Below, piece by piece: positions 1 through 53,807 of a stretch of 53,807 nucleotides of DNA. Source of the stretch: a virus (taxonomy: Duplodnaviria; Heunggongvirae; Uroviricota; Caudoviricetes); IMG/VR virus record IMGVR_UViG_2718217709_000003; one strand, given 5' to 3'. How positions within the stretch are numbered: position 1 is the first letter of the stretch; the number at the start of each line of letters is the position of its first letter. Position numbers and translations under genes: made by a program. The notes beneath the pieces were generated by a model. It searched no databases, had not been told where the DNA came from, and saw only the letters and a program-made list of their open reading frames with translations.

Positions 1-725
1 ATGACGGTCGCCCAGTGTCTCGACTACTGGTTCGACAACTACGTCTCTACAACTCTCAGAGAAAAGACCCAGGCACTTTACCGATCAACGGTTATGAAGC
101 GCATGCATGACGCCTTTCCTAATCGTCCGGCATCTTCTATCACGGTTAAGCAATGGGTTGACCTGCTTACCGAAGAAGAAAGAGATAATCCACGCCGAGC
201 AAGGCAGGTGCTAAGTCAACTAAGATCAGCAATAAGTTGGTGCATGCGGCGTCAGTTGATAGATAGTTGCGCAATTATGAGCATCCAACCAAGGGACTTC
301 GGCTCCCGCGCTGAGGTAGGGGATCGGGTACTGTCGTATCACGAACTGGCTAAGATTTGGCTTGCTATTGAAAGAAGCCGTGCGTCTACGTCAAATAAGC
401 TACTTCATCAGATGCTTATGCTGTGGGGGGCGAGGCTCTCAGAGCTTAGGCTGGCAACAAAGACAGAGTTTGACCTGCTGGACAACGTATGGACCGTACC
501 GAAAGAGCATAGCAAGATGGGTAATGTTATCCGCCGTCCAATCTTCGAACAAATTAAGCCTTTCCTCGAAAAGGCCATGACAACGTACAATGATGTTCTT
601 TTCCCTGGAGAAGACATAAACAAACCGATCAGCATCGCTGCAGCCAACCGATTCGTAAATAGAATAAGGGGAGGGATGGATATAGGTTACTGGCGAACAC
701 ATGATTTCAGAAGAACGCTTGTTAC
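1..725 (+). pseudogene. P4-type tyrosine integrase, 5' portion (runs off the window start; interrupted by IS100)
   Basis: Frame-1 translation ends in the integrase box ...WRTHDFRRTLVT before the reading frame enters IS sequence at 726; the 3' portion resumes after the IS. Confidence 0.7.
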
Positions 726-3028
<2,303 letters not shown>

Positions 3029-3227
3029 CTTAATTCTCCAGGCAAAAAGAAACCGCCATATAGCGGCTCTATCAGATATGTACAGGCCTCATCGAGTGTG
3101 AGGCTGTGTGATTTCTTTATTTCCACTCTTAATGTTTGTCAGTGAATGGTTTCTCTATCTCCATTAATGCCTTATTCATCTCATTTCGTAACTCTATAGC
3201 CATCCTGACGGCTTCAACCTGTGCAGG

Positions 3228-4286
3228 ATGTCGGTTATGGGCGATTTAGCCATGAGGGCTAACGTCGCTCTTTCTCAGGGACCGGAAGCCTACAGTAAAT
3301 TCATTACTGACAACAAGGACAGGTTAAATCGCGTTGGTGCTAATGCTGACTGGATGATTCAGACAGGTATCCAGAATCCAGAGCAGCTATCACACATGCT
3401 GACTACTATGTCTCTCGGTGCGCTTGGACCAGAAAAGGCGTTTGCTGTTCAGGATAAGATGGCTGGTCGTGAAATTGACCGAGGCAGGCTGGCAGAGACA
3501 ATCCGCAGCAATCAGGCTGGTGAAGCACTTCAGGCGAGAGGGCAAAACCTTTCCTATCAGTCAGCAATGACTGGGCACAATATCGCAGCACAACGCTTGG
3601 CTCTGGATCAGCAAGAGTTCGGGTTTAAGATGCAGCAAGCGCAGGAAAAGGCTCAGCAGTTGATTAGTGAAGCACCTAAGCTGTCAGTAAACATGGAAAA
3701 AGGCATCGAGACGGCTGTAAACAATGCCACAGCATCATCAAACTCAGCCAATTCTATGAGTGCGCTTGCTCAACAGTTCAGAGCAGAAAAACCAACGACA
3801 GGTTTGTTCGGTAACGCACAGAACATGTTCGCAAAACTTACCGGAAGCGATACGACATTGCGTGATTTGCGCATCCGCCAAAATGCCCTTGTTAACAGTC
3901 AGGTTCTTAAATTCCTACCTCCCGGCCCAGCAACGGATAAAGACGTTGAGATCGTTCGGCAGGGTGCGCCAACTGACATGGATAACCCTGAGACGGTCGC
4001 AAGATGGCTTGATGCAATGGCAAACCTTGAGCGACGAAACGCGCAGTTTAATGAGTTTAAAGCTGAGTGGATGAGCGCGAATGGCAATCCTGGACAATCG
4101 CGTAATGGCGGTCAGATATTGGGGTTGGATGTTAAAAAAGGTGAATCATTGGGGAGTGCCGTTAAGCGGTATATGTCATTGAATACTGACGCAGCGCCAG
4201 CACAAGATTCGACACCTTCAGGAGAACCACGGAATCAGGTTGGATCATATACCTCAAAATCAGGCATTCAATTTACGGTGGAATGA
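3228..4286 (+). CDS. Hypothetical protein (352 aa); possibly a P22 gp20-like ejection protein
   Basis: Long ORF rich in Ala/Gln/Asn, translationally coupled (ATGA overlap) to the next ORF; lies upstream of the immI region and tailspike where P22-like phages encode ejection proteins. Product is inferred from position only. Confidence 0.4.
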
Positions 4287-6124
4287 TGAAAGTAACTGCA
4301 AACGGTAAGACATTTACCTTCCCTGATGGTACGAGCACGGAAGATATTGGAGCCGCCATTGATGATTATTTTGCTGGTCAGGTTGTTCAGCAACAAACAG
4401 TTAATCAGGCCAATAATGCACCAGTACGTGAAGAACCATCATTGATGCAACAAGCTGGCGATTGGCTCACTGGTGGTCAAAGTGCAGGGCAAATTGCAGA
4501 ACAGGCTGGTCGTGGTCTGGTAAACATACCATTTGACGTATTGCAGGGTGGCGCAAGTCTGATTAATGCAATCAGTCAGGGGCTTGGTGGGCCAAAAGTT
4601 TTGGATGATGTTTATCGTCCAGTAGACAAACCGACAGACCCATACGCACAAGCCGGTGAAACAATTGGTGGGTATTTAGTTCCAGGAGTTGGAACGGCAG
4701 GAAGCATGGCTATTGGATCGCTGGCAGAGGCCGCAAATCAGAAAGGCGATTTCGCACAAAATGCAGCTAAAAATGCCGGAGTTAACCTTGCCGCTCAGGG
4801 TGTTCTTTCCGCAGCAGCAAAGGGAATAGGGCGTGGAATAACGGCTATAAAAGGTGATATTGCGCCAGAAGTGGCGAAGAAAATTGCCACATCAGAATCG
4901 ATGGGCGTGACACCAATGACATCTGATGTTATCCCGCCGAAAAATGCTTTCACTCGCGGCCTTACTCAGGATGCCGAGGGGGCTTTGCTCGGGACGGGCT
5001 CAAAGCGAGCAGAGCAATATGCAACGCGGAGTAAGCTGGTAAGCAATTATTTTGACCGTTTTGGTGAGTACAACCCTGATGATGTGGTGAAATCTCTGAC
5101 CACCACGTTAAGGGGGCGGAAGGATGCCGCTGGCGCTGTTATCAATGACGTCACCAATAAAATGGGTAATGCCGCAGTTGATACCACAAATACCATGAAT
5201 GCTCTGAATACAGCGATCGCAAGACAGGAACGGCTTGGGACGTCTGCCAATCAAAGCCTGCTTACATCCTTGCGTAACCTACGTGAAGAATTAGCAAACC
5301 CTGCAACTGATTTGGATGTTACGTTTGATCTCTTGCGTCAGCACAGAACAGCATTTAGATCTAATGTTCAGGGAGATGCTATGGTCTTCCCCAACCAGGC
5401 AAAAGCAGCTACCAATATGGTAGAGAATGCAATGTCAAAAGACCTTCGTAACGCAGTTGCTAAAAACCTCGGTGCATCAGACGCAGCAAAATACCTTAAA
5501 GCAAATTCCGATTATGCAAACGTTTATAATAAGGTGCTTAATAAAAACATTGCCAACAAGCTCAACAAGGCAAGCAGTGAAGCCAGTCCTGAACTTATAA
5601 ATACCGTTGTATTAAGCAGAAAACCATCTGACGTGAAACGAATCTGGAGCGCACTGGATGATAAGGGGAAAGATGCTATGCGTGCAGCTTACGTCAGCAA
5701 AATAGCGGAAAAGACCGGGGACTCTCCAGCCAAGTTCATCACTGAAGTTAATAAGCTGAAATCTCAGTCAGGCGGTGAAATTTACAACACTATTTTTTCT
5801 GGAAAGCACATGAAAGAGCTTGATGCTCTTCATGAAGTTCTACAGCAAACAGCAAGGTCAGACACCGCAAATGTAGTAACTCAGACGGGGCAATCGCAAG
5901 CCAACAGGATAAGGACGATTGGCGCAACTGCGACCCTTGGCGTATCAATGGGGCTTGAGGCTGGTTTTGGTGCAATGATGCGCTTGTATGAGTCCAAAGC
6001 AGCAAGGAATATGCTTCTTCGTTTGGCAAACACCAAAGCAGGAACACCAGCCTATGAAAGAGCGATAAATAACGCTGCGAATGCCATCAGACCGCTGTTT
6101 GCTACTGAGGCAACACAGCAGTAA
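4283..6124 (+). CDS. Hypothetical protein (613 aa); possibly a P22 gp16-like ejection protein
   Basis: Long Ala/Gly-rich ORF, about the size of P22 gp16, in the matching position before the immI region; assignment is positional. Confidence 0.4.
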
Positions 6125-6148
6125 CGTATGGGAAATTGGATTCAATCG

Positions 6149-6538
6149 CTAACATTTTCTTTTTACTTTTCCAACAAAAGCTTTGGTTGAATCCATATTT
6201 CCATAACCGGAAATGGTTTTTGACATTAAAACTGTTCCAGTAGGATGTATTACCCATGAGTCGATAACGCGTTGAGTTTCGCCATTCGCGCCGATTCCTA
6301 TGATGGAGTTTTTAGACAATGCTTTGTAAGCCATGCCGCCCGCATCTGTCCCAGAATATGTGATGCTGGCATCTTCACCGTTTGTCTTAATGATGAATGT
6401 TCCACTAAAACCATCTTCTTCCGGATGGAAATTATTTCGTTCTGAATAGCTTATTCCGCGCATATCTCCAACGACCCAGCACTCTGCTGTAGCCCCAAAA
6501 GATATGAATAAGAACATAGCAGTAAGAAATTGCTTCAC
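6149..6538 (-). CDS. Secreted protein of unknown function (129 aa, N-terminal signal peptide)
   Basis: N-terminus MKQFLTAMFLFISFGATA looks like a Sec signal peptide; sits where P22-like phages carry sieA. Confidence 0.5.
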   Translation of the reverse strand: MKQFLTAMFLFISFGATAECWVVGDMRGISYSERNNFHPEEDGFSGTFIIKTNGEDASITYSGTDAGGMAYKALSKNSIIGIGANGETQRVIDSWVIHPTGTVLMSKTISGYGNMDSTKAFVGKVKRKC

Positions 6539-6655
6539 GCCAACCTCCTTAGTTTTGAGCAGGATACCATGAAAAAAGTAAACATCTTTTGCCTACTTCA
6601 CATTTGAATGGTTTGTCATTAGGATGTTTCCGGTTTTTTAAATATGGAAATTGAT

Positions 6656-7075
6656 ATGAAGAGGATTATTGGCGTCGTTGCTGGCGCTATATTGTTATCT
6701 GGGTGCGCAACTATTGTTGGTGACGAAACGCAGCTTGTGCAAGTGAACAGCAATCCTTCCGGTGCGAGCTTTAAGGTAAAAGACGAATCAGGCGTGATTG
6801 TTGCGCAAGGTAAGACCCCGCAAGGAGTAACTCTTGCCAAGTCAGATGGTAGTTATTTTGGCAAAAAGAGCTACCAGATCACTATGGAAAAGGATGGGTA
6901 CGAACCAGTTACCCTGCCAATCAAAGCCAATGCTAATGGCTGGTATATTGGTGGAAACCTTGTGTTTGGTGGGTTAATTGGTTGGCTTGCTGTAGATCCT
7001 TTTAATGGTGGGATGTATACCTTGAAGCCAAAAGAGGCAAACGCATCTCTTATACCATCAACAAAGCAAGACTAA
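6656..7075 (+). CDS. Lipoprotein of unknown function (about 139 aa)
   Basis: Lipobox LLSGC after a hydrophobic N-terminus (MKRIIGVVAGAILLSGC); followed by a strong intrinsic terminator. Confidence 0.55.
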   Translation: MKRIIGVVAGAILLSGCATIVGDETQLVQVNSNPSGASFKVKDESGVIVAQGKTPQGVTLAKSDGSYFGKKSYQITMEKDGYEPVTLPIKANANGWYIGGNLVFGGLIGWLAVDPFNGGMYTLKPKEANASLIPSTKQD

Positions 7076-7083
7076 TAAATAGG

Positions 7084-7108
7084 ACCCACCTTCAGGTGGG
7101 TTTTTTGT
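7084..7108 (+). terminator. Rho-independent terminator after the lipoprotein gene
   Basis: GC stem cccacc-ttcag-gtgggt followed by a T run (ttttttg). Confidence 0.6.
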
Positions 7109-7343
7109 ACAAATCCTTCAGCGTATCAAATACCATCTTCTTAACAAGCTCTGACTGCTCATCAGCGAGTCGTTCTGCATCGTCGCGATATCCAGTCACA
7201 GGCGATGGTTTTGATAGAGCATCTTGGACGATTTGTAACAACTCGGAGTTCATTGATCTCCCATTCGCCTCCGCCCTGAATTTTAATTTCTCCCTTACTT
7301 CCATAGGCATACGGAAGTTAAAGTGCGGATCATCTCTAGCCAT
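7092..7343 (-). CDS. mnt: Mnt repressor (ribbon-helix-helix), P22 immI region
   Basis: 83-aa protein MARDDPHFNFRMPMEVREKLKFRAEANGRSMNSELLQIVQDAL... matches P22 Mnt as I recall it. Confidence 0.85.
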   Translation of the reverse strand: MARDDPHFNFRMPMEVREKLKFRAEANGRSMNSELLQIVQDALSKPSPVTGYRDDAERLADEQSELVKKMVFDTLKDLYKKPT

Positions 7344-7370
7344 GCCATCACTCCAAGTTAGTGTATTGAC

Positions 7371-7391
7371 ATGATAGAAGCACTCTACTAT
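7371..7391. promoter_or_regulatory. Arc operator overlapping the Pant promoter
   Basis: ATGATAGAAGCACTCTACTAT matches the P22 arc operator; a TTGACA -35 hexamer sits immediately upstream (7366-7371). Confidence 0.7.
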
Positions 7392-7400
7392 ATTCTCAAT

Positions 7401-7417
7401 AGGTCCACGGTGGACCT
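7401..7417. promoter_or_regulatory. Mnt operator (17-bp palindrome)
   Basis: AGGTCCACGGTGGACCT is a perfect palindrome matching the P22 Omnt sequence. Confidence 0.7.
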
Positions 7418-7433
7418 ATATTGTGAGGTGAAT

Positions 7434-7595
7434 ATGAAAGGAATGAGCAAGATGCCGCAGTTCAATTTGCGGTGGCCTAAAGAAGTATTGGATTTGGTCC
7501 GCAAGGTGGCGGAAGAGAATGGTCGGTCTGTTAACTCTGAGATTTATCAGAGAGTAATGGAAAGCTTTAAGAAGGAAGGGCGCATTGGCGCGTAA
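7434..7595 (+). CDS. arc: Arc repressor (53 aa)
   Basis: [53 protein letters not shown]; the ORF track extends it upstream, but the ATG at 7434 gives the canonical 53 aa. Confidence 0.85.
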
Positions 7596-7663
7596 AGTTG
7601 AAGCCCCAACTGCGGGAACAGTCAGGGCTTCGGTTGTCAGTAAATCCGTGGAGAAAAACCAAC

Positions 7664-8566
7664 ATGAATAGTATAGCAATTTTAGAAGCAGTGAACACCT
7701 CTTATGTACCATTCAACGGTCAGCAAATTATCACCGCCATGGCTGCCGGAGTTGCATATGTTGCGATGAAGCCAATCGTTGAAAACCTTGGAATGAGCTG
7801 GTCAACGCAGCAAACAAAACTCATGAAGCAGATTAGCAAATTCAACTGTGTTCATATGAACATGGTTGCCGCTGATGGGAAGCTTCGTAAGCTACTCTGC
7901 CTTCCTTTGAAGAAGTTAAATGGATGGCTGTTCAGCATCAACCCTGAGAAAGTTCGTGCTGACATCCGTGATAAACTGATTCAGTACCAGGAAGAATGCT
8001 TTACTGTACTGCATGACTACTGGACAAAGGGAAAGGCAGAAAATGCACGTAAGAAAACATCTGTTGATGACAGGACTCCGCTTCGTGATGCTGTAAATAT
8101 GCTAGTCAGCAAAAAGCATCTAATGTACCCAGAAGCTTATGCAATGATTCATCAGCGTTTCAATGTGGAAAGTATTGAAGAGCTTGATGCATCTCAGATA
8201 CCGCAAGCCGTAGAGTACATCCACAGGGTAGTGCTTGAAGGTGAATTTATCGGCAAACAAGAGAAGAAAACCAACGAGCTTTCTGCAAAAGAAGCAAACA
8301 GCCTTGTATGGTTATGGGATTATGCCAACCGCTCACAGGCATTATTCCGCGAACTGTATCTGGCGCTAAAACAAATTCAATCGAACTATTCCGGCAGATG
8401 CTACGACTACGGTCATGAATTCTCGTATGTTATCGGAATGGCGAGAGACGTTTTAATAAACCACACACGAGATGTTGATATTAATGAGCCAGACGGACCA
8501 ACGAATCTTTCCGCATGGATGAGACTTAAGAATAAAGAATTGCCTCCTTCAGTACATAACTACTGA
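7664..8566 (+). CDS. ant: Antirepressor Ant (300 aa)
   Basis: Directly downstream of arc as in P22 immI; start taken at MNSIAIL, which gives 300 aa. Confidence 0.7.
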
Positions 8567-8585
8567 CAGATAACCAACGCAACGA

Positions 8586-8609
8586 CCCAGCTTCGGCTGG
8601 GTTTTTTTA
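8586..8609 (+). terminator. Rho-independent terminator after ant
   Basis: Stem acccagc-ttcg-gctgggt followed by tttttttat. Confidence 0.6.
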
Positions 8610-8666
8610 TGCCCAAAATTCACCGTAGCTACGCTGCGGCGATTCCTTGTATCTGGAGCAAATTAA

Positions 8667-11168
8667 ATGACAGACATTACAGCCAATGTTGTAGTAAGCA
8701 TGCCTTCGCAACTCTTCACTATGGCGCGTTCTTTTAAAGCCGTAGCCAATGGCAAAATTTATATCGGTAAAATTGACACTGACCCGGTAAATCCTGAAAA
8801 CCAGATTCAGGTCTATGTGGAGAACGAAGACGGCTCTCACGTTCCTGTTGCACAGCCAATCGTCATCAATGCCGCAGGGTATCCAGTATATAACGGACAG
8901 ATTGCCAAATTCGTTACCGTGCAAGGCCATTCTATGGCTGTTTATGATGCGTATGGTGCTCAGCAGTTCTATTTTCCTAATGTGCTGAAGTATGATCCAG
9001 ATCAACTACGTGCACAACTTTTAAGCCCATTGGATGGACTTGGAGATAACCTTGTTAACGTAAAGCAACCAGGCATGTCGTCAGACAGAAGAACTGTTCA
9101 TGATAAAATGATTGAGTCAATCAGCATAGCTGATTACATTGTAAATGACAGCAGCATAACAAATGCAATTATAAATGCCTTAAGTTCAAACGTAGGAACT
9201 ATAATTATTCCTCCTGGTGAGTTTGTTGCAAACCCGTCAATAAAAGATGTTTCTGGATTATTTAAGTTGTTTTCAAGATGTGAGTTAAGGGGGCGGCTTA
9301 CAGTTAATATTCCTCCTGGCTATTCATATTTTACAGAAAAGACCATTGTTAGTTGTATAGGCGCCCATAATTTGACAATTAAGGGTGTCAAATATGAAAC
9401 ATCAATAACATCACTTGTATCAGTTGCTGGTTCGAAGAAAAATTATTCTGTAACGATATCGCTTTCTGATGCTTCAAATGTTTCTGTTGGTGATTATATC
9501 ATAATTAGACATGACGTTTCAGGAACCGGTGCATATCACATGCACTGTGGAGGATGGAAAGTACTGTCAGTTTCTGGAGCAAATGTTACAGTAAATAATA
9601 CTTGCCATCTTGATAACTTCCCTGAATCGACATTAACTGGAGGATCGGTATCTATAATTAAGTCGGTTCTCAAATATACTGGTTGTGATGGTTTTGCCGT
9701 GTCAGGTGGTGATTGTATTAATACAATTGATGGTGTAGCCATTGTTGGTGATTACTCGGTAGCAGAATCTATAGGCACAATTGGAGCGCATGGGTTCACT
9801 ATTGCCACGCCTGATATAACAATTGATGAACCAGATCCATCAAATAAAGTATTTGACATGTCTGGTAATTTAGCAATTGGTCCTGATATTGTTATATCAG
9901 GGTGGGGGGAGCAGGGATTTGTTGCTTCTGGTCGAGCAGGTGTTGTATGTAATTTTATAGCTTCATCATCTAATAGAAAGCGCGGTATTTACGCGGAAGG
10001 AGCTCATATCAGAGGAAAATTCATGGTTTGCTCTGGTAATGGTGAAGATGGGATTATATCTGATATCGGTGGTGCGATTCAGGCCAACGGATCTGTATGC
10101 TCAGGAAATGGGTTGAATGGGTTCTGGTCATTTAATAACAGTGAGTTAAGCGCGCCAAATGGTGTTGCGTGTGGTAACTCAACAAATGGTATTGAGGCCA
10201 GGGCGTTATCAAAAGTTAATTTCGAAAACGGTAGATCATATCTAAATGCCAGAAATGGAGTATCAGCGTCATATGGTGGAAACATAGCTTTCACTGGTGG
10301 AACATCTAGCGATAATGTAATAGATGGTATCTATTCTGTTTACAACGCAACAGTAGCAGCTAATAATGCAAGTTCGAAAAACAACAGAAGGTATGGTGTT
10401 AACTGCACAGATTCTATGATAGTTATGACTGGTAGCGGAGATGTGTCAGGAAATGTTGCTGCAAACTATATAGATAACGGTGGCGGGGTAATTATAGATA
10501 CGGAAGGAGAGGTGATTCCTGTTAATGCACATCCGCAGAGAAATCTCATGCTGAGGAATGCAACAACTCTTTCTGGTTGTGATATTTCACCTTCATCAAT
10601 TGGTGATATTACCATTTCGTTAAAAAGCTCTCCTTCTGCAGATTTAAGTGATCGTTATGTTTTTAAAGCCGATGGAACTCAGCATCCATCTGGTGATGCA
10701 ACCCAAAATTTGGGGCGCGCGAGCAACAGATATAATGTTGGATATTTTGCCGGAGGTACGCAATCAAGTTCTGATGCAAGACTCAAGACAGCAGTTAGAG
10801 GTATGACCGCTGATGAAATAAATGCCGCAATGAAGATTGCAGAAGTTCTAGGTTTTTGGTCTTGGATTGATGATGAATCTAAAAGACTGCATGCTGGAAC
10901 GACTGTTCAGAAAGTTATTGCAATACTTGAGGAGAATAATCTTGATTGGAAAAAATACGGATTTATTGGTTATGATGCTTGGGATGATGAATTTGAATAT
11001 GTTACTGAAATTGATGAATTTGGAAACTTAGTTAAGAATGGAGAGATGAAGTTGATTAGAGCGGCTGGTGATCTTTGGCAGTTTAGAGATCAGGAGCTTG
11101 ATAGATTTATAATGAGAGGTCTTTTCGAAAGAATTAGAAAGCTTGAAGAATCGTTATACCAAAGATAG
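8667..11168 (+). CDS. Tailspike (833 aa): P22-type head-binding N-terminus, beta-helix receptor domain, C-terminal intramolecular chaperone
   Basis: First ~110 aa ([59 protein letters not shown]...[15 protein letters not shown]) match the P22 gp9 N-terminus; central SGNG/GxNG repeats typical of a parallel beta-helix; C-terminus ...[11 protein letters not shown]...GFWSWIDDE... resembles the peptidase S74 autochaperone. Confidence 0.8.
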
Positions 11169-11282
11169 TAATATCAATGGGTATAATCATTTCTATATAA
11201 AAAACAGATAACCAGCAAATATCACACAAAGCTTTGCACTGGATTGCAAGGCTTTGTGCTCTTCGATAGTGGTTAAGGCGGA

Positions 11283-11351
11283 TCACTCCACCTTTTCATC
11301 AATCCAGTCCGCCCACCATTGCATCATTTCTCTGCGCTTATCGTGGCAGAT
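11283..11351 (-). pseudogene. 3'-terminal fragment of a P4-family integrase gene
   Basis: Last ~22 codons ...SICHDKRREMMQWWADWIDEKVE* resemble the conserved C-terminal tail of P4-type integrases; upstream codons are not integrase-like. Confidence 0.45.
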
Positions 11352-11931
11352 AGATGCCTCACTATCACACGGTGATGGTTCATTACTGGTTTGCATAATG
11401 GATAGAGAACTGCGGATAAAAGATATCCCAAAACCCCAAAATCTCATCTTTAGGGGTTGCAGAAAGGGAGGCGTGAACAAATACCTGCGCATGAAAACGG
11501 AACTAGTCCAGATGTGATGTTTGTGGTGATCACATACATCATTAACGATGCTCGTTATGGTGAGTTTGATGACTACCCGCTGAAGTAAAAATTGTGTTGT
11601 GTACCAAATTGCGTACCAAACTAAAATCACAAATCATGAAGCCCTTGTTCATGGCGGTTCTCAGTGGTGTTGCGCGTAATCGTGAAACAAAAAGGTAGAT
11701 TGTTGCTTACCGTCATTCATCATTAGGTTAAATCCGTTATTTCTGCTGTCTGCCAGAGTATCAAATATCACCGTGCTAATCAGCTTTAGCGCGACAATTT
11801 GGCAGCGAGTGACAACAGATCATGTCAGATAAAAATGAGATAGTAGTCACATTTTCTTGCACTTTATTCCAGCCAGTTCATAAGTATTTCCGTAAAAAGA
11901 ACAGCTATTTGAAACACCTGAGGGTTTGCTG

Positions 11932-11957
11932 TTGAAACGCCGTCTTATTATTGCTGC
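11932..11957 (+). pseudogene. dacD: dacD 5' fragment (first ~9 codons, TTG start), cut by IS2
   Basis: Encodes (M)KRRLIIAA, then IS2 begins; the rest of the signal peptide (SLFVFNLSSGFA) resumes at 13289. Confidence 0.7.
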
Positions 11958-11968
11958 TGGATTTGCCC

Positions 11969-12874
11969 CTATATTTCCAGACATCTGTTATCACTTAACC
12001 CATTACAAGCCCGCTGCCGCAGATATTCCCGTGGCGAGCGATAACCCAGCGCACTATGCGGATGCCATTCGTTATAATGCTCGAACGCCTCTGCAAGGTT
12101 CTTTGCTGCCGTTAACCCGTCTGGTTTGGGCATGATACTGATGTAGTCACGCTTTATCGTTTTCACGAAGCTCTCTGCTATTCCGTTACTCTCCGGACTC
12201 CGCACCGCCGTGTTCTTCGGTTCAAGTCCCAACATCCGGGCGAACTGGCGTGTTTCATTAGCCCGGTAGCATGAACCATTATCCGTCAGCCACTCCACTG
12301 GAGACGACGGAAGATCGTTGCCGAAGCGGCGTTCCACCGCTCCCAGCATGACGTCCTGTACTGTTTCACTGTTGAAGCCGCCGGTAGTGACCGCCCAGTG
12401 CAGTGCCTCACGATCACAGCAGTCCAGCGCGAACGTGACACGCAGTCTCTCTCCGTTATCACAGCAGAACTCGAACCCGTCAGAGCACCATCGCTGATTG
12501 CTTTCTTTCACGGCCACTCTGCCTGTATGTGCCCGTTTCGATGGCGGTACAGCAGGTTTTCGCTCAAGCAACAGCGCATTCTGGCGCATGATCCGGTAAA
12601 CACGTTTGGCATTGATCGCAGGCATACCATCAAGTTCTGCCTGTCTGCGAAGCAGCGCCCATACCCGACGATAACCATACGTGGGCAGCTCTCCGATAAC
12701 ATGGTGTATACGGAGAAGCACATCCGTATCATCAGTGTGACGACTGCGGCGGCCATCCATCCAGTCATCGGTTCGTCTGAGAATGACGTGCAACTGCGCA
12801 CGCGACACCCGGAGACAACGGCTGACTAAGCTTACTCCCCATCCCCGGGCAATAAGGGCGCGTGCGCTATCCAC
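11969..12874 (-). CDS. insD: IS2 transposase InsD (OrfB, 301 aa)
   Basis: IS3-family DDE transposase ORF within the IS2 boundaries. Confidence 0.85.
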
Positions 12875-13197
12875 TTTTTTGCCCGTCCATATTCAACGGC
12901 TTCTTTGAGGAGTTCATTTTCCATCGTTTTCTTGCCGAGCAGGCGCTGGAGTTCTTTAATCTGCTTCATGGCGGCAGCAAGTTCAGAGGCAGGAACAACC
13001 TGTTCTCCGGCGGCGACAGCAGTAAGACTTCCTTCCTGGTATTGCTTACACCAGAGAAATAACTGGCTGGCTGCTACACCATGTTGCCGGGCAACGAGGG
13101 AGACCGTCATCCCCGGTTCAAAGCTCTGCTGAACAATTGCGATCTTTTCCTGTGTGGTACGCCGTCTGCGTTTCTCCGGCCCTAAGACATCAATCAT
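12832..13197 (-). CDS. insC: IS2 InsC (OrfA, 121 aa)
   Basis: [40 protein letters not shown]... HTH protein; overlaps insD in the usual frameshift arrangement. Confidence 0.85.
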
Positions 13198-13288
13198 CTG
13201 TTCTCCAATGACTAGTCTAAAAACTAGTATTAAGACTATCACTTATTTAAGTGATACTGGTTGTCTGGAGATTCAGGGGGCCAGTCTA

Positions 13289-22338: not shown

Positions 22339-23434
22339 CAGACACTCCAGTCATGTTAAGAGTGATTGCCGTACAGTTTGCCCATTCGTTTTCTGCCACC
22401 ACCCGCAGTGCCGGTGTCACCAGTTCAACCTGGTACACCCCGGAAACGGACAATGCACTGATAATCTGGCTGGGGACAATATCGCGCCCCAGCGTGGCGG
22501 CACGTGATGCCACCCAGTTCTGTATGGCGCTGTTAGCGGCATCTTTTACAGACCTGGCATCCTGATCACGATAGATCGTAATCCTGGCTTCAATGGTGTA
22601 ATCCACCTTCACTGGTGTTTTAGCCCGCACTGTATCAGTGAGTGGCCTGACTTTCTCATCAGAGCAGAAACTCTCTACCAGCGTGAGAACACCGCCGTCC
22701 GGCAGACCGGTACTGAGCAGCGGATACAGATCTACGGTCCCGGGAACCGGGGAAAGCACAGCAACATCGACAATGTTGGGATGGGCCTGCATGGCATGAA
22801 AGCGGTATGCGCCACGGCTTCCGGCATTGGTGAATGACTCCGGGGCCAGCCTGATACGCTCCCGGAGCCTGTCATCGTCTTCCTGTTCTGAACCGCCGGA
22901 ACTGGCCGTCAGATTGCTCACCAGCAGGTCGACGTTATCAATCTCATCGAGTAACTGACTGACCTGCGCAGGTTGCCAGCCGTTACCAGCGGTACCGGGT
23001 TCGGTACAGGTGGACGTGACATTGACCAGCAGCAATCCGGCCTTCAGTACCACATCTGTATCGGTGGCAAAAATAACGCTGTCGGAAGCGCTGACGCGGG
23101 TGCCTGCCGGGATCAGCACATCAATGGCCAGTGCCTCATCTACGGAGAACTGGAGCGTGGTGGTGGCAGGCTGCGCGGCAAGACGGTATACACCAACCAG
23201 TTCACCGAGGTAATCAATCATCGGCTCACGGGCAAAGGCGACCAGATTCTGCTTTGCTGCCTCCTGTACCGCAACCCTGACCAGCATTTCGCGATAGGCC
23301 CACAGATCAATCAGCAGACGTTCTGCCTGTGCCGGGTACAGCGTTTTGCCGGTATCCGCTTCATACTTCGCAATCATTTCTGCCGTGATTTTGTCGGCAT
23401 CGCGTTCAATAAAATCGGGTTCTGTCAGCGCCAT
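22331..23434 (-). CDS. Baseplate protein J-like (367 aa)
   Basis: Size and position upstream of the gpI-like and fibre genes, as in P2 gpJ / Mu gp47. Confidence 0.7.
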   Translation of the reverse strand: MALTEPDFIERDADKITAEMIAKYEADTGKTLYPAQAERLLIDLWAYREMLVRVAVQEAAKQNLVAFAREPMIDYLGELVGVYRLAAQPATTTLQFSVDEALAIDVLIPAGTRVSASDSVIFATDTDVVLKAGLLLVNVTSTCTEPGTAGNGWQPAQVSQLLDEIDNVDLLVSNLTASSGGSEQEDDDRLRERIRLAPESFTNAGSRGAYRFHAMQAHPNIVDVAVLSPVPGTVDLYPLLSTGLPDGGVLTLVESFCSDEKVRPLTDTVRAKTPVKVDYTIEARITIYRDQDARSVKDAANSAIQNWVASRAATLGRDIVPSQIISALSVSGVYQVELVTPALRVVAENEWANCTAITLNMTGVSDD

Positions 23435-23772
23435 AGCAGCTCCTGAGTCCGGGTCTGTCCGTCTGAGCCTTTCCAGCTCACCCGGAGCGTAAGATGTTCG
23501 CCGTCGACGGCGGGTTTAACTGACATAAGCTGGCAGCGGGGCTCCCAGCGCCGGATGGCATCGACGGATTCGCGCACCACATGCGGAATGGCCCGGTCTA
23601 CAGGCCAGTCGATATAAAGATGCAGATTGCTGCCGAACTCCGGGCGATGCGGGTCGCTGCCGCGGGGAGTCCGCAGGATAATTTGAATCGCCTGCCGGAT
23701 ATCATCCAGCCCCCGGACAATTTCGCCGGGAGCCTGCAGGGCTGGTTGCCAGAATACTGAGGTCGTTTTCAT
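23425..23772 (-). CDS. Baseplate wedge protein, gpW/gp25-like (115 aa)
   Basis: Small protein between the V-like and J-like genes, matching the P2 V-W-J-I order. Confidence 0.65.
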   Translation of the reverse strand: MKTTSVFWQPALQAPGEIVRGLDDIRQAIQIILRTPRGSDPHRPEFGSNLHLYIDWPVDRAIPHVVRESVDAIRRWEPRCQLMSVKPAVDGEHLTLRVSWKGSDGQTRTQELLWR

Positions 23773-23826
23773 GGGGGCAGTATTGCCCCCGTGCGGGAAC
23801 GCTGATATTAAAGGCGTTTAAGAAGC

Positions 23827-24423
23827 TCAGTGGGAGTGGTGGCTGGAGTTTTCGCCATCAGACAGCATACTGCCCGTGGCATGGGCATTCCCTTTAATCT
23901 CGATATTGCCATGGATGGTCGCGGTAACACCTTTACCACCAGAACCCGCCATGCCTCCTTCGTAAATCAGCTTTCCCCTGACACGCAGATCTCCGGTAAG
24001 TTCGGTTTCCGGTGCGTCAATCGTGGCTTTCTGTGTTTTCAATACCACATCAGCACCACACTCAATGACAATATGCTCAATGCCGCCCCGGATGGTCAGA
24101 GTGTGCGTCTTCCGGTTGTAGCTGTACTCTGCACCATCAGCAAACCGGGTTCCCCGGATATTTTTGTCACTGAACGGTGGTTTATCGACGTCTGAATACA
24201 CCGCGCCCAGAATAACACCATCCTCGCCGTTGGCATCGAGCAGCACCTCAACCTGCTCCCCCACGTCAGGGAGCCAGTAATCTTTGTTATCCTGGGTATT
24301 GCGCTGCAGCACGTTAAGCCAGTTTGTGCGCAGGTTATCGCATTCAGGCAGACGAACGCGGGCCTGAACACTGTCGGCATCAACGGCACTGACCGTACCG
24401 ACCTGACGAGTGACACCAGTCAT
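23827..24423 (-). CDS. Baseplate spike / assembly protein V-like (198 aa)
   Basis: Gly-rich C-terminal tip and conserved position upstream of the W/J/I genes. Confidence 0.65.
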   Translation of the reverse strand: MTGVTRQVGTVSAVDADSVQARVRLPECDNLRTNWLNVLQRNTQDNKDYWLPDVGEQVEVLLDANGEDGVILGAVYSDVDKPPFSDKNIRGTRFADGAEYSYNRKTHTLTIRGGIEHIVIECGADVVLKTQKATIDAPETELTGDLRVRGKLIYEGGMAGSGGKGVTATIHGNIEIKGNAHATGSMLSDGENSSHHSH

Positions 24424-25574
24424 TTTTTCTTCTCCTTAATCACCGTCGATGTACTGCCATCCGGGTGATAAACCGTGAGTTTCTGAGTTTTTTGTTTTTT
24501 CCCTCTTGTGACTGGCCCCCGTGCCACTTCCAGCTCTGTGGTGTAGCCGCTGTTACGGTCAAACGCATGGCGGGCAGTGGTTATGAGCCATGGCCCGGAT
24601 AACTGCCCAAAACCCACCAGTTCAATTTTGTTGCCTGCTGTCAGTTGAGGTGTTCCCGTCAGCGTCAGGGAGCCGTTCTGCTGGTATTCGTTATGTCTGG
24701 CCAGTGCTGAATCCGCTTTAATCCGGGCACTGTCCGGGTCGCTGACGCGGCTGTTAACTTTAAGTGAGTCAGCGCTGGTAACCTTACCACCTTTGAGCTT
24801 TTTGTCGCTTTCACGGGTACCACCATCAGCTTCGTAGACGATCAGTTTTTTACTGCTGCTTTTCTGGTGTTTTACCTTTGCAGATTTATAGACCCGGTTG
24901 ATGGTGTCACGCAGGGAAAAGCGGGCCACATCCTGCGGTTTTAACTGCCTGACCGGCTCCTGACTGCGCAGTGTGGCCAGATGAGAAAAAATCAGCTGGT
25001 CACTGACCACTTTCACTGCATAACCATACTCGCTGGCCAGCCGGCGCAGAAAACCCACGTCGGTTTCAGCATACTGGGTCACCCGGTCGATTCTGATGGA
25101 CTCAATGCTGCCCACCAGTTTCAGTCGGTGCTTTCTGGCAATCCGCCCCGCAACAGCTGCCAGCGTGGTGTTCTCAAAACCACGACTGGTTTTAGTCCGC
25201 AGGGCACTGTTAACCGAGGTGGCCACCCCACGGATAGAAACAACGGAAGCGGGCGAACTCACTTCGATCTCGTCTATAGAGAACGTACCGCAGGACAGCA
25301 GCTTCTCGCCCTGATAGCCCATTTTCAGCGTCAGCGTGTCACCCTTGCCCGGATACCATTTATCCAGCCAGCGGCCATCGGTGTCGTCCAGCTCCACCTC
25401 AATGGTATCGGACTCATTTTTGATGTTATCGCTCCAGGTCACACGGGTGACATAAGGCGCGATATCAGAGGTGATGTTTTTCTGCAGATACCACAAAGTG
25501 AACACCGGTGTCAGCACATCGCTGACGCCGGTTAACGCTGATGTGACTTGCGCAGTGCTGTTTATCTCAGCCAT
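24420..25574 (-). CDS. Tail protein, P2 gpD-like / Mu gpP-like (384 aa)
   Basis: Size and position after the X-like and U-like genes, as in P2-type tails. Confidence 0.65.
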   Translation of the reverse strand: MAEINSTAQVTSALTGVSDVLTPVFTLWYLQKNITSDIAPYVTRVTWSDNIKNESDTIEVELDDTDGRWLDKWYPGKGDTLTLKMGYQGEKLLSCGTFSIDEIEVSSPASVVSIRGVATSVNSALRTKTSRGFENTTLAAVAGRIARKHRLKLVGSIESIRIDRVTQYAETDVGFLRRLASEYGYAVKVVSDQLIFSHLATLRSQEPVRQLKPQDVARFSLRDTINRVYKSAKVKHQKSSSKKLIVYEADGGTRESDKKLKGGKVTSADSLKVNSRVSDPDSARIKADSALARHNEYQQNGSLTLTGTPQLTAGNKIELVGFGQLSGPWLITTARHAFDRNSGYTTELEVARGPVTRGKKQKTQKLTVYHPDGSTSTVIKEKKK

Positions 25575-25777
25575 GGGGCAATATCCTCTTCTGTACGGGC
25601 TTCTTCAGCCTCAATCACCGGGATCAGTAACAACAGCCCGGAGGGCAGCACCGGCGTGATGGCCACGTGCGGATTGGCGGCAATAATCCGGGGATAGCCC
25701 AGCGGGTCACCGTAGTACTGCCATGCCAGCGAATCCCAGCGCTCTCCGTCACGGGTAACATGTTCAAGAAACATCAC
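25562..25777 (-). CDS. Tail protein X-like (71 aa)
   Basis: Small protein immediately before the gpD-like gene, as in P2. Confidence 0.55.
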   Translation of the reverse strand: MMFLEHVTRDGERWDSLAWQYYGDPLGYPRIIAANPHVAITPVLPSGLLLLIPVIEAEEARTEEDIAPWLR

Positions 25778-26658
25778 ACACTCCTCGTCAGTATTCTGGC
25801 GGCCATTGCACTTAATCCCGGAGACATGCGGTTGAATGCTGTGCCGGCGGCATTAAGCTGTCCGGAAACGGTATCCAGAGCACCTGCAATATTTCTTTTG
25901 TCCACACCACTCAGCGCAGACTGTGCCTGCTGTACATACGTGACTGCTTCGCTGGCTGTTCTGGCCAGACTGATGGCATCGGGCATGGATTCAGAGAGTG
26001 CGTTAAACGCCGGAACACTTTTCCCCAGAGCCCCGGAGATATTACCCAGTCCGCTCATCAGCCCCGGCACACGGGTCAGTGCGACAACGGGGTTATCCTT
26101 CATTTTCTGTGTCACCCGAACGGCGCTGATAGTGGTCTGGAGTACAGACTGCGCCTGTTTCGCATAGTTGACGCCGTTGCGGATGAACTGCGCCACCCCT
26201 GAAGGTGAAGGTATGGCACCGGAGACCGCCCCGACACCCGGTAGCTTCGTGCGTATTGCCGGTGGTTGCAGAGGATTTTTCGGGTCACCGGTGTATTCCC
26301 GGAGAGACACGGTGGCACTGACAGCCAGCACGTTGCCGGTACTGTCAGTCTGCTCGCTGGTTGCAGTCACATCGGTAATCACGAACCAGCCACGATAGTC
26401 ACCGTTGCCGAAGACCAGCGCCAGTGCCTGATGGGCTTTCATGGTTGTTCGCAGTCTCGCCAGCTCCACATCGGGTACACAATAATGCTGATGGAAGACC
26501 AGACTTATCTGGATTTCGTCCAGCCTGTCGCCGACGAACTGCAGGCCAGGCTTACCCCCGATGCGGGCATGCTCCGCATAATCGACGCCGAACGTGGCCT
26601 CGAAGCCGTCCCAGTAGGTAATCAGCTCAAACTCAATATCACCCAGTACGGCAAACAT
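25774..26658 (-). CDS. Tail assembly protein (P2 gpU-like / Mu DNA-circulation-protein-like), 294 aa
   Basis: Position directly downstream of the tape measure gene; family assignment is tentative. Confidence 0.5.
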   Translation of the reverse strand: MFAVLGDIEFELITYWDGFEATFGVDYAEHARIGGKPGLQFVGDRLDEIQISLVFHQHYCVPDVELARLRTTMKAHQALALVFGNGDYRGWFVITDVTATSEQTDSTGNVLAVSATVSLREYTGDPKNPLQPPAIRTKLPGVGAVSGAIPSPSGVAQFIRNGVNYAKQAQSVLQTTISAVRVTQKMKDNPVVALTRVPGLMSGLGNISGALGKSVPAFNALSESMPDAISLARTASEAVTYVQQAQSALSGVDKRNIAGALDTVSGQLNAAGTAFNRMSPGLSAMAARILTRSV

Positions 26659-29609
26659 CAGCGGTACTCCTTACGTTGTTTCTGAGCCAGCAGACGCTCC
26701 AGCATTTTTTCCAGCTCATGCAGGCTCATATTCAGGGCGCCAGTCAGTCCGGCAGGCGCTGTGGTTTCCCTGCCATTGAGGAAAAACTGAGGATTAAAGC
26801 TGACCTGGATACCACCAGACGTTCCACCGCCGGTTGCAGCTGCACCACGGCCTGAATATCCGGCAGCCATGATTTCAGGCGAGGGGATACGGGGAACATC
26901 CGGTGTCATCTCATTTGCCAGACGTTGCCCTGGTAAAATCGATGCCCGGGTGGAGAGCGGGATAGCGGGCATGGAAGACAAACTATTGATTACGGCTCCG
27001 ATCGCATTTTTAGCAGACGACATAAACCCGTTGATATCGGGCAACGGCATACTGAAGCGAACACCTGAAGTGTTATCCCGTATTTCTGGCCCCTGAATGC
27101 TCTCGGGCATTCTGGGGAGCAGTTCACTGGCCATTCGCTGCCCGGCCAGAGCTGCAAGCGGAGTGGTCCGCTGCAGGCCAATGGCGGCCCCCTGCGCGAT
27201 ATTGTCACCAAAGCCCATAAACACGCGGCTCGGCGAATGAATACCCAGCTTTTCACTGAACCAGCCACTGATGCTGTCACCCATTCCGGTTACACTGGAT
27301 TTGAGCGACTCCCATTTGTTTTTGATACCGTTAATCAGACCGTCGACAAGATGGCCACCGAAGTCGGTGAACTTTGCCGGCAGATCAACACCAAGATATT
27401 TCAGCGCAGCTGCAAAGGCTTTATAGAGCAGACCTGCCGGCGACCAGTTAATCAGCAGCTTACCAGTTCCCGCGATACCGCCGTTAAAGGCTTCCTGAAT
27501 GTCAGCCCAGCACTGTTTAAACCAGCTACTGATGCTGTCACCCATTCCGGTTACACTGGATTTGAGCGACCCCCATTTGTTTTTGATACCGTTAATCAGA
27601 CCGTCGATAAGATGGCCACCGAAGTCGGTGAACTTTGCCGGCAGAGCAACGCCGAAATATTTCAGCGCAGCCGCAAAGGCTTTATAGAGCAGGCCTGCCG
27701 GCGACCAGTTAATCAGCAACTTACCAATTCCCACAATGCCGCCGTTAAAGGCTTCCTGAATGTCTGCCCAGCGCTGTTTAAACCAGCCACTGACTGCCCC
27801 CCAGTTGCGGTAGATAAGGTAAGCTGCTGCCGCGACAGCGGTGATAACGAGACCGATGGGATTCATCATCAGCGCACGTCCAATCCAGAGAACAGCACGT
27901 CCGGCGAGCATAATTCCGCGAACCAGCCCCCCGGAGAGCACGCCACTCAGTGTTCTGGCTCCTCTGGCGACGGCGCTAAATCCGGTCACCAGCCAGCGGA
28001 GCTTACCGCCTTGCCCCAGTGCGAGCGACAGACGAAGCCAGTTGGCCCGAAGTAAAACAGCATTTTTCCAGACACTTACAAAGGGGGAAATAAGGAGATT
28101 CAGCCCCAGTTTGAGACCAACAGTCGCTATCTTAATCGCAAGGAGCGCACTGATGAGCTTAAAAGCCCCACTGACAAATTGCGGGTGAGTCGCTACCCAG
28201 TGTTTTGCCCCCTGAATGAGTGGAAGCAGTTCCTGAGTCAAAGAAATAAAAGATGGAGCTAATTGATCGCCCAGCGTAATTGCCAGATCGCGACTGCTGA
28301 CCATAAGTGTTTTAGTGGCTTCAAGGGGAGATTTCAGCCGCTGATCATAAGCACTGGCAAGCAAATCGTTATCCGCAGCCCTGAGAGCACCGGCACGGAT
28401 CTCTCGATATCTGTCCATGTTGGCCAGCATCGGGCGGATAAATGCCATGACCTGCATATCCGCGAACATATCGCCCAGACCAAAGTTTTTCGCCAGAGCC
28501 TGAAGTGCCTCATCTCTTGCCGTATCATTCTTTATTTTCATGGCTGATTTGAAGCCGGCCAGCGCTTCGGGGCTTTTGGCATTGAGGTAACGTTCTATAA
28601 CACTCAACATCCCTTCAATCGGAGAGATCCCCGCAGCTTTATAACTCGCAATAGATCCCTGCAAATCAATACCCAGATCAGCAAACTGTTTCTGAGTATC
28701 GCGGGCAAAAATTTTGGTAAGAAAGTTTTTAAAATTATTGGCTGCTTCGTCGGTGGAACCTGCACCGATTTTTGCTATCTGGAGACTGGCCCCGATTTCA
28801 GCAACAGCCTCTTTTCCACTGGCAATACCCGCCATCATTGGGGCCAGGGACTGCATCCACTTGACCTGATCCGGGATTTCAAATGACCCCTGATCACCGG
28901 CATAAGCCATAATATTCTGAACGGCACCAAAATCTCTGGCCGCACCTTTCAGGGAGTTTTGCCAGACTGCGGCCACTTTTGCCCAGTCCTGAGCAGACGT
29001 GCGTGTTGCCGTTGCCGCGCGGGCAATATCCGGCATCAGAAAACCGATATCTGACACATTATCAATATTGTCGCTGATGAGTGAACCCACCGCCTCCTGC
29101 AGCTCATCCTGATACTGATTGTATTTAAGCGCCCAGCCTTTTATCTGTCCGGCAAGTGCATCCCGCGTTTTATTGTCATATTTTGCGGTGATCGACATAT
29201 CAATCATTTTGTCCTGAAAAGACATGGACTGCTGAACGGCAGGGGAAACCGTATGATAAACAGTCTGTGCCATGCCATACGCTTCAATCCCCTGACCATA
29301 CAGCGCCATGCGGTTAGCTTTCAGCGCATCACTGGTAGCGGATGCCGCTGACAGACGGCGCTGCTGGCGCTCAATTTGCTCCATGGTGCGGCTTACCCGC
29401 AGCAGCTCGCTGTTGAGATGCTGCATCCGGGAAGAACCCAGTTGACCATAACGTTCTGTTGCACGGGTTAAAGCGTTCTGACGTTCCTGCAGGCGGCGTG
29501 AGGTATCGCTCAGGGAATCAAGCGCACGGCGGGTACCGCTCATTGCAGAACGGAATGTGCTGCCAATCATCCCGCCGATAACAACGCCGACTGAAAACTG
29601 TCCCGACAT
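26658..29609 (-). CDS. Tail tape measure protein (983 aa)
   Basis: Very long, Ala/Gly-rich protein with a hydrophobic central region, downstream of the frameshifted chaperone. Confidence 0.85.
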   Translation of the reverse strand: MSGQFSVGVVIGGMIGSTFRSAMSGTRRALDSLSDTSRRLQERQNALTRATERYGQLGSSRMQHLNSELLRVSRTMEQIERQQRRLSAASATSDALKANRMALYGQGIEAYGMAQTVYHTVSPAVQQSMSFQDKMIDMSITAKYDNKTRDALAGQIKGWALKYNQYQDELQEAVGSLISDNIDNVSDIGFLMPDIARAATATRTSAQDWAKVAAVWQNSLKGAARDFGAVQNIMAYAGDQGSFEIPDQVKWMQSLAPMMAGIASGKEAVAEIGASLQIAKIGAGSTDEAANNFKNFLTKIFARDTQKQFADLGIDLQGSIASYKAAGISPIEGMLSVIERYLNAKSPEALAGFKSAMKIKNDTARDEALQALAKNFGLGDMFADMQVMAFIRPMLANMDRYREIRAGALRAADNDLLASAYDQRLKSPLEATKTLMVSSRDLAITLGDQLAPSFISLTQELLPLIQGAKHWVATHPQFVSGAFKLISALLAIKIATVGLKLGLNLLISPFVSVWKNAVLLRANWLRLSLALGQGGKLRWLVTGFSAVARGARTLSGVLSGGLVRGIMLAGRAVLWIGRALMMNPIGLVITAVAAAAYLIYRNWGAVSGWFKQRWADIQEAFNGGIVGIGKLLINWSPAGLLYKAFAAALKYFGVALPAKFTDFGGHLIDGLINGIKNKWGSLKSSVTGMGDSISSWFKQCWADIQEAFNGGIAGTGKLLINWSPAGLLYKAFAAALKYLGVDLPAKFTDFGGHLVDGLINGIKNKWESLKSSVTGMGDSISGWFSEKLGIHSPSRVFMGFGDNIAQGAAIGLQRTTPLAALAGQRMASELLPRMPESIQGPEIRDNTSGVRFSMPLPDINGFMSSAKNAIGAVINSLSSMPAIPLSTRASILPGQRLANEMTPDVPRIPSPEIMAAGYSGRGAAATGGGTSGGIQVSFNPQFFLNGRETTAPAGLTGALNMSLHELEKMLERLLAQKQRKEYR
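27261..27758. repeat. Tandem duplication of a ~249-bp unit (83 codons) inside the tape measure gene
   Basis: Tape measure segment WFKQ(R/C)WADIQEAFNGGI...GMGDSIS occurs twice in tandem; the antisense ORF 27237-28055 shows the same 83-aa periodicity. Confidence 0.8.
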
Positions 29610-29684
29610 AGTGGTTAACCTCCGGGGAAGGTGAAAAGACGTGAGGGGATAACGCAGAACAGCCGCTACTGGCGGCTGTCTGTA

Positions 29685-30102
29685 CTATGATTTGTCGCCG
29701 TACTCGCTTTTTATTTGCTCTTCAGCCTGCTCCAGCCACATCTCCAGATCGTCAGTATCGAGGGCATCAATCTCCCCCGGCTGAAACCGGAACCATCTCG
29801 CCAGCAGCCCCTGCGCCTGCGTCAGCGCCTTTGTCGCTCTCACCCATCCCCGTGATGAGCTGAAATCGTTTCTGTAACTGCAGGTAATCAGCCAGGTCCA
29901 TATTGTCGAGATCTTCCGGGAGAAGACCAGTACTGCGGGCAATCAGCGGTTCGTCCCAGTCTGCCGGGTTTTTGCTGATTTTGCGCACCTGCTTCAGGTC
30001 TTTTACCGTCAGGCGTTTCAGTTCAACCTGCTCAATTCTGGTGCCTGCAGCAGTGGTGAAGGGATAAGACAATTTAAAAGTATCGGATGGGGTCTGTGAC
30101 AT
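29685..30102 (-). CDS. Tail assembly chaperone with programmed -1 frameshift extension (P2 E/E'-like)
   Basis: 0-frame ORF 29767-30102 (111 aa) ends ...AGEMVPVSAGGD*; the -1 frame continues ...PGEIDALDTDDLEMWLEQAEEQIKSEYGDKS; candidate slip site on the coding strand is CCGGGGGAG (complement of 29771-29779). Confidence 0.6.
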
Positions 30103-30199
30103 GATTGTGCTCCTGTGTAAGTTCAGGGCAGTATGTCGGGAGAAGCGCGTGACGGATATTAAAGGAGATTAAGAAGAAGGGGCCGGAGCCCCTGTGATG

Positions 30200-30481
30200 T
30201 CAGCAAGTGCGAAACCCCTTGCAGTTACGCAGGAAAGCGATGAGAAGCGTCTTTCCCTCAGATTTGCCGGTGCCGGAGAACCAGTGGTCGGGAGGCTCCC
30301 ATGCTTCAATCAAATCCGCCAGTCTGCGGGCCTTTGAACGTGTGCAGTCAATCGGGTCATTGGTTTTACGGGTATTAAAAAGGGTTTCCACCCCCGGAAT
30401 ATCAAGGAGGGTAAACCACGTACCATTTGACATGCCCAGTGCCGCACATCGTCCTCCTTTATCCGTCAGTTCAACACTCAC
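30200..30481 (-). CDS. Hypothetical protein (93 aa) between the tube and chaperone genes
   Basis: ORF in the late-operon orientation, 2 bp downstream of the tube gene stop. Confidence 0.4.
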   Translation of the reverse strand: MSVELTDKGGRCAALGMSNGTWFTLLDIPGVETLFNTRKTNDPIDCTRSKARRLADLIEAWEPPDHWFSGTGKSEGKTLLIAFLRNCKGFRTC

Positions 30482-30483
30482 CG

Positions 30484-31005
30484 TCAGCCCCCGATATTGA
30501 TACGGTAGTCAGTCAGTTGATCAACACCGCCGACCCGGAAGATGTTGGCCAGATAGTCCAGTTGCAGCAGCTCTTCACCATCCAGTACCTGTCTGATATA
30601 CGTGCATGTGAAGCTACTGGAGAACTCGGCGTTCTCGTGCTGTTTGAACGTCCCCAGCGGGTTCTTCTTGAACATAATCGTCAGGAAGGTGACCAGCGGG
30701 ATTTCGTCAATCAGCCCCTGCGAGCTGTAGCGCTGGACGCTGGAACGACACTTCAGTGCCAGCGACCTGTACGGGTTCGCGGCAGACAGCATCGCATCGC
30801 GGTAAAAGCTGTTCCATTTGATTTCGCCTTCCAGTTTGTCAAAACCAGCCGGGAGTTCCACCTTACCCACCATCCCCAGCGCCTTGTGTTCCTGCATAAT
30901 CATGGAGACATCGGGGAGTTTAACTTCCTCAGCCCGTCCCAGCAGGTTAGTACCATCCAGATAGATGTTGGCATTCGTGATGCGGTTTATCTCAATCTTT
31001 GACAT
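30484..31005 (-). CDS. Tail tube protein (173 aa)
   Basis: Immediately downstream of the sheath gene; size typical of contractile-tail tube proteins. Confidence 0.75.
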   Translation of the reverse strand: MSKIEINRITNANIYLDGTNLLGRAEEVKLPDVSMIMQEHKALGMVGKVELPAGFDKLEGEIKWNSFYRDAMLSAANPYRSLALKCRSSVQRYSSQGLIDEIPLVTFLTIMFKKNPLGTFKQHENAEFSSSFTCTYIRQVLDGEELLQLDYLANIFRVGGVDQLTDYRINIGG

Positions 31006-32432
31006 CAGTTGCCCCCTTTCAGGGTTAACAGGTATTCCGAGGTGATCTCAGTCTCAAACGTCAGTCGCTCCAGCGGCGGTGGTGGCGTATATTTGTAGCT
31101 CAGCAACAGGTGCCCGGCGGCCAGCTCCGTCTCCGGATTGCGGGCCGGATCAAACCAGCAACGGAAGCCCAGTACCGCACCATCACCAGTCATTTTGCGA
31201 CCGTAGGCGTTGACCGACTCCGTCAGTGCATCAATCAGCGCCTGAGTAATCGGCATGTCGATGTACTGCTGGCTGAAATAACGAATGGACTCGTTGATCA
31301 CATCACCGGTGCGGCGAACGTTCTCAAAGTTACGCATATGGGTGACCGTTGGCCATGCTGCCGTCCGGTTACCCCACAGACGAAGGCCGCTGCCGTAACT
31401 GCTGAATACCGTGGTGATCCCCTGTTCGTTAAGCAGGTTCACCTCACTCTGCGGGTCATCAATCATCGCGGACAGCTGGCGCTCCACGCCGGTGATCCCC
31501 AGAATCTCCTGATTGGAGGATGACCACCAGTAGCCCTTGTCCAGATCGACTCTGGCACGCAGACCTGCTGCACGCTGGCTGAGCGGCTCCAGACGCTCTG
31601 TGTTTGTCACCGGGTCATATACCTTCACATGCGGATAGCACAGACGGACGCGGTCGGAGCTGGTATTGAAGTTGATGGTGCCTTCCGGGCCACGACCTGC
31701 CAGAGCCTGTGCAAAGGTGGTACCGACAGGCGCATCAATGTAGGTTACCGCGCCCAGCTTCTCTGCCATGGCGATAAGCTCAACTGCGACACTCTTCTGG
31801 GTGCAGAACACCGGCGCAATCAGAATTTTGGCGAAATAGCCGTACAGGTTGAAGCTGTCGTTAAGCAGCTTCATGCCGGTTCGGTTTCCGGCGCTGTTCA
31901 CCCCGCCGATGATGTCCGCCGCAGTCACCTTCGACGGGTCCGCGTACTCATAGCTCACCTTCACGCTGCCACCGGCCTCAATAGCCTTGCCCAGGTTCGT
32001 GAGCACACCCGCCTGCGCATCAACACGGTAGTCCGTGTTCGCCGTGTGGGAGGTGCTGCCTTCACTGTTTTTCACCACCACATTAGCGACAACCGGATGC
32101 GCCAGTCTGGCCTGCCCTGTCGATTTGTCAAAGGTAACCACCTCATCCTCGATCGCCGTTTTATGTTTCGCCGGGTCGAGGACGTTAATGACCAGAACGG
32201 TACCTGCACCATGGTCATAAATCGCATCCAGCGCCTGCGGAATGGTAAAGCCGGTGAACTGGCTGCCAAATGCCGCTGCGTCTTTCTCAGACAGGCACTG
32301 TACCAGCGTATTGACATCCCCCATCGGGGCGGTACCAATCAGGCCAATAACGGCAGATTTCACCGTTTTAACCGGGCGGGCACCGTTTTCCACCTCAATG
32401 GTTTCGGGACCATGCAGATAGTTAGCTGCCAT
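31005..32432 (-). CDS. Tail sheath protein (475 aa)
   Basis: Size and position ahead of the tube gene. Confidence 0.8.
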   Translation of the reverse strand: MAANYLHGPETIEVENGARPVKTVKSAVIGLIGTAPMGDVNTLVQCLSEKDAAAFGSQFTGFTIPQALDAIYDHGAGTVLVINVLDPAKHKTAIEDEVVTFDKSTGQARLAHPVVANVVVKNSEGSTSHTANTDYRVDAQAGVLTNLGKAIEAGGSVKVSYEYADPSKVTAADIIGGVNSAGNRTGMKLLNDSFNLYGYFAKILIAPVFCTQKSVAVELIAMAEKLGAVTYIDAPVGTTFAQALAGRGPEGTINFNTSSDRVRLCYPHVKVYDPVTNTERLEPLSQRAAGLRARVDLDKGYWWSSSNQEILGITGVERQLSAMIDDPQSEVNLLNEQGITTVFSSYGSGLRLWGNRTAAWPTVTHMRNFENVRRTGDVINESIRYFSQQYIDMPITQALIDALTESVNAYGRKMTGDGAVLGFRCWFDPARNPETELAAGHLLLSYKYTPPPPLERLTFETEITSEYLLTLKGGN

Positions 32433-32676
32433 GGGTGTCCTCCGTTTTCACTTCGCTGTCACTGCTGCTCCTGCGCTTTGGTGACTGCACAGCCGGTGTG
32501 CCGGCGGGTTTAGTCTCTTCAGGTACCGGCGTCAGATGTTTCAGCGCCACCAGTACCTTCACGTAGTCATGCTCCTCCGGCAGGGAAACCGTCTTCCCCG
32601 GCCAGAGCAGGATTTCGGTTCCGTCCGACAGCGTGACGCCGCTGGCCGGGCCGGAATAGCGGTATTCTTTCATCAC
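32422..32676 (-). CDS. Small Mu-like virion protein (84 aa)
   Basis: Short ORF between the head-completion genes and the sheath gene. Confidence 0.45.
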   Translation of the reverse strand: MMKEYRYSGPASGVTLSDGTEILLWPGKTVSLPEEHDYVKVLVALKHLTPVPEETKPAGTPAVQSPKRRSSSDSEVKTEDTHGS

Positions 32677-33137
32677 TCGCTTTCCTCATAGTTCACTTCG
32701 GTTAACAGCGGGCCGGACGGTAAATCGCTGTCTTCGATAAAGACGCTTTCAGTCGCGAAGTCGAGGGCGTACTGCCACAGCCCCCTGACTTCACCGATAA
32801 ACACCTCGCGGGTCAGCCAGATACGGCGGCGGCAGCCGGGCGGGGTGTGGCCACCGAGAATGCGGCGGACAGCATCCAGGACATTAATCGCCCCTTTTTT
32901 ACCGTTGAGCTGGCGGAAGACCACCGTGACGCAGAGCTGGATAGTCTGAGACTGGATCACTGCACCGGTATCATCCGGCCTGTCAAAGCGCGAACCGGCA
33001 TAGCTCAACAGCAACGCGCCAACCGGATGGTTCAGGCGATATTCAGCCGGTTTCTCCGGGAAGTACTCCACCTGCAGTTGCGGCAGCTTCTCGCGTAACC
33101 GGGCCAGTACCGCATCAAGGACGGGCAGAACGTTCAT
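32673..33137 (-). CDS. Mu gp37-like virion morphogenesis protein (154 aa)
   Basis: Position in the head-to-tail joining region of a Mu-like late operon. Confidence 0.5.
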   Translation of the reverse strand: MNVLPVLDAVLARLREKLPQLQVEYFPEKPAEYRLNHPVGALLLSYAGSRFDRPDDTGAVIQSQTIQLCVTVVFRQLNGKKGAINVLDAVRRILGGHTPPGCRRRIWLTREVFIGEVRGLWQYALDFATESVFIEDSDLPSGPLLTEVNYEESE

Positions 33138-33583
33138 CAGTATTTCTCCAGTAAACCGTCACGACCGCCGAAAGTAGCCGGGCGACTGCGTACACGAAAC
33201 TCGCCAGGCTCAGGCACATCTTTCTGAGTGGACGGCAGCCCCAGCGTGAGCCTGTTATCACGTAACTCCCTGAGTTGCCGCAGCGCTTCTTTGTGGTCAT
33301 CCTTCACCGTATCCGGGAGGTCACCTTCCGGGCGGCGGGCGTAGAGCCGGTAACGGACCAGCGTGATGGCAATGTCCCGCAGAACAGTCGGTATCTCTGC
33401 CAGTGGCAGGATATAGCGTCCGCGCAGATGGGCATCAATCAGCTCGTCGGCATAGCGGATACAGCTGTCCACCACACGGGTATTCACTGTTGCAGGTGAG
33501 TCGAAGTCCATCTCTTCACTGGTGAGCTCGATAAGCGTCCGCTCCGGCACCTGCGCAAGCAAATCCTCCAGGGTGCAGTACAT
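33137..33583 (-). CDS. Mu gp36-like head-tail connector protein (about 148 aa)
   Basis: Start taken at MYCTLEDLLAQVPE...; the track's longer ORF would overlap the upstream gene. Confidence 0.5.
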   Translation of the reverse strand: MYCTLEDLLAQVPERTLIELTSEEMDFDSPATVNTRVVDSCIRYADELIDAHLRGRYILPLAEIPTVLRDIAITLVRYRLYARRPEGDLPDTVKDDHKEALRQLRELRDNRLTLGLPSTQKDVPEPGEFRVRSRPATFGGRDGLLEKY

Positions 33584-33584
33584 G

Positions 33585-33923
33585 TCACACCCCGCGCAGG
33601 ATACGAATGACGTCGCCTTCACCCCCGGCTTCATCAAGTGCAATACCACAGGATTTACCGTCGCCGGACTGCGGCACGGCTCTGGCCTGAGCATCTGACT
33701 GAACAGCCACACCACGGCTGACAGCGGCCCCGGCCTCGACAGCAATAATGCCCAGAACGCTCACCGGCGTGCTGTCGCCGGTAACAGCATCCACTTCGGC
33801 AACCCCGAGCGCTGCGGCACCGGCTTTACAGGGGGTATTATCTGCCCCGACAAAACGCTGCTGTGCCAGTGCTGTCCCTGCCGTTACGGTTGTGATCAGA
33901 ATGACCTGCTGAGTGGTTCCCAT
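33585..33923 (-). CDS. Hypothetical head protein (112 aa)
   Basis: Small Ala/Gly/Val-rich ORF immediately downstream of the major capsid gene. Confidence 0.4.
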   Translation of the reverse strand: MGTTQQVILITTVTAGTALAQQRFVGADNTPCKAGAAALGVAEVDAVTGDSTPVSVLGIIAVEAGAAVSRGVAVQSDAQARAVPQSGDGKSCGIALDEAGGEGDVIRILRGV

Positions 33924-33932
33924 AACGCCTCC

Positions 33933-34886
33933 TTATTTACTGATACCGGTAATGAGATACCCGGCATCGCCACCAACCACGGCGACTTTGTAGATATCGG
34001 TATAACGGCAGTACTTCACCTTGCCACCGGCTCCGTCGTATTTGTCGGCAACAGGCATCCCCTTACGACGCAGGGTGTAGCCGAAGGACGGCTCGTTCTC
34101 GTCCGCGCTGTCCGCCCCCGGCTGCGGTTTGCCGACATAGTGCAGCATCAGATTGTCTCCCCAGATATCCGCCGGCACGCTGTTCTTATCCATTGCCGCT
34201 TTCATGGACGGCAGGGAGACCGGGGCACCGATGACGATCTCTTCGATCTGAAAGAGGTCCTGCAGGATTTCTGTGGTGATGCGCTTGCGTTCGTTGGCTC
34301 CGATGGCGGCCTGAATCGCCGGGTGGAACTTCAGCAGCGCCATCACGCCGGCCCCCATGGTCATCAGGTTAGGACGCAGCCCCGTGGCCGTACGGACCGC
34401 TTCCATACCGGCTTCAATCACCCCGATGGGGTCCCCCTTACCACCGGCCCAGCGATCACTGGCTGTCAGTTTTTTGACGTGCCCGGTACGGTAGACCTTT
34501 TCATCCTGAGCCAGACGGGCAGCGATAAGTTCACGGCGCAGGTTCACGCCATTCGTGGCGCGACGGATGGCCTTGCTCTCTTCGTTAAACATGGACTCCG
34601 CCTGCTCGCGATAGTCCACCGGCGCAGCCAGATCGTGTTCACCCAGCACCAGGTCCAGCGTGCCTGTTTTTTCACGGACCAGAACATTGCTGTCCGCCCC
34701 GACGGCACGCTCGGTGTCATATTCCACAAAGGCGGTTTTCCCGAAGGTCGGTACACGCACGCCTTCCTTGTCCGTCAGCACGACGGGGAAAATACGTTCG
34801 CCGATGAATGCGGCATTTTTATAGCCACGGGCGATACTGGTCAGTACCGGATCAACGACACGTTTACCTTTTAAGTAATCAGACAT
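33933..34886 (-). CDS. Major capsid protein, Mu gpT-like (317 aa)
   Basis: Size and position after the protease/scaffold gene, as in Mu. Confidence 0.8.
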   Translation of the reverse strand: MSDYLKGKRVVDPVLTSIARGYKNAAFIGERIFPVVLTDKEGVRVPTFGKTAFVEYDTERAVGADSNVLVREKTGTLDLVLGEHDLAAPVDYREQAESMFNEESKAIRRATNGVNLRRELIAARLAQDEKVYRTGHVKKLTASDRWAGGKGDPIGVIEAGMEAVRTATGLRPNLMTMGAGVMALLKFHPAIQAAIGANERKRITTEILQDLFQIEEIVIGAPVSLPSMKAAMDKNSVPADIWGDNLMLHYVGKPQPGADSADENEPSFGYTLRRKGMPVADKYDGAGGKVKYCRYTDIYKVAVVGGDAGYLITGISK

Positions 34887-34900
34887 GCTCTCTCCTTAAA

Positions 34901-36016
34901 TTACAGGCAGCGTGCGACAGCAGCCTCATAGCTGATGCCTTCTTTTTTGGACAGGGCCACTGCTTTCTGATGCAGGGCCAGACGCTCAGGATCGGCTTCC
35001 GCAAACTCTGCCACATCCACCTTCACCGTGTCGCCGACACGCTCTTTTGTGGCCTGTTCGGCGAAATTCATCACCGGCTCCCCGTCGGAGAGCAATGAAC
35101 GAAAGGCGGTGGCCAGCGGTGTGCGGCTTTCCCCCTCAGCAAACTCCACCGGCTTGTCGCCACCGGCAACGGCATCCAGCAGGGCAACCACCACGGAGGA
35201 GGCGCGGGGAGCCAGACGGCCCTCTGCGACCAGTTTTTCTGCAAAGGCCACATTGTCCTTATGCAGTTGCTCCTGTCTGACCTGTGCATCACGCGCATCG
35301 CGATCAGCAGCCTGCTGCTTCAGGCGGCGGTTCTCCTCCTGAAGGGCTTCAATCTCTTCTTTTGTCATCGATGATTCCTCGTTACTTGCGGAAGACGGCC
35401 CCGGGCCTGTCTCACTGAATTGTGCACCTGCTGCATCCTGCGACAGTGTGTCGCGGTACGCCTCTTCGCGCAGACTGTTGAGCTGCCATTCCGGCAGGAC
35501 TTTTTCTGCCTCGTCCAGACTGAAGCGGGCGATCAGAAAATCGCGCAGCTTTCCCCACAGGGAGGCATTCGTGATGGCCTGCCAGTCGGCGAACTCCACC
35601 ACACCTTCTTCCTGCTCACTGAAGGACACCTGTTTCAGCCCCTTGACGGAAGGTGGCTGTGCCCCGAGAAAGCCCACATGGCGAAGGTAGAGCACGCCGG
35701 GCTTCGGATTGGACGGTGAATCCGGGAGGTAGAAAGAGGCGGACACTTTTTTGAATCGTCCGTCGGTGACCATCTCAGCAAACTGCGGGTCCAGCTGGGC
35801 AGGCTCTGCCATCAGATCGACGCCGCTGAGCGACAGGGCTTTCACCCAGCCCCACGCCGGGTCTTCCGTTCTGGGATGACCAATCACGAGTGGTGCTTCA
35901 TGGACGGACGGGTCATAGGCTTTCACGCAGGCGGCAAGATCGTCTGGCGTGAACGGCAGTTTTTTGCCGTGCATATCGGTATGAGTACCGGCTTTAAAAA
36001 TGTGAATGGCTGACAT
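34901..36016 (-). CDS. Head protease / scaffold protein, Mu gpI-like (371 aa)
   Basis: Acidic, Ala/Glu-rich coiled-coil C-terminal half typical of scaffold; precedes the capsid gene. Confidence 0.7.
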   Translation of the reverse strand: MSAIHIFKAGTHTDMHGKKLPFTPDDLAACVKAYDPSVHEAPLVIGHPRTEDPAWGWVKALSLSGVDLMAEPAQLDPQFAEMVTDGRFKKVSASFYLPDSPSNPKPGVLYLRHVGFLGAQPPSVKGLKQVSFSEQEEGVVEFADWQAITNASLWGKLRDFLIARFSLDEAEKVLPEWQLNSLREEAYRDTLSQDAAGAQFSETGPGPSSASNEESSMTKEEIEALQEENRRLKQQAADRDARDAQVRQEQLHKDNVAFAEKLVAEGRLAPRASSVVVALLDAVAGGDKPVEFAEGESRTPLATAFRSLLSDGEPVMNFAEQATKERVGDTVKVDVAEFAEADPERLALHQKAVALSKKEGISYEAAVARCL

Positions 36017-36152
36017 TTTGCTGTCCCGCGTTATGTTGTCGGAGACAGTTTGTGAGAAATGCAGGCCCGGCGATTTTAATCTGCTTTAGAAAACATCAGG
36101 GGAGAAGGACAGGGAAAGCAATGCGGTGAACCGGAGGCGGTTATAAAACAGA

Positions 36153-36184
36153 GGCTGTAAAGCCTTTATAAAGGTAATACAGCC
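36153..36184 (-). terminator. Nested palindrome in the G-I intergenic gap (possible terminator or regulatory site)
   Basis: ggctgtaaagcctttataaaggtaatacagcc has an outer inverted repeat (ggctgta/tacagcc) and a perfect inner palindrome (cctttataaagg); this is the only >200-bp gap in the late operon. Confidence 0.3.
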
Positions 36185-36230
36185 CCTCATTCGCTGGCAA
36201 TGATAAATCACCCGCCTGAAGAGAGAAAAC

Positions 36231-36689
36231 TCAGCGACGGGCCGCTGATTCAAGATGGCGGACAATGGTATCGAGGATGGGGATTACCACTTCAGGCTGT
36301 AGTTCTCCATCACCCGTCACCGGCAGGAACGGGCGGGCCGGAAGTTCAACAGACTCATTACGCCCCGTTTTACCCCCGAACTGGTGAATGGCACCGTAAA
36401 CAACGTTGGTCCCCACAACAGCCTGCCGGTCGTCATGGTCGGTTGATACTGACCCCATCAGACGCCCGGTATCCTGCAGTGTCTGCCCGTCACGTTCTTC
36501 CGCTGCCAGCGAGGGCATCCACCCCGGACGCCCCTCATCAAGAAAGTTAAACTGTGTTTCCGCCAGCAGGGTTCCGGCGATTTTGCGCATCGCGGGCTCC
36601 AGGTCTGTGGCAGCAAGATCCAGCGCACGGAGGCTCCGGCGCAGGGATTTATCGTTAATGGTGATACTGACCAGGTTATCGGAAGCCAT
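36231..36689 (-). CDS. Virion morphogenesis protein, Mu gpG-like (152 aa)
   Basis: Conserved position between the F-like and I-like genes. Confidence 0.6.
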   Translation of the reverse strand: MASDNLVSITINDKSLRRSLRALDLAATDLEPAMRKIAGTLLAETQFNFLDEGRPGWMPSLAAEERDGQTLQDTGRLMGSVSTDHDDRQAVVGTNVVYGAIHQFGGKTGRNESVELPARPFLPVTGDGELQPEVVIPILDTIVRHLESAARR

Positions 36690-36691
36690 TG

Positions 36692-37513
36692 TTATCCTCT
36701 CAGTTCCTGTTGTGCCAGTGGCTGAAGCGTACCCTGATAGCGGGCCAGGTCGGGACGGTATGCTGTCCCCGGTGCATAAGACCAGCCGACGTCGGTGGTC
36801 ACCTTCGTGGTGCTGGTATTAAAGGTGGCCACGTTCCGCATTTCGCCGGTTTTCTCTGAGACCAGTTTCAGTTCCTGGCCCATGGCAGAGCCGGAGCTGA
36901 TAACCTTCAGGCCACGGGCACGTACATCCGCCGCACTCAGGGCAATCACACTACAGCGGCAGCGCCAGCCGTTCGGCGGGTAAAATGCCTGCCAGAACGG
37001 GTCATCCCAGCGCAGCACCAGACCATGCAGCGCCAGATGGCTCCTGCGGGTATGGCTGTCGTTGATGCCGGTATACATCCAGTACGGCCTGTCGTCGACG
37101 TTTTCCATCTGTTCCGCCCAACGACCGGCGCTGTAGAGTACGGACATATTGGTGCGAAAGATGGTATCGAGCCGCCACGGACTGCCCTGCTGAATGGTGA
37201 CCGGCTCACCCGTTACCGGGTCAGTCGTGTCACGCGGTCCCCACCATCCCTTGCGCTTCAGCACCGGCTCCAGCTCCTGCCGGAACCAGCGATCGGTTTT
37301 TCCTTCATCGACAGCCTGCTGCAGTGCCCCACGAATATCTTCCAGGATATCCAGGCGGGTCACTTTAGCGACGGTAAAGGCGCGGGCATGGGCCTCCTGC
37401 CACATTTCTTCCCAGTCCCAGGTAATCTGATACCCTTTGGACTTCAGGTAGCTGATTGCCCGCTTCGGGGGAAGCGTCATGCAGTACGCCAGTTCAGCCG
37501 TTGTCACGCTCAT
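36692..37513 (-). CDS. Head morphogenesis protein, Mu gpF-like (about 273 aa)
   Basis: Directly downstream of the portal gene as in Mu; start taken at MSVTTAEL. Confidence 0.65.
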   Translation of the reverse strand: MSVTTAELAYCMTLPPKRAISYLKSKGYQITWDWEEMWQEAHARAFTVAKVTRLDILEDIRGALQQAVDEGKTDRWFRQELEPVLKRKGWWGPRDTTDPVTGEPVTIQQGSPWRLDTIFRTNMSVLYSAGRWAEQMENVDDRPYWMYTGINDSHTRRSHLALHGLVLRWDDPFWQAFYPPNGWRCRCSVIALSAADVRARGLKVISSGSAMGQELKLVSEKTGEMRNVATFNTSTTKVTTDVGWSYAPGTAYRPDLARYQGTLQPLAQQELRG

Positions 37514-38987
37514 GCAGACGCCCCCAGATATTTGCCACAAAGAGAATGCGGGCCAGCCGTTCCTGCAGATCGTCCGTGTTCATCTGAGGGTAGAGCTCCG
37601 CCAGTTCGCCCAGCAGCTCAGACGGGTTAACCCCATTTTCGACCCGCTTAAACAGAGGTGCCAGGACGGGTTCCAGCGTGCCATTTAACACACCTCCGTT
37701 CATCAGAATGTCCAGCGCGTCGTCAAGCTGCTGTTGTGCATCATGATCGGCGCTTATCGCCTCGGCAAATTCCGCAGGCACTGCCCCGTCCGCAACCGGT
37801 GCATCAGAGAGGTCAATATCCCCCTCCTGCAGCTGGTACTCCCGCATGAAGTACTGCGGGGTCAGGCGCAGTCCCGCGCGGGTGAGTTTTTCGTCGCGGG
37901 TGGCGCGGGTGTCATCAATGGTCTCCTGTTCCCACATGGCCCAGACCGGACACGGCACATCGCCGAAGTTCAGGGTGACCACCGTTCTGATAACCTGATT
38001 CACTGCTGCCTGAATGATGTCCGCATCCGCATCGCGGATATCAGCCGTTACCTCCAGCCCGGCCTGTGCAGAGGCCTTGTTACTGTTCGCTTCCGTGGTC
38101 TGATTCTGACCAAGTAATGCAATGGAGATCTCACTGCGTGACAGTGTGATCAGCTCGCGGAATACCTCGCTGCTGTCCGCCTTACCATCCGCGGCTTTGA
38201 GTTCGATGCTGCTGTCATCGGGGATGGCGGCCACCGCGTCCTCCACCATCTGCTCCATGGAGTCCAGCAGTTTTTCAATCTCTGCATCATTTGCACCCCT
38301 CGGGTGCTTACCGATCACCCACGGGGAGCCAAACTTTTCGGCAAAGCGGAGCCAGAATTTCATCCCGCCTTTCTTGAAGGCGACCGGCCAGAAGCACATG
38401 GACAGGTCCGGGAAACCGTAAGGATTGTCATACGAGGCATCCTGTGCCGGCACCACGAATTTTGACGGTGACAGCAGCTCACCCTCCACACCCGCATCAC
38501 GCGCCCGGAAGCGCAGGCAGTTGTCCGTATCAAACTGAAACCACTCAGGCGGTTTGCCGACAATATCCGTCACTGCCCACGCCCTGACCGAACGGCCCCA
38601 CATGATTTCACAGGGCTGATACCCGTAGAGCACGGCATCACTCATCTCACCGATGATGCGGGACAGATCCAGATCGTCGAGCATGTCGCGGATGAAACGG
38701 AAGACCCGGGCAGAAGCGTGACCGCGCTCCAGTCCACGCTCCAGTGATTTGAGCGCTGCTTTACGTCTGCGGATACAGCCCCCAACCAGCGGGTCGGTGC
38801 GCAGTTCGCGGTAGATACGGATATCCCGTCCCTGAGCCTTGAGAATGGGATCAGGATTGGGCAGATACATGCCCAGTCCGTAAAAGTCGATCGCGCGGCT
38901 GCGGGAGGCAATCTGCGCGGTCAGTGATTTCTGAGGCTCAGAAAAAGCAACAAATTCATCGGGTGAAACCCAGATACCCCTCGCCAT
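37494..38987 (-). CDS. Portal protein, Mu gpH/gp29-like (497 aa)
   Basis: Size and position immediately after the large terminase gene. Confidence 0.8.
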   Translation of the reverse strand: MARGIWVSPDEFVAFSEPQKSLTAQIASRSRAIDFYGLGMYLPNPDPILKAQGRDIRIYRELRTDPLVGGCIRRRKAALKSLERGLERGHASARVFRFIRDMLDDLDLSRIIGEMSDAVLYGYQPCEIMWGRSVRAWAVTDIVGKPPEWFQFDTDNCLRFRARDAGVEGELLSPSKFVVPAQDASYDNPYGFPDLSMCFWPVAFKKGGMKFWLRFAEKFGSPWVIGKHPRGANDAEIEKLLDSMEQMVEDAVAAIPDDSSIELKAADGKADSSEVFRELITLSRSEISIALLGQNQTTEANSNKASAQAGLEVTADIRDADADIIQAAVNQVIRTVVTLNFGDVPCPVWAMWEQETIDDTRATRDEKLTRAGLRLTPQYFMREYQLQEGDIDLSDAPVADGAVPAEFAEAISADHDAQQQLDDALDILMNGGVLNGTLEPVLAPLFKRVENGVNPSELLGELAELYPQMNTDDLQERLARILFVANIWGRLHERDNG

Positions 38988-40510
38988 CAGAATCCCTCCA
39001 GCATACGGGCCGCCTGACGACGACGGCGTGAGCTTGCCTTCACCGGCCCTTTGTTAATTTCACGGCTGGCGAAATACGCCAGCGCCAGTGCGATGGCTGA
39101 ATCCCCGTGGCGTTTACCACCGTCAGCCTTTGCTTTTGAGCGTTGCTCCGGTACGCGGGGGACACCGTTCACCACCTGAACGGCCCGCAGGTCATCCAGT
39201 GTGTCTTCATCCTTTGGTAAGTCCACCAGGTTACCGTCTTCCAGTGCAGCTTTGACCGGAGGCATATGCTCCCGGTACCAGCCTTCGGTTGGCATCACCT
39301 GCTGAACCCGGCCGGAGCCGTAGCGCTGCATGGCGTATTCAGCCAGATAGGCACCATTACCACGGGCATCAAACGCTGCACCCAGCAGACCGGGCAGGCC
39401 ATCCATCAGATACCAGGTGATTTGCTCCTGCTGTCTGAACGGCACGTTACGCAGCTCCAGTACGAATGGCACGCGTCGTACCAGGTTCTTCTCCTGCAGC
39501 AGGGGATAGTCCACCGACAAATCACCGCTACGGCCAAAGTCGCGCCCCAGGAAAGAGCGGGCATCAGTGGGGAGTGCCTCCAGCAAGGGTTTCAGATACT
39601 CATCAAGCCAGTCCTGCGTCTCGCGGAAGCGAACCTCATCAGACAGCAGTTCATAACCTTCCTTGCAGGTCAGACGCAATACCGGCGTATCAGCGGACAT
39701 GCGGGACTCTATCAGGGCACGGGACAGCCAGGCACCGCCACCGTTGGCCGGAATACAGTCAAGCTCTTCGGATGCGCCGGCACCGTAGAATTTGTACACC
39801 GATGCCATCCAGGCCTGCTCGGATGCCTCCGACCATTCCTTCCCGGTGCGCAGACAGACGCGCCGGAACAGCCCCTCAGATACGGCTTCCCGGAAAGTGA
39901 TGCGATGTATGCTGCCTCCCTGACGTCCGGCACGGATATCCCCGATAAGTGTATTGAACGGATTGTCGTCACCGTCATGGGTGGAGATAACGCGTACCTT
40001 TCCCCCCCAGATAAGCATCGCCAGCGCCGCTTTCAGCAGTTCGTCCAGTTGCTCATGGAACGCCGCTTCGTCGATAACAATAATACCCTGACGGCCACGC
40101 AGGTTAGACGGGCGGCTGGAGAGCGCAACAATACGAAAGCCGGAGTCAGGAAATTTGATGGTGTAAGTCCTGATGTGTTTGTCGTCGTCGTCCTCTTCCC
40201 AGAATCCTTCTTCAATTTCACTGGCCGCATAGTTGAATGCCCGTGCCCACATCGCACACGCCTGAATGTATTCGACGGTCATGTCCTGGTTATAAGCGAT
40301 GTAATACACATTCATCCCGCCTGCTGGCGCAGAAGAGGCGGCGGTCAGTACGTTATCGGATGCCTCAGCCCATGTAATACCGGTACGACGGCTCTTTTCT
40401 ATCACCTTAAGCGGAGAGGCATCTGCCACCCAGCGCTGCTGGTAGGGCAACAGAACGGGAGGGGCCTTATAACTCGCGGTGTCAGGAATGTGCGGCGGCA
40501 GCTCCGTCAT
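38987..40510 (-). CDS. Terminase large subunit (507 aa)
   Basis: Size and position between the small-terminase-like and portal genes; acidic nuclease-type stretches. Confidence 0.8.
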   Translation of the reverse strand: MTELPPHIPDTASYKAPPVLLPYQQRWVADASPLKVIEKSRRTGITWAEASDNVLTAASSAPAGGMNVYYIAYNQDMTVEYIQACAMWARAFNYAASEIEEGFWEEDDDDKHIRTYTIKFPDSGFRIVALSSRPSNLRGRQGIIVIDEAAFHEQLDELLKAALAMLIWGGKVRVISTHDGDDNPFNTLIGDIRAGRQGGSIHRITFREAVSEGLFRRVCLRTGKEWSEASEQAWMASVYKFYGAGASEELDCIPANGGGAWLSRALIESRMSADTPVLRLTCKEGYELLSDEVRFRETQDWLDEYLKPLLEALPTDARSFLGRDFGRSGDLSVDYPLLQEKNLVRRVPFVLELRNVPFRQQEQITWYLMDGLPGLLGAAFDARGNGAYLAEYAMQRYGSGRVQQVMPTEGWYREHMPPVKAALEDGNLVDLPKDEDTLDDLRAVQVVNGVPRVPEQRSKAKADGGKRHGDSAIALALAYFASREINKGPVKASSRRRRQAARMLEGF

Positions 40511-41055
40511 GATACCACCCCCAGAATTTCCCGGCGCAGTGCCTGTACGGCTTCCGCAGAGAGCCCGCCCTTACGGGCAATTTTCTCGGCGGCAGCGGCA
40601 GCACGTTCAACCCTCTCTCTGACTTCTGCCTGATAGCGCTTGAGGTTGACCGAGGCGCGGGTCAGTGTGGCGATATTTTTTGAAGCCGTTGCCAGCAGTT
40701 TTGCCCGGGCGAAGGGATCGTCGTTTTCCCGCGACTCCTGCAGGCGCATCAGGATATCCGTCATTTCGGTCTGGACGAGGGTTATCAGCCCGGCTGAACG
40801 GTCATCAGGATCGTCTCCGGCCTCCCGGGCAAGCAGACGCGCTGCCTCGGTTGCCGCCCGCACCCGGGCCAGTTGCTGCTCCATTTTGTAGCCAAACCGC
40901 TGCAGGGAAGAGCGGGTGATGCTGTACCCCTTTTCCTTCAACAGACTTTCAAGCTCTGCATAGCCGGTGAAATTATTCTCCGTCAGTGCCCGCTCAAGCC
41001 AGCGACGGACCTCCTTCGGCAGAGAATCAATGCTGCTGCGACGTCCCATAATCAC
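40507..41055 (-). CDS. Terminase small-subunit-like protein, Mu gp27-like (182 aa)
   Basis: Precedes and overlaps the large terminase start. Confidence 0.6.
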   Translation of the reverse strand: MIMGRRSSIDSLPKEVRRWLERALTENNFTGYAELESLLKEKGYSITRSSLQRFGYKMEQQLARVRAATEAARLLAREAGDDPDDRSAGLITLVQTEMTDILMRLQESRENDDPFARAKLLATASKNIATLTRASVNLKRYQAEVRERVERAAAAAEKIARKGGLSAEAVQALRREILGVVS

Positions 41056-41363
41056 TCACTCCAGTATTTTTCCGGGCGGGCAATACCGGGGCCGCATTCC
41101 ACGGTGTATTCCACAATATCCACACCAAGGCGACTCAGATCGGCAAACCAGTCACCGGAAGGCCTCTTCTCCAGTTCCACCATCTTGCGATCTGCCAGGT
41201 AATCAAGCTCACGGCGCAGCTCCAGTTGCGTGGTGTCCGGGTAGATGGCGCGGGACACTTCCAGCAGCAGCGTCTCGCTGGCGGTATAAGGGCGGGTTTT
41301 GTTCAGGGCAACCAGCAGACTCCAGCGCAGGGATTCGCGGCGTACCCGGGTAATATCGACCAT
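41052..41363 (-). CDS. Hypothetical protein (103 aa), Mu gp26 position
   Basis: ORF coupled to the neighbouring late genes. Confidence 0.4.
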   Translation of the reverse strand: MVDITRVRRESLRWSLLVALNKTRPYTASETLLLEVSRAIYPDTTQLELRRELDYLADRKMVELEKRPSGDWFADLSRLGVDIVEYTVECGPGIARPEKYWSE

Positions 41364-41689
41364 TATTGACCTCCGGTATTGCGGTACTGCTGTACCACTT
41401 CCAGTTTGTTGTAGAGCGCGTCCAGTTTGGCCTCGATGACTGTCTGGCCACGGATATAATCCTCGCGACGGACATAATTCAGCGGTAAATCCGCTTTAAA
41501 TCGCATAAATTCTTTTTCCAGTTCGCCCCAGTTGGAGGCGGACTGTTGCAGGGCCTGCTCAAGGGAGGCGAATCGTGCCGCCTGGCGTTCTTCTGTTTTA
41601 CTGAACAACCATTTGGCGAGCCCTCCCACAAACCCCATGAAGGTGAGCAAAAAACTCACCACCGTCCAGAATTCAACCTGCAGTGTCAT
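41363..41689 (-). CDS. Small membrane protein (108 aa), Mu gp25 position
   Basis: N-terminal transmembrane segment (FWTVVSFLLTFMGFVGGLAKWLF). Confidence 0.45.
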   Translation of the reverse strand: MTLQVEFWTVVSFLLTFMGFVGGLAKWLFSKTEERQAARFASLEQALQQSASNWGELEKEFMRFKADLPLNYVRREDYIRGQTVIEAKLDALYNKLEVVQQYRNTGGQ

Positions 41690-42297
41690 TTCTGTAATCC
41701 TTCCCGTTCATCCAGTAGCGCGTTTATCTGGTTTCGCCAGCGACGACATTGCCCTGCGTTGTCGATGATGTTGGCAAGGACGTCAAGCTGGGAGACACCC
41801 GAATTGCGTAACCGGGCGTCAGCGGTTTCAGGTTGCCCGGTCGCTGCGCCAGTGCCGGTGCCAGCGGCGGCAACTGAGTCTGAATGACCGGTGTCGACGG
41901 ATGCGTTGTCGTATCCGAGTGCGGCGTTGTACTGGCGCACGAAACCGCGAGTAAACACGCACTCAATGGGATGGCTCTTACCTTTTTCATCAATCCAGCG
42001 CTGTGTGACATCGTTAATTTGCCCCTGTAGTTGTTTGTTCTGGTCCTCCAGTTGAGCAATCTGCTCAAGATAACCAGCTTCAGCCCGTTGCCCGGCGGCT
42101 ACCTGCTCCTGATAACGCTCAGACCATGCGCGCAACGCCGCCACCTCACGCCGGGCCTGTTCTGCCCGGTATCCGTCAAAATCCGCCTGCAGGCGGCTGA
42201 GCGCCGCCTGACCGTCAGCGGAGGCCCGGTCGTGGCCTGTGCTGTATCCCAGCCACCAGATCGCCAGCAGGAAGGTGTTCAGGAGAATGGCCAGCAT
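41686..42297 (-). CDS. Rz-like inner-membrane spanin (about 204 aa; start uncertain)
   Basis: N-terminal TM helix (MLAILLNTFLLAIWWLGY) followed by a long coiled-coil region, downstream of the endolysin. Confidence 0.5.
   Translation of the reverse strand: MLAILLNTFLLAIWWLGYSTGHDRASADGQAALSRLQADFDGYRAEQARREVAALRAWSERYQEQVAAGQRAEAGYLEQIAQLEDQNKQLQGQINDVTQRWIDEKGKSHPIECVFTRGFVRQYNAALGYDNASVDTGHSDSVAAAGTGTGAATGQPETADARLRNSGVSQLDVLANIIDNAGQCRRWRNQINALLDEREGLQK
41724..41990 (-). CDS. Rz1-like outer-membrane lipoprotein spanin, embedded in the +1 frame of the Rz-like gene
   Basis: MKKVRAIPLSACLLAVSCASTTP...: signal peptide with lipobox LAVSC followed by a Pro-rich mature region. Confidence 0.55.
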   Translation of the reverse strand: MKKVRAIPLSACLLAVSCASTTPHSDTTTHPSTPVIQTQLPPLAPALAQRPGNLKPLTPGYAIRVSPSLTSLPTSSTTQGNVVAGETR

Positions 42298-42325
42298 AAT
42301 GACCCGCCACGGCAGCGACCGTAAC

Positions 42326-43063
42326 TTACGTACCCACACAGCTTGCCCCTCCCCATGAGAGATAACGCGGGGCCAGCGTGAACAGGATGCGCTGGGGATA
42401 ATGACGGTTCTCCCGCCAGCTGGCAGTGCTGCGTCCGGCATTCACCGTGGCGACATGACCAAACCAGCGGGTGCTGTCCAGCCCTTTTTGTGATGCAAGC
42501 CGCCTGTCCCGCTGTACCCAGCCCAGACCACCGTTATAGCCCGACAGTGTCATGGCCATACGCTCGCAGTCACTGGCGGCGCTGACGCGCTGCCACAGCC
42601 AGCGGTCATAGCTGACCAGCGCCCGGATGGCCCATGCCGGATTAAATGGCTCACGGCTGTTAAGCCCCGGCATCAACTGACTTATCCAGTCGGCGGTGGC
42701 GGGCATGAACTGCGCCAGTCCCTGAGCGCCAACCGGCGAGATCGCATCAGGTCGCCAGCCGCTTTCCTGATGCAGTTGCGCAGCGAAATCAGCCACCGGC
42801 GCAGACAGTCCCCATTCAAGCCGGGCATTACGGATCACATCATCGCGATACTGCAGCGCTGCCTGCGGAGGCTGCGCTGCGCGGGCCTGACTGAAGAAGC
42901 CGCCACACCAGAGCAACATTGCGACAAAGAATACCCGTGCCATATGAACCAGAAAGGTCCCGGCGCGGACTGACAGGCGTTCGGTTCTGATGAAGACCCT
43001 AAAGGCTTCGAAAGCCAGTTTCAGGGACATGCATACAATCCAGGTGATCTGCGGCCAGTTCAT
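42326..43063 (-). CDS. Endolysin, lytic transglycosylase (SLT domain) with N-terminal signal/anchor; start uncertain
   Basis: SLT catalytic region ...QLHQESGWRPDAISPVGAQGLAQFMPATADW...; hydrophobic N-terminus (MARVFFVAMLLWCGGFFSQARA). Confidence 0.7.
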   Translation of the reverse strand: MNWPQITWIVCMSLKLAFEAFRVFIRTERLSVRAGTFLVHMARVFFVAMLLWCGGFFSQARAAQPPQAALQYRDDVIRNARLEWGLSAPVADFAAQLHQESGWRPDAISPVGAQGLAQFMPATADWISQLMPGLNSREPFNPAWAIRALVSYDRWLWQRVSAASDCERMAMTLSGYNGGLGWVQRDRRLASQKGLDSTRWFGHVATVNAGRSTASWRENRHYPQRILFTLAPRYLSWGGASCVGT

Positions 43064-43065
43064 GA

Positions 43066-43416
43066 TTAAAGCCCCATCGCAACAGCCAGACAGACCGCTG
43101 CAACAATCAGTGCACGGCGGATTAACGCAGCAGAAAACACCAGGTGAAGGCCGGTCTGTACCGGGAAACGCCCATCAGCCATCAGCCTGTCGTCATGTTT
43201 CAGGTACTGACCGGGACGGGCTTTGGGGAAGAGCGAACGGTCAAGCCAGTAACCCAGCACTGCTGCCAGCGTGATGAGTGCCAGCTTGTAGATCACAACA
43301 GGCAACTGCTGTGGCGAGACCAGAGCGATGGTGCCCAGCAACAGCACTGAGGTCAGCAGCCAGCCGCTGAGGCGAGGTTTTTTAACAGGGGGAATGAATT
43401 TTTTCAGGTTTTTCAT
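43066..43416 (-). CDS. Putative holin / lysis membrane protein (about 116 aa)
   Basis: Predicted multi-TM small protein immediately upstream of the endolysin at the head of the late operon. Confidence 0.4.
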   Translation of the reverse strand: MKNLKKFIPPVKKPRLSGWLLTSVLLLGTIALVSPQQLPVVIYKLALITLAAVLGYWLDRSLFPKARPGQYLKHDDRLMADGRFPVQTGLHLVFSAALIRRALIVAAVCLAVAMGL

Positions 43417-43546
43417 GTGTGTCTCCTTGTCTGGTGGAGACAGCATCACAAATACAGGGCGCGAAGGATTTTAAAGCGCGTTAAGAGAGCCGGGGATACG
43501 GGATGTGCAGGATAAACGATGAATTATTCACAGAGGAGAATACGAT

Positions 43547-44290
43547 ATGACGCAGACACTGAATCCGGTCATCACTGTCACCGTGTCCGGTCCTGTGGGC
43601 AGCGGTAAAAGTTACATATTGGCGCGGATAGAGGAAGTGGTGAAACAGGAATTCGGGGGCAGCGTCATTGTCGATGCTGCAGACGTAGATGATGAGCGGC
43701 GTATGAGTGGCGATGATCTGACGACCTGGCAGAAGCCACGGGGTGGCACAGTGATCAGGCTGGAGGAATACACGGGACAGGGCCTGTTGTCATACGGCGA
43801 GGAGCGTATCTGTCGGACGAATGAGCTGCTGGATGTTATATGCCCCACGGGCCGGCAACCCTGGATACTGCCCGATGCACTGCATGCCACCATTGCGGCA
43901 CTGATGACAGTTTACGATCAGGAGCTGCTCATGAAGGAGCTACGTAAACTCACCGGTCAGCCAACAGAATGTTTTTCTGCCCCGAAGTACGGGAAACAGG
44001 AACACATCCCGGTGAACACGCTCCCCGTTAACCAGCCTCCCCGGTTCTTCGACGAATACATTCTGACACCGGAAAATAAAGCTGAGCACGAAGAGATCAA
44101 AGCGGCGTTGTTCCGGGAAATCAGGAAGATTGCTGAAATGCAACTGGGGGGCGGGCTGGACAGAGTGATGGCGAGAGGAGAATGGGAGTCGCTGTTTGAA
44201 AGAGTTTCCCCGGAATTACTTCCCCTCGCACTGGCTATCGGGATTATGCAGACAGCGGATAAACCTCACTTACGTTCATTAAACACGTAA
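43547..44290 (+). CDS. P-loop NTPase-like protein of unknown function (247 aa)
   Basis: Walker A motif GPVGSGKS at residues 15-22 and a Walker B-like hhhhD stretch (SVIVDAAD); strong SD (GAGGAG) upstream; diverges from the late operon. Confidence 0.55.
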   Translation: MTQTLNPVITVTVSGPVGSGKSYILARIEEVVKQEFGGSVIVDAADVDDERRMSGDDLTTWQKPRGGTVIRLEEYTGQGLLSYGEERICRTNELLDVICPTGRQPWILPDALHATIAALMTVYDQELLMKELRKLTGQPTECFSAPKYGKQEHIPVNTLPVNQPPRFFDEYILTPENKAEHEEIKAALFREIRKIAEMQLGGGLDRVMARGEWESLFERVSPELLPLALAIGIMQTADKPHLRSLNT

Positions 44291-44670
44291 CGCATAATCC
44301 GGGATACGCATTCAGCGATGACTGCATTTTCACCGGTTTTTACTGCATCCAGAAGTGACTCTTTAAATGGTACGGGCCGGGGCTGCAGAAAGGTCGGCAT
44401 GGCATTGAGCAGACAGAGCGTTTTTTCCGTGAGGACGACATCAGCCGCTCCCACAGCCAGCAACTGAGAGTAACGAATATAGCTGTTATCCCGAAGCCAT
44501 ATCAGCGTATCAATAAAACACCGGCACTTTTTCTGGTCGTGATCAACCTGGTCCGGGATATCGAAAAAACCAGAATAAATCAAAACCTGAGGTGCCGGAT
44601 GCGTGTTCAGTAATCGGCAGAATATTTTGCCGGTGAGTACATAAAAATCATCATTTAAGGAGTGCATCAT
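44266..44670 (-). CDS. Hypothetical Cys-rich protein (134 aa); real status uncertain
   Basis: ORF overlapping the 3' end of the P-loop gene convergently (25 nt) and the start of the next + strand ORF; weak RBS. Confidence 0.3.
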   Translation of the reverse strand: MMHSLNDDFYVLTGKIFCRLLNTHPAPQVLIYSGFFDIPDQVDHDQKKCRCFIDTLIWLRDNSYIRYSQLLAVGAADVVLTEKTLCLLNAMPTFLQPRPVPFKESLLDAVKTGENAVIAECVSRIMRYVFNERK

Positions 44671-44884
44671 GAATCCCCGATTAACGTTAACAGAACATCA
44701 GCGCCGTGCTGAAGCAGTGAACAATGTTCTGGAAGATATTATCCGGTTATACCGCGGAGAACTGAGTGTCTGTCGTGCCGCTTTTCATTTTCAGGGAATA
44801 CAAAAGCAGTTTGATACTTCTGTTTTTGCAGAAGGTATTACTTATGCCCTGGACCGGATAAGGTCAGAAAATCGCCCCGGATAA
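44669..44884 (+). CDS. Hypothetical small protein (71 aa)
   Basis: Strong SD (AAGGAG) 6 nt upstream of the ATG. Confidence 0.45.
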   Translation: MNPRLTLTEHQRRAEAVNNVLEDIIRLYRGELSVCRAAFHFQGIQKQFDTSVFAEGITYALDRIRSENRPG

Positions 44885-45074
44885 TCCCTAAACCACATTA
44901 ACAGAAATCCCGCCATCCCTGCCGCATCATGAAAGAACGACCAGCCCGGCACCCGAAAGCCGGGCTGGTCATCGCCCCACAGGAATGCGCTGTGAGCCGA
45001 CCAAGGTTCAGTCAGTCTCGCGAGACCTGACCAGACTGCCATATTTTTTAATAATTGTAAAAGGCTTACAGATT

Positions 45075-45839
45075 ATGAAAATGCAGACATTACCCATCGT
45101 GCCGTGGATTGGTGGCAAACGCCGCCTTGCAAAACACATTCTGCCGCTGTTTCCGGCGCATGAATGTTATGTGGAGCCGTTTTGTGGGGCAGCAGCGCTC
45201 TATTTTCTTAAGACACCCGGCAAGATCGAAGTCATCAATGATATCAACGGTGAACTGGTGAATCTGTACCGGGTGGTAAAGCATCACCTGGAAGAATTTG
45301 TCCGCCAGTTCAAATGGGCGCTGGTCAGCCGTCAGATCTACAAATGGCTGCAGATCACCCCGGAAGAAACACTGACGGATATCCAGCGTGCGGCACGGTT
45401 CTACTACCTTCAGAAGCAGGCGTTTGGCGGCAAGGTGGCAGAGCACAGCTTCGGTACCTCCACCACATCCCCGCCACGCTTCAACCTGCTACGTATTGAA
45501 GAAGAACTGTCAGCGGCACACCTGCGGCTTTCCAGAACAGTCATAGAACACATGGACTGGCAACAGTGCATTGAGCGTTATGATCGTCCGCACACGCTGT
45601 TCTACTGCGACCCACCGTACCTGGGTACGGAAGGCTATGGTGTGGATTTTCCTGAAGGGAACTACTCGCGGCTGGCAGAGCTGGCCCGGTGCATCAGAGG
45701 AAAAATGATAATTTCGGTGAACGACATCCCGCAGATGCGCGAGGTGTTCACTGGACTGAACATACAGACAGTGAATATCAACTACAGTCTGGCGGGTAAA
45801 CCCACGCCGCGCCGTGAACTGCTAATCTGCAACTTCTGA
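45075..45839 (+). CDS. DNA adenine methyltransferase, Dam-like (about 254 aa)
   Basis: Motif I (EPFCGAAALYF) and catalytic DPPY motif (FYCDPPYLGTEGYG); start taken at MKMQTLPIVPWIGGKRRL. Confidence 0.85.
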   Translation: MKMQTLPIVPWIGGKRRLAKHILPLFPAHECYVEPFCGAAALYFLKTPGKIEVINDINGELVNLYRVVKHHLEEFVRQFKWALVSRQIYKWLQITPEETLTDIQRAARFYYLQKQAFGGKVAEHSFGTSTTSPPRFNLLRIEEELSAAHLRLSRTVIEHMDWQQCIERYDRPHTLFYCDPPYLGTEGYGVDFPEGNYSRLAELARCIRGKMIISVNDIPQMREVFTGLNIQTVNINYSLAGKPTPRRELLICNF

Positions 45840-45846
45840 AACAAAA

Positions 45847-45869
45847 CCGGAAAGCACAATGCTTTCCGG
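45847..45869. terminator. Bidirectional hairpin terminator between the Dam gene and the repressor gene
   Basis: ccggaaagc-acaat-gctttccgg perfect stem between convergent genes. Confidence 0.55.
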
Positions 45870-45955
45870 TAAACCAAACAACTTCCACTATGTCACTGGC
45901 GATGTTTTCTGAAAGCATCCAGATCAACCACCTGTCCTTTGTGTCCGGGTCAGTA

Positions 45956-46312
45956 TCAGCCTGCGATTTTTCCTGGTTTTGGCTGAGTATAGAATCGCCC
46001 AATCTCAAGAAATGAGCGTTGTTGGTCTGGTGTCATGTCGTCAAAAGTATCTATTAGTTTTTGTTTTTCTGGGGAAATTTGATTCTGGTTTCTAGTCATA
46101 CCATCTGTGCTCATTCCAGTGAGCAACCAATTTACATCAACATTAAACTCTTGATGCATCTTTAACAGAAACTCCCCTCCAGGCATCGCCTTTCCATTTT
46201 CAATCTGACTGATACCACCATTAGAAATACCTAAGCGAGCTGCAAATTCTCTCTGGTTCAACCCTGCTTTCTTCCTCACAGAAATAACGCGCTCTCCTAT
46301 ATCTTTGCTCAT
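45956..46312 (-). CDS. Phage repressor, HTH XRE family (118 aa)
   Basis: HTH LNQREFAARLGISNGGISQIENGK; divergent from the Ner-like gene as in the Mu c/ner arrangement. Confidence 0.75.
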   Translation of the reverse strand: MSKDIGERVISVRKKAGLNQREFAARLGISNGGISQIENGKAMPGGEFLLKMHQEFNVDVNWLLTGMSTDGMTRNQNQISPEKQKLIDTFDDMTPDQQRSFLEIGRFYTQPKPGKIAG

Positions 46313-46405
46313 AAAAGTGAATCTCTATCTTGATATGCTCATAATTATGAGCAATAATCTAACACATATAAGGCAAACATCATTGCATCAACAAAGGAGA
46401 CAACG

Positions 46406-46594
46406 ATGACTGCAGAACAAGTCAAAGCTCTCTTCCGCCAGCGCGGGATCACTTTCACCCGCTGGGCAGAAGAAAACGGCTACAACCGCAATGAGGTATA
46501 CCGCGTTCTCAACGGGCAGACCAAAGCCCGTTACGGTAAATCCCATGAAATCGCCGTGAAGTTGGGACTGAAATCAACAGCTCAGGCGGCCTAA
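46406..46594 (+). CDS. Ner-like DNA-binding protein (62 aa)
   Basis: Small HTH protein resembling Mu Ner / Nlp (...NEVYRVLNGQTKARYGKSHEIAVKLGLK). Confidence 0.6.
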   Translation: MTAEQVKALFRQRGITFTRWAEENGYNRNEVYRVLNGQTKARYGKSHEIAVKLGLKSTAQAA

Positions 46595-46640
46595 ATATTT
46601 TGAGTCTTTGTAAAAGGTTATCACATATCGCAAAAGAGGT

Positions 46641-46955
46641 ATGCAGATGAGTAAGACGAATGTTTCAAGCTCCGGCAGTCGCATCCTCCGGGTACTCAAA
46701 GCGCTGCGCGGTCATGCCCTGAACGGTATTTCTAACGGTGAACTGGCGACAGCACTGCACGAGTCACCGGCAAACATCAACCGGGCACTCAACACCCTCA
46801 TTGAAGAAGGGCTGGCTCTGAAACTGGAGAACGGACGTTTTGCACCGGGCATCCAGTTACTGCAGATCGCCATGGCCCACAGTAACGAGATGGCACGTGC
46901 ACAGGATCGTATTAACGAAATTAACCAACGTGTCATTTCAGGTAGTCGTTTGTAA
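46641..46955 (+). CDS. Hypothetical early protein (104 aa), possible DNA-binding
   Basis: ORF in the early operon; no recognisable family. Confidence 0.45.
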   Translation: MQMSKTNVSSSGSRILRVLKALRGHALNGISNGELATALHESPANINRALNTLIEEGLALKLENGRFAPGIQLLQIAMAHSNEMARAQDRINEINQRVISGSRL

Positions 46956-46965
46956 GGAGTAATCA

Positions 46966-47886
46966 ATGGGACGTACCAAATCACCGATTAACACTGAACT
47001 GAACGCCGATGTACCGCTGTCGGATGATCTCAACGTCAGCCTGAATGCCATGACACAGCATCGCATGGAGATCATGCAGCAGTTTGGTGATGGACTGCCT
47101 TATGAACGTGAACGCATCGTTCACGAAGCACGTTTTTATATGGCGCAGAGTGCTGAATCTATGTTGGAAGCGGGTAAGCGGCTGATCATCTTAAAAGAAA
47201 ATGAACCGCATGGTGATTTCACAAATATTCTGGAAAACGACCTCGGATTAGCACCACAGGTAGCTCGTCGCATGATGCAGGCCAGCGTGAAATTTCTCGG
47301 CAATGGAGATGAACAGCCAAAACGCTCAGCGCTGAGCGTTTTGGGAAAAACCAAGTTATATGAACTGATGGTTCTGGATGACGAAGAACTCGACGCATTA
47401 GCTGATGGTGGAACCGTCGCCGGTGCAACGCTTGATGATATTGATCGCATGACCAGCCGCGAACTGAAGGCCGCCCTGCGTGAAGCGCGCGAAACCAACG
47501 CAGCTCAGCAACAGGTGCTTGCCGGAAAGGACGAAAAAATCAACGAACTGGCCACAAAACTGGAGAAGAAATCGCGCCTGCAACCTCCGCCGCCAGACGA
47601 AGAACTGAAAAAATTGCGGGCGGAAGTGACGGCATTAGCGGTTGAGGCCGAATCGGCTATCGCCGTCCGGCTGTCCAGTGTTTTTGAGACCCTGTGTGAA
47701 TACTGCACCAAAAACATGATCGATACCCCCAGAGATTTCATGGCCGGTCTGGTCTGCCAGATTGAACGCAGTGTTCATGCATTACGTGAGACGTTTGACC
47801 TTGAGGCCGCTCCATCGGGTAACGATGCCCCCGCCTGGCTGACCGAACCGGAACCTGAAATCAACCGACCGGAGGATATGCAGTAA
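46966..47886 (+). CDS. Hypothetical early protein (306 aa)
   Basis: Coiled-coil-rich ORF in the early operon with SD AAGGAG upstream; no transposase-like motifs. Confidence 0.5.
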   Translation: MGRTKSPINTELNADVPLSDDLNVSLNAMTQHRMEIMQQFGDGLPYERERIVHEARFYMAQSAESMLEAGKRLIILKENEPHGDFTNILENDLGLAPQVARRMMQASVKFLGNGDEQPKRSALSVLGKTKLYELMVLDDEELDALADGGTVAGATLDDIDRMTSRELKAALREARETNAAQQQVLAGKDEKINELATKLEKKSRLQPPPPDEELKKLRAEVTALAVEAESAIAVRLSSVFETLCEYCTKNMIDTPRDFMAGLVCQIERSVHALRETFDLEAAPSGNDAPAWLTEPEPEINRPEDMQ

Positions 47887-48278
47887 TGAATACGAATAAC
47901 ACACAAAATACCCTGATGGACAGCCCGGAGGCACTGGGGCACGCACTGTGTAATCTGCTGCCGGAGATGGTGCAGGGTTTCCGCGTGGTGACCCCTTCCG
48001 GTGAAATCTGCGTACCCGCACAGGAGACGCACCCGTTTGTACTGACGATGATTACGCTATCAGGTAACAGCCGGAAATTAAAAGCCTGCCGAATATCTGC
48101 CAGATACCTTTTTGCCCGCGCCTTTTTTAAGAACGTCAGGCCGGGGATCACAATTGGTGTTATTGCCGGACGCGAACAGGTTGAAAAATACATGTCAGGT
48201 GCATGGTGGAATAACGACCCTGTCATTGCTGCCCGTAATATTCATATCAGTTGGGGGGATATTCAGAATGACGGCTGA
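47886..48278 (+). CDS. Hypothetical early protein (130 aa)
   Basis: ORF coupled to the preceding gene. Confidence 0.4.
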   Translation: MNTNNTQNTLMDSPEALGHALCNLLPEMVQGFRVVTPSGEICVPAQETHPFVLTMITLSGNSRKLKACRISARYLFARAFFKNVRPGITIGVIAGREQVEKYMSGAWWNNDPVIAARNIHISWGDIQNDG

Positions 48279-48483
48279 ATCTGTTGTATGTGCCCTGTTC
48301 TGGTATTGTTTTGTCGGTTGGTGTACTGCTGAACTGCACCGCCGTTCAGGGTTTTATTCACGTTACAGTGGTGCCGGCTACTGGATTAGCTGGTCGGTGA
48401 TGTTCCTGTGCTGGCCTGTGGCGCTTCCTTTATATGTCGATTATATCGGTGGCGCAGGTAAAAGGAGCAACGATGATGACTAA
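48268..48483 (+). CDS. Small membrane protein (71 aa)
   Basis: Two predicted TM segments (VVCALFWYCFVGW; WISWSVMFLCWPVALPLYV); G-rich SD upstream. Confidence 0.4.
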   Translation: MTAESVVCALFWYCFVGWCTAELHRRSGFYSRYSGAGYWISWSVMFLCWPVALPLYVDYIGGAGKRSNDDD

Positions 48484-48925
48484 ACAACGTCTTATCCAGC
48501 TCATTCATATTGCCCGTAATGAACTGGGTATGGATGAAGACACCTACCGCCAGATGTTACAGGGGCTGACCGGTAAAGCCTCAACCAAAGGAATGGATAC
48601 CACACAACTAAACTGCGTGCTGGAATCCATGAAAAGGAAAGGCTTTCGCGTTAAGCCTGCCGGAAAAGCCAGCTCCGGTTTACCGCTGGATAACCATCCG
48701 CAGTCCAGGAAAATCCGTGCGCTATGGCTTGAAATGGCTGCTGCCGGCATTGTTCGTGACCGTTCAGAAAATGCATTAGCGCGGTGGATCAAGCGGGAAA
48801 CGGGCATCAGCGCCCTGCGCTGGCTCAGTACTGAACAGGCAAGCAGTGTTATTGAGAAACTGAAGAAGTGGCAGCGCAGAGCTGCGGGAGTCAAACATGA
48901 GCGACCTGAATCAGTTTCGAAGTAA
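48473..48925 (+). CDS. GemA-like protein (Mu gp16 family, about 150 aa)
   Basis: MMTKQRLIQLIHIARNELGMDEDTYRQMLQGLTGK... resembles Mu GemA; SD AAGGAG 5 nt upstream. Confidence 0.7.
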   Translation: MMTKQRLIQLIHIARNELGMDEDTYRQMLQGLTGKASTKGMDTTQLNCVLESMKRKGFRVKPAGKASSGLPLDNHPQSRKIRALWLEMAAAGIVRDRSENALARWIKRETGISALRWLSTEQASSVIEKLKKWQRRAAGVKHERPESVSK

Positions 48926-49295
48926 AGGGCCGGAACTCCTGGTGGAGCTGGCACAGCATACCTCTGAGACCGTTCGCGAGATTATTGATATTGAGCCCGC
49001 AATTGCCGACCAGATTGGTCAGGCCGTCGCGAACCGAATGATGCAGGTCTGGGGCGGGCAAAACGTTTATTTCCCGATGGGCATGGTATGGAAGGTCAGT
49101 CAGCGCGACCGGGAAATCTTCAGGGAGTTTAACGGACGCAACCACCACGAACTGGCCCGCAAGTTTGGTGTTTCGCTTCAGTGGGTCTACAGCGTGGTTA
49201 AGCGGGTCAGAAAAGAAGAACTGGATCGGATGCAGGGCAGGTTGTTTGATGAAGATCTGCCAGAGGAGACGAAAGACGTTAACAAATCCAGATAA
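48897..49295 (+). CDS. Mor/C-family middle/late transcription activator (132 aa)
   Basis: C-terminal HTH ...DREIFREFNGRNHHELARKFGVSLQWVYSVVKRVR typical of the Mor family. Confidence 0.75.
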   Translation: MSDLNQFRSKGPELLVELAQHTSETVREIIDIEPAIADQIGQAVANRMMQVWGGQNVYFPMGMVWKVSQRDREIFREFNGRNHHELARKFGVSLQWVYSVVKRVRKEELDRMQGRLFDEDLPEETKDVNKSR

Positions 49296-49340
49296 TTCCT
49301 GCTTGTTAAAGTCCTTTCAAAAATCTCCTTATTGTATAAA

Positions 49341-49371
49341 AGCACGGTAGACCCCTTACCGTGCTTTTTTT
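49341..49371 (+). terminator. Rho-independent terminator after the mor-like gene
   Basis: agcacggta-gacccct-taccgtgct stem followed by ttttttt. Confidence 0.65.
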
Positions 49372-49409
49372 ATGCTCTCTCTTTAGTATTCAGGATGCAG
49401 GGAGAAAAT

Positions 49410-50042
49410 ATGTTTGACGTTTCGTTGTTAAATCTGCCATGGGCAACACTGGTGACCCTGACCAGTGGCTATATTGGGTATTTTATTGCGAATGTGGGAC
49501 TGAAGGATCACCACAAGCCCATTGAGGTGACTTTTTCTTCGCTGATTTTTGGCCTGACAGCAATGATGGCTTACCAGGCTGTTATGTGGGCAGGTCTGAA
49601 TGCCTGGCTGGCAACACCACCAGCACTTCTGTGTGCCGTTACATGCGGTGCGTGGTGGCGCAGGTACGGTCGCAAATGGATGTACAGATTACTGTGGAAT
49701 AATGATATTTCATGGTCTGACGATACCAGCTCAGCATGGCAGGCAATGTTTGATCAAACAGGCTTCAGCGTTACCGAGGTCAGAGTGATTCTTCGCGATG
49801 GTTCCGGTATGATGTCACGGCTGCCAGGGAACTTTGAAGAGTGGCCTAACGGTCCGTTTACCCTGGGGAATAAAGGCGATATGGTTCTTTACGTCACGCA
49901 CAGCAGCCCTTCAGGCAGTAACGAATGGGAAGAGTATAAAGGCGTGGTTGATAAGTACTGGGGAGCTCTGGCAACCTATATTCCAGCAGATCAGATTGCC
50001 AGAGTGGAGATCAGGCGCGTTCGTGCAACGAACGATGAATGA
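49410..50042 (+). CDS. Membrane protein of unknown function (about 211 aa) at the prophage edge
   Basis: Three predicted N-terminal TM helices followed by a soluble Trp-rich domain; SD AGGGAG upstream; alternative start at 49395. Confidence 0.55.
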   Translation: MFDVSLLNLPWATLVTLTSGYIGYFIANVGLKDHHKPIEVTFSSLIFGLTAMMAYQAVMWAGLNAWLATPPALLCAVTCGAWWRRYGRKWMYRLLWNNDISWSDDTSSAWQAMFDQTGFSVTEVRVILRDGSGMMSRLPGNFEEWPNGPFTLGNKGDMVLYVTHSSPSGSNEWEEYKGVVDKYWGALATYIPADQIARVEIRRVRATNDE

Positions 50043-50553
50043 TGTTTATTTTTTCCCTGGGGCAGGGGCTGCCGGCATAGTGGTTTTATTGGCAGAGGAA
50101 GACGATTCTCCTTTTCTACCGGAATCGCGCTCGAACGTCACGATGTGCTTGCTTTTGGGCTTTTCTGAGTAATCCAGGCTATCATGCTTATTGTTTTGAG
50201 TAGTCATTGGAATCATCCTTTTTGTTGCGGGTCATGTTTCAGCAAACTCGATTCTAAGTTGCCAGGAAGGATGATTTCAATGCCCGACTTATCTATCGTA
50301 TAGCGGAAAAGAATTTCAGTTCTGTTCACCAGAACCCATGTTAACCCACTCCAATTCGTTATTTATCTCACGGATCCCCCTTCATTTATCTCATGTCTGA
50401 TCAGAAATGAAGCCTGTTGAGTGAGATTCACCGGTTCTGGTGCAGAAGCTGCAGATGGCGCAGGGTAAGGACATCTTCTCTTGCCTGCTTAATACAGGAC
50501 AACAGTGCTGTTTCTGTGGTTAATGGCACTATACCCTGCATCACTGCATTGTC

Positions 50554-50748
50554 TTACAGCAACTGGTGAGGGCTGGCATAAGTTGCCGGTGTTTCGGTAG
50601 AGTCACGGTCATCCACCACGCGGAGTGAATAACCTTTTTCAGCGGCCTTATTAATCAGTTCAGTGATATTAACACCATCAATGTCAACGACAATGTGCCC
50701 CATATCCAGCGCCTGTACGTTAACGCTGTCGGCTTCCAGTGTCATCAT
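50554..50748 (-). CDS. yeeW: YeeW-like protein (64 aa)
   Basis: Small ORF whose start overlaps the end of the cbtA reading frame, as in CP4-44. Confidence 0.55.
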   Translation of the reverse strand: MMTLEADSVNVQALDMGHIVVDIDGVNITELINKAAEKGYSLRVVDDRDSTETPATYASPHQLL

Positions 50749-51118
50749 TTCGCCTCCGGATACTTACCCAGGGTAATGTTATTTACCGTTCTGTAATTGT
50801 CGCGGGTCATCAGGCCGGTCGCCCTGCGAGCCCGGAGGATATCGATGCTGTTTATTAACTGAGAGCGGGTACAGGCGCTGAATCCCGGCTGGTCGGTAGC
50901 ACCAGCGCGTATTTTTCCACGAGAAAGTTCACCGCATCACACAGTGAAATGCCTGCCTCAATATGCTGCTCAATCACACGTTCATCGGCAAAAGGTGTGT
51001 CATTCAGTGTGAGGCCATAGTGCTGGTCCAGCAGTCGGGACAGCAGTATCTGCCAGATTTCAACAGGAGACGGGCGAGAACTGGTCGCCTGCCCGGGTAA
51101 TACAGGTAATGTTTTCAT
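50745..51118 (-). pseudogene. cbtA: cbtA (yeeV) toxin gene with an internal frameshift
   Basis: N-terminal 71 aa match CbtA; after ...VEKYALV the conserved C-terminus ([46 protein letters not shown]) is encoded in a different frame; shift near 50895-50902. Confidence 0.7.
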
Positions 51119-51206
51119 ACTGAAGATTTTCCTGATATGCAGATATAAAAATGGAAAAGTGGCGTGGTGAAAACACCAGGCCGTAGCAGAAGGCTATTCT
51201 GGAGAG

Positions 51207-51575
51207 TTAATTTTTCATTTCGGGCGTCGGATAAACAGCCAGATAAACGTAACCACAACTGCTGAGGGTATCGGCTTTGCAGGTCAGCCCTTTTGCATAC
51301 AGCGTGACGGTATGCTGATGGCGGGGATTCAGTTCACCGCTGGTGAGCATGAGTTCCAGTTGTTTCATCAGCAGCGGAAAGGCCTGGTCCAGGTGGTACG
51401 CATCTGCATCGCTGAACAGGCCTCTGATACCGGCGCGGTCGGCAAGGTAATGCAACCGGTTACCCTCCTGCACCAGACGTGCCCCGAAACAGGGCGTCAC
51501 GGTGCAGGGCAGCCCCCACCAGGGGCGGTCGTGATTGTCGTCGGGAAGTGTTGTCCCGGGGAGTGTGTCTGACAC
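51207..51575 (-). CDS. cbeA: CbeA (YeeU) antitoxin, 122 aa
   Basis: MSDTLPGTTLPDDNHDRPWWGLPCTVTPCFGARLVQEGNRLHYLADRAGI... matches CbeA from memory. Confidence 0.8.
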   Translation of the reverse strand: MSDTLPGTTLPDDNHDRPWWGLPCTVTPCFGARLVQEGNRLHYLADRAGIRGLFSDADAYHLDQAFPLLMKQLELMLTSGELNPRHQHTVTLYAKGLTCKADTLSSCGYVYLAVYPTPEMKN

Positions 51576-51648
51576 GATAAAATCCTTACAGAAAATCGGC
51601 TAAGAATGGTCCGGTAGTGGCGATAATTCTGCTCATCAGAATTCCCAC

Positions 51649-51870
51649 TCAGTTCAGGGTGACGCTCATCAGCCGGACATACGGACCAAAACTGTCCTTA
51701 CGACGTTCAGCAAACACGGCCAGCACACCGGGAATATCCTGCACTTCACGACCGGTATACGCTTCAGCACTGCCATGCCAGCGGTATTTACCGGTACAGA
51801 ACGGAAAAAGACGGGATGTCGGATGTTGTTGGTGAATACGCATGGCTTCACCACGGGTGATAATTTTCAT
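51649..51870 (-). CDS. yeeT: YeeT-like protein (73 aa)
   Basis: Small conserved ORF between yeeS and cbeA, as in CP4-type islands. Confidence 0.6.
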   Translation of the reverse strand: MKIITRGEAMRIHQQHPTSRLFPFCTGKYRWHGSAEAYTGREVQDIPGVLAVFAERRKDSFGPYVRLMSVTLN

Positions 51871-51932
51871 AATGGGATACCTCTGAAGACAGAAGATAAA
51901 AGTGAAAACAGGTGTGATGTGGTTGTGAAGGG

Positions 51933-52409
51933 TTAAAGCAGACCATGTTCGGCAAAGGAGAAAACCTGGTTGCCACCGACTATCAGATGGTCCGGCACCC
52001 GGATATCCACCAGGCCCAGTGCCTGTACCAGACGTTCCGTGATAAGGCGGTCTGCCTTACTGGGTGTGACTTCACCGGAGGGGTGATTGTGTGCCAGCAC
52101 CACGGCAGCGGCATTGTGGTACAGGGCGCGTTTAATCACTTCCCGGGGATGGACTTCCGTGCGGTTGATGGTGCCGGTAAAGAGGGTTTCACCGGCAATC
52201 AGTTGATTCTGGTTATTCAGATACAGCACCCGGAATTCTTCACGCTCCAGTCCCGCCATGTTCAGAATCAGCCATTCCCGTGCTGCACGGGTGGAGGTGA
52301 AGGCCACGCCGGGTTCATGAAGATGGCGGTCCAGGGTTTTCAGGGCCCGTTGAATGAGGCTGCGCTCGCCGGGCGTCATCTCTCCGGGCAGAAAGGAAAG
52401 TTGTTGCAT
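51933..52409 (-). CDS. yeeS: RadC-like JAB-domain protein YeeS (about 158 aa)
   Basis: JAMM motif HNHPSGEVTPSKAD; start taken at MQQLSFLPG. Confidence 0.75.
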   Translation of the reverse strand: MQQLSFLPGEMTPGERSLIQRALKTLDRHLHEPGVAFTSTRAAREWLILNMAGLEREEFRVLYLNNQNQLIAGETLFTGTINRTEVHPREVIKRALYHNAAAVVLAHNHPSGEVTPSKADRLITERLVQALGLVDIRVPDHLIVGGNQVFSFAEHGLL

Positions 52410-52424
52410 TGTGCTTCTCTCCAT

Positions 52425-52904
52425 TCAGTCGATGATGCGCATAATGGCGCTGCATTCCGGATGCTGCAGGGCGTAATCCCGCAACCGGTAATAATGGACC
52501 GTCATGGCATAATTCTCCGTACGACAGGCATGATGACTGTACGTCATCAGACAGGCGGCAATACCGGCGGCTTCCGGGCTCATTTCTGCGCGGTTACCGT
52601 TCATGGCATTGAACAGTACCCATGTTTCGTCATCATCGTCATCCGGTTCGGGTGCCATAAATGCCCCGCCGTTGTTCAGGGTGTACAGATTCCAGATACC
52701 ACCGCAGTAGTCTTCGCACAGACGGTCCATCCAGCCGAAGACACGGGGCTCCAGGGTCACCCACTGTGGAATGAGGCCAAAATGCTGCGGCCAGAAGCTG
52801 ATGCGCTGTTCATCAGGGACGAGGCTGGCAACCAACTGAGGCGGATTATTCTCTGGTGTTGTAGCTGAATAAATTGTGGGGGTATTCTGAGAAACGGTTT
52901 TCAT
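52425..52904 (-). CDS. Antirestriction protein, ArdB/KlcA-like (159 aa)
   Basis: Acidic stretch PEPDDDDDETW and the conserved island position upstream of the radC-like gene. Confidence 0.6.
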   Translation of the reverse strand: MKTVSQNTPTIYSATTPENNPPQLVASLVPDEQRISFWPQHFGLIPQWVTLEPRVFGWMDRLCEDYCGGIWNLYTLNNGGAFMAPEPDDDDDETWVLFNAMNGNRAEMSPEAAGIAACLMTYSHHACRTENYAMTVHYYRLRDYALQHPECSAIMRIID

Positions 52905-52985
52905 GAGATAACTCCTTAAATAACAAATAAATGTGTGTTTTTCAGGAACGAAAGCTGAATGATTCCCTCACTCAGGGAAACGGCA

Positions 52986-53807
52986 TCAGCGCAGGCTCTC
53001 CAGCATCGTTTCTGCCATCACCCACAATGCGCGATTGAGCTTAATGTCGGTATCAATGCTGTGAATGGCACGGGTATGGATACGTTTTCCTTTTGCACTG
53101 CGACCGGAAATCCCGCCTTTCAGCATATTCTCCTGGATGGTCTGATATGCGCTCCACAGGTCCTTACCGTAATCCTCCCGGCGTCGCGGCGTCAGAATGT
53201 CGGCGGTGGTGACGGGCTGATGTTCGTCACCATAACGGTAAGTCAGTGCCGCCTGTGCCAGCGCCTGGCGTGCCGGTGGCGGCAGGACCAGCGACTGCAT
53301 GGCATCACGCTTCTCCTCTATCCGGTCAAACACGCCCACCACCTCGTAAGCCCCTTCGATAACTTTCTCCACTACATTTCCCCGGTGTGGAACACGCACT
53401 TCCCCCAGAGACTGGCCACAGACGCACCCGTTCTGGCAGACGAACCTGAAGTAACCCGGCAGCATCTGGTAGCTGGAGGTACCGTCATGAGAGTTGAGCA
53501 GAATAATTTCAGGGACATGTTCTCCGTTTATCTCTCCGGCCCGCCGCAGACGCAGCATGTGTTTTGTGTATCCCCGGCGGCCCGGGTCGCGCACACGGGT
53601 CTGGCAGGCGAAGAACGGCTGAAAGCCTTCCCGCTGCAGATTTTCCAGGACGGTAATGGTGGGAATGTACGCATACCGTTCACTGCGGGAGGTGTGCCGG
53701 TCTTCCCCAAAAATACTGGGTACATGGCGTATCAGTTCTTCATGTGTCAGCGGACGGTCACGGCGTATCTGGTTTGCAGCATAACCAAAACGACTTGCTA
53801 ATCGCAT
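52986..53807 (-). CDS. DUF932-family protein (YfjQ/YafZ-like, 273 aa); start codon at the last base of the window
   Basis: MRLASRFGYAANQIRRDRPLTHEELIRHVPSIF... typical of CP4-type island DUF932 proteins. Confidence 0.6.
   Translation of the reverse strand: MRLASRFGYAANQIRRDRPLTHEELIRHVPSIFGEDRHTSRSERYAYIPTITVLENLQREGFQPFFACQTRVRDPGRRGYTKHMLRLRRAGEINGEHVPEIILLNSHDGTSSYQMLPGYFRFVCQNGCVCGQSLGEVRVPHRGNVVEKVIEGAYEVVGVFDRIEEKRDAMQSLVLPPPARQALAQAALTYRYGDEHQPVTTADILTPRRREDYGKDLWSAYQTIQENMLKGGISGRSAKGKRIHTRAIHSIDTDIKLNRALWVMAETMLESLR

Follow-up and report, generated by a model that had tools for sequence, protein, structure and literature searches.

Upstream of an immI region in the stretch of DNA analysed here (53,807 nucleotides, hereafter the window) lie two large overlapping open reading frames, which raise the question of what proteins they encode and whether those proteins still belong to a working phage. 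An earlier note, made from the sequence without database searches, had described them as a coupled pair of low-complexity, Ala/Gln/Gly-rich proteins of 352 and 613 aa and of unrecognised family, had guessed from their position that they were ejection proteins, and had allowed that they could be a different cargo. On the evidence set out below we are highly confident that the pair, with its first frame truncated by a deletion, represents genes 20 and 16 of a temperate P22-like phage, now decayed, whose integration site was sbcB. The pair as such is already known and nothing in its identification is new, as RefSeq PGAP annotates both frames accordingly.

Family assignment of the two reading frames

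The six-frame ORF list places both frames on the + strand, with ORF1 (352 aa) at 3228-4286 and ORF2 (613 aa) at 4283-6124, and the two overlap in an ATGA within the boundary sequence gtggaATGATGaaa. The stop codon of ORF1 (TGA, 4284-4286) overlaps two candidate ATG codons for ORF2, at 4283 and 4286; PGAP takes the latter as the start, giving a protein of 612 aa, while translation from 4283 gives 613 aa. This stop-start overlap is the native junction of genes 20 and 16. Both proteins show a modest enrichment in Ala, Gln, Gly and Asn (ORF1: A 12.2%, Q 8.2%, G 8.0%, N 7.4%; ORF2: A 14.5%, G 8.6%, N 7.3%), and the composition count found no Cys in either one. To this extent the compositional description holds, but the term low-complexity is an overstatement: 12-residue windows with an entropy of 2.2 bits or less number 8 of 341 in ORF1 and 6 of 602 in ORF2, and the whole-protein entropies (4.02 bits for ORF1, 3.98 bits for ORF2) are near the 4.03-4.19 bits of ordinary neighbour proteins.

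ORF2 aligns end to end with P22 gp16 (609 aa, an ejection or 'pilot' protein) by BLASTP, with 458 of 613 residues identical (75%, 927 bits), and residues 1-613 cover positions 1-663 of the 668 in the PHROG 770 profile, 'DNA transfer protein' (E = 6.6e-278). The 25% of residues that differ from the P22 protein are accompanied by a small indel in the N-terminal Gln-rich linker. Identity to Sf6 gp13 is 32%, and gp16 of the intact P22-like prophage of E. coli 23CRST032 (NZ_AP045802.1) is identical at 610 of 612 positions. A tblastn search of the phage collection returned relatives of ORF2 in 174 records, mainly P22-like phages of Salmonella and Escherichia, APSE and Vibrio phages. The gene lies directly after gene 20, which it overlaps, with immI and the tailspike beyond, and this position is the same in P22, Sf6 and the intact E. 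coli prophage. By all the sequence and synteny comparisons, ORF2 is a full-length, intact DNA ejection gene of the P22-gp16 family that has been orphaned: it is similar in length to P22 gene 16 and stands in the same slot, but it does so in a dead prophage that lacks the partner genes. PGAP names the product 'P22-gp16 family phage DNA ejection protein'. Kyte-Doolittle profiles of ORF2 (19-residue windows) peak at 1.1-1.2 over residues 78-96, 126-149 and 545-565, and these three mildly hydrophobic, Gly/Ala-rich segments would be in keeping with a protein that stays soluble inside the capsid and moves into the membrane once ejected; they may also explain part of the Ala/Gly richness of ORF2.

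ORF1 matches Pfam PF16928 (Inj_translocase, 'DNA/protein translocase of phage P22 injectosome') with 182.6 bits (gathering cut-off 29.7), and PHROG 917 with E = 4.1e-135, the alignments covering only positions 112-217 of 218 and 123-509 of 509 in the respective profiles. The 23CRST032 prophage has an intact gene-20 protein of 471 aa, whose residues 123-471 are identical to residues 4-352 of ORF1 at 349 of 349 positions. Relative to P22 gp20 (471 aa), residues 4-123 of ORF1 are 81% identical to residues 123-249, and the C-terminus is complete, with the last 14 residues 93% identical, while the C-terminal half is of a different mosaic allele, as is common in gene 20; the divergence from P22 in the middle and C-terminal parts would fit the intragenic mosaicism documented for this gene. 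Sf6 gp12 (431 aa), which forms a tube in vitro, aligns over its residues 121-265 at 44% identity. The alignments against P22 gp20/gp16 and Sf6 gp12/gp13 that had been proposed as a check thus return homology to ejection proteins for both frames, and the positional guess is upheld, with ORF2 a gp16 orthologue and ORF1 a homologue of gp20. ORF1 is nevertheless incomplete, as it lacks the N-terminal ~120 residues of a family whose members span 431-471 aa; where P22 gp20 has its N-terminal 122 residues, ORF1 has 3 foreign codons. Judged by these alignments, ORF1 corresponds to the 3' three quarters of gene 20 (codons 123-471 of 471) and is a pseudogene fragment, not a functional member of the family. 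RefSeq/PGAP likewise records it as a pseudogene, 'phage DNA ejection protein', incomplete and missing its N-terminus. At the opposite end of the protein, the C-terminus of P22 gp20 is essential, as nonsense mutations that remove the final 33 or 66 aa abolish its function (PMC10461980).

Several searches came back empty. No Pfam model matches ORF2, the NCBIfam HMM scan gave zero matches for ORF1, ORF2 and the intact gene-20 protein, and a sequence search of the PDB with gp16 and the intact gp20 homologue found no match at E ≤ 0.01. Since the NCBIfam scan was empty, the 'P22-gp16 family' name given by PGAP evidently rests on other evidence, and the empty PDB and NCBIfam results only reflect the coverage of those libraries. 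Taken by themselves, the missing ORF2 model, the NCBIfam result for both frames and the want of a solved structure by sequence would suit a novel virion cargo of unrecognised family, unrelated to ejection. That reading is almost certainly wrong, as it is refuted by the alignment of ORF2 to gp16 (75% to the P22 protein), by the 100% identity between ORF1 and the last 349 residues of an intact gene-20 protein and by the PHROG matches (E = 1e-135 and 1e-278); conserved synteny with P22, Sf6 and the intact E. coli prophage also speaks against it. Neither the unrecognised family nor the different cargo of the earlier note survives these comparisons, PF16928 and PHROG 917 accounting for ORF1 and PHROG 770 for ORF2.

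The deletion joint in gene 20

The N-terminal truncation of ORF1 maps to a sharp joint at 3236/3237. In searches of phage and E. coli DNA, homology to gene 20 starts abruptly at 3236, and the stretch homologous to int/alpA of phage Sf101 stops at 3237. When the three sequences are aligned, the window agrees with Sf101 as far as ...GTCGGTTA and with the intact gene 20 from TGGGCGATT on (or Sf101 through ...GGATGTCGGTTA and gene 20 from TGGGCGATTTAGCC), and all that the two parents share at the joint is the dinucleotide TA, a 2-bp microhomology. The first three codons of ORF1 (ATG 3228, Ser, Val) derive from Sf101-like non-coding DNA upstream of alpA (3029-3237, matching Sf101 up to the joint), and they stand in frame with the fourth codon, which is the native Met123 of gene 20 (3237). 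ORF1 is therefore short because the deletion took codons 1-122 of gene 20, and its frame is still open because an in-frame ATG sits three codons upstream in the foreign DNA. The earlier observation that ORF1 is shorter than P22 gp20 was correct as to length, the cause being the loss of these codons and not a shorter variant of the protein. For annotation in general the case counsels caution, in that a long ATG-started frame can be an artefact of fusion by deletion, and a protein shorter than its reference is a clue to this.

Among 5,426 complete E. coli genomes, 7 carry precisely this junction. These carriers, with strains E1433, E1535 and L1_E925 among them, are all 100% identical over a 300-bp junction probe, and six of the seven are identical at every base of a 4,001-bp query. 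Its presence in seven independent complete assemblies means that it is not an assembly artefact; the junction is genuine, if restricted to a narrow lineage.

Within the window, alpA is followed directly by the gene 20 remnant with nothing but non-coding DNA between. In Sf101 the counterpart of the joint falls between alpA and the early-left genes, and the deletion therefore ran from just past xis/alpA to codon 122 of gene 20. We propose that a P22-like (Lederbergvirus-type) phage used an Sf101-type integrase to integrate at sbcB and then began to decay, and that illegitimate recombination at the 2-bp TA fused codon 123 of gene 20 to the non-coding DNA upstream of alpA/xis. If the phage was laid out like Sf101, this one event would have taken the whole early region, the late promoter and its activator, the lysis genes and every virion gene up to gene 7 inclusive, together with codons 1-122 of gene 20, leaving ORF1 as a pseudogene fragment, open by chance, and ORF2 as an orphan gene 16. 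The size of the deletion would be ~30 kb, a figure that reflects the layout of Sf101 and not that of the true ancestor.

A gutted prophage between sbcB and dacD

The sequences flanking the pair are those of a P22-like prophage from which most genes are gone. The left arm of the remnant is an Sf101-type tyrosine integrase gene, and the window begins inside it; PGAP records the gene as incomplete and beside sbcB. Its 5' part occupies 1-725 on the + strand (98.8% identical to Sf101 int, L004 2281-3005, with a match to Pfam Phage_integrase). Homology to Sf101 breaks at 725 and resumes at 2680, the interval being filled by a copy of IS100 (726-2679, +; IS21 family, 1954 bp) which carries istA (812-1834) and istB (1831-2613), so named by PGAP, and which is bordered by a 5-bp target duplication, each flank carrying Sf101 bases 3001-3005. 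The 3' end of the integrase gene follows at 2680-2856 (+; 98.6% to Sf101, within an ORF at 2629-2856), and an alpA-type excisionase/regulator gene lies on the opposite strand at 2837-3028 (phrog_66, 1.9e-8, with a weak match to Pfam AlpA), corresponding to the AlpA family protein of Sf101. The order and strands of int (+) and alpA (-) are those of Sf101, and the integrase, alpA and the 209 bp upstream of alpA are together ~98.6% identical between Sf101 and the remnant, which also share the chromosomal site: Sf101-type phages integrate at sbcB (PMC4159516). Sf101 itself differs in being a complete 38.7-kb phage whose ejection genes are of another allele, with similarity in gp16 (70%) restricted to the N-terminal part.

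To the right of the joint stand the gene 20 remnant (3237-4286, +) and the intact gene 16 (4283-6124, +). P22 SieA gave no tblastn match in the window, and the interval between gene 16 and gene 9 holds two unrelated small ORFs. At the place of sieA in P22 there is a small secreted-protein ORF on the - strand (6149-6538, 129 aa, or 122 aa in PGAP; phrog_2651, 2.9e-61), found also in the intact 23CRST032 prophage. Between gene 16 and mnt there is a small lipoprotein ORF on the + strand (6644-7075, 143 aa, with an LSGC lipobox; phrog_6823, 6.8e-86), with a weak PEGA match below the Pfam cut-off. The immI region (7092-8566) follows in the order seen in P22, with mnt at 7092-7343 on the - strand (Pfam Arc plus Repressor_Mnt), arc within 7371-7595 (+; Pfam Arc) and ant within 7598-8566 (+; Pfam P22_AR_N/P22_AR_C), which confirms that the pair lies upstream of immI. 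A tailspike gene encoding 833 aa (8667-11168, +; Head_binding, 1.4e-66, and a C-terminal Peptidase_S74 domain; annotated by PGAP) forms the right-hand end of the phage genes of the remnant.

The rest of the virion module is missing: tblastn found no match in the window to gp7, portal, coat, gp4, gp10, gp26 or gp14. The remnant thus falls short of a functional P22-like prophage, which comprises a full virion module, scaffold included, together with early and lysis regions, and it can give rise to no virion. The earlier note had overlooked this gutted setting, without gene 7, portal, coat or the other virion genes. In E1433, an example genome that is identical to the window over this stretch, the order is sbcB, integrase (with IS100 istA/istB), the alpA-like regulator, the gene 20 pseudogene, gp16, two small genes, two Arc-family genes, Ant, tailspike, a humD fragment, IS2 and dacD. 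As far as gene content and order can tell, the locus is a decayed, non-viable P22-like prophage at sbcB in E. coli, lying between sbcB and dacD.

A different history would do without any internal deletion, the int/alpA segment being a separate island within gene 20 of a P22-like prophage whose remainder lies elsewhere. The int/alpA module is indeed mobile, since it is also found in phages that are not P22-like (Stx-converting phages and mEp234), but we consider this history extremely unlikely. In the carriers sbcB directly abuts int on its left, which leaves no room for the missing half of the prophage and led us to reject an insertion into gene 20; int/alpA is placed and oriented as the left arm of an Sf101-type P22-like prophage at sbcB should be; and the joint lies in the non-coding DNA upstream of alpA and is not an att site.

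The remnant and its undeleted relatives are readily compared. The intact 23CRST032 prophage carries the same allele of genes 20 and 16, differing from the remnant at 6 of 2,889 nt (4 synonymous and 2 non-synonymous changes), and shares with it the two small ORFs and the mnt, arc and ant genes that follow. It differs in having IntS at a tRNA-Arg gene and another tailspike, where the remnant has the Sf101-type int at sbcB. Phages N7 and vB_SemP_Emek carry this allele too, N7 being 98.6% identical to the remnant over the gene 20 part and Emek 89% identical. All three of these relatives have a full gene 20 and all the virion genes, which the remnant lacks.

Expression, age and the case for a retained function

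What the intact proteins do is known from work on P22 and its relatives. The P22 virion packs ~12 copies of gp7, ~12 of gp16 and ~30 of gp20, which are ejected and build a trans-periplasmic conduit for the DNA (PMC8402733). In the live phage, gp7, gp20 and gp16 leave the capsid ahead of the DNA, with gp20 forming the periplasmic tube and gp16 working at the inner membrane (PMC8402733, PMC10461980, PMC8954989). The purified gp20-type protein of Sf6 assembles into a 15-nm-long tube, the conduit is absent from P22 20- mutants, and gp16 binds membranes and promotes the entry of DNA into liposomes (PMC10461980). A review (PMC8954989) treats gp7, gp20 and gp16 as the counterparts of T7 gp14, gp15 and gp16, whose ejectosome, comprising an outer-membrane protein, a periplasmic tunnel and an inner-membrane protein, appears to do the same job with the same gene order. 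The P22-type proteins are much smaller than those of T7 and lack the transglycosylase domain of T7 gp16 (PMC8954989), and the likeness between the two systems would be only one of analogy or of very remote homology.

In the remnant neither frame is likely to give a useful product, because the late promoter is gone and so are the partners gp7, portal and capsid. A consensus scan, which is crude and could miss weak or read-through transcription, found no promoter-like site on the + strand in 2800-3228, and the promoter/terminator scan of 2800-6700 returned 5 promoter-like sites against 5.9 ± 2.4 in shuffled sequence. The fusion has brought an AGGA (3225-3228) to a point 8 nt ahead of the Met123 codon of gene 20 at 3237, and a read-through transcript could yield a truncated gp20 by way of this motif and codon; nothing points to such a product. 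Most likely, to judge from these features of the DNA, ORF1 and ORF2 are an unexpressed relic.

The open frames nevertheless invite the idea that the remnant has been domesticated, the orphan gp16, with or without the truncated gp20, blocking the conduit of incoming P22-like phages in a dominant-negative manner alongside the two envelope proteins. The conduit is a known weak point, since SieA exclusion has its genetic targets in gp16 and the C-terminal region of gp20, with escape mutations falling in the C-terminal part of each protein (PMC10461980). The position of sieA moreover encodes a secreted protein and a lipoprotein, and both frames are open, with the AGGA 8 nt before Met123. Set against these points are the lack of a promoter-like site upstream; the distance of just 6 of 2,889 nt from an intact prophage, which explains the open frames without selection; the occurrence of the junction in only 7 of 5,426 genomes, near-identical to one another over this stretch, with no sign of spread or long retention; and the integrase split by IS100 and the IS2 at the other end, which are typical of ongoing decay. 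On balance we regard domestication as very unlikely. Its most specific form, in which both the orphan gp16 and the truncated gp20 are expressed and poison the conduit of superinfecting P22-like phages, the Shine-Dalgarno-like AGGA before Met123 being fortuitous, is a shade less probable again; if true, it would make a dominant-negative exclusion device out of a fragment of a decayed prophage.

For the decayed pair that we favour, the intact state of both frames follows from the youth of the remnant, as the few differences from the 23CRST032 prophage leave no need for selection to have kept them open. The locus therewith offers a clean and datable example of prophage decay, made up of one microhomology deletion and the insertions of IS100 and IS2.

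Both ends of the remnant

The excision of the remnant, a decayed P22-like prophage at sbcB, is disabled by an insertion sequence in its integrase gene. A complete copy of IS100 (IS21 family, 1,954 bp, istA/istB) occupies positions 726-2679 within this gene, which is of the type found in Sf101, a complete P22-like phage integrating at the same site, and the element is flanked by a 5-bp target duplication. At the other end, the interval between the tailspike gene and dacD (~11350-13100) holds a frameshifted fragment of humD, which encodes a translesion polymerase subunit, together with a copy of IS2, as seen in the genome of E. coli E1433, identical over this stretch; the IS2 ORF lies at 11969-12874 in the ORF list of the window. 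The prophage's right end has therefore been eroded as well.

From gene 16 to the tailspike

The interval between gene 16 and mnt, which in P22 holds sieA, contains two small ORFs for envelope-targeted proteins. The product of the first (6149-6538, minus strand; phrog_2651) is 129 aa long and has an N-terminus like a signal peptide; that of the second (6644-7075, plus strand; phrog_6823) is a lipoprotein of 143 aa, with an LSGC lipobox and a weak PEGA match. Neither of the two resembles P22 SieA, and an intact E. coli prophage carries both as well; they may be morons or genes for exclusion.

For arc and ant the mechanical ORF calls (7371-7595, 74 aa, and 7598-8566, 322 aa from a TTG start, respectively) are longer than the PGAP calls of the RefSeq annotation (53 and 300 aa). 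The shorter starts are probably the true ones, since in the long arc ORF the Pfam Arc domain begins only at residue 25.

The 833-aa tailspike (8667-11168) has the head-binding domain of P22 and, at its C-terminus, the intramolecular-chaperone domain Peptidase_S74. In its receptor-binding part it is unlike the 633-aa tailspike of the otherwise near-identical, intact prophage of E. coli 23CRST032.

A probable Mu-like prophage downstream of yeeA/tmaR

The 32.9-kb block at 17537-50403 has a GC content of ~0.56-0.59 and is missing from the chromosome of E. coli L1_E925, which is 100% identical in other respects; the two joints have 6 bp in common. Its encoded proteins include a Mu-type portal (PF06074) as well as tail sheath, baseplate J, tape-measure and tail-fibre proteins, and the block has the look of a transposable, Mu-like prophage that inserted into the CP4-44 region, on the downstream side of yeeA/tmaR.

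Follow-up and report, generated by a model that had tools for sequence, protein, structure and literature searches.

The closest described systems to the locus studied here are the superinfection-exclusion gene sieA of phage P22 and the hex gene of phage 434. In P22, 85 bp of upstream sequence suffice for sieA function from a single copy, and the gene is present in only about one third of sequenced P22-like phages (PMC10883804). Phage 434 hex, for 'heterologous exclusion', is expressed by the prophage and was named for the exclusion of P22 by imm434 lysogens; over-expression of full-length Hex is toxic, and a stable fragment, 'sHex', has Glu43 of the 158-aa open reading frame as its first residue (PMC3564112). 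The only biochemical study of Hex assigned it a cytoplasmic role, in which the repressor is protected from RecA-stimulated cleavage (PMC3564112). In phage 434 the gene follows cI in the PRM transcript, at the 'rex' position, and its start codon overlaps the cI stop codon.

The window examined here, a stretch of 53,807 nucleotides (IMG/VR record IMGVR_UViG_2718217709_000003), contains the variable 'ant moron' of a P22-like E. coli prophage, which consists of mnt, arc, sar and ant together with variable genes. Two of the latter, ORF-A and ORF-B, are the subject of this report. The initial annotation had placed here a 129-aa signal-peptide protein on the minus strand and a lipoprotein with the lipobox LLSGC on the plus strand, between the ejection genes and mnt, with a strong terminator 3' of the lipoprotein gene. 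Each element of this layout was recovered, with a gene 16 homologue on one side of the two genes and mnt on the other:

4283-6124, plus strand: homologue of P22 gene 16, an ejection or DNA-transfer protein (PHROG 770 'DNA transfer protein', E 6.6e-278; RefSeq 'P22-gp16 family phage DNA ejection protein')
6149-6538, minus strand: ORF-A, a 129-aa Hex-family protein (PHROG 2651) predicted to be exported, GTG start
6485-6538, minus strand: putative signal peptide of ORF-A, codons 1-18, MKQFLTAMFLFISFGATA, read from sequence
6539-6585, minus strand: leader in common with P22 sieA (positions -1 to -47 of ORF-A), 44 of 47 bases identical
6597-6625, plus strand: weak sigma-70-like site TTCACA-17-TAGGAT, a possible driver of ORF-B, 9 of 12 matches, chance-level
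6656-7075, plus strand: ORF-B, a predicted 139-aa lipoprotein (PHROG 6823), known as gene 15 in epsilon34
6692-6706, plus strand: lipobox LLSGC of ORF-B, Cys17 being the predicted lipidated residue with Ala at +2, read from sequence
6728-6934, plus strand: predicted beta-sandwich of ORF-B (transthyretin/PEGA-like), residues 25-93
6935-7018, plus strand: glycine-rich hydrophobic segment of ORF-B, NGWYIGGNLVFGGLIGWLAV, followed by a near-invariant DPFNGGMY; low-confidence helix at residues 95-112
7082-7108, both strands: intrinsic bidirectional terminator between ORF-B and mnt, predicted by folding
7092-7343, minus strand: mnt (Pfam Arc 3.9e-30 and Repressor_Mnt 7.2e-19)
7434-7595, plus strand: arc
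7596-7663, minus strand: sar antisense RNA
7664-8566, plus strand: ant
8667-11168, plus strand: tailspike gene

The gene 16 homologue closes the late operon, and the variable region starts after it. ORF-A and ORF-B are divergent, with 117 bp between them (6539-6655). The terminator is a GC-rich hairpin, with a stem of 9 bp and a tetraloop, plus a U6 tract, and folds at -14.5 kcal/mol on the plus strand (z = -3.0 versus shuffles); on the other strand, where it stands behind mnt, it folds at -12 kcal/mol. Both reading frames are real genes rather than chance ORFs, as judged by full-length PHROG matches (ORF-A, E 2.9e-61; ORF-B, E 6.1e-86) together with purifying selection. The mature part of ORF-A has a pS of 0.11 against a pN of 0.012, and ORF-B shows up to 25 synonymous versus 0 non-synonymous differences, with dN/dS below 0.1. 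The start of ORF-A is preceded by a Shine-Dalgarno sequence, AAGGAGG, 5 nt 5' of the GTG. RefSeq begins the gene at a later ATG (6149-6517, 122 aa), but homologues begin at the GTG position, and the basic residue K2 ahead of the hydrophobic core is present only in the 129-aa form. For ORF-B, a 143-aa version from 6644 would have four extra residues, and that start is used neither by homologues nor by RefSeq.

ORF-A occupies the P22 sieA slot, with the leader and start codon of sieA. In P22, 22 bp separate gene 16 from sieA, a minus-strand gene; here the ORF-A stop codon, likewise on the minus strand, lies 24 bp past the gene 16 stop, so that the position assigned to it by the initial annotation agrees in strand, in spacing after gene 16 and in the 47-nt leader. 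The leader includes AAGGAGG (6544-6550), an extended -10-like element, TGgTATCCT (6561-6569), and also the -10 part of a putative PsieA whose -35 part falls outside the shared 47 nt. We infer the promoter assignment from sequence; a scan with the sigma-70 consensus found no ORF-A promoter, and the sigma-70-like sites found in the region (4, versus 3.4 expected in shuffles) are not in excess. The same leader drives a gene, sieA, that is expressed in lysogens, and it also stands 5' of epsilon34 gene 14. Across 79 viral contigs, an exact 36-nt core of the leader is found ahead of at least 10 unrelated ORF families, SieA among them, nearly all of which have a hydrophobic N-terminus resembling a signal peptide or a membrane anchor.

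Its site between homologues of gene 16 and gene 9, its orientation opposite to the late operon and the PsieA leader in front of it make ORF-A positionally equivalent to sieA and do not make it a SieA. Although the two share position, strand, the 47-nt leader with its Shine-Dalgarno sequence and the GTG, and both are envelope proteins by prediction, there is no sequence similarity between ORF-A and SieA (PHROG 7745; BLASTP E 0.99; different PHROG), and the two never occur together in the 160 loci examined. Membership of the SieA family was rejected, as ORF-A does not resemble SieA types A-C and lacks their FxRYPxEAxxFNK motif. A SieA-type architecture, integral to the inner membrane and with three or four transmembrane helices, was likewise rejected, the AlphaFold2 model of ORF-A being a single N-terminal hydrophobic stretch followed by a soluble all-beta domain. 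SieA is a polytopic inner-membrane protein, whereas ORF-A is modelled as a soluble beta-barrel behind a signal peptide that would be cleaved off.

Although the two genes were described as a divergent pair, they do not behave as a functional one, since they assort independently among P22-like prophages. ORF-B occurs without ORF-A in epsilon34, Gally and 720R6, and ORF-A without ORF-B in Emek and ST-35. Of 80 viral loci with ORF-A, 22 also have ORF-B, and 21 of 80 loci with ORF-B also have ORF-A, a co-occurrence of about a quarter. E. coli O111:H- strain 11128 and strain A35 are lysogens in which both genes are present, at 99.8-100% identity. The best explanation is that they are two independent accessory cassettes and form neither an operon nor a two-part system. 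The designation of both as morons stands, as each is present or absent among otherwise syntenic P22-like prophages, and both are probably prophage accessory genes. That both encode envelope proteins also agrees with the sequence, in which the signal peptide of ORF-A and the lipobox of ORF-B predict export of both products. Literature searches, with accession numbers and on PEGA-domain lipoproteins of prophages, turned up no paper on ORF-A or ORF-B.

The account we prefer combines these independent cassettes with a periplasmic excluder in ORF-A and a captured envelope lipoprotein in ORF-B, and we hold it with roughly even confidence. For ORF-B, the N-terminus reads MKRIIGVVAGAILLSG followed by Cys at residue 17, giving the lipobox L-S-G-C, which conforms to the pattern [LVI][ASTVI][GAS]C of a lipoprotein. 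Under the E. coli rule, Ala rather than Asp at +2 predicts Lol-dependent sorting to the outer membrane. Across 73 homologues, C17 and A18 are invariant and G16, T19, V21 and G22 nearly so, and nine family members match Pfam LPAM_1. The AlphaFold2 model has a mean pLDDT of 79. Profile searches of ORF-B against Pfam, NCBIfam and PADLOC gave only sub-threshold matches to PEGA and LEPBI_I2678; the PEGA score (PF08308) was 17.6 bits versus a gathering cut-off of 20.8. Weak PEGA matches were also present in 19 of the 73 homologues, and the fold predicted for ORF-B falls, like PEGA, into the transthyretin/CnaB-like class.

The ORF-B family is found mostly in non-phage chromosomal contexts across Proteobacteria, and its most conserved part there is the hydrophobic segment with the DPFNGGMY motif. 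ORF-B is 98% identical to epsilon34 gp15, and chromosomal copies are 81% identical in Enterobacter and 51-60% identical across Proteobacteria. Such very slow evolution is unlike what is expected of arms-race exclusion proteins, an observation that speaks against our overall account. Among homologues from 80 species, no neighbouring gene was conserved beyond genus level. The initial annotation had allowed that homology to housekeeping periplasmic proteins unrelated to phage would overturn the exclusion idea. With its mostly chromosomal family, ORF-B comes near to this and yet falls short of it, because at least three further types of prophage carry the gene as a moron. It lies between conserved tail genes of lambdoid prophages in E. 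coli, Proteus and Pseudescherichia; terminators also stand 3' of the Proteus and Pseudescherichia copies, and none was found after the ED1a-type copy.

ORF-B would be an envelope gene of bacterial origin that several temperate phages have taken up. Lipidated and, with Ala at +2, sorted to the outer membrane, its product would present a beta-sandwich kept at the membrane by the acyl anchor and the glycine-rich hydrophobic segment, as the model and the conservation suggest. In the lysogen it would most likely act as its chromosomal relatives do, on a conserved envelope component, remodelling or stabilising the envelope. A benefit through reduced phage or colicin entry is possible but not indicated.

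The earlier proposal that both genes are exclusion candidates fares differently for the two. It gained ground for ORF-A, which belongs to the family of 434 Hex, and lost ground for ORF-B, which has no similarity to known exclusion lipoproteins; an exclusion role is plausible for ORF-A on this analysis and unproven for ORF-B. Even so, ORF-B might be a dedicated exclusion lipoprotein like Cor (phi80/N15) or Llp (T5), acting at the outer membrane by inactivating a receptor or blocking an entry step, a possibility to which we give about one chance in four. Like Cor (phi80, N15, HK022) and Llp (T5), ORF-B is a small phage-encoded lipoprotein with a predicted outer-membrane location, and these proteins offer a possible model of how it works. 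It is found as a predicted outer-membrane lipoprotein in at least four kinds of temperate phage, stands directly 5' of the J host-specificity gene in one prophage type, shares the tail operon of the E. coli ED1a-type prophage with a porin moron, and in several copies has a terminator directly 3', in the manner of a moron. Yet the Cor profile (PHROG 1119) matches residues 1-20 only, that is, the signal peptide (E 0.0034), with no homology beyond, and PADLOC returned no match to a defence-system model. Cor and Llp are not known to occur outside phages or to target more than one receptor each. The ORF-B family, unlike them, is mostly chromosomal and pan-proteobacterial, and this distribution and its extreme conservation fit a housekeeping partner better than a particular phage receptor, all the more as the carrier phages differ in receptors and tail types.

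By sequence, ORF-A belongs to the Hex family (PHROG 2651), which includes phage 434 Hex and Sf6 gene 38. Its residues 14-129 match profile positions 1-116 of 117 (E 2.9e-61), 434 Hex matches the same profile with an E of 1.4e-58, and the two proteins are 27% identical end to end. The N-terminus of ORF-A, MKQFLTAMFLFISFGATA followed by ECW, has recognisable n-, h- and c-regions and A-T-A at -3 to -1, which places the predicted cleavage site before E19-C20-W21. In other prophages the signal-peptide module has been swapped for an unrelated one, MKLIIAMAFLVFSFSVSA, with signal-peptide character kept and a mature part about 97% identical. The mature chain of ORF-A opens with E-C-W and ends with K-R-K-C, and 434 Hex and Sf6 gene 38 share with it the signal peptide, the E-C-W mature start and the C-terminal Cys. 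A hydrophobic core at the N-terminus was found in 127 of 131 diverse members of the family, and a Cys within the last eight residues in 124 of the 131; in 61 diverse sequences these two terminal cysteines are the only invariant residues. AlphaFold2 predicts an all-beta, eight-stranded barrel for ORF-A (mean pLDDT 90.6) in which the two chain ends form the first and last strands. The signal peptide, the cysteines at the ends of the mature chain and the confident beta-barrel prediction together argue for a periplasmic protein. Profile searches of Pfam, NCBIfam and PADLOC gave no matches to ORF-A, PDB-sequence profile searches gave no homologue for either family, and comparison of the ORF-A fold returned generic barrels only. 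Two candidate activities, a lysozyme inhibitor and a lipocalin-like ligand binder, were considered for ORF-A, and no specific support was found for either.

In our preferred reading, supported by sequence, family conservation and the confident model, ORF-A would be exported by Sec, cleaved before E19 and folded in the periplasm as a small eight-stranded beta-barrel, with a C20-C129 disulfide tying together the first and last strands. To call it a candidate exclusion protein is reasonable because of its Hex-family membership, hex having been defined genetically by P22 exclusion. Its position and the Hex genetics suggest that, made by the prophage, it may serve as a periplasmic superinfection-exclusion factor against incoming P22-like phages and so as a soluble alternative to the inner-membrane SieA; a likely means would be interference at envelope crossing, either with the ejection-protein conduit or with cell-wall penetration. 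The Hex block of P22 may come from abortive infection and not act at entry, a possibility that, like the cytoplasmic role published for Hex, counts against our overall account. Both families also occur in chromosomes away from prophages, so a purely anti-phage role is required for neither ORF-A nor ORF-B.

The same family membership admits another reading, in which ORF-A acts as published for Hex: in the cytoplasm, stabilising lysogeny by blocking RecA-stimulated autocleavage of the repressor, with no part in envelope exclusion. Deletion of hex raises spontaneous induction in a recA-dependent manner; in vitro, sHex keeps the 434 and P22 repressors from being cleaved, and the fragment gives partial complementation of the hex defect (PMC3564112). 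ORF-A both shares the family and resides in a P22-like prophage. We consider this reading improbable, however, in view of several observations. Export is favoured by the signal peptide and the pair of terminal cysteines, both of which run through the family. The active sHex is a 61-residue piece of the predicted beta-barrel that was made without a signal peptide, and its N-terminus falls at the predicted signal-peptidase site, Glu43 of the 158-aa ORF being E19 of the 134-aa ORF. Unlike hex, ORF-A is not downstream of cI; it lies in the late region, after gene 16 and behind the sieA leader, and is unlinked to the repressor gene. A place behind cI, as in Hex-type members, is a property of the Hex prototype and not of the protein family, whose members occur also in chromosomes with no prophage repressor nearby.

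Two further readings are very improbable. ORF-B could be a unimolecular spanin like T1 gp11, an outer-membrane lipoprotein with a C-terminal inner-membrane anchor that fuses the membranes late in infection, and it does combine a lipobox, a beta-rich middle and a hydrophobic segment near the C-terminus, and is co-oriented with the late operons in every phage context seen. Against this, the gene lies outside any lysis cassette, relatives of the protein are common in bacterial chromosomal settings that lack phage genes, and epsilon34 carries ORF-B in its ant-moron region, to which the published description gives no lysis role, the Rz/Rz1 homologues being in the lambdoid lysis module (PMC2629481). 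The hydrophobic segment is also borderline for a transmembrane helix (Kyte-Doolittle mean about 1.4 by our own estimate, under the usual threshold) and, unlike a generic anchor, near-invariant. That one or both genes are decaying, functionless passengers would suit a region in rapid flux with many alternative contents (PMC2629481), but both are intact in dozens of independent prophages, with a strong excess of synonymous over non-synonymous change and a conserved Shine-Dalgarno sequence and terminator.

SieA is the only characterised product of the slot, and the proteins linked to its leader form a candidate exclusion set for which SieA assays already exist. We tentatively extend the argument to a wider claim, which we rate as rather doubtful: that the sieA leader marks a hypervariable cassette site into which at least 10 unrelated membrane or exported proteins have been swapped, each blocking envelope crossing by incoming phages; that the Hex family, ORF-A and 434 Hex included, consists of secreted, disulfide-closed periplasmic beta-barrels that exclude P22-like phages; and that the published cytoplasmic, RecA-related activity of the Hex fragment is not the native mechanism. 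An exported Hex family, if true, would revise the picture of a long-known but little understood lambdoid gene at the 'rex' position and would link that position to the sieA slot. The ORF-B family, for its part, comprises unusually conserved proteobacterial lipoproteins that have no Pfam model and have repeatedly been captured by temperate phages, and the phage copies offer a handle on the role of the family.

Set beside known systems, the locus is nearest in content to epsilon34, where gp15, the equivalent of ORF-B, has the same place and the same annotated terminator, although gene 15 is paired there with an hkcB-like membrane protein and not with ORF-A (Villafane et al. 2008, PMC2629481). 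In layout, ORF-B comes closest to the class of lambda bor, lom and the lambdoid porin morons, envelope genes inserted within or next to late operons, pointing the same way as these and frequently closed by a terminator of their own. Such genes are conversion genes expressed in the lysogen; no Bor or Lom Pfam match to ORF-B was found at E <= 0.1. T4 Spackle is a small periplasmic exclusion protein with a signal peptide that inhibits the tail lysozyme of the incoming phage. The mechanism proposed for ORF-A is of the same kind, with no evidence of homology to Spackle or of a lysozyme target. Taken together, ORF-A and ORF-B do not constitute a new kind of system; they refine what is already known of prophage morons and of exclusion genes.

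A P22-like (Lederbergvirus-type) prophage lying in an E. coli chromosome contributes its right end to the window, where it fills the first ~11 kb. Around ORF-A (a signal-peptide protein gene) and ORF-B (a lipoprotein gene), 1 kb of sequence recurs with 100% identity in many complete E. coli genomes. The features of this prophage end are:

4283-6124: gene-16 homologue, one of the ejection-protein genes that precede ORF-A and ORF-B
6149-6538, minus strand: ORF-A (129 aa)
6656-7075, plus strand: ORF-B (139 aa)
7082-7108: terminator (-14.5 kcal/mol fold plus U6 tract), also serving mnt on the opposite strand
7092-7343, minus strand: mnt
7434-7595: arc
7596-7663, minus strand: sar antisense RNA, complete (Rfam RF00262, 95.6 bits)
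7664-8566: ant
8667-11168: tailspike gene

With its sar complete and placed between arc and ant, the prophage has an immI region (mnt, arc, sar, ant) that is apparently intact. A 2008 paper describes the interval from gene 16 to gene 9 as the "ant moron" and as highly variable (PMC2629481). The P22 superinfection-exclusion gene, sieA, sits inside this region. Two domains are recognised in the tailspike, a head-binding domain of P22 type (Pfam E 1.4e-66) and, C-terminally at residues 702-757, Peptidase_S74 ("chaperone of endosialidase"). The receptor-binding part of the tailspike is unlike that in strains A35 and EC6622, whose prophages are otherwise identical, and so looks like a swapped cassette. 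Annotation of identical genomes places an IS2-family element directly after the tailspike gene, then chromosomal dacD, sbmC and yeeA (window about 11200-16000); no integrase or gtr genes were found in this interval.

A check of the coordinates confirmed what the initial annotation reported on the two ORFs and their orientation, on the lipobox and on the terminator. ORF-A starts at a GTG with AAGGAGG five bases before it; the RefSeq call is shorter (122 aa), omits the signal peptide's basic residue and is at odds with homologues. The ORF-B start is best placed at 6656, in agreement with homologues and RefSeq. Each ORF matches its own phage protein family end to end. Between prophages, ORF-B shows up to 25 synonymous versus 0 non-synonymous differences, and the mature part of ORF-A has a pS of 0.11 versus a pN of 0.012. 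ORF-A and ORF-B are genuine genes, both under purifying selection; non-functionality was rejected.

The proposal that ORF-A occupies the position of P22 sieA was borne out. Both genes are on the minus strand, they are separated from the gene-16 stop by 24 bp (ORF-A) and 22 bp (sieA), and 44 of the 47 bases before the start codon are identical, the match including the Shine-Dalgarno sequence and the GTG. The same leader is present at epsilon34 gene 14. The proteins themselves showed no similarity (ORF-A against SieA, BLASTP E 0.99). Single-copy P22 sieA is functional with 85 bp of upstream DNA (PMC10883804). Of the putative PsieA, the shared leader includes the -10 end, and it also contains TGgTATCCT, which resembles an extended -10; the annotated -35 falls outside it, and the ORF-A promoter is therefore only putative. 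Promoter calls for the ORF-A/ORF-B region are weak.

A search of viral contigs with the exact 36-nt leader core matched 79 contigs, in which at least 10 unrelated ORF families follow the leader.

ORF families behind the 36-nt leader core, with numbers of viral contigs
Hex-like (ORF-A type; Hex is a phage 434 protein): 24
109-aa N-terminal anchor plus coiled coil, family 1: 13
109-aa N-terminal anchor plus coiled coil, family 2: 12
SieA: 8
75-aa, two hydrophobic segments: 6
62-aa, two hydrophobic segments: 6
149-aa, one hydrophobic segment: 3
99-aa, signal peptide: 2
68-aa, signal peptide: 2
106-aa, N-terminal anchor: 1

Each tabulated family has a hydrophobic N-terminus that can be read as a signal peptide or membrane anchor, and a strict 19-residue Kyte-Doolittle window (mean >=1.6) flagged a hydrophobic segment in 8 of the 10. 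By our estimate such a segment is expected in roughly one-quarter to one-third of random genes, far below this proportion, and the leader therefore marks a site for envelope-protein cassettes. SieA is the sole studied occupant of this site. Among the others, the two 109-aa families and the very small 62- and 75-aa proteins are uncharacterised, as is Gally gp13 (L003 2391-2906), a 171-aa lipoprotein of PHROG 6067 in the sieA slot.

ORF-A belongs to the family of 434 Hex. Both match PHROG 2651 (E 2.9e-61 for ORF-A, 1.4e-58 for Hex), and tblastn with ORF-A finds the gene directly 3' of cI in 434, Sf6 (gene 38), HK446, HK633 and Sf101, with 27% full-length identity. Family members elsewhere overlap the cI stop codon (Klebsiella prophages), are convergent with cI (an Enterobacter prophage), or lie within a variable island (Aeromonas) or a plain chromosomal context (Serratia). 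The family amounts to just 220 clusters at 50% identity in an exhaustive profile search of 1.84 billion proteins, and nearly all members are single-domain proteins of 120-140 aa. A hydrophobic N-terminal core is present in 127 of 131 full-length representatives, and 124 of the 131 have a cysteine among the last eight residues. Only two residues are invariant across 61 diverse members: a cysteine just past the predicted cleavage site and a C-terminal cysteine, C20 and C129 in ORF-A. AlphaFold2 predicts a confident up-and-down beta-barrel (mean pLDDT 90.6) with these cysteines on the first and last strands, so that a barrel-closing disulfide is plausible from model and conservation together. Fold searches returned generic eight-stranded barrels only, and no Pfam family or solved relative was found.

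In some prophages the ORF-A signal peptide is replaced by an unrelated sequence of the same physicochemical character, joined to a mature part that is ~97% identical. The two signal-peptide sequences differ at a pS of 0.8 and a pN of 0.42, and the mature parts are nearly identical (pN 0.012), the pattern that would be expected of a real signal peptide. Compared with loci L091, L100 and L102 of other prophages, the mosaic junction falls exactly at the signal peptide/mature boundary (window 6485-6538, codons 1-18).

The name hex, "heterologous exclusion", was given because imm434 Salmonella lysogens exclude P22 and hex mutants do not (Shkilnyj et al., PMC3564112). In that study hex and cI were co-transcribed, over-produced full-length Hex was toxic, and sHex, a 61-residue fragment (Glu43-Asn103 of a 158-aa ORF), inhibited RecA-stimulated cleavage of the 434 and P22 repressors; the words "signal", "periplasm" and "membrane" are absent from its main text. 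The 158-aa ORF (phage 434, L005 1429-1905) starts 24 codons upstream of the currently annotated start, and Glu43 is therefore Glu19 of the 134-aa Hex. This residue directly follows the predicted signal-peptidase site (ANS|ECW), which coincides exactly with the start of sHex. The coincidence suggests that Hex is processed and exported, and raises doubt as to whether the cytoplasmic activity seen with sHex is the native one.

The position, leader and family membership of ORF-A are established, as are its export signals at the level of sequence. For the expression, localisation, target and phenotype of ORF-A, we infer a scheme in which the lysogen would express the protein from the sieA-type leader, export it and oxidise it to a closed barrel; its site of action would be the periplasm, and its target the apparatus by which incoming P22-like phages enter. 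That ORF-A has some exclusion function is a serious candidate reading, at slightly less than even confidence.

The initial annotation treated ORF-A and ORF-B as a pair; as one unit this did not hold. By megablast against phage genomes the region falls into two halves, Emek and ST-35 sharing only the ORF-A half and epsilon34, Gally and 720R6 only the ORF-B half. ORF-B is present in 22 of 80 viral contigs with ORF-A, and ORF-A in 21 of 80 with ORF-B, counts of contigs and not of independent events because the viral loci are redundant prophage predictions. An inventory of the region gives two cargo positions. The first adjoins gene 16 on the minus strand and holds ORF-A, one of several hkcB-like membrane/coiled-coil proteins, the lipoprotein Gally gp13 or, in P22, SieA. 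The second, on the plus strand, carries ORF-B, or else a P63C-domain protein or a Panacea-antitoxin pair. In Emek the latter (orf149/orf161, L002 3808-4681) comprises a Panacea-domain (SocA-like) antitoxin and an overlapping partner gene, probably a toxin-antitoxin pair.

The main finding on ORF-B is its distribution. It is 98% identical to epsilon34 gp15. Homologues at 68-71% identity lie between the tail chaperone and tape-measure genes in lambdoid prophages of E. coli (ED1a type) and Proteus, and in Pseudescherichia-type prophages a homologue at 78% separates tail genes I and J. Outside phages, homologues occur in Enterobacter (81%, chromosomal context), in Photorhabdus (adjoining murJ) and, at 51-60%, in Pasteurellaceae, Halomonadaceae, Shewanella, Betaproteobacteria, Mariprofundus and others; no conserved neighbours of these non-phage copies were found. 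Several phage copies have a terminator 3', the Proteus copy has one 5' too, and none was found at the ED1a-type copy. DNA shared with Gally starts only about 10 bp before the ORF-B start codon, and the cassette therefore does not always travel with its own promoter. The tail operon of the ED1a lambdoid prophage (L008, CU928162, 7900-16400) carries three separate inserts. The ORF-B homologue separates the T gene from the tape-measure gene, a porin gene stands between M and L, and ClpP-like protease, Arc-like and Ant-like genes follow L.

In the ORF-B model (mean pLDDT 79) the lipobox is followed by a beta-sandwich modelled with confidence (residues 25-93) and a glycine-rich hydrophobic helix of low confidence (95-112), then by a near-invariant DPFNGGMY and a short hairpin packing back onto the sandwich. 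Fold matches are to generic transthyretin/CnaB/PEGA-type sandwiches, with a Pfam PEGA match below threshold. Conservation is highest in C-A-T-I-V-G-D-x-T-Q, from the lipidated cysteine on, and in the hydrophobic segment; both elements are membrane-proximal and therefore appear to form one functional surface. On this modelled topology ORF-B would be a lipoprotein of the outer membrane (Ala at +2), which its lipid and hydrophobic segment would keep flat against the membrane, and it would act on a component conserved across Proteobacteria. Phage copies probably serve as conversion genes that give the lysogen the same activity. A specific receptor block of the Cor/Llp kind is the weaker reading, and one that we consider unlikely, because the ORF-B family is chromosomally broad and slowly evolving. 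A spanin role was rejected.

The region was already known as the ant moron and ORF-B as a hypothetical gene. In the literature searched, nothing was found stating that ORF-A and sieA have the same leader, that varied envelope proteins stand behind it, that ORF-A is a Hex-family member, that there is evidence for export of this family, or that ORF-B is spread across Proteobacteria and has been captured by phages repeatedly. ORF-A and ORF-B are not a new kind of system; as prophage morons and candidate exclusion genes they belong to known kinds, though with a useful and testable twist.

Follow-up and report, generated by a model that had tools for sequence, protein, structure and literature searches.

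The immunity I (immI) region of phage P22 is one of the best-characterised phage regulatory cassettes, and its mechanism has been established in that phage (PMC2629481, PMC11016777, PMC3121763). In P22 (BK000583, X01916) the cassette has the gene order mnt-arc-sar-ant and is located between gene 16 and gene 9. The immI region of the Salmonella phage epsilon34 (EU570103) is known as the "ant moron" and consists of genes 16-18 plus sar. Both the epsilon34 ant moron and the forms it takes among P22-like phages, some of them from hosts other than Salmonella, have already been described, and the epsilon34 region was judged "apparently functional" in the genome paper of that phage (PMC2629481).

The copy of immI analyzed here lies in a 53.8-kb stretch of E. 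coli DNA, and this whole stretch is referred to as the window. The original prediction held that positions 7092-8566 of the window carry an intact P22-type immI switch that survives in a degraded element, and that its antirepressor could derepress a related prophage elsewhere in the genome. Judged by its sequence, this segment is a complete copy of the P22/epsilon34 immunity-I cassette, with mnt, arc, sar and ant all present. The cassette is an already known system and is essentially the epsilon34 allele. The region is found over at least 80% of its length in about 103 of 5426 complete E. coli genomes, and the exact proteins of the cassette are already annotated in RefSeq. The value of the present description thus lies mainly in correct annotation.

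The immI cassette and its control sites

The cassette was aligned to the reference records of P22 (BK000583) and epsilon34 (EU570103). Over all 1475 bp, the immI DNA is 98.3% identical to epsilon34 and 89.6% identical to P22. Every defining sequence feature of a P22-type immI was found, namely Mnt, Arc, Ant, the promoters and operators, sar, and the location between gene 16 and the tailspike gene. The features of the cassette are as follows, with positions given in the window.

7084..7101, minus strand: hairpin terminator at the 3' end of mnt (terminator scan; an equivalent is annotated in epsilon34)
7092..7343, minus strand: mnt, encoding the Mnt repressor of 83 aa (Pfam Arc PF03869, 3.9e-30; Repressor_Mnt PF11423, 7.2e-19)
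7366..7394, plus strand: Pant (TTGACA-17-TATATT), the promoter of arc and ant (promoter scan, 11 of 12 consensus positions; the same as the P22 promoter in BK000583)
7371-7391, no strand: Arc operator of 21 bp, ATGATAGAAGCACTCTACTAT (exact match to the P22 protein_bind feature in BK000583)
7371..7399, minus strand: Pmnt (TTGAGA-17-TATCAT), divergent from and overlapping Pant (promoter scan, 10 of 12 consensus positions; the same as the annotated P22 Pmnt)
7401-7417, no strand: Mnt operator, a 17-bp palindrome, AGGTCCACGGTGGACCT (exact match to P22, BK000583)
7434..7595, plus strand: arc, encoding the Arc repressor of 53 aa, first gene of the Pant operon (Pfam Arc PF03869, 9.8e-31)
7596..7663, minus strand: sar antisense RNA, complementary to the arc-ant intergenic region directly before the ant start codon (Rfam RF00262)
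7664..8566, plus strand: ant, encoding an antirepressor of 300 aa, 3' of arc (Pfam P22_AR_N PF10547, 2.9e-45; P22_AR_C PF10548, 2.3e-28)
7670..7698, minus strand: Psar, placed by its position relative to P22 and epsilon34
8584..8603, plus strand: ant terminator (terminator scan; equivalents are annotated in P22 and epsilon34)

The original prediction had placed full-length mnt, arc and ant in this segment, together with a 21-bp Arc operator and a 17-bp Mnt palindrome in the arc-mnt intergenic region and a TTGACA -35 element. All of these were confirmed. The three ORFs have the lengths of their P22 counterparts and stand in the same order, both operators are identical to those in BK000583, and the TTGACA element is the -35 hexamer of Pant at 7366-7371. 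The description of the switch as intact in sequence was therefore correct, with an operator block that equals P22 at every base. The sar RNA, Psar and the two terminators were absent from that account and are added here.

The three proteins differ in how close they are to P22. Mnt is 98% identical to P22 Mnt (81 of 83 residues) and 99% identical to epsilon34 Mnt, and it matches PDB entries 1MNT and 1QEY. Its two Pfam domains correspond to a ribbon-helix-helix N-domain like that of Arc and to the tetramerisation domain at the C-terminus of Mnt. Residues 1-53 of Mnt, which include the DNA-binding N-domain, are the same as in P22; the two differences are N54D and T82P, and both D54 and P82 are the residues found in epsilon34. 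Arc is identical in 52 of its 53 residues to P22 Arc, the crystallised protein of PDB entries 1ARR/1PAR, and the sole change, R16K, is again the epsilon34 residue. Arc is 98% identical to epsilon34 Arc as well as to P22 Arc. A newer PDB match to Arc, 9PIO, presents Arc as a model substrate of ClpXP and was set aside as irrelevant. Ant matches its epsilon34 counterpart at 99% identity but P22 Ant at only 86%, and its differences from P22 (P233L and about 40 others) fall mostly within residues 21-80. No solved structure matched Ant in the PDB sequence search.

Decay specific to this remnant was considered for all three proteins. The sole candidate was Ant P233L, and it was rejected because L233 is a common polymorphism (27 of 119 close variants have it) and 316 contigs carry exactly this Ant sequence (P0001). 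The viable phage epsilon34 has the same Arc K16 and Mnt D54/P82, and Ant L233 is common, so the Mnt, Arc and Ant alleles do not represent remnant-specific decay. The same cassette with the same Ant allele also occurs, at several chromosomal sites, in prophages that have the virion-gene block upstream. The comparisons suggest that nothing in the cassette sequence points to a loss of function.

The control sites are conserved to the base. The mnt-arc intergenic region is 90 bp long and houses both operators. A 52-bp block, which extends from the Pant -35 element through the Arc operator to the Mnt operator, is the same as in P22 and is invariant in P22 and ten E. coli loci. In the alignment to BK000583, the stretch that begins at the mnt start and takes in Pant, Pmnt and both operators shows zero differences from P22. 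The epsilon34 Mnt operator is one base off, at position 7417. In addition, the window was searched for operators with 3 mismatches allowed, for which the chance expectation in the window is about 0 for Arc and 0.03 for Mnt. Each operator occurs in one copy, and no further Arc or Mnt operator copies, which would suggest other targets, are present in the 53.8-kb window.

The sar RNA scored 95.6 bits against RF00262, for which the gathering score is 43, and it aligned over the full length of the model (1-68). Its fold consists of two hairpins, with an energy of -29.4 kcal/mol and a z-score of -5.15, and it differs from P22 sar at two bases. Psar was missed by the consensus promoter scan and its -35 element is weak; its sequence is exactly that of epsilon34 Psar and is one base off P22. 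The hairpin at 7084-7101, taken on the opposite strand, follows the upstream lipoprotein gene.

The prophage remnant and the age of its deletion

The host is E. coli, and the genes flanking the prophage are 100% matches to E. coli chromosomes. The prophage is P22-like and is integrated between sbcB and dacD. Outside the cassette it has the following features.

1-725 and 2680-2856, plus strand: tyrosine integrase gene, split (Pfam Phage_integrase on ORF 1..798; C-terminus in ORF 2629..2856)
726-2679: IS100, 1954 bp, a simple insertion that interrupts the integrase gene and has duplicated 5 bp of target, GTTAC (ends read from the sequence)
3234..6124, plus strand: 3' part of gene 20, followed by gene 16 at full length (both for ejection proteins), with the deletion joint just before 3236
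6149..6538, minus strand: moron gene with a signal-peptide-like N-terminus, one of the "ant moron" pair
6644..7075, plus strand: lipoprotein-like moron gene, the other of the "ant moron" pair
8667..11168, plus strand: tailspike gene, 833 aa (Pfam Head_binding, 1.4e-66, and Peptidase_S74)

This prophage is defective, with an integrase broken by IS100 and an internal deletion of roughly 30 kb. The xis-like gene ends at 3028, only 207 bp before the interior of gene 20 (3236). Homology to full-length gene 20 begins at 3236, and the Pfam Inj_translocase match of the gene 20 remnant covers only profile positions 112-217 of 218. The genes missing between the xis-like gene and the middle of gene 20 are immC and those for replication, nin, lysis, terminase, portal, scaffold, coat and head completion. 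A functional, particle-forming P22-like prophage is not encoded here, as the integrase is split and immC and the replication, lysis, terminase, portal and coat genes are gone. The term "degraded element" in the original prediction therefore holds, on account of the split integrase and the deletion into gene 20. The gene 16 product is annotated as an ejection protein of the P22-gp16 family. The two moron genes match phrog_2651 and phrog_6823, which are PHROGs without an assigned function, and both have the same RefSeq protein accessions in the prophage of O111:H- strain 11128.

A near-identical region is present in strain 254D-1, which came from a human diarrhoeal stool in Nicaragua. The order there begins with sbcB, an integrase pseudogene, IS100, a partial ORF, a small HTH protein and an N-terminally truncated ejection protein, and continues with gp16, two small genes, mnt, arc, ant, the tailspike gene, a HumD fragment, IS2 and dacD. 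The RefSeq annotation of this strain as having an integrase pseudogene agrees with the IS100 split, the partial ORF corresponds to the integrase C-terminus, and the gene 20 product is annotated as "missing N-terminus". The 254D-1 region differs from the window by one SNP at 8960 and by an ISEc23 insertion near 36.0 kb. In the window, an IS2 interrupts dacD within its first codons. The window also carries an apparently complete prophage of roughly 32 kb, related to Escherichia phage PhiKM and Klebsiella phage KP12, and a CP4-44-like cbtA/cbeA island. The second prophage is absent from LR883050.

Fuller relatives of the remnant were also found. O111:H- strain 11128 has a nearly complete P22-like prophage at the same site, with the nin, lysis, terminase, portal and coat genes upstream of gene 20, and the Mnt and Arc protein accessions of this prophage are the same as those in the 254D-1 region. 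The 5.4-kb right arm of the remnant (3236-8660) is 99.5% identical, without gaps, to prophages that keep the virion-gene block upstream, and 9151 bp of the remnant are 100% identical in seven complete genomes. For these two reasons the deletion looks recent and within a clonal lineage. Both gp16 and the tailspike are full length in the remnant. The apparent recency of the damage would explain why the right arm, including immI, has not decayed. The intactness of immI is thus unremarkable and is not evidence of selective preservation. When the original prediction spoke of a switch "surviving" in a degraded element, it was right that the switch is intact and that it lies in a remnant, but there is nothing special in this survival, since 9.1 kb of the remnant are identical in seven genomes and the whole arm is undecayed at 99.5%. 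At least two other independent remnants (locus L006, with eight similar places, and locus L010, which has a C2-type repressor, cro and cII upstream) keep the arm from gene 16 to the tailspike gene together with immI. This recurrence could be a hint of selection rather than recency alone.

Expected state of the switch and alternative explanations

The mechanism established in P22 was transferred to the window on the basis of near-identity. By this mechanism, Pant would transcribe arc and then ant. Arc would bind the 21-bp operator between the -35 and -10 elements of Pant and shut down both Pant and Pmnt. Mnt, expressed from the divergent, overlapping Pmnt, would bind the 17-bp palindrome just downstream and keep Pant off in the lysogen. 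The sar RNA, transcribed in antisense from inside the 5' end of ant, would pair with the arc-ant intergenic region and block the translation of ant. Ant, once made, would bind C2-type repressors non-covalently and inactivate them. The binding of Mnt and Arc to these operators and the action of Ant on a C2-type repressor are what we infer from the sequence.

In the remnant, Mnt would be expressed constitutively, Pant would be repressed and no Ant would be made. The sole likely activity of the cassette would be the action of Mnt in trans, on a related incoming phage whose operator is identical. Because Mnt and its operator are intact, ant is most likely silent at steady state. Since Mnt and Arc repress each other's promoters (PMC11016777), the toggle may on rare occasions flip to a state in which Arc and Ant are expressed. 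As an overall explanation, a complete P22/epsilon34-type immI in a recently broken prophage, locked silent by Mnt, is very probable.

The suggestion in the original prediction that the antirepressor could act on a related prophage leads to a rival explanation, in which the remnant Ant would be an active trans-acting inducer, able to release another prophage of the genome, lambdoid or P22-like, from repression. The biology behind this idea is real. The repressors of P22 (C2), L, lambda and 21 are all inactivated by P22 Ant, which has been proposed, as a speculation, to couple the induction of one prophage to that of another (PMC3121763, PMC3064807); there is also a precedent in a cryptic prophage, namely Rem/DicA of Qin (PMC10448788), and the Ant allele of the remnant is the same as in prophages with the virion-gene block. 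Given this range of lambdoid repressors, induction of other prophages by the window Ant would be plausible in principle, but it is disfavoured at steady state. Mnt, Pmnt and the Mnt operator are intact and the DNA-binding half of Mnt is that of P22, so Pant should be held off. No LexA box was found near immI or in the early region of the neighbouring prophage, the only convincing one being the sbmC box at 14521-14536, and no other inducing input was found near the cassette. P22 Ant is itself dispensable for induction (PMC3121763). Lastly, the 53.8-kb window encodes neither a C2-like repressor nor any repressor that contains an S24 peptidase domain, and the repressor of the neighbouring prophage is a 118-aa HTH protein that lacks this domain. 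An active inducer is therefore quite unlikely. A related explanation, which we regard as quite unlikely, is that immI is retained by the host as a module of prophage crosstalk, in which either Mnt would silence the identical Pant of incoming P22-like phages and so shield the resident prophages, or rare flips of the toggle would release Ant onto a repressor elsewhere. A conceivable target of Ant would be the 118-aa repressor of the adjacent PhiKM-like prophage; because this repressor has no self-cleavage domain, that prophage may need an antirepressor for its induction. Under this explanation the recurrence of independent remnants with the arm (L006, L010) would reflect selection. If it were true, it would be a further case of a defective prophage affecting how other prophages are induced or kept immune, here in a diarrhoeal lineage of E. 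coli, and would be relevant to prophage crosstalk and to how virulence phages are mobilised. The evidence favours crosstalk no more than it favours the default explanation.

The arm could also be viewed as a domesticated immunity module, selected since the remnant Mnt would silence the ant gene of an incoming P22-like phage and so protect the residents from Ant-triggered induction. One Mnt would act on many incoming phages because the operator block is invariant in the ten E. coli loci and P22, and the other remnants in which the gene 16-to-tailspike arm survives with immI (L006 with its eight similar places, and L010) are in line with such a role. However, there is no measurable selection signal, as the seven carriers do not differ in sequence and decay is equally absent from the whole arm, and remnants of every kind are expected among thousands of prophages. 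In addition, PADLOC gave no defence match for Mnt, Arc, Ant or the two morons. Domestication is thus very unlikely. The cassette might only look intact, with its substitutions relative to P22 (Arc R16K, Mnt N54D/T82P, and Ant P233L with about 40 others) being inactivating. These substitutions do exist, but Arc K16 and Mnt D54/P82 are the residues of epsilon34, whose immI was considered "apparently functional" (PMC2629481), Ant L233 is widespread, prophages with their virion genes in place encode exactly this Ant, and Mnt residues 1-53 do not differ from P22. Inactivation by these substitutions is almost certainly not the case.

Comparison with known systems

Antirepressors that act on the repressor of another or a defective prophage are known from the Gifsy prophages and from Rem/DicA of the Qin cryptic prophage (PMC3121763, PMC10448788). 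Only the concept is shared with the locus reported here. The Gifsy and Rem/DicA proteins are unrelated to Ant and respond to LexA or to other inputs, whereas control of the window Ant would be through Mnt, Arc and sar, with no SOS box near the cassette.

Much closer likenesses are found in E. coli prophages. The prophage of O111:H- strain 11128 occupies the same sbcB-dacD site and encodes the same Mnt, Arc and moron proteins as the window. The right arm of two further prophages (L007 and L008) is 99.5% identical to the window and free of gaps, and several of the similar E. coli prophages (L007, L008, L012 and L013) carry an identical Ant. The prophage of strain 11128 and these four keep the capsid-to-injection block, which was lost in the window, as was immC. 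The strain 11128 prophage additionally keeps the nin, lysis, terminase and portal genes that the window has lost. The tailspike bodies of all five differ from that of the window.

P22 immI has the same 52-bp block, the same Pmnt and the same ORF lengths as the window, and its position between gene 16 and gene 9 is equivalent to the position of the cassette here. However, P22 has sieA and orf59a upstream of immI, whereas the element in the window has two other morons there. The epsilon34 immI shares with the window its gene order, sar and the terminators, and a flanking moron gene of 139 aa is common to both. The two differ in immI by 25 bases, and the epsilon34 Mnt operator ends in C whereas the window copy is the perfect P22 version. 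In addition, the tailspike and gene 16 of epsilon34 differ from those of the window, and epsilon34 is a phage of Salmonella whereas the window phage is a deleted remnant in E. coli.

Internal deletion and insertions at the P22-like prophage

The P22-like remnant has been altered by an insertion and by an internal deletion, at the following positions in the window.

726-2679: IS100, 1954 bp, a simple insertion within the prophage integrase gene (region 721-2684)
2837-3028, minus strand: AlpA/xis-like gene, bordering the deletion joint
3029-3236: internal deletion joint, at which the prophage has lost about 30 kb
about 11959-13289: IS2 copy inside dacD

IS100 is flanked by a 5-bp target duplication, GTTAC, and the C-terminus of the integrase resumes in frame beyond it (2680-2856). 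The interior of gene 20 begins 207 bp past the AlpA/xis-like gene, and no IS element is present at the joint between them. Thus, the deletion of about 30 kb and the IS100 insertion are separate events. At the other end, comparison with O111:H- strain 11128, which carries a nearly complete P22-like prophage at the same site, indicates that IS2 interrupts dacD approximately 25 bp into its 5' end; apart from this, the right end of the prophage (11169-11958) and its counterpart in strain 11128 are collinear.

The immI cassette and the right arm were also kept in two independent degraded P22-like prophages of other E. coli genomes, in what was a tiny sample.

L006, 6245 onward: remnant in the first of these loci, together with eight similar places
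L010, 3181-3933: remnant in the second, marked by a DnaB-needle gene fusion

The cut in L006 falls within gene 20 at a different point from that in the window (equivalent to window position 3908), where the remnant is joined to csc-region DNA.

The second prophage and its surroundings

The DNA to the right of the remnant contains a second prophage, an island and an SOS-type operator.

14521-14536: canonical LexA box, CTGTATATAAAAACAG, just upstream of sbmC
about 17600-50100: second prophage, about 32 kb and apparently complete
17615-18316, minus strand: Gin-like invertase, adjoining the tail-fibre genes of this prophage
45956-46312, minus strand: HTH_3/CI-type N-domain protein, 118 aa
about 50100-53807: CP4-44-like island, directly after the second prophage

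The second prophage is akin to Escherichia phage PhiKM (97-99%) and also to Klebsiella phage KP12. Its head genes are FluMu-like and its tail is P2-like, and MuA/MuB transposase is absent from it. The early genes (plus strand, from 46406) are divergent from the late genes (minus strand). The 118-aa protein is likely the repressor of this prophage. It has no S24 self-cleavage domain, and therefore induction may need an antirepressor or another route; the search for LexA boxes gave none in the early region. The island contains yeeW, cbtA and cbeA, along with an antirestriction gene and two genes with a RadC/JAB domain and a DUF932 domain, respectively; its cbtA carries a frameshift in the near-identical strain 254D-1.

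Content of the right arm

6149-7075: two small "ant moron" genes, function unassigned
7596-7663, minus strand: sar antisense RNA (Rfam RF00262, 95.6 bits)
7670-7698, minus strand: sar promoter
8667-11168: tailspike, 833 aa

The sar RNA belongs to immI and was missing from the original prediction, which had listed mnt, arc and ant. The central body of the tailspike had no match among the tailspikes encoded at the other loci with immI that were compared. The first "ant moron" protein (phrog_2651) has a signal-peptide-like N-terminus, and the second (phrog_6823) is lipoprotein-like with a weak PEGA-domain match; PADLOC returned no match for either gene. Both could be lysogenic-conversion or exclusion genes. 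In P22, the position held here by these two genes is instead occupied by sieA.

Follow-up and report, generated by a model that had tools for sequence, protein, structure and literature searches.

The window analysed here, a stretch of 53,807 nucleotides, holds a tailspike gene of three modules that is intact although the P22-like prophage around it, in an enterotoxigenic Escherichia coli (ETEC), has decayed; the gene is built to a plan already known from CUS-3. Read from its sequence, the product is probably a receptor-binding spike that is complete and looks functional; it belongs to a P22-like (Lederbergvirus) phage and has become stranded in a prophage remnant, with the K15 capsule as its likely target and the gene itself a passenger. 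The gene occupies 8667..11168 on the + strand; in the ORF list it runs uninterrupted from ATG to TAG with exactly these ends and encodes an 833-residue precursor of 89.0 kDa, to which RefSeq WP_001751387.1, a 'phage tailspike protein' of ETEC E925, is 100% identical. The features that the original prediction had described in the spike gene are all present, far beyond chance. Since CUS-3 has the same plan, the three-module architecture is not new, and as a case of textbook modular evolution that had already been annotated the spike is ordinary on that score. Specificity, rather than architecture, would be what matters.

Module 1 (aa 1-113; 8667..9005, +) is a P22-type head-binding, or tail-hub adaptor, domain, as indicated by Pfam, by PDB matches and by its identity to CUS-3. 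The Pfam model Head_binding (PF09008) aligns with aa 1-113 over model positions 1-113 of 113 (E = 1.4e-66; 222.3 bits, cut-off 24). A close match of the first ~110 residues to the P22 head-binding domain had been predicted; the domain was correctly recognised, but its nearest relatives belong to the E. coli/Shigella branch. Identity is 96% with the CUS-3 spike (113 of 118 residues), ~93% with Sf6 gp14, more than 90% with HK620 gp9 and ~75%, counted from the alignment, with P22 gp9, whose PDB chains match aa 2-115 only (E ~1e-50). The Sf6 gp14 PDB matches cover aa 1-174, near-identical up to aa ~112 and running on weakly to aa 174, and DNA matches to the gene, which occur in over 1,100 E. coli genomes and in 29 phages, end at nt ~338-351. 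Residues 114-190 (9006..9236, +), a linker together with the cap at the N-terminal end of the beta-helix, retain weak residual similarity to other spikes, with PHROG spike families matching to aa ~192, and the predicted model has low pLDDT at its start. The best-ranking PHROG takes its name from the degradation of colanic acid, yet it matches aa 1-192 only, which is the adaptor and cap, and we rejected this function for the spike. Homology to the solved Sf6 and P22 tail machines argues strongly that aa 1-113 would dock the spike trimer onto a P22-type tail hub; the ~93% identity to Sf6 gp14, whose structure is known in situ (7sg7/7ukj), and the occurrence of the spike in prophages that encode gp4 and gp10 suggest that this would be the gp4/gp10 hub.

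The rest of the protein was predicted to be unrelated to P22 and to carry SGNG-type beta-helix repeats, and both parts of that claim stand. Beyond aa ~115 the spike has no sequence match to gp9, and full-length identity to gp9, for which we checked, is not present. A PDB sequence search revealed no homology of the catalytic body to the gp9-type endorhamnosidase, and the phage DNA match ends at nt ~350; by Pfam, none of the GH58 endosialidase domains (beta-propeller, beta-barrel and End_tail_spike; PF12217, PF12195 and PF12219) is found in the window spike, while all three are found in CUS-3. Module 2 (aa 116-653; 9012..10625, +), the receptor-binding body, is instead a right-handed parallel beta-helix of the CASH/PbH1 type, with three-stranded coils, an Asn ladder and a fold that matches solved members. 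The two 'SGNG' sites, at aa 456 and 479, fall within a repeat that keeps strictly to 23 residues. Invariant alignment columns and a register printout delimit eight 23-residue coils (9972..10523, +), whose Asn ladder (N458, N481, N504, N527, N550, N573 and N596) is invariant across the family and is accompanied by Gly at +4 in the six coils N458-N573. Structure prediction, run on the monomer of a trimeric protein, gave a pLDDT of 87.5 with the C-terminal ~90 residues poorly predicted, and a fold search with the model returned beta-helix proteins. Against Pfam Beta_helix (PF13229) the window spike scores 15.7 bits, below the cut-off of 25.9; the distant family members P0052 and P0055 pass that cut-off, and the family profile matches AlgE4 (E = 5.7e-8).

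The most conserved charged patch of the body (9906..10202, +) comprises E415, R437-K438-R439, Y442, E444, R449, K451, E460, D461, D466, E510 and R512, each of them invariant or conserved to 90% or more across 38 members of the family and also in a trimmed set. This combination of acidic and basic residues within aa 414-512 is a candidate active or binding site. A profile of identity per 50 aa against the E66 spike delimits a variable sub-domain at 9117..10016 (+), where the variant of ETEC lineage 2 and PK12 is 44-76% identical to the window spike; over aa 1-100 and 451-833 the same comparison gives 96-100%. The beta-helix of aa ~116-653, a fold shown by prediction and fold search, would recognise a host surface polysaccharide and probably cleave it, and that it would do so as a glycoside hydrolase is a guess. 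We also considered an AlgE-type catalytic motif. The 'GNGEDGxxSD' of the spike aligns with 'HNGLDGFVAD' of AlgE6, and the D466 coil is the only one to align. Upstream, Y442-x-E444-x-x-H447, which we take to be similar to the Tyr/Asp/His motif of AlgE4, is out of register, and the column of H447 is neither invariant nor conserved to 90% or more; we make no claim of a lyase or epimerase mechanism.

Module 3 (aa 702-833, 15.5 kDa; 10770..11165, +) is an intramolecular chaperone of the Peptidase S74 type, preceded by a pb1-like pre-cleavage stalk (aa 654-701; 10626..10769, +). Pfam Peptidase_S74 (PF13884) matches aa 702-757 (E = 1.7e-7; 31.8 bits, cut-off 22), the C-terminus of T5 pb1 (4uw8) matches aa 655-830 (E = 1.6e-27), and further PDB matches are 7y5s, 6eu4 and GA-1 3gud. 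The original prediction of a self-cleaving chaperone of the endosialidase-like type is right about the chaperone. Its 11-residue motif is found at aa 700-710, and the Ser/Lys dyad, whose presence we checked, is intact as S702 (nt 10770-10772, +) and K707 (nt 10785-10787, +). The type needs correction, however, as the nearest relative is T5 pb1 and the CUS-3 chaperone is ~24% identical. When the 4uw8 alignment is mapped onto the catalytic site described for pb1 (Asp1239, Arg1250, Thr1263, Ser1264 and Lys1269; PMC4690869), the stalk residues D677 and R688 and then S701, S702 and K707 fall on these positions in turn, and a regular expression for the motif D-x10-R-x12-[S/T]-S-D-x3-K matches the window spike and 28 of 37 relatives. 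With all catalytic residues conserved, the stalk and chaperone (aa 654-833) would template trimer folding and then remove themselves. In such a mechanism Lys707 would activate Ser702 for self-cleavage, while D677 and S701 would position R688 of the neighbouring chain, so that only a correctly folded trimer would cleave. The predicted scissile bond, S701|S702, would yield a mature spike of 73.5 kDa (aa 1-701) and a 15.5-kDa fragment, and this site is open to an immediate mass-spectrometry test.

The hosts that carry the spike indicate what it may recognise. A surface polysaccharide specificity different from that of P22 had been proposed; the body unrelated to gp9 agrees with this, and the host distribution allows the proposal to be made specific, in that the target is likely the K15 capsule rather than an O-antigen. 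K15 is an acidic, partly O-acetylated polymer of 4)-alpha-GlcNAc-(1->5)-alpha-Kdo-(2->. The region-2 ORF1-5 block, which is K15-specific (Azurmendi et al.) and in which ORF5 is an O-acetyltransferase gene, is present in 62 of 5,426 genomes, including 14 of the 15 spike carriers. A background of 1.1% thus compares with 93% of carriers (Fisher p = 2e-27, or 8e-8 with all ETEC pooled as one event), a genomic association in which K15 could mark another co-occurring factor. The K15-positive carriers include ETEC lineages 1 and 2 (O6), M172-1 (unnamed O type), GPEC859 (O15) and PK12, which have differing O loci and integration sites. In M172-1 an IS1 sits in the K15 block. LR-27 has a spike relic but a different capsule locus; its copy is 5'-truncated in a heavily deleted remnant, and a later capsule switch is plausible. 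An adaptor swap in LR-27, in which another N-terminus would precede the body, was considered and discarded, as a deletion in a gutted argW prophage has really brought the lysozyme gene right up to the spike, which begins there at its nt 381.

Beyond the prophages, the family includes lytic phages. VEcB (vecB_140), alia, 536P1, 536P12 and ETEC-TG encode relatives at 58-64% identity, and the IMM-002 tail fibre is the only close viral structural relative in the fold search (TM 0.85, 31% identity); relatives at 31-64% identity need not have the same specificity. The recorded host of ETEC-TG is an ETEC, and the names 536P1 and 536P12 match phages isolated on strain 536, which is K15. Mutations in the K15 locus abolished 536_P1 adsorption (536_P1 paper), although its authors stated that K15 could not be shown to be a receptor and read the K15 mutants as capsule over-producers in which LPS is masked. 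IMM-002 lyses CS1+CS3 and CS2+CS3 O6 ETEC but not O6 CS17 ETEC (IMM-002 paper). The two former profiles of colonization factors are those of lineages 1 and 2, and every sequenced genome of these lineages in our set is K15-positive. We found no phage enzyme for K15 in the open-access literature searched, the BASEL, VEcB and Justusliebigvirus papers give no receptor for the spike's family, and a recent paper on in-silico capsule typing treats K15 as an exceptional locus. The chances seem to us about even that the body stands for a family of phage enzymes that would be the first with K15 (alpha-Kdo/GlcNAc) specificity, shuffled among P22-like prophages and lytic myo-, sipho- and podoviruses.

It is possible, but in our judgment rather unlikely, that the spike instead binds another structure that co-occurs with K15 (CS3 fimbriae, a factor linked to the K15 island, or an acidic glycan, for instance colanic acid or ECA, cleaved in the manner of an AlgE-like lyase) or is a non-catalytic adhesin. 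The authors of the IMM-002 study assigned CS3 fimbriae as its receptor by antibody blocking and CS3 neutralisation. However, CS3 is located on ETEC virulence plasmids (ETEC papers), and the pangolin, chicken and pig carriers, in which CS3 is not expected, are all K15. Almost all E. coli have the loci for colanic acid and ECA, which therefore cannot explain an enrichment from 1.1% to 93%. The conserved acidic cluster on consecutive coils (E444, E460, D461, D466 and E510), which is typical of depolymerase grooves, also speaks against these readings.

That the body is an endoglycosidase specific for the O6 O-antigen is very improbable, even though the spikes of most P22-like prophages usually match the O-antigen of the lysogen and O6 was the first target suggested, by the O6 host and the '536P' phage names. 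E925 and all ETEC lineage 2 carriers are O6, as presumably is strain 536. LPS genes account for 77% of the resistance mutations to 536_P1 (536_P1 paper), and a general rule links prophage spikes with host O type (PMC10408124). Yet these LPS mutations lie in core genes (waa, galU, rfaE and lpcA) that are not O6-specific, and the escape of O6 CS17 ETEC from IMM-002 also speaks against O6. Prophage relatives of the VEcB receptor-binding protein, which presumably belong to the spike's family, are found in O6, O11 and O153 strains, and their target is 'most likely' not the O-antigen (PMC10408124). O6 specificity was rejected on the O-antigen loci of the non-ETEC carriers, in which spikes at least 98.6% identical occur in O15 (GPEC859), O25 (LR-27) and unnamed non-O6 cluster (M172-1) hosts.

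The remnant follows the Lederbergvirus gene order, with ejection proteins, immI (mnt/arc/ant) and then the spike at the right end by attR, as in M172-1, PK12 and CUS-3. It starts with an integrase fragment cut by the window edge (1-798, +; PHROG integrase and RefSeq, 99.4% to the M172-1 int), and int is interrupted by IS100 (812-2613; RefSeq annotation). Two ejection (DNA-transfer) protein genes follow (3228..6124, +). The first (3228-4286) is 5'-truncated, matching PHROG 917 at profile positions 123-509 only and labelled 'phage DNA ejection protein, missing N-terminus' in RefSeq, and the second matches PHROG 770 in full. ORFs, PHROGs and RefSeq define the immI region (7092..8566) as mnt (7092-7343, -), arc (7434-7595, +) and ant (7598-8566, +), and a promoter scan finds a P_ant-like promoter at 7366-7394 (+; 11/12 matches). 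At the right edge, IS2 (11959..13288, -), recognised by ORFs, RefSeq and a gap in the M172-1 alignment, separates the spike from dacD. Comparison with M172-1, whose int-to-spike prophage appears intact, bears out the earlier claim that the spike is retained in a remnant without head genes. Besides the split int and a short stretch from the xis side, the window keeps the second ejection gene with the 3' half of the first, two small ORFs, mnt/arc/ant and the spike; everything from the xis side to the middle of an ejection-protein gene is missing, and the complete Lederbergvirus set of head, packaging, lysis and early genes is not there.

A strong intrinsic terminator (8584..8603, +; an 8-bp stem with 5 GC pairs, then a T-run) lies between ant and the spike, the promoter scan finds no promoter-like site between it and the spike ATG, and no Q or gp23 gene is left in the window according to RefSeq annotation and the M172-1 comparison. 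For these reasons the spike would be silent in the remnant, a passenger whose late promoter, antiterminator and every head gene are gone. M172-1 carries a 99.4% identical copy, and GPEC859 a 98.6% copy in an argW prophage. Because the spike is thus present at two further loci in P22-like prophages that look intact, a status judged from annotation only, it seems to work in live phages. The window spike differs from the M172-1 copy by 10 synonymous and 4 conservative non-synonymous codons, a divergence so small and so largely synonymous that intactness needs no selection in the host; what keeps the spike whole is the youth of the remnant, not any use by the host. Domestication, in which the host would keep a free spike, expressed perhaps from P_ant, and with it trim the capsule or block superinfection, is most improbable: the ORF is intact in every sequenced ETEC lineage 1 genome and in four lineage 2 genomes and the mnt/arc/ant switch with its good promoter lies upstream, but terminator, missing promoter, deleted late antiterminator and the few differences from the live-phage copy all oppose it, and other copies are decaying (LR-27 5'-truncated, PK12 3'-truncated).

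Seven major lineages of ETEC circulate worldwide, lineages 1 and 2 among them, and K15 is also found in the uropathogenic strain 536. If the K15 reading is true, it would be K15 in the first place, and not O6 or CS3, that decides which phages can attack the globally dominant CS1/CS2+CS3 ETEC lineages and UPEC 536. Two published readings, CS3 as the receptor of IMM-002 and 'capsule masking' as the cause of 536_P1 resistance, would then need re-examination. A K15-specific spike would be a typing reagent, a capsule-stripping enzyme and a host-range module that could be grafted onto phage or tailocin scaffolds; such grafting has been described for an O104 prophage spike (PMC3303846). The approach of matching prophage spikes to capsule type instead of O type is generalisable.

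Several known systems share parts of this spike. P22 gp9, Sf6 gp14 and HK620 gp9 have in common with it the N-terminal adaptor and, in general form, a right-handed beta-helix body, but in these three the body is an endoglycosidase for O-antigen, and no sequence similarity to the body of the window spike is detectable, and none of the P22 (to aa ~115) or Sf6 (to aa ~174) PDB matches reaches the chaperone region. T5 pb1 is the closest solved relative of aa 654-833, matching all catalytic-site residues with S701 in place of Thr1263; unlike the spike, pb1 lacks a beta-helix depolymerase body, being a long fibre of a siphovirus whose bullet-shaped tip binds oligomannose. The closest solved folds to the body, and the only ones detectable by sequence profile, are Staphylococcus phage Andhra gp15 and the A-modules of the mannuronan C5-epimerases AlgE4 and AlgE6. 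They share CASH/PbH1 23-residue coils and the aligned 'NG-DG---D' motif, but are 14-18% identical in an alignment that is repeat-driven and from which a shared catalytic mechanism does not follow, and they act on other substrates (alginate for AlgE4/AlgE6). The receptor-binding proteins of the lytic coliphages VEcB, alia, 536P1, 536P12, ETEC-TG and IMM-002 belong to the same beta-helix family, and VEcB, the one checked, also has the chaperone; they differ in N-terminal adaptors for myovirus, siphovirus or T7-like tails. 536_P1 has several receptor-binding proteins. A parallel in biology is CUS-3, a P22-like prophage of the E. coli K1 strain RS218, in which we verified Head_binding at 1-113, a catalytic body and Peptidase_S74, with the spike at the same genomic position, after mnt/ant. 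Its body, a beta-propeller of family GH58, acts on polysialic acid (K1) as an endosialidase, an activity shown by experiment, whereas that of the window spike is an unrelated beta-helix. CUS-3 is nevertheless a P22-like phage specific for a capsule rather than an O-antigen, the same biology that we propose for the window spike.

The spike is encoded by an uninterrupted open reading frame of 833 codons (8667-11168, + strand), whose product is already named "phage tailspike protein" in RefSeq. The original prediction described it as a three-part mosaic in which a P22-type N-terminal domain precedes an unrelated remainder, and Pfam domains, alignments to solved structures, and DNA matches confirmed the observation and supported its overall interpretation. 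In Pfam, the P22 tailspike Head_binding domain spans aa 1-113 at full domain length (E = 1.4e-66), Peptidase_S74 ("chaperone of endosialidase") covers aa 702-757 and exceeds its curated cutoff, and the stretch separating the two domains gives a weak Beta_helix match. In the comparison with solved structures, P22 gp9 aligned only with aa 2-115, so the spike is not a full-length gp9; Sf6 gp14 aligned with aa 1-174 but was near-identical only until aa ~112; and the C-terminus of the T5 pb1 fibre aligned with aa 654-830. At the DNA level, the matches to >1,100 E. coli genomes and to 29 phages cover no more than the opening ~340-350 nt of the gene.

When the spike-pb1 alignment was compared with the published pb1 structure (PMC4690869), all residues of the catalytic site proposed there (Asp1239, Arg1250, Thr1263, Ser1264, and Lys1269) had a counterpart in the spike (D677, R688, S701, S702, and K707, respectively). 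The Ser/Lys dyad expected of a self-cleaving chaperone is therefore there, as S702 and K707. The motif D-x10-R-x12-[S/T]-S-D-x3-K occurs in the spike and in 28 of its 37 relatives, and the 9 relatives that lack it have no precomputed PF13884 match either. Cleavage is predicted between S701 and S702 and would yield a mature spike of 73.5 kDa and a chaperone of 15.5 kDa. The chaperone cassette is common, with a relative in 409 phage records.

An AlphaFold2 model of aa 116-701, with 38 homologues as input, had a mean pLDDT of 87.5. A profile built from the core showed detectable homology to Andhra gp15 (E = 3.8e-21) and to AlgE4/6 (E = 5.7e-8 and 1.4e-4). An Asn ladder with a period of exactly 23 residues runs from N458 to N596 in the body family, and consecutive coils carry a near-invariant charged patch (E415, R437-K438-R439, Y442, E444, R449, K451, E460, D461, D466, E510, and R512) that looks like a groove where an acidic glycan could be bound or acted on. 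Matches to the body form only 56 clusters in a collection of 5.8 billion proteins; most keep the chaperone, while their N-terminal adaptors vary (PF09008, PF18668, PF27114, or none). Lytic phages of disparate types encode relatives at 58-64% identity (Sashavirus 536P12, Phapecoctavirus 536P1, Justusliebigvirus VEcB and alia, and phage ETEC-TG), and the T7-like phage IMM-002 has one at 31% identity (TM 0.85).

Because enterotoxigenic E. coli (ETEC) of lineages 1 and 2 have the historical serotype O6:K15 in the ETEC/K15 literature and strain 536 produces the K15 capsule (PMC11495123), we screened the full set of 5,426 complete E. coli genomes for the K15-specific region-2 block (ORF1-5; PMC7387560). 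Only 62 genomes have it, among them 14 of the 15 carriers of the spike or its variant (Fisher p = 2e-27; p = 8e-8 with all ETEC pooled as one event). These carriers include pangolin, chicken, and pig isolates with prophages at three different integration sites; the exception, LR-27, has a different capsule locus and only a truncated spike relic. Published host data fit a K15 target: the names 536P1 and 536P12 agree with isolation on K15 strain 536, adsorption of 536_P1 is abolished by K15-locus mutations (PMC11495123), and IMM-002 lyses O6 ETEC with CS1+CS3 and CS2+CS3 but not O6 CS17 ETEC (PMC6301781), the former being the profiles of lineages 1 and 2, whose sequenced genomes in this set are all K15-positive. 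The K15 polymer, made of alpha-GlcNAc and alpha-Kdo, is acidic and partly O-acetylated, which is compatible with the charged patch. From this genomic association, the host data, and the acidity of K15, we infer that the body is a K15-specific binding or depolymerase domain.

The authors of these studies read their own data differently, as a CS3 receptor for IMM-002 (PMC6301781) and as capsule overproduction masking LPS for 536_P1 (PMC11495123); K15 may confound both readings, and each of the two phages encodes a relative of the spike's beta-helix. The O6 O-antigen, our first expectation, was rejected as very unlikely, as carriers of spikes at least 98.6% identical have several O-antigen loci: O6 in ETEC of both lineages, O15 in GPEC859, O25 with a frameshifted wzy in LR-27, and an unnamed type disrupted by IS1 in M172-1. 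A 2023 study noted that a VEcB receptor-binding protein resembles prophage proteins of O6, O11, and O153 strains and that the O-antigen is probably not its target (PMC10408124). In M172-1, IS1 interrupts both the O-antigen cluster (wzx truncated; L005:40515-42904, in the M172-1 locus) and the K15 region-2 block (NZ_CP058714.1 2852272-2857751), a pattern expected under selection for surface-glycan loss, possibly through phage pressure.

The variant spike of lineage 2 and pig strain PK12 shows 100% identity over aa 1-100 and 96-100% from aa 451 to the end, but identity drops to 44-76% over aa 151-450 (window 9117-10016 versus L008:12001-14499 in E66), and by sequence it is a mosaic inside the receptor-binding body. 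This divergence could reflect K15 O-acetylation variants; both spike types were found in hosts that are K15-positive. Clonal lineage 2 contains both, the lineage 1 type in E272 and the variant in E66, E54, and E143, which implies recombination or relysogenization at the same site.

The element lies between sbcB and dacD, and window 1-17536 is 99.994% identical (spike, 100%) to the lineage 1 O6 reference strain E925. In M172-1, this site is occupied by a P22-like prophage that appears intact from int to spike and whose spike is 99.4% identical. Compared with that prophage, the window retains only an IS100-broken int, a small fragment from the xis side, one ejection-protein gene reduced to its 3' half, the ejection-protein gene after it, two small ORFs, mnt/arc/ant, and the spike, followed by IS2; early, lysis, packaging, and head genes are absent from the remnant, as had been proposed for the head genes. 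Upstream of arc and ant lies a good P_ant-like promoter (7366-7394) that drives both. Downstream of ant there is a strong terminator (8584-8603), and a sequence scan found no promoter-like site between this terminator and the spike ATG. In P22-like phages, the tailspike gene relies on late antitermination; the antiterminator gene is present in the P22-like relatives examined and absent from the remnant. Given the terminator, the lack of a promoter, and the missing antiterminator, the spike gene is probably silent. Between it and the M172-1 copy there are 10 synonymous and 4 conservative codon changes, and it is young rather than kept by host selection. Copies in LR-27 (5' truncated) and PK12 (3' truncated) are undergoing decay. 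The LR-27 product (L003:11981-14122), a "tail fiber domain-containing protein" in RefSeq, is an annotation trap resembling an adaptor swap, which is ruled out: a deletion fused the spike, from nt 381, directly behind the phage lysozyme gene.

The two small conserved ORFs between the ejection genes and mnt/arc/ant (6149-6538, - strand; 6644-7075, + strand) belong to PHROGs 2651 and 6823, both of unknown function; the latter begins with a lipoprotein-like signal (LLSGCAT), and the intact pair may act in lysogenic conversion or exclusion. Both lineage 1 (window 11959-13288) and lineage 2 (L008:15296-16524) have an annotated IS2 separating the spike from dacD, directly upstream of the same dacD allele despite different remnant deletions and spike variants; the annotation of both loci suggests that the element was inserted in a common ancestor and that recombination upstream of it came later. 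A ~32.9-kb segment (17537-50403; GC, 0.52-0.62) contains genes for a Mu-type portal, a tail sheath, baseplate J, a tape-measure-like protein, and a tail fibre that has Phage_fiber_2 repeats. This segment is a contractile-tailed, Mu-like prophage that lies at the edge of a CP4-44-like island and has no relation to the P22-type spike; it is missing from E925 at the same position, and the window therefore comes from a sister strain of E925.

The architecture of the spike is ordinary, and the beta-helix family of its body is uncharacterised. Only the specificity predicted for K15 would be new, and it offers a testable prediction for medically important ETEC and uropathogenic lineages. The same three-module plan, at the same genomic position, is found in the K1-capsule-specific P22-like phage CUS-3, whose spike combines Head_binding, endosialidase, and Peptidase_S74 domains and has an N-terminus 96% identical to that of the spike in the window.

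Follow-up and report, generated by a model that had tools for sequence, protein, structure and literature searches.

The window analysed here, a stretch of 53,807 nucleotides, opens with the remnant of a P22-like prophage whose last late gene encodes a tailspike. Beyond this gene, on the opposite strand, lies the extreme 3' end of an integrase gene (henceforth the stub), followed by a fragment of a umuD-like gene, an attachment site and host DNA (Table 1). Over 15.7 kb it shares 99.994% identity with the genome of E. coli L1_E925 (NZ_LR883050.1; window coordinates equal those of the record minus 1859839), in which the order is sbcB, an IS100-interrupted int pseudogene, a xis-like helix-turn-helix (HTH) gene, a 5'-truncated ejection-protein gene, a DNA-transfer protein gene, arc, mnt, ant, the tailspike gene, the stub/umuD' region, IS2 and dacD. 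The PGAP annotation of the stub/umuD' region comes from the sister strain E1433.

Table 1 Features of the window discussed in the text, with the evidence for each.
Feature	Position	Strand	Evidence or remark
2851-type integrase of the prophage, from about aa 95	1-726	+	PGAP; tblastn with mEp234 Int; Pfam Phage_integrase
IS100 (istA, 812-1834; istB, 1831-2613), inserted in the 2851-type int	812-2613	+	NZ_LR883050.1 annotation
2851-type integrase, C-terminal remainder	2617-2856	+	NZ_LR883050.1 annotation; tblastn with mEp234 Int
Excisionase-like HTH gene of the 2851-type module	2837-3028	-	Homologue follows int in mEp234, HK140 and Sf101
Ejection-protein gene, truncated	3228-4286		PHROG 917 profile
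P22-like tailspike gene, last late gene of the prophage remnant	8667-11168	+	ORF; Pfam; PGAP 'phage tailspike protein'
Spacer particular to this tailspike module	11169-11222		All matches to stub-bearing phages have their left edge at 11223-11225
Conserved hairpin (14-bp stem, 6-nt loop), IntS-type int 3' flank	11225-11258		Fold; invariant alignment columns
Integrase stub, last 19 codons and stop (DKRREMMQWWADWIDEKVE*)	11283-11342	-	Homology to IntS/HK620/Sf6-type P4-like tyrosine integrase
Illegitimate junction of int stub and umuD-like fragment	11343-11349		Includes a 4-bp duplication particular to this lineage
umuD/humD-like S24 peptidase gene, 3' fragment (about aa 50-129)	11350-11588	+	PGAP pseudogene; tblastn
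Phage arm of attP (2851 type), umuD' stop to core	11589-11674		Collinear with attP of mEp234, 1717, HK140 and Sf101
attR core CGTAATCGTGAAA, 13 bp (phage 2851/Sf101 attP core)	11675-11687	+	Exact match, single copy in the window
Host DNA: orphaned sbcB 5' end (minus strand, MMNDGKQQSTFLFHDY) and sbcB-dacD intergenic region	11688-11931		Alignment with K-12; ORF 11661-11771
IS2 (1331 bp, target duplication GCTGC), in dacD after about codon 9	11958-13288	-	Unrelated to the stub
Second prophage, Hin/Gin-type DNA invertase	17615-18316	-	Beside tail-fibre segments
Second prophage, tape measure	26658-29609		
Second prophage, head protease	34901-36016		
Second prophage, terminase	38987-40510		

The tailspike pairs the P22 head-binding N-terminal domain (Pfam Head_binding, 1.4e-66) with a C-terminal Peptidase_S74 domain (i.e., an endosialidase-type intramolecular chaperone). 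At the far left of the window lies the prophage's own integrase gene, whose product is ~90% identical to the 2851-type integrase of mEp234 and whose 5' end falls, together with attL, just outside the window. Given that this gene is split by IS100, the prophage remnant cannot excise with its own enzyme. The xis-like gene behind it abuts the N-terminally truncated ejection-protein gene at a deletion endpoint of about 3030-3230, and since the latter aligns with the PHROG 917 profile from position 123 onwards, a large deletion lies between the two genes. Early, lysis and head genes are all missing. The original prediction had suggested a deletion of most of int and everything beyond it; the breakpoint is instead internal, between xis and the ejection-protein gene.

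Further to the right (approximately 17600-50000) lies a second, unrelated prophage, a myovirus that is 98.7% identical to Escherichia phage PhiKM over 81% of the 25 kb probed. The position of its Hin/Gin-type invertase beside tail-fibre segments suggests an invertible host-range switch.

Integration of the prophage at sbcB

We placed the attachment site by a five-way alignment of the attR of the window, attB of K-12, attP of mEp234, attR of 1717 and attL. As far as the core CGTAATCGTGAAA the window matches the attP arms found in mEp234 and 1717, and from there on it is K-12 sbcB/dacD DNA. This 13-bp core has been published for phages 2851 and Sf101 (PMC4159516); the annotation of phage 1717 gives it as a duplication and that of mEp234 as attP. 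It lies 330 bp beyond the stub, and 506 bp separate it from the tailspike stop; with a phage arm before the core and sbcB DNA after it, these 506 bp are the tail-proximal arm of an ordinary attR. The reciprocal attL adjoins sbcB in the 99.99%-identical genome NZ_LR883050.1. The prophage is integrated at sbcB in the ordinary way, with attR at 11675-11687.

The tailspike and integrase ends facing each other had been read as the tailspike-attP-int arrangement of a circular, unintegrated phage, and an alignment with phage attP regions and with the sbcB-dacD intergenic region had been proposed as the check. The five-way alignment shows a succession of attP arm, core and host DNA, and the circular arrangement is contradicted: we found neither a 2851-type nor an IntS-type att core between the tailspike and the stub (11169-11282). 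The prophage's own integrase, in its two parts, occupies the opposite, sbcB-proximal end, which is the standard layout of an integrated phage. A search near the stub for the 16-bp core used by IntS at argW (CTGCAGGGGACACCAT) gave no match with up to 3 mismatches, its two hits being distant and at chance level, and a tRNA scan of the window found no tRNA, hence none near the stub.

Integration has left the original start of sbcB (MMNDGKQQSTFLFHDY, 11688-11722, minus strand) orphaned at attR, while at attL phage DNA supplies the gene with a replacement 5' end (MTDTDKQPTFLFHDY), so that sbcB remains an open gene whose N-terminus and upstream region come from the phage. On the other side of the host segment, the K-12 start codon of dacD (TTG) corresponds to window position 11932, and IS2 (with target-duplication flanks at 11953-11957 and 13289-13293) splits off the start of the signal peptide; PGAP calls an 'intact' dacD from 13271, i.e., from within the end of IS2.

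An integrase tail joined to a umuD-like fragment

As originally predicted, the 3' end of an integrase gene is present on the minus strand with its stop facing that of the tailspike, although its extent and distance needed correction. Specifically, homology covers 19 rather than 22 codons (the 3 extra codons within 11283-11351 are not integrase-derived), and the stop codon (11283-11285) lies 114 nt, rather than 115 bp, past the last base of the tailspike stop (11168). The stub translates as ...SICH DKRREMMQWWADWIDEKVE, with full-length IntS-type integrases terminating in ...IYNHAQYLDKRREMMQWWADWLD(D/E)KVE and those of 611R6 and HK620 in ...GIYNHAQYLDKRREMMQWWADWLD(D/E)KVE*; in the peptide comparison, DKRREMMQWWADWIDEKVE in the stub stands against DKRREMMQWWADWLDEKVE in the integrase family.

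The similarity also holds at the DNA level and continues past the stop codon through the int 3' flank (~60 nt) to position 11223. Identity across this piece (11223-11343) is 98.3% with phage JEP4. Among phages whose annotated int gene is full-length, the 3' end of int is 94-95% identical in vB_EcoP-611R6 and 683R2, 94% in CUS-3 and 91% in HK620, with phage matches of 91-98% over 110-121 nt overall (E-values from 1e-35 to about 1e-53). Compared with the final 61 nt of annotated intS genes in ~700 complete E. coli genomes, K-12 among them, identity is 95-98% (E about 7e-21). The last 19 codons, the stop and the flank with its hairpin are what the stub has in common with the IntS-type int genes (K-12 CPS-53/KplE1 intS, HK620, Sf6, CUS-3 and 611R6), along with an orientation that converges on tailspike or cargo genes. 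The earlier label 'P4-type' was fair, given that the parent family carries the domains Arm-DNA-bind_3, Phage_int_M and Phage_integrase (Pfam, full-length 611R6 Int).

By contrast with these genes, the stub has no arm-binding (Arm-DNA-bind_3), core-binding (central) or catalytic domain and is fused to unrelated DNA, and no argW-type core or tRNA lies near it. In the parent integrase the Pfam Phage_integrase domain ends at residue 365 of 385. The homology of the stub ends 19 codons before the stop, beginning after ...YL, so that the catalytic tyrosine motif (IYNHAQY) is absent and no catalytic residue is held; about 5% of the int gene is retained. Positions 11283-11342 are therefore a remnant of an IntS-type, P4-like tyrosine integrase gene of which most has been lost. 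As it contains no catalytic residues and no conserved open reading frame, the stub is non-functional and encodes nothing functional.

Upstream of the stub codons the DNA is umuD-like and reads on the other strand. This fragment aligns in two frames and has an internal stop, meaning that no intact S24 reading frame is present; the intact UmuD-like gene of phage HK140, the product of which carries Pfam Peptidase_S24, matches it in tblastn at 2e-15. In HK140 that gene immediately precedes the same attP and int, and the fragment is part of the 2851-type integration module. We rejected the HK140 gene as the parent of the junction because it is too divergent (~52% protein identity over the part concerned), and the similarity to it at the int/umuD junction (T-TCGA) is accordingly no more than suggestive. 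At approximately 11343-11350 four base pairs are duplicated in the window, which reads CAGATAGATGCC where relatives have CAGATGCC; the nearest genomes that are not identical lack these 4 bp at the junction.

The arrangement of the parent family bears on how the facing genes are to be read. In the HK620 record, int (50-1207, minus strand) has the attP core on its 5' side (1368-1383) and a terminator on its 3' side, and the 611R6 prophage is ordered yfdC, tRNA-Arg(CCT), int, and then cargo and tailspike genes. The intS promoter overlaps attL next to argW, and the module is common to HK620, Sf6 and CUS-3 (PMC2951348). With attP 5' of int, convergence of tailspike and int is native to this family whether the phage is circular or integrated, and is no evidence on circularity.

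Distribution of the junction and a second class of stub

The same junction is found far beyond this prophage. From 11223/11225 to about 11700 the window is collinear, at 89-96% identity, with Sf101, mEp234, 2851, 1717 and E. coli strain 600055, all of which have an identical stub/umuD' breakpoint. In Sf101 the stub block lies between oacB and attP/int, in mEp234 (an HK97-like siphovirus) between the side tail fibre gene and attP/int, and in the Stx phages 2851 and 1717 at the right end. A junction-spanning probe was positive in 366 of 5,426 complete E. coli genomes, and the whole stub-to-dacD (attR) region was found in 419 of the 5,426. The reading frame of int has decayed in these 19-codon stubs (class B), with amino-acid replacements in mEp234 and Sf101 and with stop codons immediately upstream of the stub frame in every member except the present lineage.

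Given that one junction recurs in sequenced phages and in E. coli genomes by the hundred, the stub is inherited rather than made by a deletion in this prophage. The original prediction was right that most of a P4-type integrase gene had been lost, and mistaken in attributing the loss to a deletion here. We also considered a tandem or nested origin from a resident IntS prophage and rejected it, because IntS targets argW and because phage genomes that have been sequenced contain the stub.

In its core, phage arm and insertion at the 5' end of sbcB, the prophage resembles the phages with a 2851-type module (2851, 1717, Sf101, mEp234, HK544 and HK140), and, as in these, the cognate int and xis lie at the opposite prophage end. 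It differs from the listed phages in that IS100 disrupts its int and in having lost most of its genome by deletion. Within this set HK140 and HK544 differ from the stub carriers, as their module has no stub and consists of dinI, a hypothetical gene, an intact umuD-like gene, attP, int and xis.

A second class of stub (class C) retains 27 codons of the same int tail and has a different breakpoint. It occurs in 434, JEP4, Gally, HZ41, ev099 and mEp332, where it likewise lies between late or cargo genes and attP, and it shares the hairpin with the window except in ev099 and mEp332. These longer stubs start at IYNHAQYL, thereby keeping the catalytic-tyrosine motif, are directly preceded by a stop codon, and in 434 have lost their own stop. 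They differ from the stub of the window also in what adjoins them, namely a lambda-type module of attP with sib, int and xis. In 434, JEP4, Gally and ev099 the stub is followed by lambda-type int, together with xis wherever this gene is annotated; the attP core is annotated only in the 434 record, and the record of mEp332 stops soon after the stub. The existence of a second breakpoint means that modules were replaced within this int gene at least twice, or in a nested fashion. Class B could have arisen from class C when a further replacement took place inside the first, and not directly from a complete int gene.

In phage 434 (797-2956) the int-stub block lies just downstream of fragments of nleC- and nleH-like type III secretion effector genes and an IS1414 remnant. 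These neighbours indicate that the region to the left of the hairpin serves as a cargo slot in different phages.

Origin of the stub

Gene remnants and 'linker' sequences at mosaic junctions are well known in lambdoid phages, a general concept for which the work of Clark and colleagues on HK620 in 2001 and that of Hendrix and Casjens on mosaicism are examples. The stub resembles such remnants in its sharp homology boundary, in being a fragment from non-homologous recombination and in its later spread through homologous exchange in shared flanks. We consider it very probable that it is a non-functional scar of an ancient replacement of one integration module by another.

From the homologies, the junctions, the attR, the position of the prophage's real integrase and the distribution among genomes, all of which the analysis shows, we infer the following order and mechanism. 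The ancestor would have been a lambdoid or P22-like phage with the IntS-type layout of HK620, Sf6 and CUS-3, i.e., with int converging on tailspike or cargo genes and with attP and xis on the 5' side of int. Illegitimate recombination may then have joined int, at the 19th codon from its end, to about codon 50 of a umuD-like gene located immediately upstream of a 2851-type attP (in a donor ordered umuD-like gene, attP, int, xis and targeting the 5' end of sbcB). The body of the IntS-type int would thereby have been replaced together with its attP and xis, changing specificity from argW to sbcB and leaving behind the hairpin of the int 3' flank, 19 int codons and a truncated umuD'. The composite block (hairpin, stub, umuD', attP, 2851-type int and xis) would since have passed as a unit, through homologous recombination, between phages of the P22-like, HK97-like and Stx groups. 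In the present lineage, integration at sbcB left the half with hairpin, stub, umuD' and attR beside the tailspike and the half with int and xis at the far end, and subsequent decay brought IS100 into int, the large internal deletion and IS2 into the neighbouring dacD. Some points fit this account less well: neither direct parent of the junction is among the sequences compared, the umuD-like gene of HK140 being as divergent as described, and the hairpin and stub, with a conservation of about 90-98%, are better preserved than might be expected of a neutral relic.

This conservation is the starting point of the alternative that survives best, namely that the hairpin-plus-stub block has been kept by selection (as a terminator/insulator, a CII-responsive element or an exchange linker), with the coding remnant being incidental. 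Across podo-, sipho- and Stx phages the hairpin hardly varies, and its fold is better than that of shuffled sequence (z about -2.9); the terminator annotated for the int transcript by the authors of the HK620 record (38289..23) maps to 11226-11257 of the window, i.e., onto the hairpin. Furthermore, the homology starts sharply at 11223 among unrelated phages with wholly different genes on the left, and on the right the same int tail adjoins two distinct modules. However, there is no U-tract beside the hairpin on either strand, and a consensus scan of 11000-12000 called no terminator and found promoter-like sites at background level. In addition, ev099 and mEp332 have kept the stub and lost the hairpin, and recent spread with frequent recombination can also explain the conservation. 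We regard selective retention as quite improbable, and even if it were correct it would leave the origin of the stub as a scar unchanged. As for CII, positions 11234-11251 of the hairpin contain TTGCACTGGATTGC, which fits the CII-box consensus TTGC-N6-TTGC, and in the record of phage 434 CII binding sites are annotated at the homologous position; these TTGC repeats may simply follow from the palindrome itself.

The hairpin is the only retained piece with a plausible role, and we infer that it may terminate or insulate the late tailspike transcript. It is conceivable, if rather unlikely, that 11223-11342 as a whole is a selected boundary element, combining a terminator/insulator with a shared recombination 'linker'. 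If so, lambdoid phages would repeatedly swap integration modules on one side of this linker (IntS/argW, lambda/attB, 2851/sbcB) and exchange tail-fibre, tailspike or cargo genes on the other, which would explain both the sharp left edge and the occurrence of the block in podo-, sipho- and Stx phages.

Very little probability attaches to the original reading, in which the order tailspike-attP-int belongs to a circular phage (or to the junction of a tandem lysogen) and the prophage's own int and everything beyond it were deleted. The 114-nt spacing of the facing 3' ends and the heavy deletion of the prophage would agree with it, but the single core is a phage/host attR rather than a site between tailspike and stub, the prophage's own integrase is of another type and at the other end, the junction recurs in intact sequenced phages and in hundreds of other genomes, and the parent IntS family has attP 5' of int. 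Less probable again is that the stub forms the C-terminus of a real small protein, encoded by a 115-aa open reading frame (11283-11630, minus strand) that is uninterrupted in the window. This frame, which we rejected as a gene, is open here only because the lineage-specific 4-bp duplication shifts it; it is broken in all other carriers, with multiple stops in mEp234, 1717, Sf101 and strain 600055, and it runs antisense to the umuD-like pseudogene. Finally, chance similarity, which the original prediction had named as its refutation and which the mere 19 codons of the stub might invite, has a negligible probability given 91-98% identity over 110-121 nt including the flank (E-values of 1e-35 to 9e-53) and the match to intS.

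To what extent is this remnant new? The attP core, the targeting of sbcB and the 2851-type integrase have already been published, and the remnant is a newly described case of a familiar kind. The Sf101 genome paper describes the stub region only as apparently non-coding, and our search, which covered open-access papers, found no mention of this specific remnant.

For annotation, the case means that an integrase fragment beside a tailspike should not be taken for the prophage's own broken int, nor for a sign of a circular or tandem form; taken as such, the stub would here point to the wrong prophage end and the wrong att site. For the lambdoid phages, it means that the 2851-type sbcB module, which is carried by Stx phages and by the serotype-converting Sf101, moves together with a fixed scar left by a previous IntS (argW) module, and that the same int gene was also truncated elsewhere upon the gain of lambda-type modules. 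Without invoking any new mechanism, the stub thus provides a compact record of the switching of integration specificity in lambdoid phages.

Follow-up and report, generated by a model that had tools for sequence, protein, structure and literature searches.

A variable accessory slot of a BcepMu-like Escherichia coli prophage holds an orphan Dam-family methylase and a separable three-gene cassette centred on a predicted winged-helix protein

Introduction

Lambda CI/Cro, P2 C/Cox and 186 CI/Apl (face-to-face promoters) are divergent switches made up of a repressor and a small regulator. Switches of the CI/Cro type pair a gene for a larger helix-turn-helix protein with a divergent gene for one of about 70 aa, and the promoters are necessarily convergent. 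A different logic is that of BstA with its aba element, reportedly a prophage defence with built-in self-immunity; the lysogen factor, a single large protein, is said to be neutralised when the resident prophage goes lytic, its antidote being a DNA element. Excludons are divergent genes with complementary 5' regions, and the described ones overlap in untranslated regions via a long antisense RNA; overlapping divergent transcripts lead to mutually exclusive expression (PMC12288877).

The accessory (moron) slots of temperate phages are short loci flanked by conserved phage genes, with a high turnover of their content. BcepMu has an accessory slot between its repressor and holin genes, and the gp18-gp20 locus of this phage and the corresponding gene 11-12 slot of KS10 have been described as an accessory locus (PMC2628397). 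In P2, gpA-gpQ is a defence hotspot (Rousset et al. 2022, PMC9122126). Orphan D12 methylases of the KS9 gp25 and phiHAP-1 type carry a DPPY motif and have no adjacent endonuclease gene.

Here, we analysed the region between the holin and repressor genes in a 53,807-nt stretch of Caudoviricetes DNA (IMGVR_UViG_2718217709_000003; the window). A first-pass annotation had described one accessory module of four ORFs, all of which were found to be present:

43547..44290, plus strand: ORF247 (phrog_3787), mosaic P-loop protein
44266..44670, minus strand: ORF134 (phrog_2266), predicted winged-helix domain followed by a C-terminal helical hairpin
44669..44884, plus strand: ORF71 (phrog_4490), small helical partner of ORF134
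45075..45839, plus strand: orphan Dam-family N6-adenine DNA methyltransferase (D12 class, DPPY motif)

Results and discussion

An accessory slot with two separable units

The host element is the remnant of a BcepMu-like transposable E. coli prophage without a transposase, and the region shares 98% identity with Escherichia phage PhiKM (Bcepmuvirus). It was present in 627 of 5426 complete E. coli genomes, and all four genes were found together in approximately 480 E. coli genomes. The region is an accessory-gene slot holding two separable units, the Dam gene and a three-gene cassette centred on ORF134. The content of the slot between holin and repressor differs among E. coli strains, with other cargo filling it in UPEC129, MS20655 and the loci L062-L064, and the same slot is variable in BcepMu and KS10; this turnover bears out the earlier suggestion of a cargo position between late genes and immunity region. 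In its position the slot matches that of BcepMu, and in its short length, conserved flanks and turnover it matches moron slots in general. What sets it apart from moron slots and defence hotspots is that the three cassette genes all lack a match to any described defence or anti-defence family. No known defence system was detected among the genes that replace the slot content in other E. coli strains, with the exception of a weak KwaA-like match (E = 8e-5) and an NA37 nucleoid-associated protein. The repressor and Cro-like genes of the prophage itself are located at 45956-46594.

The left-hand unit was delimited as follows:

43488..44929, no strand: three-gene cassette ORF247-ORF134-ORF71, a single insertion/deletion unit

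In E. coli MS20655, about 32 bp stand in place of 43488-44929 and Dam directly follows the conserved intergenic block. The P-loop gene accompanies other cargo in L062-L064 and UPEC129, the ORF134-ORF71 type of pair is found in P2-like and Pseudomonas phages with neither Dam nor the P-loop gene alongside, and two prophages (L059, L060) have cleanly lost ORF134 while keeping ORF71 and Dam. The sequence features of the first-pass annotation were largely confirmed, and its interpretation was upheld in part; the single four-gene module was not, as Dam is found apart from the other three genes, the pair likewise exists where Dam and the P-loop gene are missing, and ORF134 can be deleted on its own. 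Since ORF71 is kept in prophages that have lost ORF134, it may have a role of its own.

The three cassette proteins matched phage families of unknown function (phrog_3787 at 4e-164 for ORF247, phrog_2266 at 3e-44 for ORF134, and phrog_4490 at 7e-53 for ORF71), and no family in Pfam, NCBIfam or PADLOC exceeded its cut-off for any of them. In PADLOC-DB 2.0, ORF134 and ORF71 gave no match and ORF247 gave sub-threshold matches to mad8 (E = 0.005) and SngB (E = 0.03). No nuclease domain was found in the cassette proteins with Pfam, NCBIfam, PHROGs or PADLOC, and neither an Rfam family nor a LexA box was detected in the region. The earlier view that the genes have no role in morphogenesis was sustained with Pfam, NCBIfam and PHROGs, which revealed none in replication or packaging either, and its statement that no described system could be assigned held in searches of Pfam, NCBIfam and PADLOC. 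Literature searches for DUF2513, a UniRef name of some ORF134 relatives, and for the RefSeq protein accessions returned nothing relevant.

The Dam-family methylase

The longest Dam ORF spans 44985-45839 on the plus strand, and the RefSeq start at 45075 gives a protein of 254 aa. It scored 101.4 bits against PF02086 (cut-off 22) and 116.6 bits against TIGR00571 (cut-off 114.85), with the DPPY motif found as LFYCDPPYLGTEGY in the translation. Its score of 67 bits against NF008152 (cut-off 441) shows that it is not an orthologue of host Dam (PRK10904); it shares 62-66% identity with Burkholderia phage KS9 gp25 and Halomonas phage phiHAP-1 proteins. Like these, it has no cognate endonuclease gene beside it that would suggest a type II restriction-modification system, its neighbours being ORF71 and the repressor, and nothing notable separates it from them. 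It was the only one of the four proteins to match generic methylase models in PADLOC. The proposed Dam-like methyltransferase is an ordinary orphan phage methylase, and the gene can be set aside as such. It would most likely methylate phage DNA, and possibly host DNA, for restriction escape or regulation.

A predicted winged-helix protein encoded head to head with a small partner

ORF134 is the only minus-strand gene of the cassette. An AlphaFold model built from a 40-sequence alignment reached a pLDDT of 85.6 and a pTM of 0.81, and ORF134 is thus confidently modelled as a winged-helix protein. The confident model matches winged-helix domains structurally; Foldseek searches against the PDB and viral models returned no significant match. 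Six members of the family, among them a Serratia protein named DUF2513, were compared to Pfam and had no match to DUF2513 or to any other model at E <= 1. The protein had been called Cys-rich, and the cysteines are indeed present, yet they are not conserved in homologues. From the alignment, the expected DNA-contact residues are not conserved in the homologues and the P2-like members are acidic, and ORF134 may therefore bind protein rather than DNA.

The gene had also been described as overlapping its neighbours in antisense. It is not antisense to a coding region; its overlaps amount to 2 nt with ORF71, which it meets head to head, and 25 nt with the 3' end of ORF247, which it meets tail to tail. 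The former overlap forms a compact junction:

44668..44671, no strand: CATG junction, at which the ORF134 (minus) and ORF71 (plus) starts overlap by 2 nt

The strong RBS reported for ORF71 was found as AAGGAG, 7 nt upstream of the ATG, and at the junction the Shine-Dalgarno sequence of each gene sits inside the first codons of its partner. As the start codons overlap, the 5' regions of the two predicted transcripts would be complementary, an overlap that follows from the geometry. No operator-like repeats are conserved at the junction, and no conserved sigma-70 promoters were found by scanning inside ORF134 or ORF71.

The CATG junction with a divergent ORF of 63-86 aa was present in all 52 intact loci found with ORF134. 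The intact loci examined in E. coli-type, Serratia-type, P2-like and Pseudomonas-type prophages all showed this geometry. Among species-level genome loci, 10 of 25 had the junction, and an eleventh, from Kushneria, has a back-to-back SPD partner whose junction is not an exact CATG; around half of the species-level ORF134 homologues lack a recognisable partner. Here, SPD denotes the small partner proteins of ORF134-family genes in Pseudomonas and Pectobacterium. When the search was instead made with the small partner alone, 30 of 32 loci had an adjacent winged-helix gene and 29 had the CATG. The pN/pS values of ORF134 homologues and small partners were 0.16 versus 0.32 in P2-like phages and 0.39 versus 0.37 in Pseudomonas; both genes are under purifying selection and are therefore real genes rather than chance ORFs. 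The rate of change at non-synonymous sites is about two times higher in the small partners than in the winged-helix gene.

ORF71 resembles the SPD family weakly, with a direct score of 3.7 bits and an hhalign P of 2.5e-4 (probability 43%); the link is otherwise made by transitivity through a 73-aa protein of locus L017. The small partners of P2-like phages were tested as SPD members and rejected, as no similarity to SPD was detectable. The SPD profile gave no credible match when searched against PDB sequences.

In P2-like phages, the pair sits within the gpA-gpQ defence hotspot, at the edge nearer the portal gene, with retron type VI, PDC-M48, HEC-06/Orf5 or SoFic-like (Fic) genes as neighbours, and stays put while this adjoining cargo turns over. 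In 18 of 19 loci of Pseudomonas-type phages, the winged-helix gene lies between those for the large terminase and the portal as the only antisense gene, and the small partner is co-directional with the late operon, a layout that is also seen in the window. The winged-helix gene of P2-like phages is co-directional with the upstream terminase and portal genes, so the lone-antisense topology is not universal. The pair is absent from most P2-like phage records and from several BcepMu-like prophages.

ORF247, a mosaic P-loop protein

Three parts could be distinguished in ORF247:

43547..43774, plus strand: mini P-loop N-terminal domain, residues 1-76
43865..43957, plus strand: internal helical module, residues ~107-137 (LPDALHATIAALMTVYDQELLMKELRK)
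44072..44287, plus strand: C-terminal domain, residues ~176-247, homologous to SPD (from sequence comparison)

The Walker A motif GPVGSGKS named in the first-pass annotation is present at residues 15-22. In 44 relatives, G20 and K21 are invariant and S22 is found in 40. The conserved P-loop domain comprises only about 75 aa with three predicted strands, in the order strand, GPxGSGKS, helix, strand, W..P loop and a strand ending in EE, and 30 of 40 relatives carry an acidic residue after strand 2. This mini P-loop is the sole widely conserved part of the protein, to which relatives attach many different C-termini. Among curated P-loop families in Pfam and NCBIfam, the best match was AAA_30 with 17.1 bits (cut-off 27), and matches of this and other P-loop types were confined to the Walker A region; likewise, a profile search of the relatives against PDB sequences matched Walker A segments alone. 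A single-sequence AlphaFold model was poor (pLDDT 45). Pfam, NCBIfam and PHROGs gave no homology of the P-loop protein to a structural, replication or packaging protein, in line with the earlier reading.

The relatives of ORF247 are strings of small swappable helical modules, and the module LPDALHATIAALMTVYDQELLMKELRK turns up at different positions in these relatives and also inside a 108-aa protein. The last 70 residues of ORF247 are, by profile comparison, homologous to the SPD partners of ORF134 relatives: the C-terminus scored 30 bits against an HMM of the Pseudomonas partners, the Pectobacterium partner independently matched phrog_3787 positions 175-228 (E = 2e-5), and a 102-aa ORF of L017 matched positions 176-230 (E = 1e-7).

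Promoters, hairpins and predicted expression

Three non-coding elements flank or separate the genes:

43417..43546, no strand: intergenic region between holin and ORF247, with the blocks GTCTCC..GGAGAC, TTTTAAAG and GCAGGAT
44939..44970, no strand: right-edge hairpin of the cassette, with a G+C-rich stem of 12 bp
45846..45870, no strand: hairpin terminator between Dam and repressor, with a U-tract on the minus strand only

The three blocks between holin and ORF247 are common to diverged BcepMu-like prophages and probably form an activator-dependent late/lysis promoter; an upstream scan for a sigma-70 promoter of ORF247 found none. The hairpin between ORF71 and Dam has a U-rich tail on the minus strand only and is kept in the variant in which Dam comes first. 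This strong hairpin is a second one, absent from the earlier description. The hairpin at 45846-45870, previously called a bidirectional terminator, is real (z = -7.2 on the plus strand and -3.7 on the minus strand), but its action in both directions is uncertain; the U-tract, present solely on the minus strand, clearly marks it as terminating the repressor gene. The topology suggests that only ORF134 behaves as a lysogen-expressed gene, with ORF247, ORF71 and Dam on the strand of a probable lytic transcript.

A possible lysogen-specific device

We tentatively read the locus, with slightly less than even confidence, as a slot that combines a Dam unit with an ORF134 cassette under mutually exclusive control in lysogenic and lytic growth. 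The predicted winged-helix factor ORF134 would be produced during lysogeny from a minus-strand transcript of its own, and a plus-strand transcript running from ORF247 to ORF71, and possibly on to Dam, would be antisense to all of ORF134. Because each RBS is complementary to the first codons of the partner, the mRNAs would have to pair across both start sites, which would make expression exclusive in an excludon-like manner. SPD-type proteins, either free (ORF71) or joined to a putatively nucleotide-binding mini P-loop (ORF247), would bind ORF134 and neutralise or retarget it as the phage turns lytic. The probable output would be control of an activity confined to the lysogen, for example the exclusion of other phages or the regulation of cargo in the hotspot, that must be off during the phage's own lytic growth.

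With excludons, the locus shares the divergent genes and, as predicted from the geometry, complementary 5' regions and a plus-strand unit antisense to the whole of ORF134; it differs in having zero intergenic distance, with the RBSs inside partner codons. ORF134 and ORF71 also resemble switches of the CI/Cro type in size, divergence and necessarily convergent promoters. Unlike these, the pair lacks an operator region between its genes, no DNA-binding fold could be detected in the small partner, and the partner's domain also occurs in fusions with P-loop proteins; the pair is accessory in a prophage with repressor and Cro-like genes of its own. The logic proposed here matches that of BstA, to which ORF134 has no sequence similarity.

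A bolder version, which we consider doubtful, is that the winged-helix and SPD pair, its overlapping starts making expression mutually exclusive, is a widespread, undescribed two-gene prophage toggle, on in the lysogen and turned off at both the RNA and the protein level when the phage is lytic, with the P-loop-SPD protein as a nucleotide-dependent off-switch. If the exclusive control works as proposed, the cassette would be a compact portable device that ties a gene product to lysogeny and removes it in lytic growth, and it may bear on how prophage-encoded immunity spares its own phage. The start-codon-overlap geometry provides a simple signature by which further cassettes of this kind can be sought in sequences. 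Should the logic fail, what is left is a variable cargo slot that has now been mapped in a common prophage of E. coli.

Alternative explanations

It is conceivable, although unlikely, that the pair works as a compact switch of the repressor/Cro or C/Cox kind in the phage life cycle, timing nearby lysis, head or cargo genes and taking no part in phage conflict. A winged-helix protein of 134-155 aa divergent from a helical protein of 63-86 aa does resemble an immunity switch; the pair adjoins the lysis promoter here, lies inside the head operon in Pseudomonas phages, and is kept in P2-like phages while neighbouring cargo changes. On the other hand, it is accessory, with only 10 ORF134 matches besides PhiKM in the phage collection and with several BcepMu-like prophages lacking it, and neither operator-like repeats at the junction nor DNA-contact residues are conserved.

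We consider it rather improbable that the genes form an anti-defence locus, in which host immune proteins would be inhibited by ORF71 and by the helical modules of ORF247, with ORF134 as an Aca-like transcriptional regulator of these inhibitors and Dam as an anti-restriction methylase. The genes are phage-borne and adjoin a methylase, ORF71 and Dam are kept where ORF134 is lost, and both the faster non-synonymous change of the small partners and the swappable helical modules carried by relatives of ORF247 speak for this reading. Known acr-aca operons are co-directional, whereas the cassette genes are divergent with overlapping starts, and no helix-turn-helix family match was found in Pfam that would point to an anti-CRISPR/Aca pair. 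Conservation of the SPD motif between Pseudomonas and E. coli is better explained by a constant partner encoded by the phage than by a variety of host targets, and there is no similarity to any solved or annotated protein.

That ORF134 and ORF71 are a toxin-antitoxin or abortive-infection pair appears very unlikely: they do constitute a two-gene module with one small partner that is mobile between unrelated prophages and occurs in defence hotspots, but the genes are divergent rather than in an operon, and no PADLOC, Pfam or NCBIfam toxin or antitoxin model matches. In addition, the loss of ORF134 with ORF71 intact, together with the solitary ORF134 homologues, indicates that, in these backgrounds, carrying either gene by itself is not lethal.

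Finally, it is highly improbable that the four genes are one integrated defence system, RM- or BREX-like, with a P-loop ATPase as motor or sensor, the winged-helix protein and the small protein in accessory roles and self-marking by Dam; a methylase adjoining a P-loop protein is a common defence layout, the genes co-occur in the genomes counted above and the slot holds variable cargo, but the parts separate freely among prophages (MS20655, L059, L060, L062-L064, UPEC129), the P-loop domain is short and unaccompanied by a nuclease domain, and the PADLOC matches are absent for ORF134 and ORF71 and sub-threshold for ORF247 (E ~0.005-0.03).

Additional observations

A 106-aa ORF beside the P-loop gene of a Pseudomonas-type phage resembled the ORF134 N-terminus by eye and failed to reach E = 1e-3 with the family HMM. 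Carriers of the cassette made up about one tenth of complete E. coli genomes, the sampled ST131 strains among them. An exhaustive protein search also brought up an immunoglobulin-repeat protein of 2018 aa and another with FG-GAP repeats, both of which were rejected as repeat artefacts.

Layout of the holin–repressor interval

E. coli FORC_031 matches the whole window with full identity, and the region of interest belongs to a prophage that shares 98% identity with Escherichia phage PhiKM (genus Bcepmuvirus). Similarity to PhiKM stops at 48050, within a 105-aa gene following the DUF3102 gene; the transposase and B-like genes are absent (window 47886–48100) and nothing in the window matched the PhiKM transposase, so this prophage is a defective remnant. 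The Cro-like and early genes lie on the + strand beyond the repressor.

Features between holin and repressor (window positions)
43066–43416, − strand: holin, first of the lysis and late genes
43547–44290, + strand: ORF247, P-loop protein
44266–44670, − strand: ORF134, winged-helix protein
44669–44884, + strand: ORF71, small partner of ORF134
45075–45839, + strand: Dam-type methylase (RefSeq start)
45846–45870: hairpin closing the region, U-tract on the − strand only
45956–46312, − strand: HTH repressor

The first-pass annotation had described these four ORFs, a Walker A motif and a strong ribosome-binding site (here AAGGAG), all of which were confirmed, as was the − strand position of ORF134; its antisense overlap with ORF71 amounts to only 2 bases, start on start, and the cysteines for which it was called Cys-rich are not conserved. 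The closing hairpin is real; its U-tract stands on the − strand only, and the bidirectional termination proposed for it is uncertain. A second strong hairpin, absent from that description, lies between ORF71 and Dam (44939–44970; perfect 12-bp G+C-rich stem, z = −4.5 and −5.4), has a U-rich tail on the − strand only, and marks the right edge of a three-gene cassette, ORF247-ORF134-ORF71. Near the holin, a GTCTCC-N9-GGAGAC inverted repeat (43417–43450), conserved in diverged BcepMu-like prophages, overlaps the ribosome-binding site of the holin gene, and mRNA folding there could mask the holin start.

The cassette is an indel unit in a variable slot

Of the 627 matching E. coli genomes, approximately 480 had the region complete, and the corresponding slot in BcepMu and KS10 also lies between the repressor and holin genes. 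UPEC129 has no more of the region than ORF247 codons 1–155, followed by other genes and a different repressor. In MS20655, about 32 bp stand in place of window 43488–44929, which puts Dam immediately after the conserved intergenic block, with the 44939–44970 hairpin retained; the three cassette genes thus act as a single indel unit apart from Dam, and the four genes do not form the single module previously suggested. Smaller changes were found as well: two viral contigs (L059 and L060, around 5055) carry a clean 318-bp deletion (window 44299–44616) removing ORF134 codons 19–124 and leaving ORF247, ORF71 and Dam intact, while an E. coli-type contig (L012, 4073–4600) has a second ORF134 paralogue, 27% identical, inserted between Dam and ORF71 and accompanied by a duplicated piece of the Dam 5′ end. 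Also encoded in the MS20655 slot (L101, 3525–5740) are an NA37 nucleoid-associated protein and a 401-aa protein that weakly resembles KwaA (E = 8e-5); the two may be another uncharacterised cargo pair.

Dam scored above both the Pfam and the TIGRFAM cut-offs for D12/Dam methylases, contains DPPY, and is 62–66% identical to orphan methylases from temperate phages of Burkholderia, Pseudomonas and Halomonas. With no endonuclease beside it, Dam is, judged by its sequence, an ordinary methylase.

A back-to-back gene pair sharing a CATG junction

ORF247, ORF134 and ORF71 match phrog_3787, phrog_2266 and phrog_4490, respectively, all families of unknown function. In a first scan, all 52 intact loci (the E. 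coli type, one Serratia-type locus and approximately 42 P2-like loci) had a small divergent ORF (63–86 aa) beside the winged-helix gene, the overlapping start codons forming a CATG. Among species-level genome loci the CATG pair occurred in 10 of 25, mostly from Pseudomonas, a Kushneria locus in addition had a back-to-back partner of the SPD family described below, and many ORF134 homologues had none. A reverse search with only the small protein placed the winged-helix gene next to it in 30 of 32 loci, 29 of which have the CATG. Homologues of both genes are under purifying selection, as true genes are: for those of ORF134, pN/pS is 0.16 in P2-like phages and 0.39 in Pseudomonas, and for the small partners it is 0.32 and 0.37, respectively. 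The Shine-Dalgarno sequence of each gene is encoded in the first codons of its partner, and any two mRNAs of the locus are consequently complementary across both ribosome-binding sites.

In 18 of 19 contigs from Pseudomonas-type phages, the large terminase and portal genes flank the cassette; only the winged-helix gene is antisense there, its partner running with the late operon, and this arrangement is shared by the window. The topology differs in P2-like phages. The pair there occupies the edge of gpA-gpQ nearest to the portal gene, in a locus documented as a defence hotspot (PMC9122126), and the gene content from the winged-helix gene to gpA varies. Direct neighbours of the winged-helix gene in these phages (L018, L038, L043 and L044) include a type VI retron RT with HTH, SoFic-like/PDC-S04, HEC-06/Orf5 (DUF262-like) and PDC-M48 A/B. 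The region is thus cargo in a variable slot with relatives in a defence hotspot, which upholds that part of the earlier interpretation.

ORF247 is linked to the small partner proteins

Wide conservation of ORF247 is confined to residues 1–76, ordered as strand, P-loop (G20 and K21 invariant), helix, second strand, W..P loop and third strand ending in EE. Similarity to known P-loop proteins was restricted to the Walker A region, and in relatives this mini-domain is joined to many different, recombining C-termini. An unrelated phage encodes the mini-domain by itself, in a 70-aa protein just upstream of its terminase genes (L071, 3986–4198).

The small partners in Pseudomonas and Pectobacterium form one family, here named SPD (motif QLtGrmDWVRARtYW...LaeAL), homologous to approximately the last 70 residues of ORF247 (30 bits), to the C-termini of several ORF247 relatives, and to a 102-aa ORF converging on the winged-helix gene of the Serratia-type locus. 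An independent profile (phrog_3787 positions 175–230) confirmed the link to ORF247. ORF71 is weakly similar to SPD, and no similarity was detectable for the P2-like partners. In the window, the winged-helix gene is accordingly bracketed on the opposite strand by weakly SPD-like ORF71 and SPD-containing ORF247. Some ORF247 relatives (P0041, P0048) have two tandem SPD domains after the P-loop domain. In the literature searched, no paper mentioned these proteins, and neither the conserved pair with overlapping start codons nor the SPD link to the P-loop protein seems to have been described.

Possible roles of the cassette

The mechanism that we consider likeliest for the cassette is tentative, and we rate it somewhat below an even chance. 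ORF134 would be produced in the lysogen; a + transcript over ORF247, ORF71 and perhaps Dam would be antisense to all of ORF134 and pair with its start region, and this pairing is proposed to make expression mutually exclusive, the principle known from excludons (PMC12288877). Once lytic growth begins, the winged-helix protein would be bound and neutralised by SPD-type proteins, either on their own or as fusions to a nucleotide-binding P-loop. No promoter was identified for the cassette, upstream of ORF247 or inside the pair genes. ORF134 may bind protein rather than DNA, since the residues expected to contact DNA show no conservation and family members from P2-like phages are acidic.

A plain life-cycle switch is possible. 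An anti-defence locus, and equally a toxin-antitoxin or abortive-infection pair, are possible too, although the locus shows no defining feature of a known family of either kind. We consider it unlikely that the genes, Dam among them, make up one integrated defence system, as the parts separate freely and nothing matched PADLOC.

Other features of the window

A Gin-like recombinase at the prophage end (17600–19800) adjoins opposed tail-fibre gene segments, a layout similar to the invertible host-range segment of Mu. Positions 1–13200 keep what is left of another prophage, which is P22-like (ejection protein, Arc, Ant, tailspike); IS100 and IS2 interrupt it, and a truncated integrase flanks it. 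A LexA-box-like site, CTGTATATAAAAACAG (14521–14536), just upstream of the host gene sbmC, is ordinary host regulation with no relation to the cassette.

Follow-up and report, generated by a model that had tools for sequence, protein, structure and literature searches.

The window analysed here is a stretch of 53,807 nucleotides from a virus of the Caudoviricetes (IMG/VR record IMGVR_UViG_2718217709_000003) and contains the end of a Mu-like prophage. Downstream of mor are found a hairpin terminator, a membrane-protein gene on the plus strand (49410-50042, here called X210), a micro-protein gene on the minus strand (50046-50207, here called sP), and the phage end. In the original prediction X210 was a gene for 211 amino acids that ran from 49341 and was the last gene before a CP4-like island. 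The plus-strand ORF ending at 50042 is indeed present, but 49341 lies inside the mor terminator. The likely start is the ATG at 49410, identical to that in the RefSeq annotation of E. coli AR_0085, and the product has 210 amino acids. The ribosome-binding site attributed to the gene can be read from the sequence as a Shine-Dalgarno GGGAG at 49400-49404 (plus strand), 5 nt before the ATG. X210 is not solitary, however: the sP gene, which encodes 53 amino acids (PHROG 15726), intervenes between it and the island. The two genes are arranged tail-to-tail, with stop codons 3 nt apart.

Beyond the sP gene there are approximately 200 bp of phage end up to position 50403, where similarity to the same prophage at another insertion site (E. 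coli AR_0085) stops. The end itself (50361-50403, no strand) carries two direct ATTTATCTCA repeats at 50361-50370 and 50384-50393, which are putative transposase sites, and has the terminal sequence ...TGATCA at 50403; the CP4-like island follows directly from 50404. The opposite prophage end was sought as an inverted repeat of the final 24 nt, and none was found. The prophage is defective: compared with an intact relative it lacks approximately 5.7 kb, including transposase A/B and gam. Intact relatives are carried, for example, by E. coli AR_0085 and ABU 83972. Its holin-SLT-spanin cassette is separate from X210, at 42.3-43.4 kb, and has its own late promoter. The base composition of the X210-sP cassette gives no sign of foreign DNA.

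X210 is a real gene and not a chance ORF, since its product matches PHROG 12870 over the full length (E-value 6.3e-134, residues 1-210 on profile positions 1-210), the family is large (522 clusters at 50% identity), and the exact DNA is present in 129 of 5426 complete E. coli genomes. Distant homologues match the same profile, and all family members are about 200-215 amino acids long. The AF2 model (pLDDT 86) has helices at residues 11-27, 37-60, and 65-97, with which the Kyte-Doolittle segments concur, so that the three N-terminal transmembrane (TM) helices of the original prediction are upheld. By the positive-inside rule the protein is predicted to be N-out with a cytoplasmic C-terminal domain, and residues ~98-205 are predicted to form a Trp/Tyr-rich LSm/SH3-like beta-domain (beta-barrel). 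This predicted topology would place the barrel in the same compartment as sP. Five of the 12 tryptophans are found in the 113-residue C-terminal domain (4.4%), in agreement with the Trp-rich soluble domain described previously. The most conserved parts of the protein are TM1 and the cytoplasmic HHK loop, and W110, Y161, W184, and Y190 are conserved aromatic residues of the C-terminal domain.

The relationship of the family to DUF6338 (PF19865; 205 model positions, gathering threshold 26.5 bits) is borderline. Twenty of 35 homologues match the model weakly, over TM2 through the first beta-strands. Amongst five homologues scanned individually only one (P0050) scored above the threshold, at 28.5 bits, the rest reaching 23.9-25.9 bits over model positions 54-144 of the 205, and the X210 protein of the window itself gave no match to PF19865 at E-values up to 1. 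Some family members are named 'DUF6338 family protein' by NCBI. The two checks put forward with the original prediction, on topology and on remote homology, thus yielded three TM helices with a cytoplasmic C-terminal domain, and membership of PHROG 12870 with a borderline link to DUF6338.

Other searches gave little. No family in PADLOC-DB v2 (5027 models) matched either X210 or sP at E-values up to 1, the NCBIfam search returned no match and no link to SieA, and a sequence search of the PDB was uninformative. In a phage genome collection one cyanophage was found by tblastn and none by megablast. Of two papers on the P2 hotspot, neither the supplements to the first nor the main text of the second names the X210 family. 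MscS-type channels also combine three TM helices with an Sm-like beta-domain, and X210 did not match their TM3-beta-domain unit. No sequence similarity links the predicted barrel to the Sm/LSm (SH3-like small beta-barrel) fold, of which the peptide-binding LSm domains of LSm14 and EDC3 are examples, and the scores for this fold were modest; unlike these, the X210 domain would be membrane-tethered.

The strong terminator postulated after mor is present at 49338-49368 (no strand), as a hairpin with a 13-bp stem, a GC-rich loop, a predicted stability of about -16.7 kcal/mol, and a run of seven T residues. On the minus strand the fold is just as good and the stem is followed by UUUUAU, so that the hairpin could also terminate antisense transcripts from the sP gene. 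In related loci the stem sequence varies while pairing is preserved (GCACGGT/ACCGTGC, GCGCAA/TTGCGC, CACAGTG/CACTGTG). No sigma-70 promoter upstream of X210 on the plus strand exceeded the scan threshold; sigma-70-like hexamers within the hairpin, TAGACC-17-TATGCT (in relatives, TGGATA-17-TATTCT), have 8 of 12 matches and fall below it.

A position weight matrix (PWM) derived from the holin promoters of related prophages (18 distinct boxes) identified a Mor-box-like element, TGTTAA-AGTCCT-TTCAAAAAT, just past the mor stop codon (49304-49324, plus strand). Its score of 8.8 bits is moderate, the background per 220 nt having its 95th percentile at 4.2 and its 99th at 11.5, while the best sites at the equivalent position in three other lineages score 16.4 (L017), 16.5 (L027), and 14.0 (L058). 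The element resembles the boxes of the four late promoters of the phage, which are located at 43486, 36091, 30174, and 23823; the footprint of late promoters gives the Mor box for enterobacterial prophages of the BcepMu type. We regard the element as a site at which an activator may bind to drive X210 from a promoter of the middle/late type, and its location between mor and the hairpin suggests Mor-dependent (lytic) transcription. In L027 and L055 the box is found at the canonical 18-nt spacing from good -10 hexamers. At this spacing in the window, the -10 hexamer (CACGGT, 49343-49348) and the start site, predicted at about 49350-49356, would fall within the hairpin, suggesting a compact combination of terminator and activator-dependent promoter. 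A composite motif common to the right arm of the hairpin and the holin promoter, CTTAMCGYGCTTT-N19-GTATTNNNGATGC, was also considered as a promoter. It was abandoned because the invariant right half, TTTAAAATCC (51-sequence footprint), is missing at the hairpin; the PWM scan then gave a better-placed box upstream of the hairpin.

A similar arrangement is known from the Pm promoter of Mu, which likewise lies right after mor, contains a TTAA-type half-site dyad with a 6-bp spacer, and overlaps a terminator. In the present phage, by contrast, the box is upstream of the hairpin and the predicted start would be inside it. The Mu middle operon consists of gp18, gp19 (4 TM), gp20 (1 TM), and C, with TM proteins amongst its first products; the genes of the present phage differ, and there is no C gene.

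The sP protein of the window is hydrophilic (GRAVY -1.4), has a pI of 9.7, and ends in ...MPAAPAPGKK, a PxxP motif with basic residues. Members of the family are disordered, hydrophilic peptides of 33-60 amino acids that share a core, [ST]-x-x-P-[KQR], and a C-terminal PxxP-plus-basic tail. Substitutions are distributed over the three codon positions as 159/104/251, a pattern that indicates coding. The gene is preceded by a sigma-70-type promoter on the minus strand (50251-50280; TTGAAA-18 nt-TAGAAT, 10 of 12 matches), whose hexamers and spacing are unchanged in a diverged locus, L022. Tandem sP genes are found in Sphingobium L150 (three), the cyanophage (two), and P. stutzeri (three). Ribosome stalling at polyproline was rejected as a universal feature of sP, as the enterobacterial tails lack PPP.

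Of 33 distinct loci, 25 have a match to the sP HMM at the downstream-convergent position and none at three control positions, the HMM having been trained on the same loci that were later scored with it. Five further sP partners were recognised by eye, bringing the total to approximately 30 of 34 distinct loci. These lie in Mu-like, P2-like, and HK97-like phages, in a cyanophage, on a conjugative element, and within defence islands of bacterial chromosomes. In Mu-like relatives without the cassette, sP and X210 are missing jointly. Nevertheless, X210 appears intact without sP in L030, L025, and some copies from insect symbionts, which argues against an obligate toxin-antitoxin relationship.

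Amongst related Mu-like phages, Mor was used to collect 40 loci in which 800 nt or more of downstream sequence were available, and 14 of these contain X210. In approximately 20 of the 26 loci that do not, a homologous phage end follows about 170 nt past mor. Since close relatives thus pass from mor to the phage end without the ~1-kb pair, the cassette is truly accessory, i.e. a moron. The original prediction had gone further and proposed a lysogen-expressed moron. Accessory status is borne out, but independent expression in the lysogen is supported only in part: the terminator is no proof of it, a Mor-box-like element precedes the gene, and a sigma-70 promoter was found for sP but not for X210.

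X210 is co-oriented with the late operons in every phage context examined. In HK97-like siphoviruses it is located between the head-tail adaptor and head-closure genes, or amid tail genes. In P2-like phages of E. coli it lies between the genes for portal gpQ and replication gpA, 24 nt after the late activator gene ogr; this interval is the published old/tin defence hotspot (PMC9122126). In a P2-like phage-plasmid X210 adjoins ParM/StbB partition genes. Outside phages, X210 of Rhizobium is found between an Avs2/Aga-like gene and Shosta (ShosA, E-value 1.4e-70), beside PARIS AriA (4.9e-41); in Sphingobium, IetA (5.7e-68) and an S8 peptidase are located 3.5 kb away, and in a conjugative element X210 adjoins a type II MTase-Mrr fusion. 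PADLOC matches were obtained only amongst neighbours of X210 in other genomes. Placement in defence islands and hotspots is recurrent, in a sample that includes only a handful of non-phage contexts, and is circumstantial as a sign of function.

A literature search on the protein accession and DUF6338 turned up only a study of P. stutzeri (PMC10433244). There, the DUF6338 protein Pstu14405_RS12030 is likewise a membrane protein with small proline-rich partners (SEP1, SEP5, SEP2), which end in ...PPPPKK or ...PPPPPKR and for which translation was shown by mass spectrometry (MS; 44-114 PSMs). The DUF6338 protein was undetected while the micro-proteins were abundant, membrane fractions being outside that study. 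The small genes were reported to share the strand of the DUF6338 gene and were taken to be specific to the species, whereas sP is convergent and conserved from Enterobacteria to Cyanobacteria. According to the authors, DUF6338 genes also occur in biosynthetic clusters.

P22 SieA is, like X210, a prophage accessory protein of the inner membrane with three predicted TM helices; it has a functionally important cytoplasmic segment and blocks DNA entry (PMC10883804). Unlike X210, SieA has 162 amino acids and neither a beta-barrel domain nor a partner micro-protein (PMC10883804). Profiles in Pfam, PHROG, and NCBIfam do not link X210 to SieA types A-C, and the motif FxRYPxEAxxFNK is absent, so that the likeness is best described as an analogy. 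Pairs of a cytoplasmic and a multi-TM protein that exclude other phages are known from prophages, for example RexA/RexB of lambda and gp30/gp31 of mycobacteriophage Butters. X210 and sP are not known to be homologous to these, and differ in that sP is a disordered peptide of 33-60 amino acids and that the genes are convergent rather than co-transcribed.

X210 and sP form a ~1-kb mobile two-gene cassette carried by phages and other mobile elements. As it is found in phages of several types, on a conjugative element, and within bacterial defence islands, this cargo is most likely an uncharacterised anti-phage exclusion or abortive-infection module. On the strength of this genomic association we favour such a role, tentatively and at somewhat less than even chances. 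In the lysogen, sP would be made from its own sigma-70 promoter, and its transcript would run antisense through X210 until the bidirectional hairpin. The proline tail of sP might dock on the beta-barrel of X210 and keep X210 low or inactive. X210 would act at the inner membrane once its own transcription rises, which in the Mu-like phage might occur via a Mor-box promoter initiating inside the terminator, or once sP is lost, which could follow an incoming phage. Active X210 might then block DNA entry, or might open the membrane as an LSm-type ring oligomer.

The Mor-type promoter and the co-orientation with late operons fit a role in the lytic cycle equally well. By analogy with T4 holin T and RI, or P1 LydA and LydB, a Mor-activated X210 might serve its own phage by tuning when lysis occurs, in the manner of an accessory holin or antiholin, or by altering the membrane late in infection, with sP as timer or antagonist. 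Such a role is suggested by the conserved site of the Mor-box-like element between mor and X210, with canonical spacing in two lineages, by the precedent of Mu Pm directly after mor and of a middle operon that begins with TM proteins, and by the orientation of X210 in all siphovirus insertions and its proximity to ogr in P2-like phages. The element in the window is only a moderate match, however, and X210 is dispensable, being missing from most close relatives. It is still intact in a defective prophage without transposase, and the pair is not confined to phages, being present in defence islands of chromosomes and on a conjugative element as well. In BFVD, LydA-type holins showed a weak likeness to X210 in their three TM helices, which was non-significant (E-value >0.02, TM-score <0.4); holin identity was rejected on this ground, and because X210 has 210 amino acids with a folded cytoplasmic domain and the lysis cassette of the phage, with holin, SLT, and late promoter, lies elsewhere. 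As this was the only hint of homology to a structural or lysis protein, the proposal of an exclusion factor is unaffected on that point. Overall, we consider a lytic function unlikely.

The tight linkage of X210 and sP over many kinds of mobile element could also result from addiction, with X210 as a membrane toxin and sP as its labile antidote, selected for penalising loss of the element and not for blocking phages. sP is small and disordered like many antitoxins, the pair adjoins partition genes in the phage-plasmid, and the convergent overlap of the genes recalls type I systems of prophages, in which antisense partners overlap the 3' end of the toxin gene. Against this, X210 is intact without sP at several loci, the two genes converge and do not form an autoregulated operon, a DNA-binding domain is absent from sP, and a match of three family members to the Pfam model of the membrane toxin CptA (E-value ~0.04) was dismissed as noise from TM segments. 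We consider addiction improbable. A comparably small chance is given to sP being the effector, resembling the proline-rich antimicrobial peptides with Y-x-P-R/K-T motifs that target ribosomes or DnaK, with X210 as exporter, immunity factor, or anchor, or to another trait of lysogenic conversion (channel, stress tolerance). Repeated [SN][YHF]xP[KRQT]T motifs and a polyproline tail in sP, its tandem amplification, its abundance in P. stutzeri relative to the undetected DUF6338 protein, and the biosynthetic clusters mentioned above are in keeping with an effector. Yet no signal or leader peptide was found in sP and no transporter or ATPase signature in X210, enterobacterial sPs have no polyproline runs (the tail in the window being PAAPAPGKK), and the gene neighbourhoods are those of defence islands and phage hotspots, not of bacteriocin clusters.

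The exclusion or abortive-infection reading can be extended to a specific system. Here, a disordered, PxxP-tailed sP would gate a DUF6338-superfamily protein, membrane-tethered and LSm/SH3-like, so that phage infection is excluded or aborted, as a widespread, unrecognised two-component system; in Mu-like phages, a promoter inside the terminator would let only activator-dependent transcripts escape termination. We regard this fuller proposal as possible, although on the doubtful side. If it is true, the P. stutzeri micro-proteins, proline-rich and regarded as 'species-specific', would join a conserved family, and DUF6338 would gain a function. The analysis links these orphans, verified by MS, to a broad group, and provides DUF6338 and PHROG 12870 with a testable partner and with a testable contact between the PxxP tail and the LSm/SH3-like barrel. 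Prophage accessory genes are a main reservoir of undiscovered anti-phage systems, and annotation routinely misses micro-proteins; here, what would be annotated as a "hypothetical membrane protein" at one end of a Mu-like prophage is half of a conserved, travelling gene pair.

The membrane-protein gene, here X210, lies on the plus strand and ends at 50042. Its most plausible start is the ATG at 49410, which has GGGAG upstream (49400-49404) and is the start used in the RefSeq annotation of E. coli AR_0085. The original prediction placed the start at 49341, which lies inside the hairpin following mor and not in X210, and gave a length of 211 aa; the product has 210. GemA (PF06252, 1e-40) and Mor (PF08765, 1e-43) are encoded upstream. 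X210 is a genuine protein, with a full-length match to PHROG 12870 (6e-134) and 72 hits in a 90%-clustered database (lowest identity 34%); the family comprises 522 clusters at 50% identity, nearly all of 200-215 aa, and 129 of 5426 complete E. coli genomes carry identical DNA. The window protein has no match in Pfam, PADLOC or NCBIfam. DUF6338 is touched by 20 of 35 homologues at 24-28.5 bits and, since these scores straddle the cut-off of 26.5, the family sits on the edge of DUF6338. PHROG 12870 and DUF6338, which overlap the X210 family, are both without known function.

In an AlphaFold2 model built from a 35-sequence alignment (mean pLDDT 86), helices span 11-27, 37-60 and 65-97 and a beta-domain spans 119-205, bearing out the three N-terminal transmembrane (TM) helices proposed earlier. 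The proposed Trp-rich soluble domain was also recovered, the C-domain holding 5 W, 4 Y and 4 F in 113 residues. Hydropathy and charge predict an N-out topology that puts the KDHHK loop (loop 1) and, beyond TM3, the RRYGRKW segment in the cytoplasm, which would make the C-domain cytoplasmic. Conservation peaks in four regions: TM1 (NLPWATLVTLxSGYxGYFIANVG), the HHK loop, the linker ISWSDxTxSAW, and the beta-domain motifs GDxxLYVTH and TYIPADQI.

X210 had been taken for the last gene before the island. This overlooked a convergent ORF of 53 aa, sP (50046-50207, minus strand), which is annotated in RefSeq and has its stop three nucleotides from that of X210. It matches PHROG 15726 at 1e-41 and has a putative sigma-70-type promoter (TTGAAA-18-TAGAAT, 50280-50251) that is also present in a locus whose X210 is only 63% identical. 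Substitutions among six enterobacterial copies number 159/104/251 over codon positions 1/2/3, the pattern typical of a translated gene. An sP-type ORF converges on X210 at nearly all loci inspected, with -20 to +43 nt between stops. The hosts are enterobacterial Mu-like prophages, HK97-like siphoviruses, E. coli P2-like phages, one conjugative element, the chromosomes of Bradyrhizobium, Afipia, Devosia and Rhizobium, Sphingobium (three tandem copies; L150 2008-2339, minus strand) and Synechococcus phage Ssp-JY41 (two tandem copies across the record ends; L232+L231).

The peptides are low-complexity, hydrophilic and 33-60 aa long. They have in common a polar N-terminal part, an often repeated core [ST]-x-x-P-[KQR] in which the Pro is nearly invariant (DYSENPK, SYSPKT, NFVPQT, TSxQPKA), and a PxxP-type C-terminal stretch followed by mostly basic residues (PAAPAPGKK, PPLPLKKK, PPPSPKKK, PPPPKK, PPPPPPSRK). 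A positional test (E <=1e-3), using an HMM built from these same loci, took in 33 distinct membrane proteins whose genes are followed by 200 nt or more of sequence; 25 had a downstream convergent match, while the downstream same-strand position and both upstream strands gave none. In five more loci the copy either is of the short PGTSxQPKAPPP type or starts with a codon other than ATG. The pairing is not absolutely obligate, sP being missing beside X210 in the loci L030 and L025 and in two insect-symbiont copies.

Independent experimental support for sP-type micro-proteins is provided by mass spectrometry of P. stutzeri, in which three unannotated proline-rich micro-proteins (44-114 PSMs) adjoin a DUF6338 gene (PMC10433244). 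Their C-termini are ...PPPPKK, ...PPPPPKRDSK and ...PPPPPKKGG; they were held to be species-specific by the authors of that study (PMC10433244), and they align with the sP family. The three genes are in tandem (CP036186, 2666728-2667116) and reportedly share their strand with the DUF6338 gene (PMC10433244), whereas sP is convergent in the window.

The prophage matches its counterpart in E. coli AR_0085 up to window position 50403 (...TGATCA). This is the phage end, so the CP4-like island starts at 50404. In the window the transposable prophage lies in this island, next to a DUF5983 gene (50554-50748), and in AR_0085 within a P2-like prophage (L001 21104 onward), consistent with near-random transposition of the Mu type; neither the 5-bp target duplication nor the opposite phage end was located. 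The window copy is defective: about 5.7 kb of the AR_0085 copy (L001 13030-18748), encoding DDE transposase A, a B/ExeA-like ATPase, Gam and several small genes, is missing, and the junction near 48047-48050 creates a fusion ORF (47886-48278; N-terminus phrog_5446, C-terminus phrog_3681). On the minus strand of the adjoining island, the ORF at 50855-51118 (87 aa, perhaps truncated) looks from its translation like a CbtA/YeeV-type toxin and that at 51207-51575 (122 aa) like a CbeA/YeeU-type antitoxin; next come ORFs presumed from their translations to be RadC-like, antirestriction-like and DUF932-like.

X210 directly follows mor in all loci retrieved via X210 itself. Among 40 IMG/VR loci found via Mor, each with at least 800 nt after mor and with contig ends that are often predicted prophage borders, 14 carry the pair, and the two genes are gained or lost jointly. 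In about 20 of the others a homologous phage end lies ~170 nt after mor, which makes the pair an insertion of ~1 kb separating mor from the end of the phage; five have the classical Mu-like order, with late genes after mor.

About 15 independent non-Mu contexts were sampled. In siphoviruses X210 lies among tail genes or, in an HK97-like phage, between genes for a head-tail adaptor and for head closure. The E. coli P2-like phages carry it between portal gpQ and replication gpA, an interval known as the old/tin defence hotspot (PMC9122126). There it follows the late-activator gene ogr by 24 nt; in Mu-like phages it follows the late-activator gene mor, so unrelated phage types share this placement (L233/L234 6719-7630; L030 about 5850-6607). 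In the Rhizobium leguminosarum chromosome it is flanked by an Avs2/Aga-like gene and by Shosta (ShosA 1.4e-70) and adjoins PARIS AriA (4.9e-41); in Sphingobium it is near IetA (5.7e-68), an S8 peptidase, an integrase and a transposase; on the conjugative element its neighbour is a type II MTase-Mrr fusion; and in Bradyrhizobium and Allosphingosinicella it is found in small hypothetical-gene islets, one with a PIN-like DUF4411/M78 peptidase pair. Purely by association, this distribution suggests defence or exclusion cargo.

The strong terminator predicted between the regulatory genes and X210 was confirmed as a hairpin of 13 pairs (49338-49368, about -16.7 kcal/mol, T7 run) that reads as a convincing intrinsic terminator; in related loci the stem sequence varies while pairing is kept. 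It had also been taken as proof of independent, lysogenic expression. No plus-strand sigma-70 promoter was detected between mor and X210, and a Mor-box-like site follows mor instead. Phage Mu has its Mor-dependent promoter, Pm, directly behind mor and overlapping a predicted terminator, a design found again after gene C; Pm has no -35 element, and the dyad to which Mor binds is centred at -43.5.

A late (holin) promoter footprint from 51 distinct upstream regions of this phage group has the layout yTTAA-N6-TTTAAAATCC, an 18-nt spacer, a weak -10 (xAxxCT), then GTCTCC. The box matrix finds four strong sites on the window minus strand, 43486-43466 (32 bits), 36091-36071 (18), 30174-30154 (20) and 23823-23803 (16). 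All read TCTTAA-N6-TTTAA(A/T)ATC, are spaced 18 nt from GATGCT, CAAACT, CATACT or AATACT, and occupy intergenic gaps before late operons (lysis, head protease/scaffold and two tail blocks). They parallel the four late promoters of Mu and define a candidate Mor box for this phage group.

The best site upstream of X210 is just past the mor stop in every Mu-like lineage. It scores 8.8 bits in the window (49304-49324; background 95th percentile 4.2, 99th 11.5) and 16.4, 16.5 and 14.0 in the loci L017, L027 and L058. L027 and Symbiopectobacterium (L055) have TATTAT and TATCAT at canonical spacing. In the window, L017 and L058, canonical spacing puts the -10 and the start site within the hairpin. 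A Mor-driven transcript would therefore lack the left arm and not be terminated, while read-through from the early operon would end at the hairpin. Because of this site and the lack of a detectable sigma-70 promoter, X210 is probably at least partly Mor-dependent, i.e. expressed in lytic development. In Symbiopectobacterium (L055 about 4923-4960) the box overlaps the left arm of a short hairpin (GCACT...AGTGC plus T-run), exactly as in Mu Pm (L041 874-902), whereas in the window lineage it lies upstream of a longer hairpin; these look like variants of one terminator-plus-activator-promoter device. No earlier description of this arrangement was found in the literature.

The sP promoter looks constitutive. 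The stops of X210 and sP are separated by 3 nt with no intervening terminator, so their transcripts must overlap, and the hairpin, which folds as well on the minus strand, could also end antisense read-through from sP. Class II SH3 ligands are PxxPx[KR], and thus the predicted LSm/SH3-like barrel of X210 and the PxxP-plus-basic tail of sP, in the same compartment, would make a plausible receptor-ligand pair. Barrels of the Sm type commonly assemble into rings of six or seven; such a ring of X210 would gather 18-21 TM helices. sP, as protein and as antisense RNA, would restrain X210, and an activator-driven burst, or loss of sP, would free it to act on the inner membrane.

From the genomic contexts we tentatively favour phage exclusion or abortive infection, at somewhat less than an even chance. 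A late function in the phage's own cycle, for example in the timing of lysis, is unlikely. Less probable still, and about equally so, are an addiction module and a reading in which sP is the effector or the pair confers some other conversion trait. P22 SieA (162 aa, three TM helices, inner membrane; PMC10883804) and two-component systems such as RexAB are functional analogies only, to X210 and to the pair. No characterised homologue of X210 or sP was found, nor an earlier description of the two as a conserved mobile cassette, the P. stutzeri report being the only trace in the literature. The pair is a prophage accessory membrane module, and there is a real chance that it represents a new defence system.
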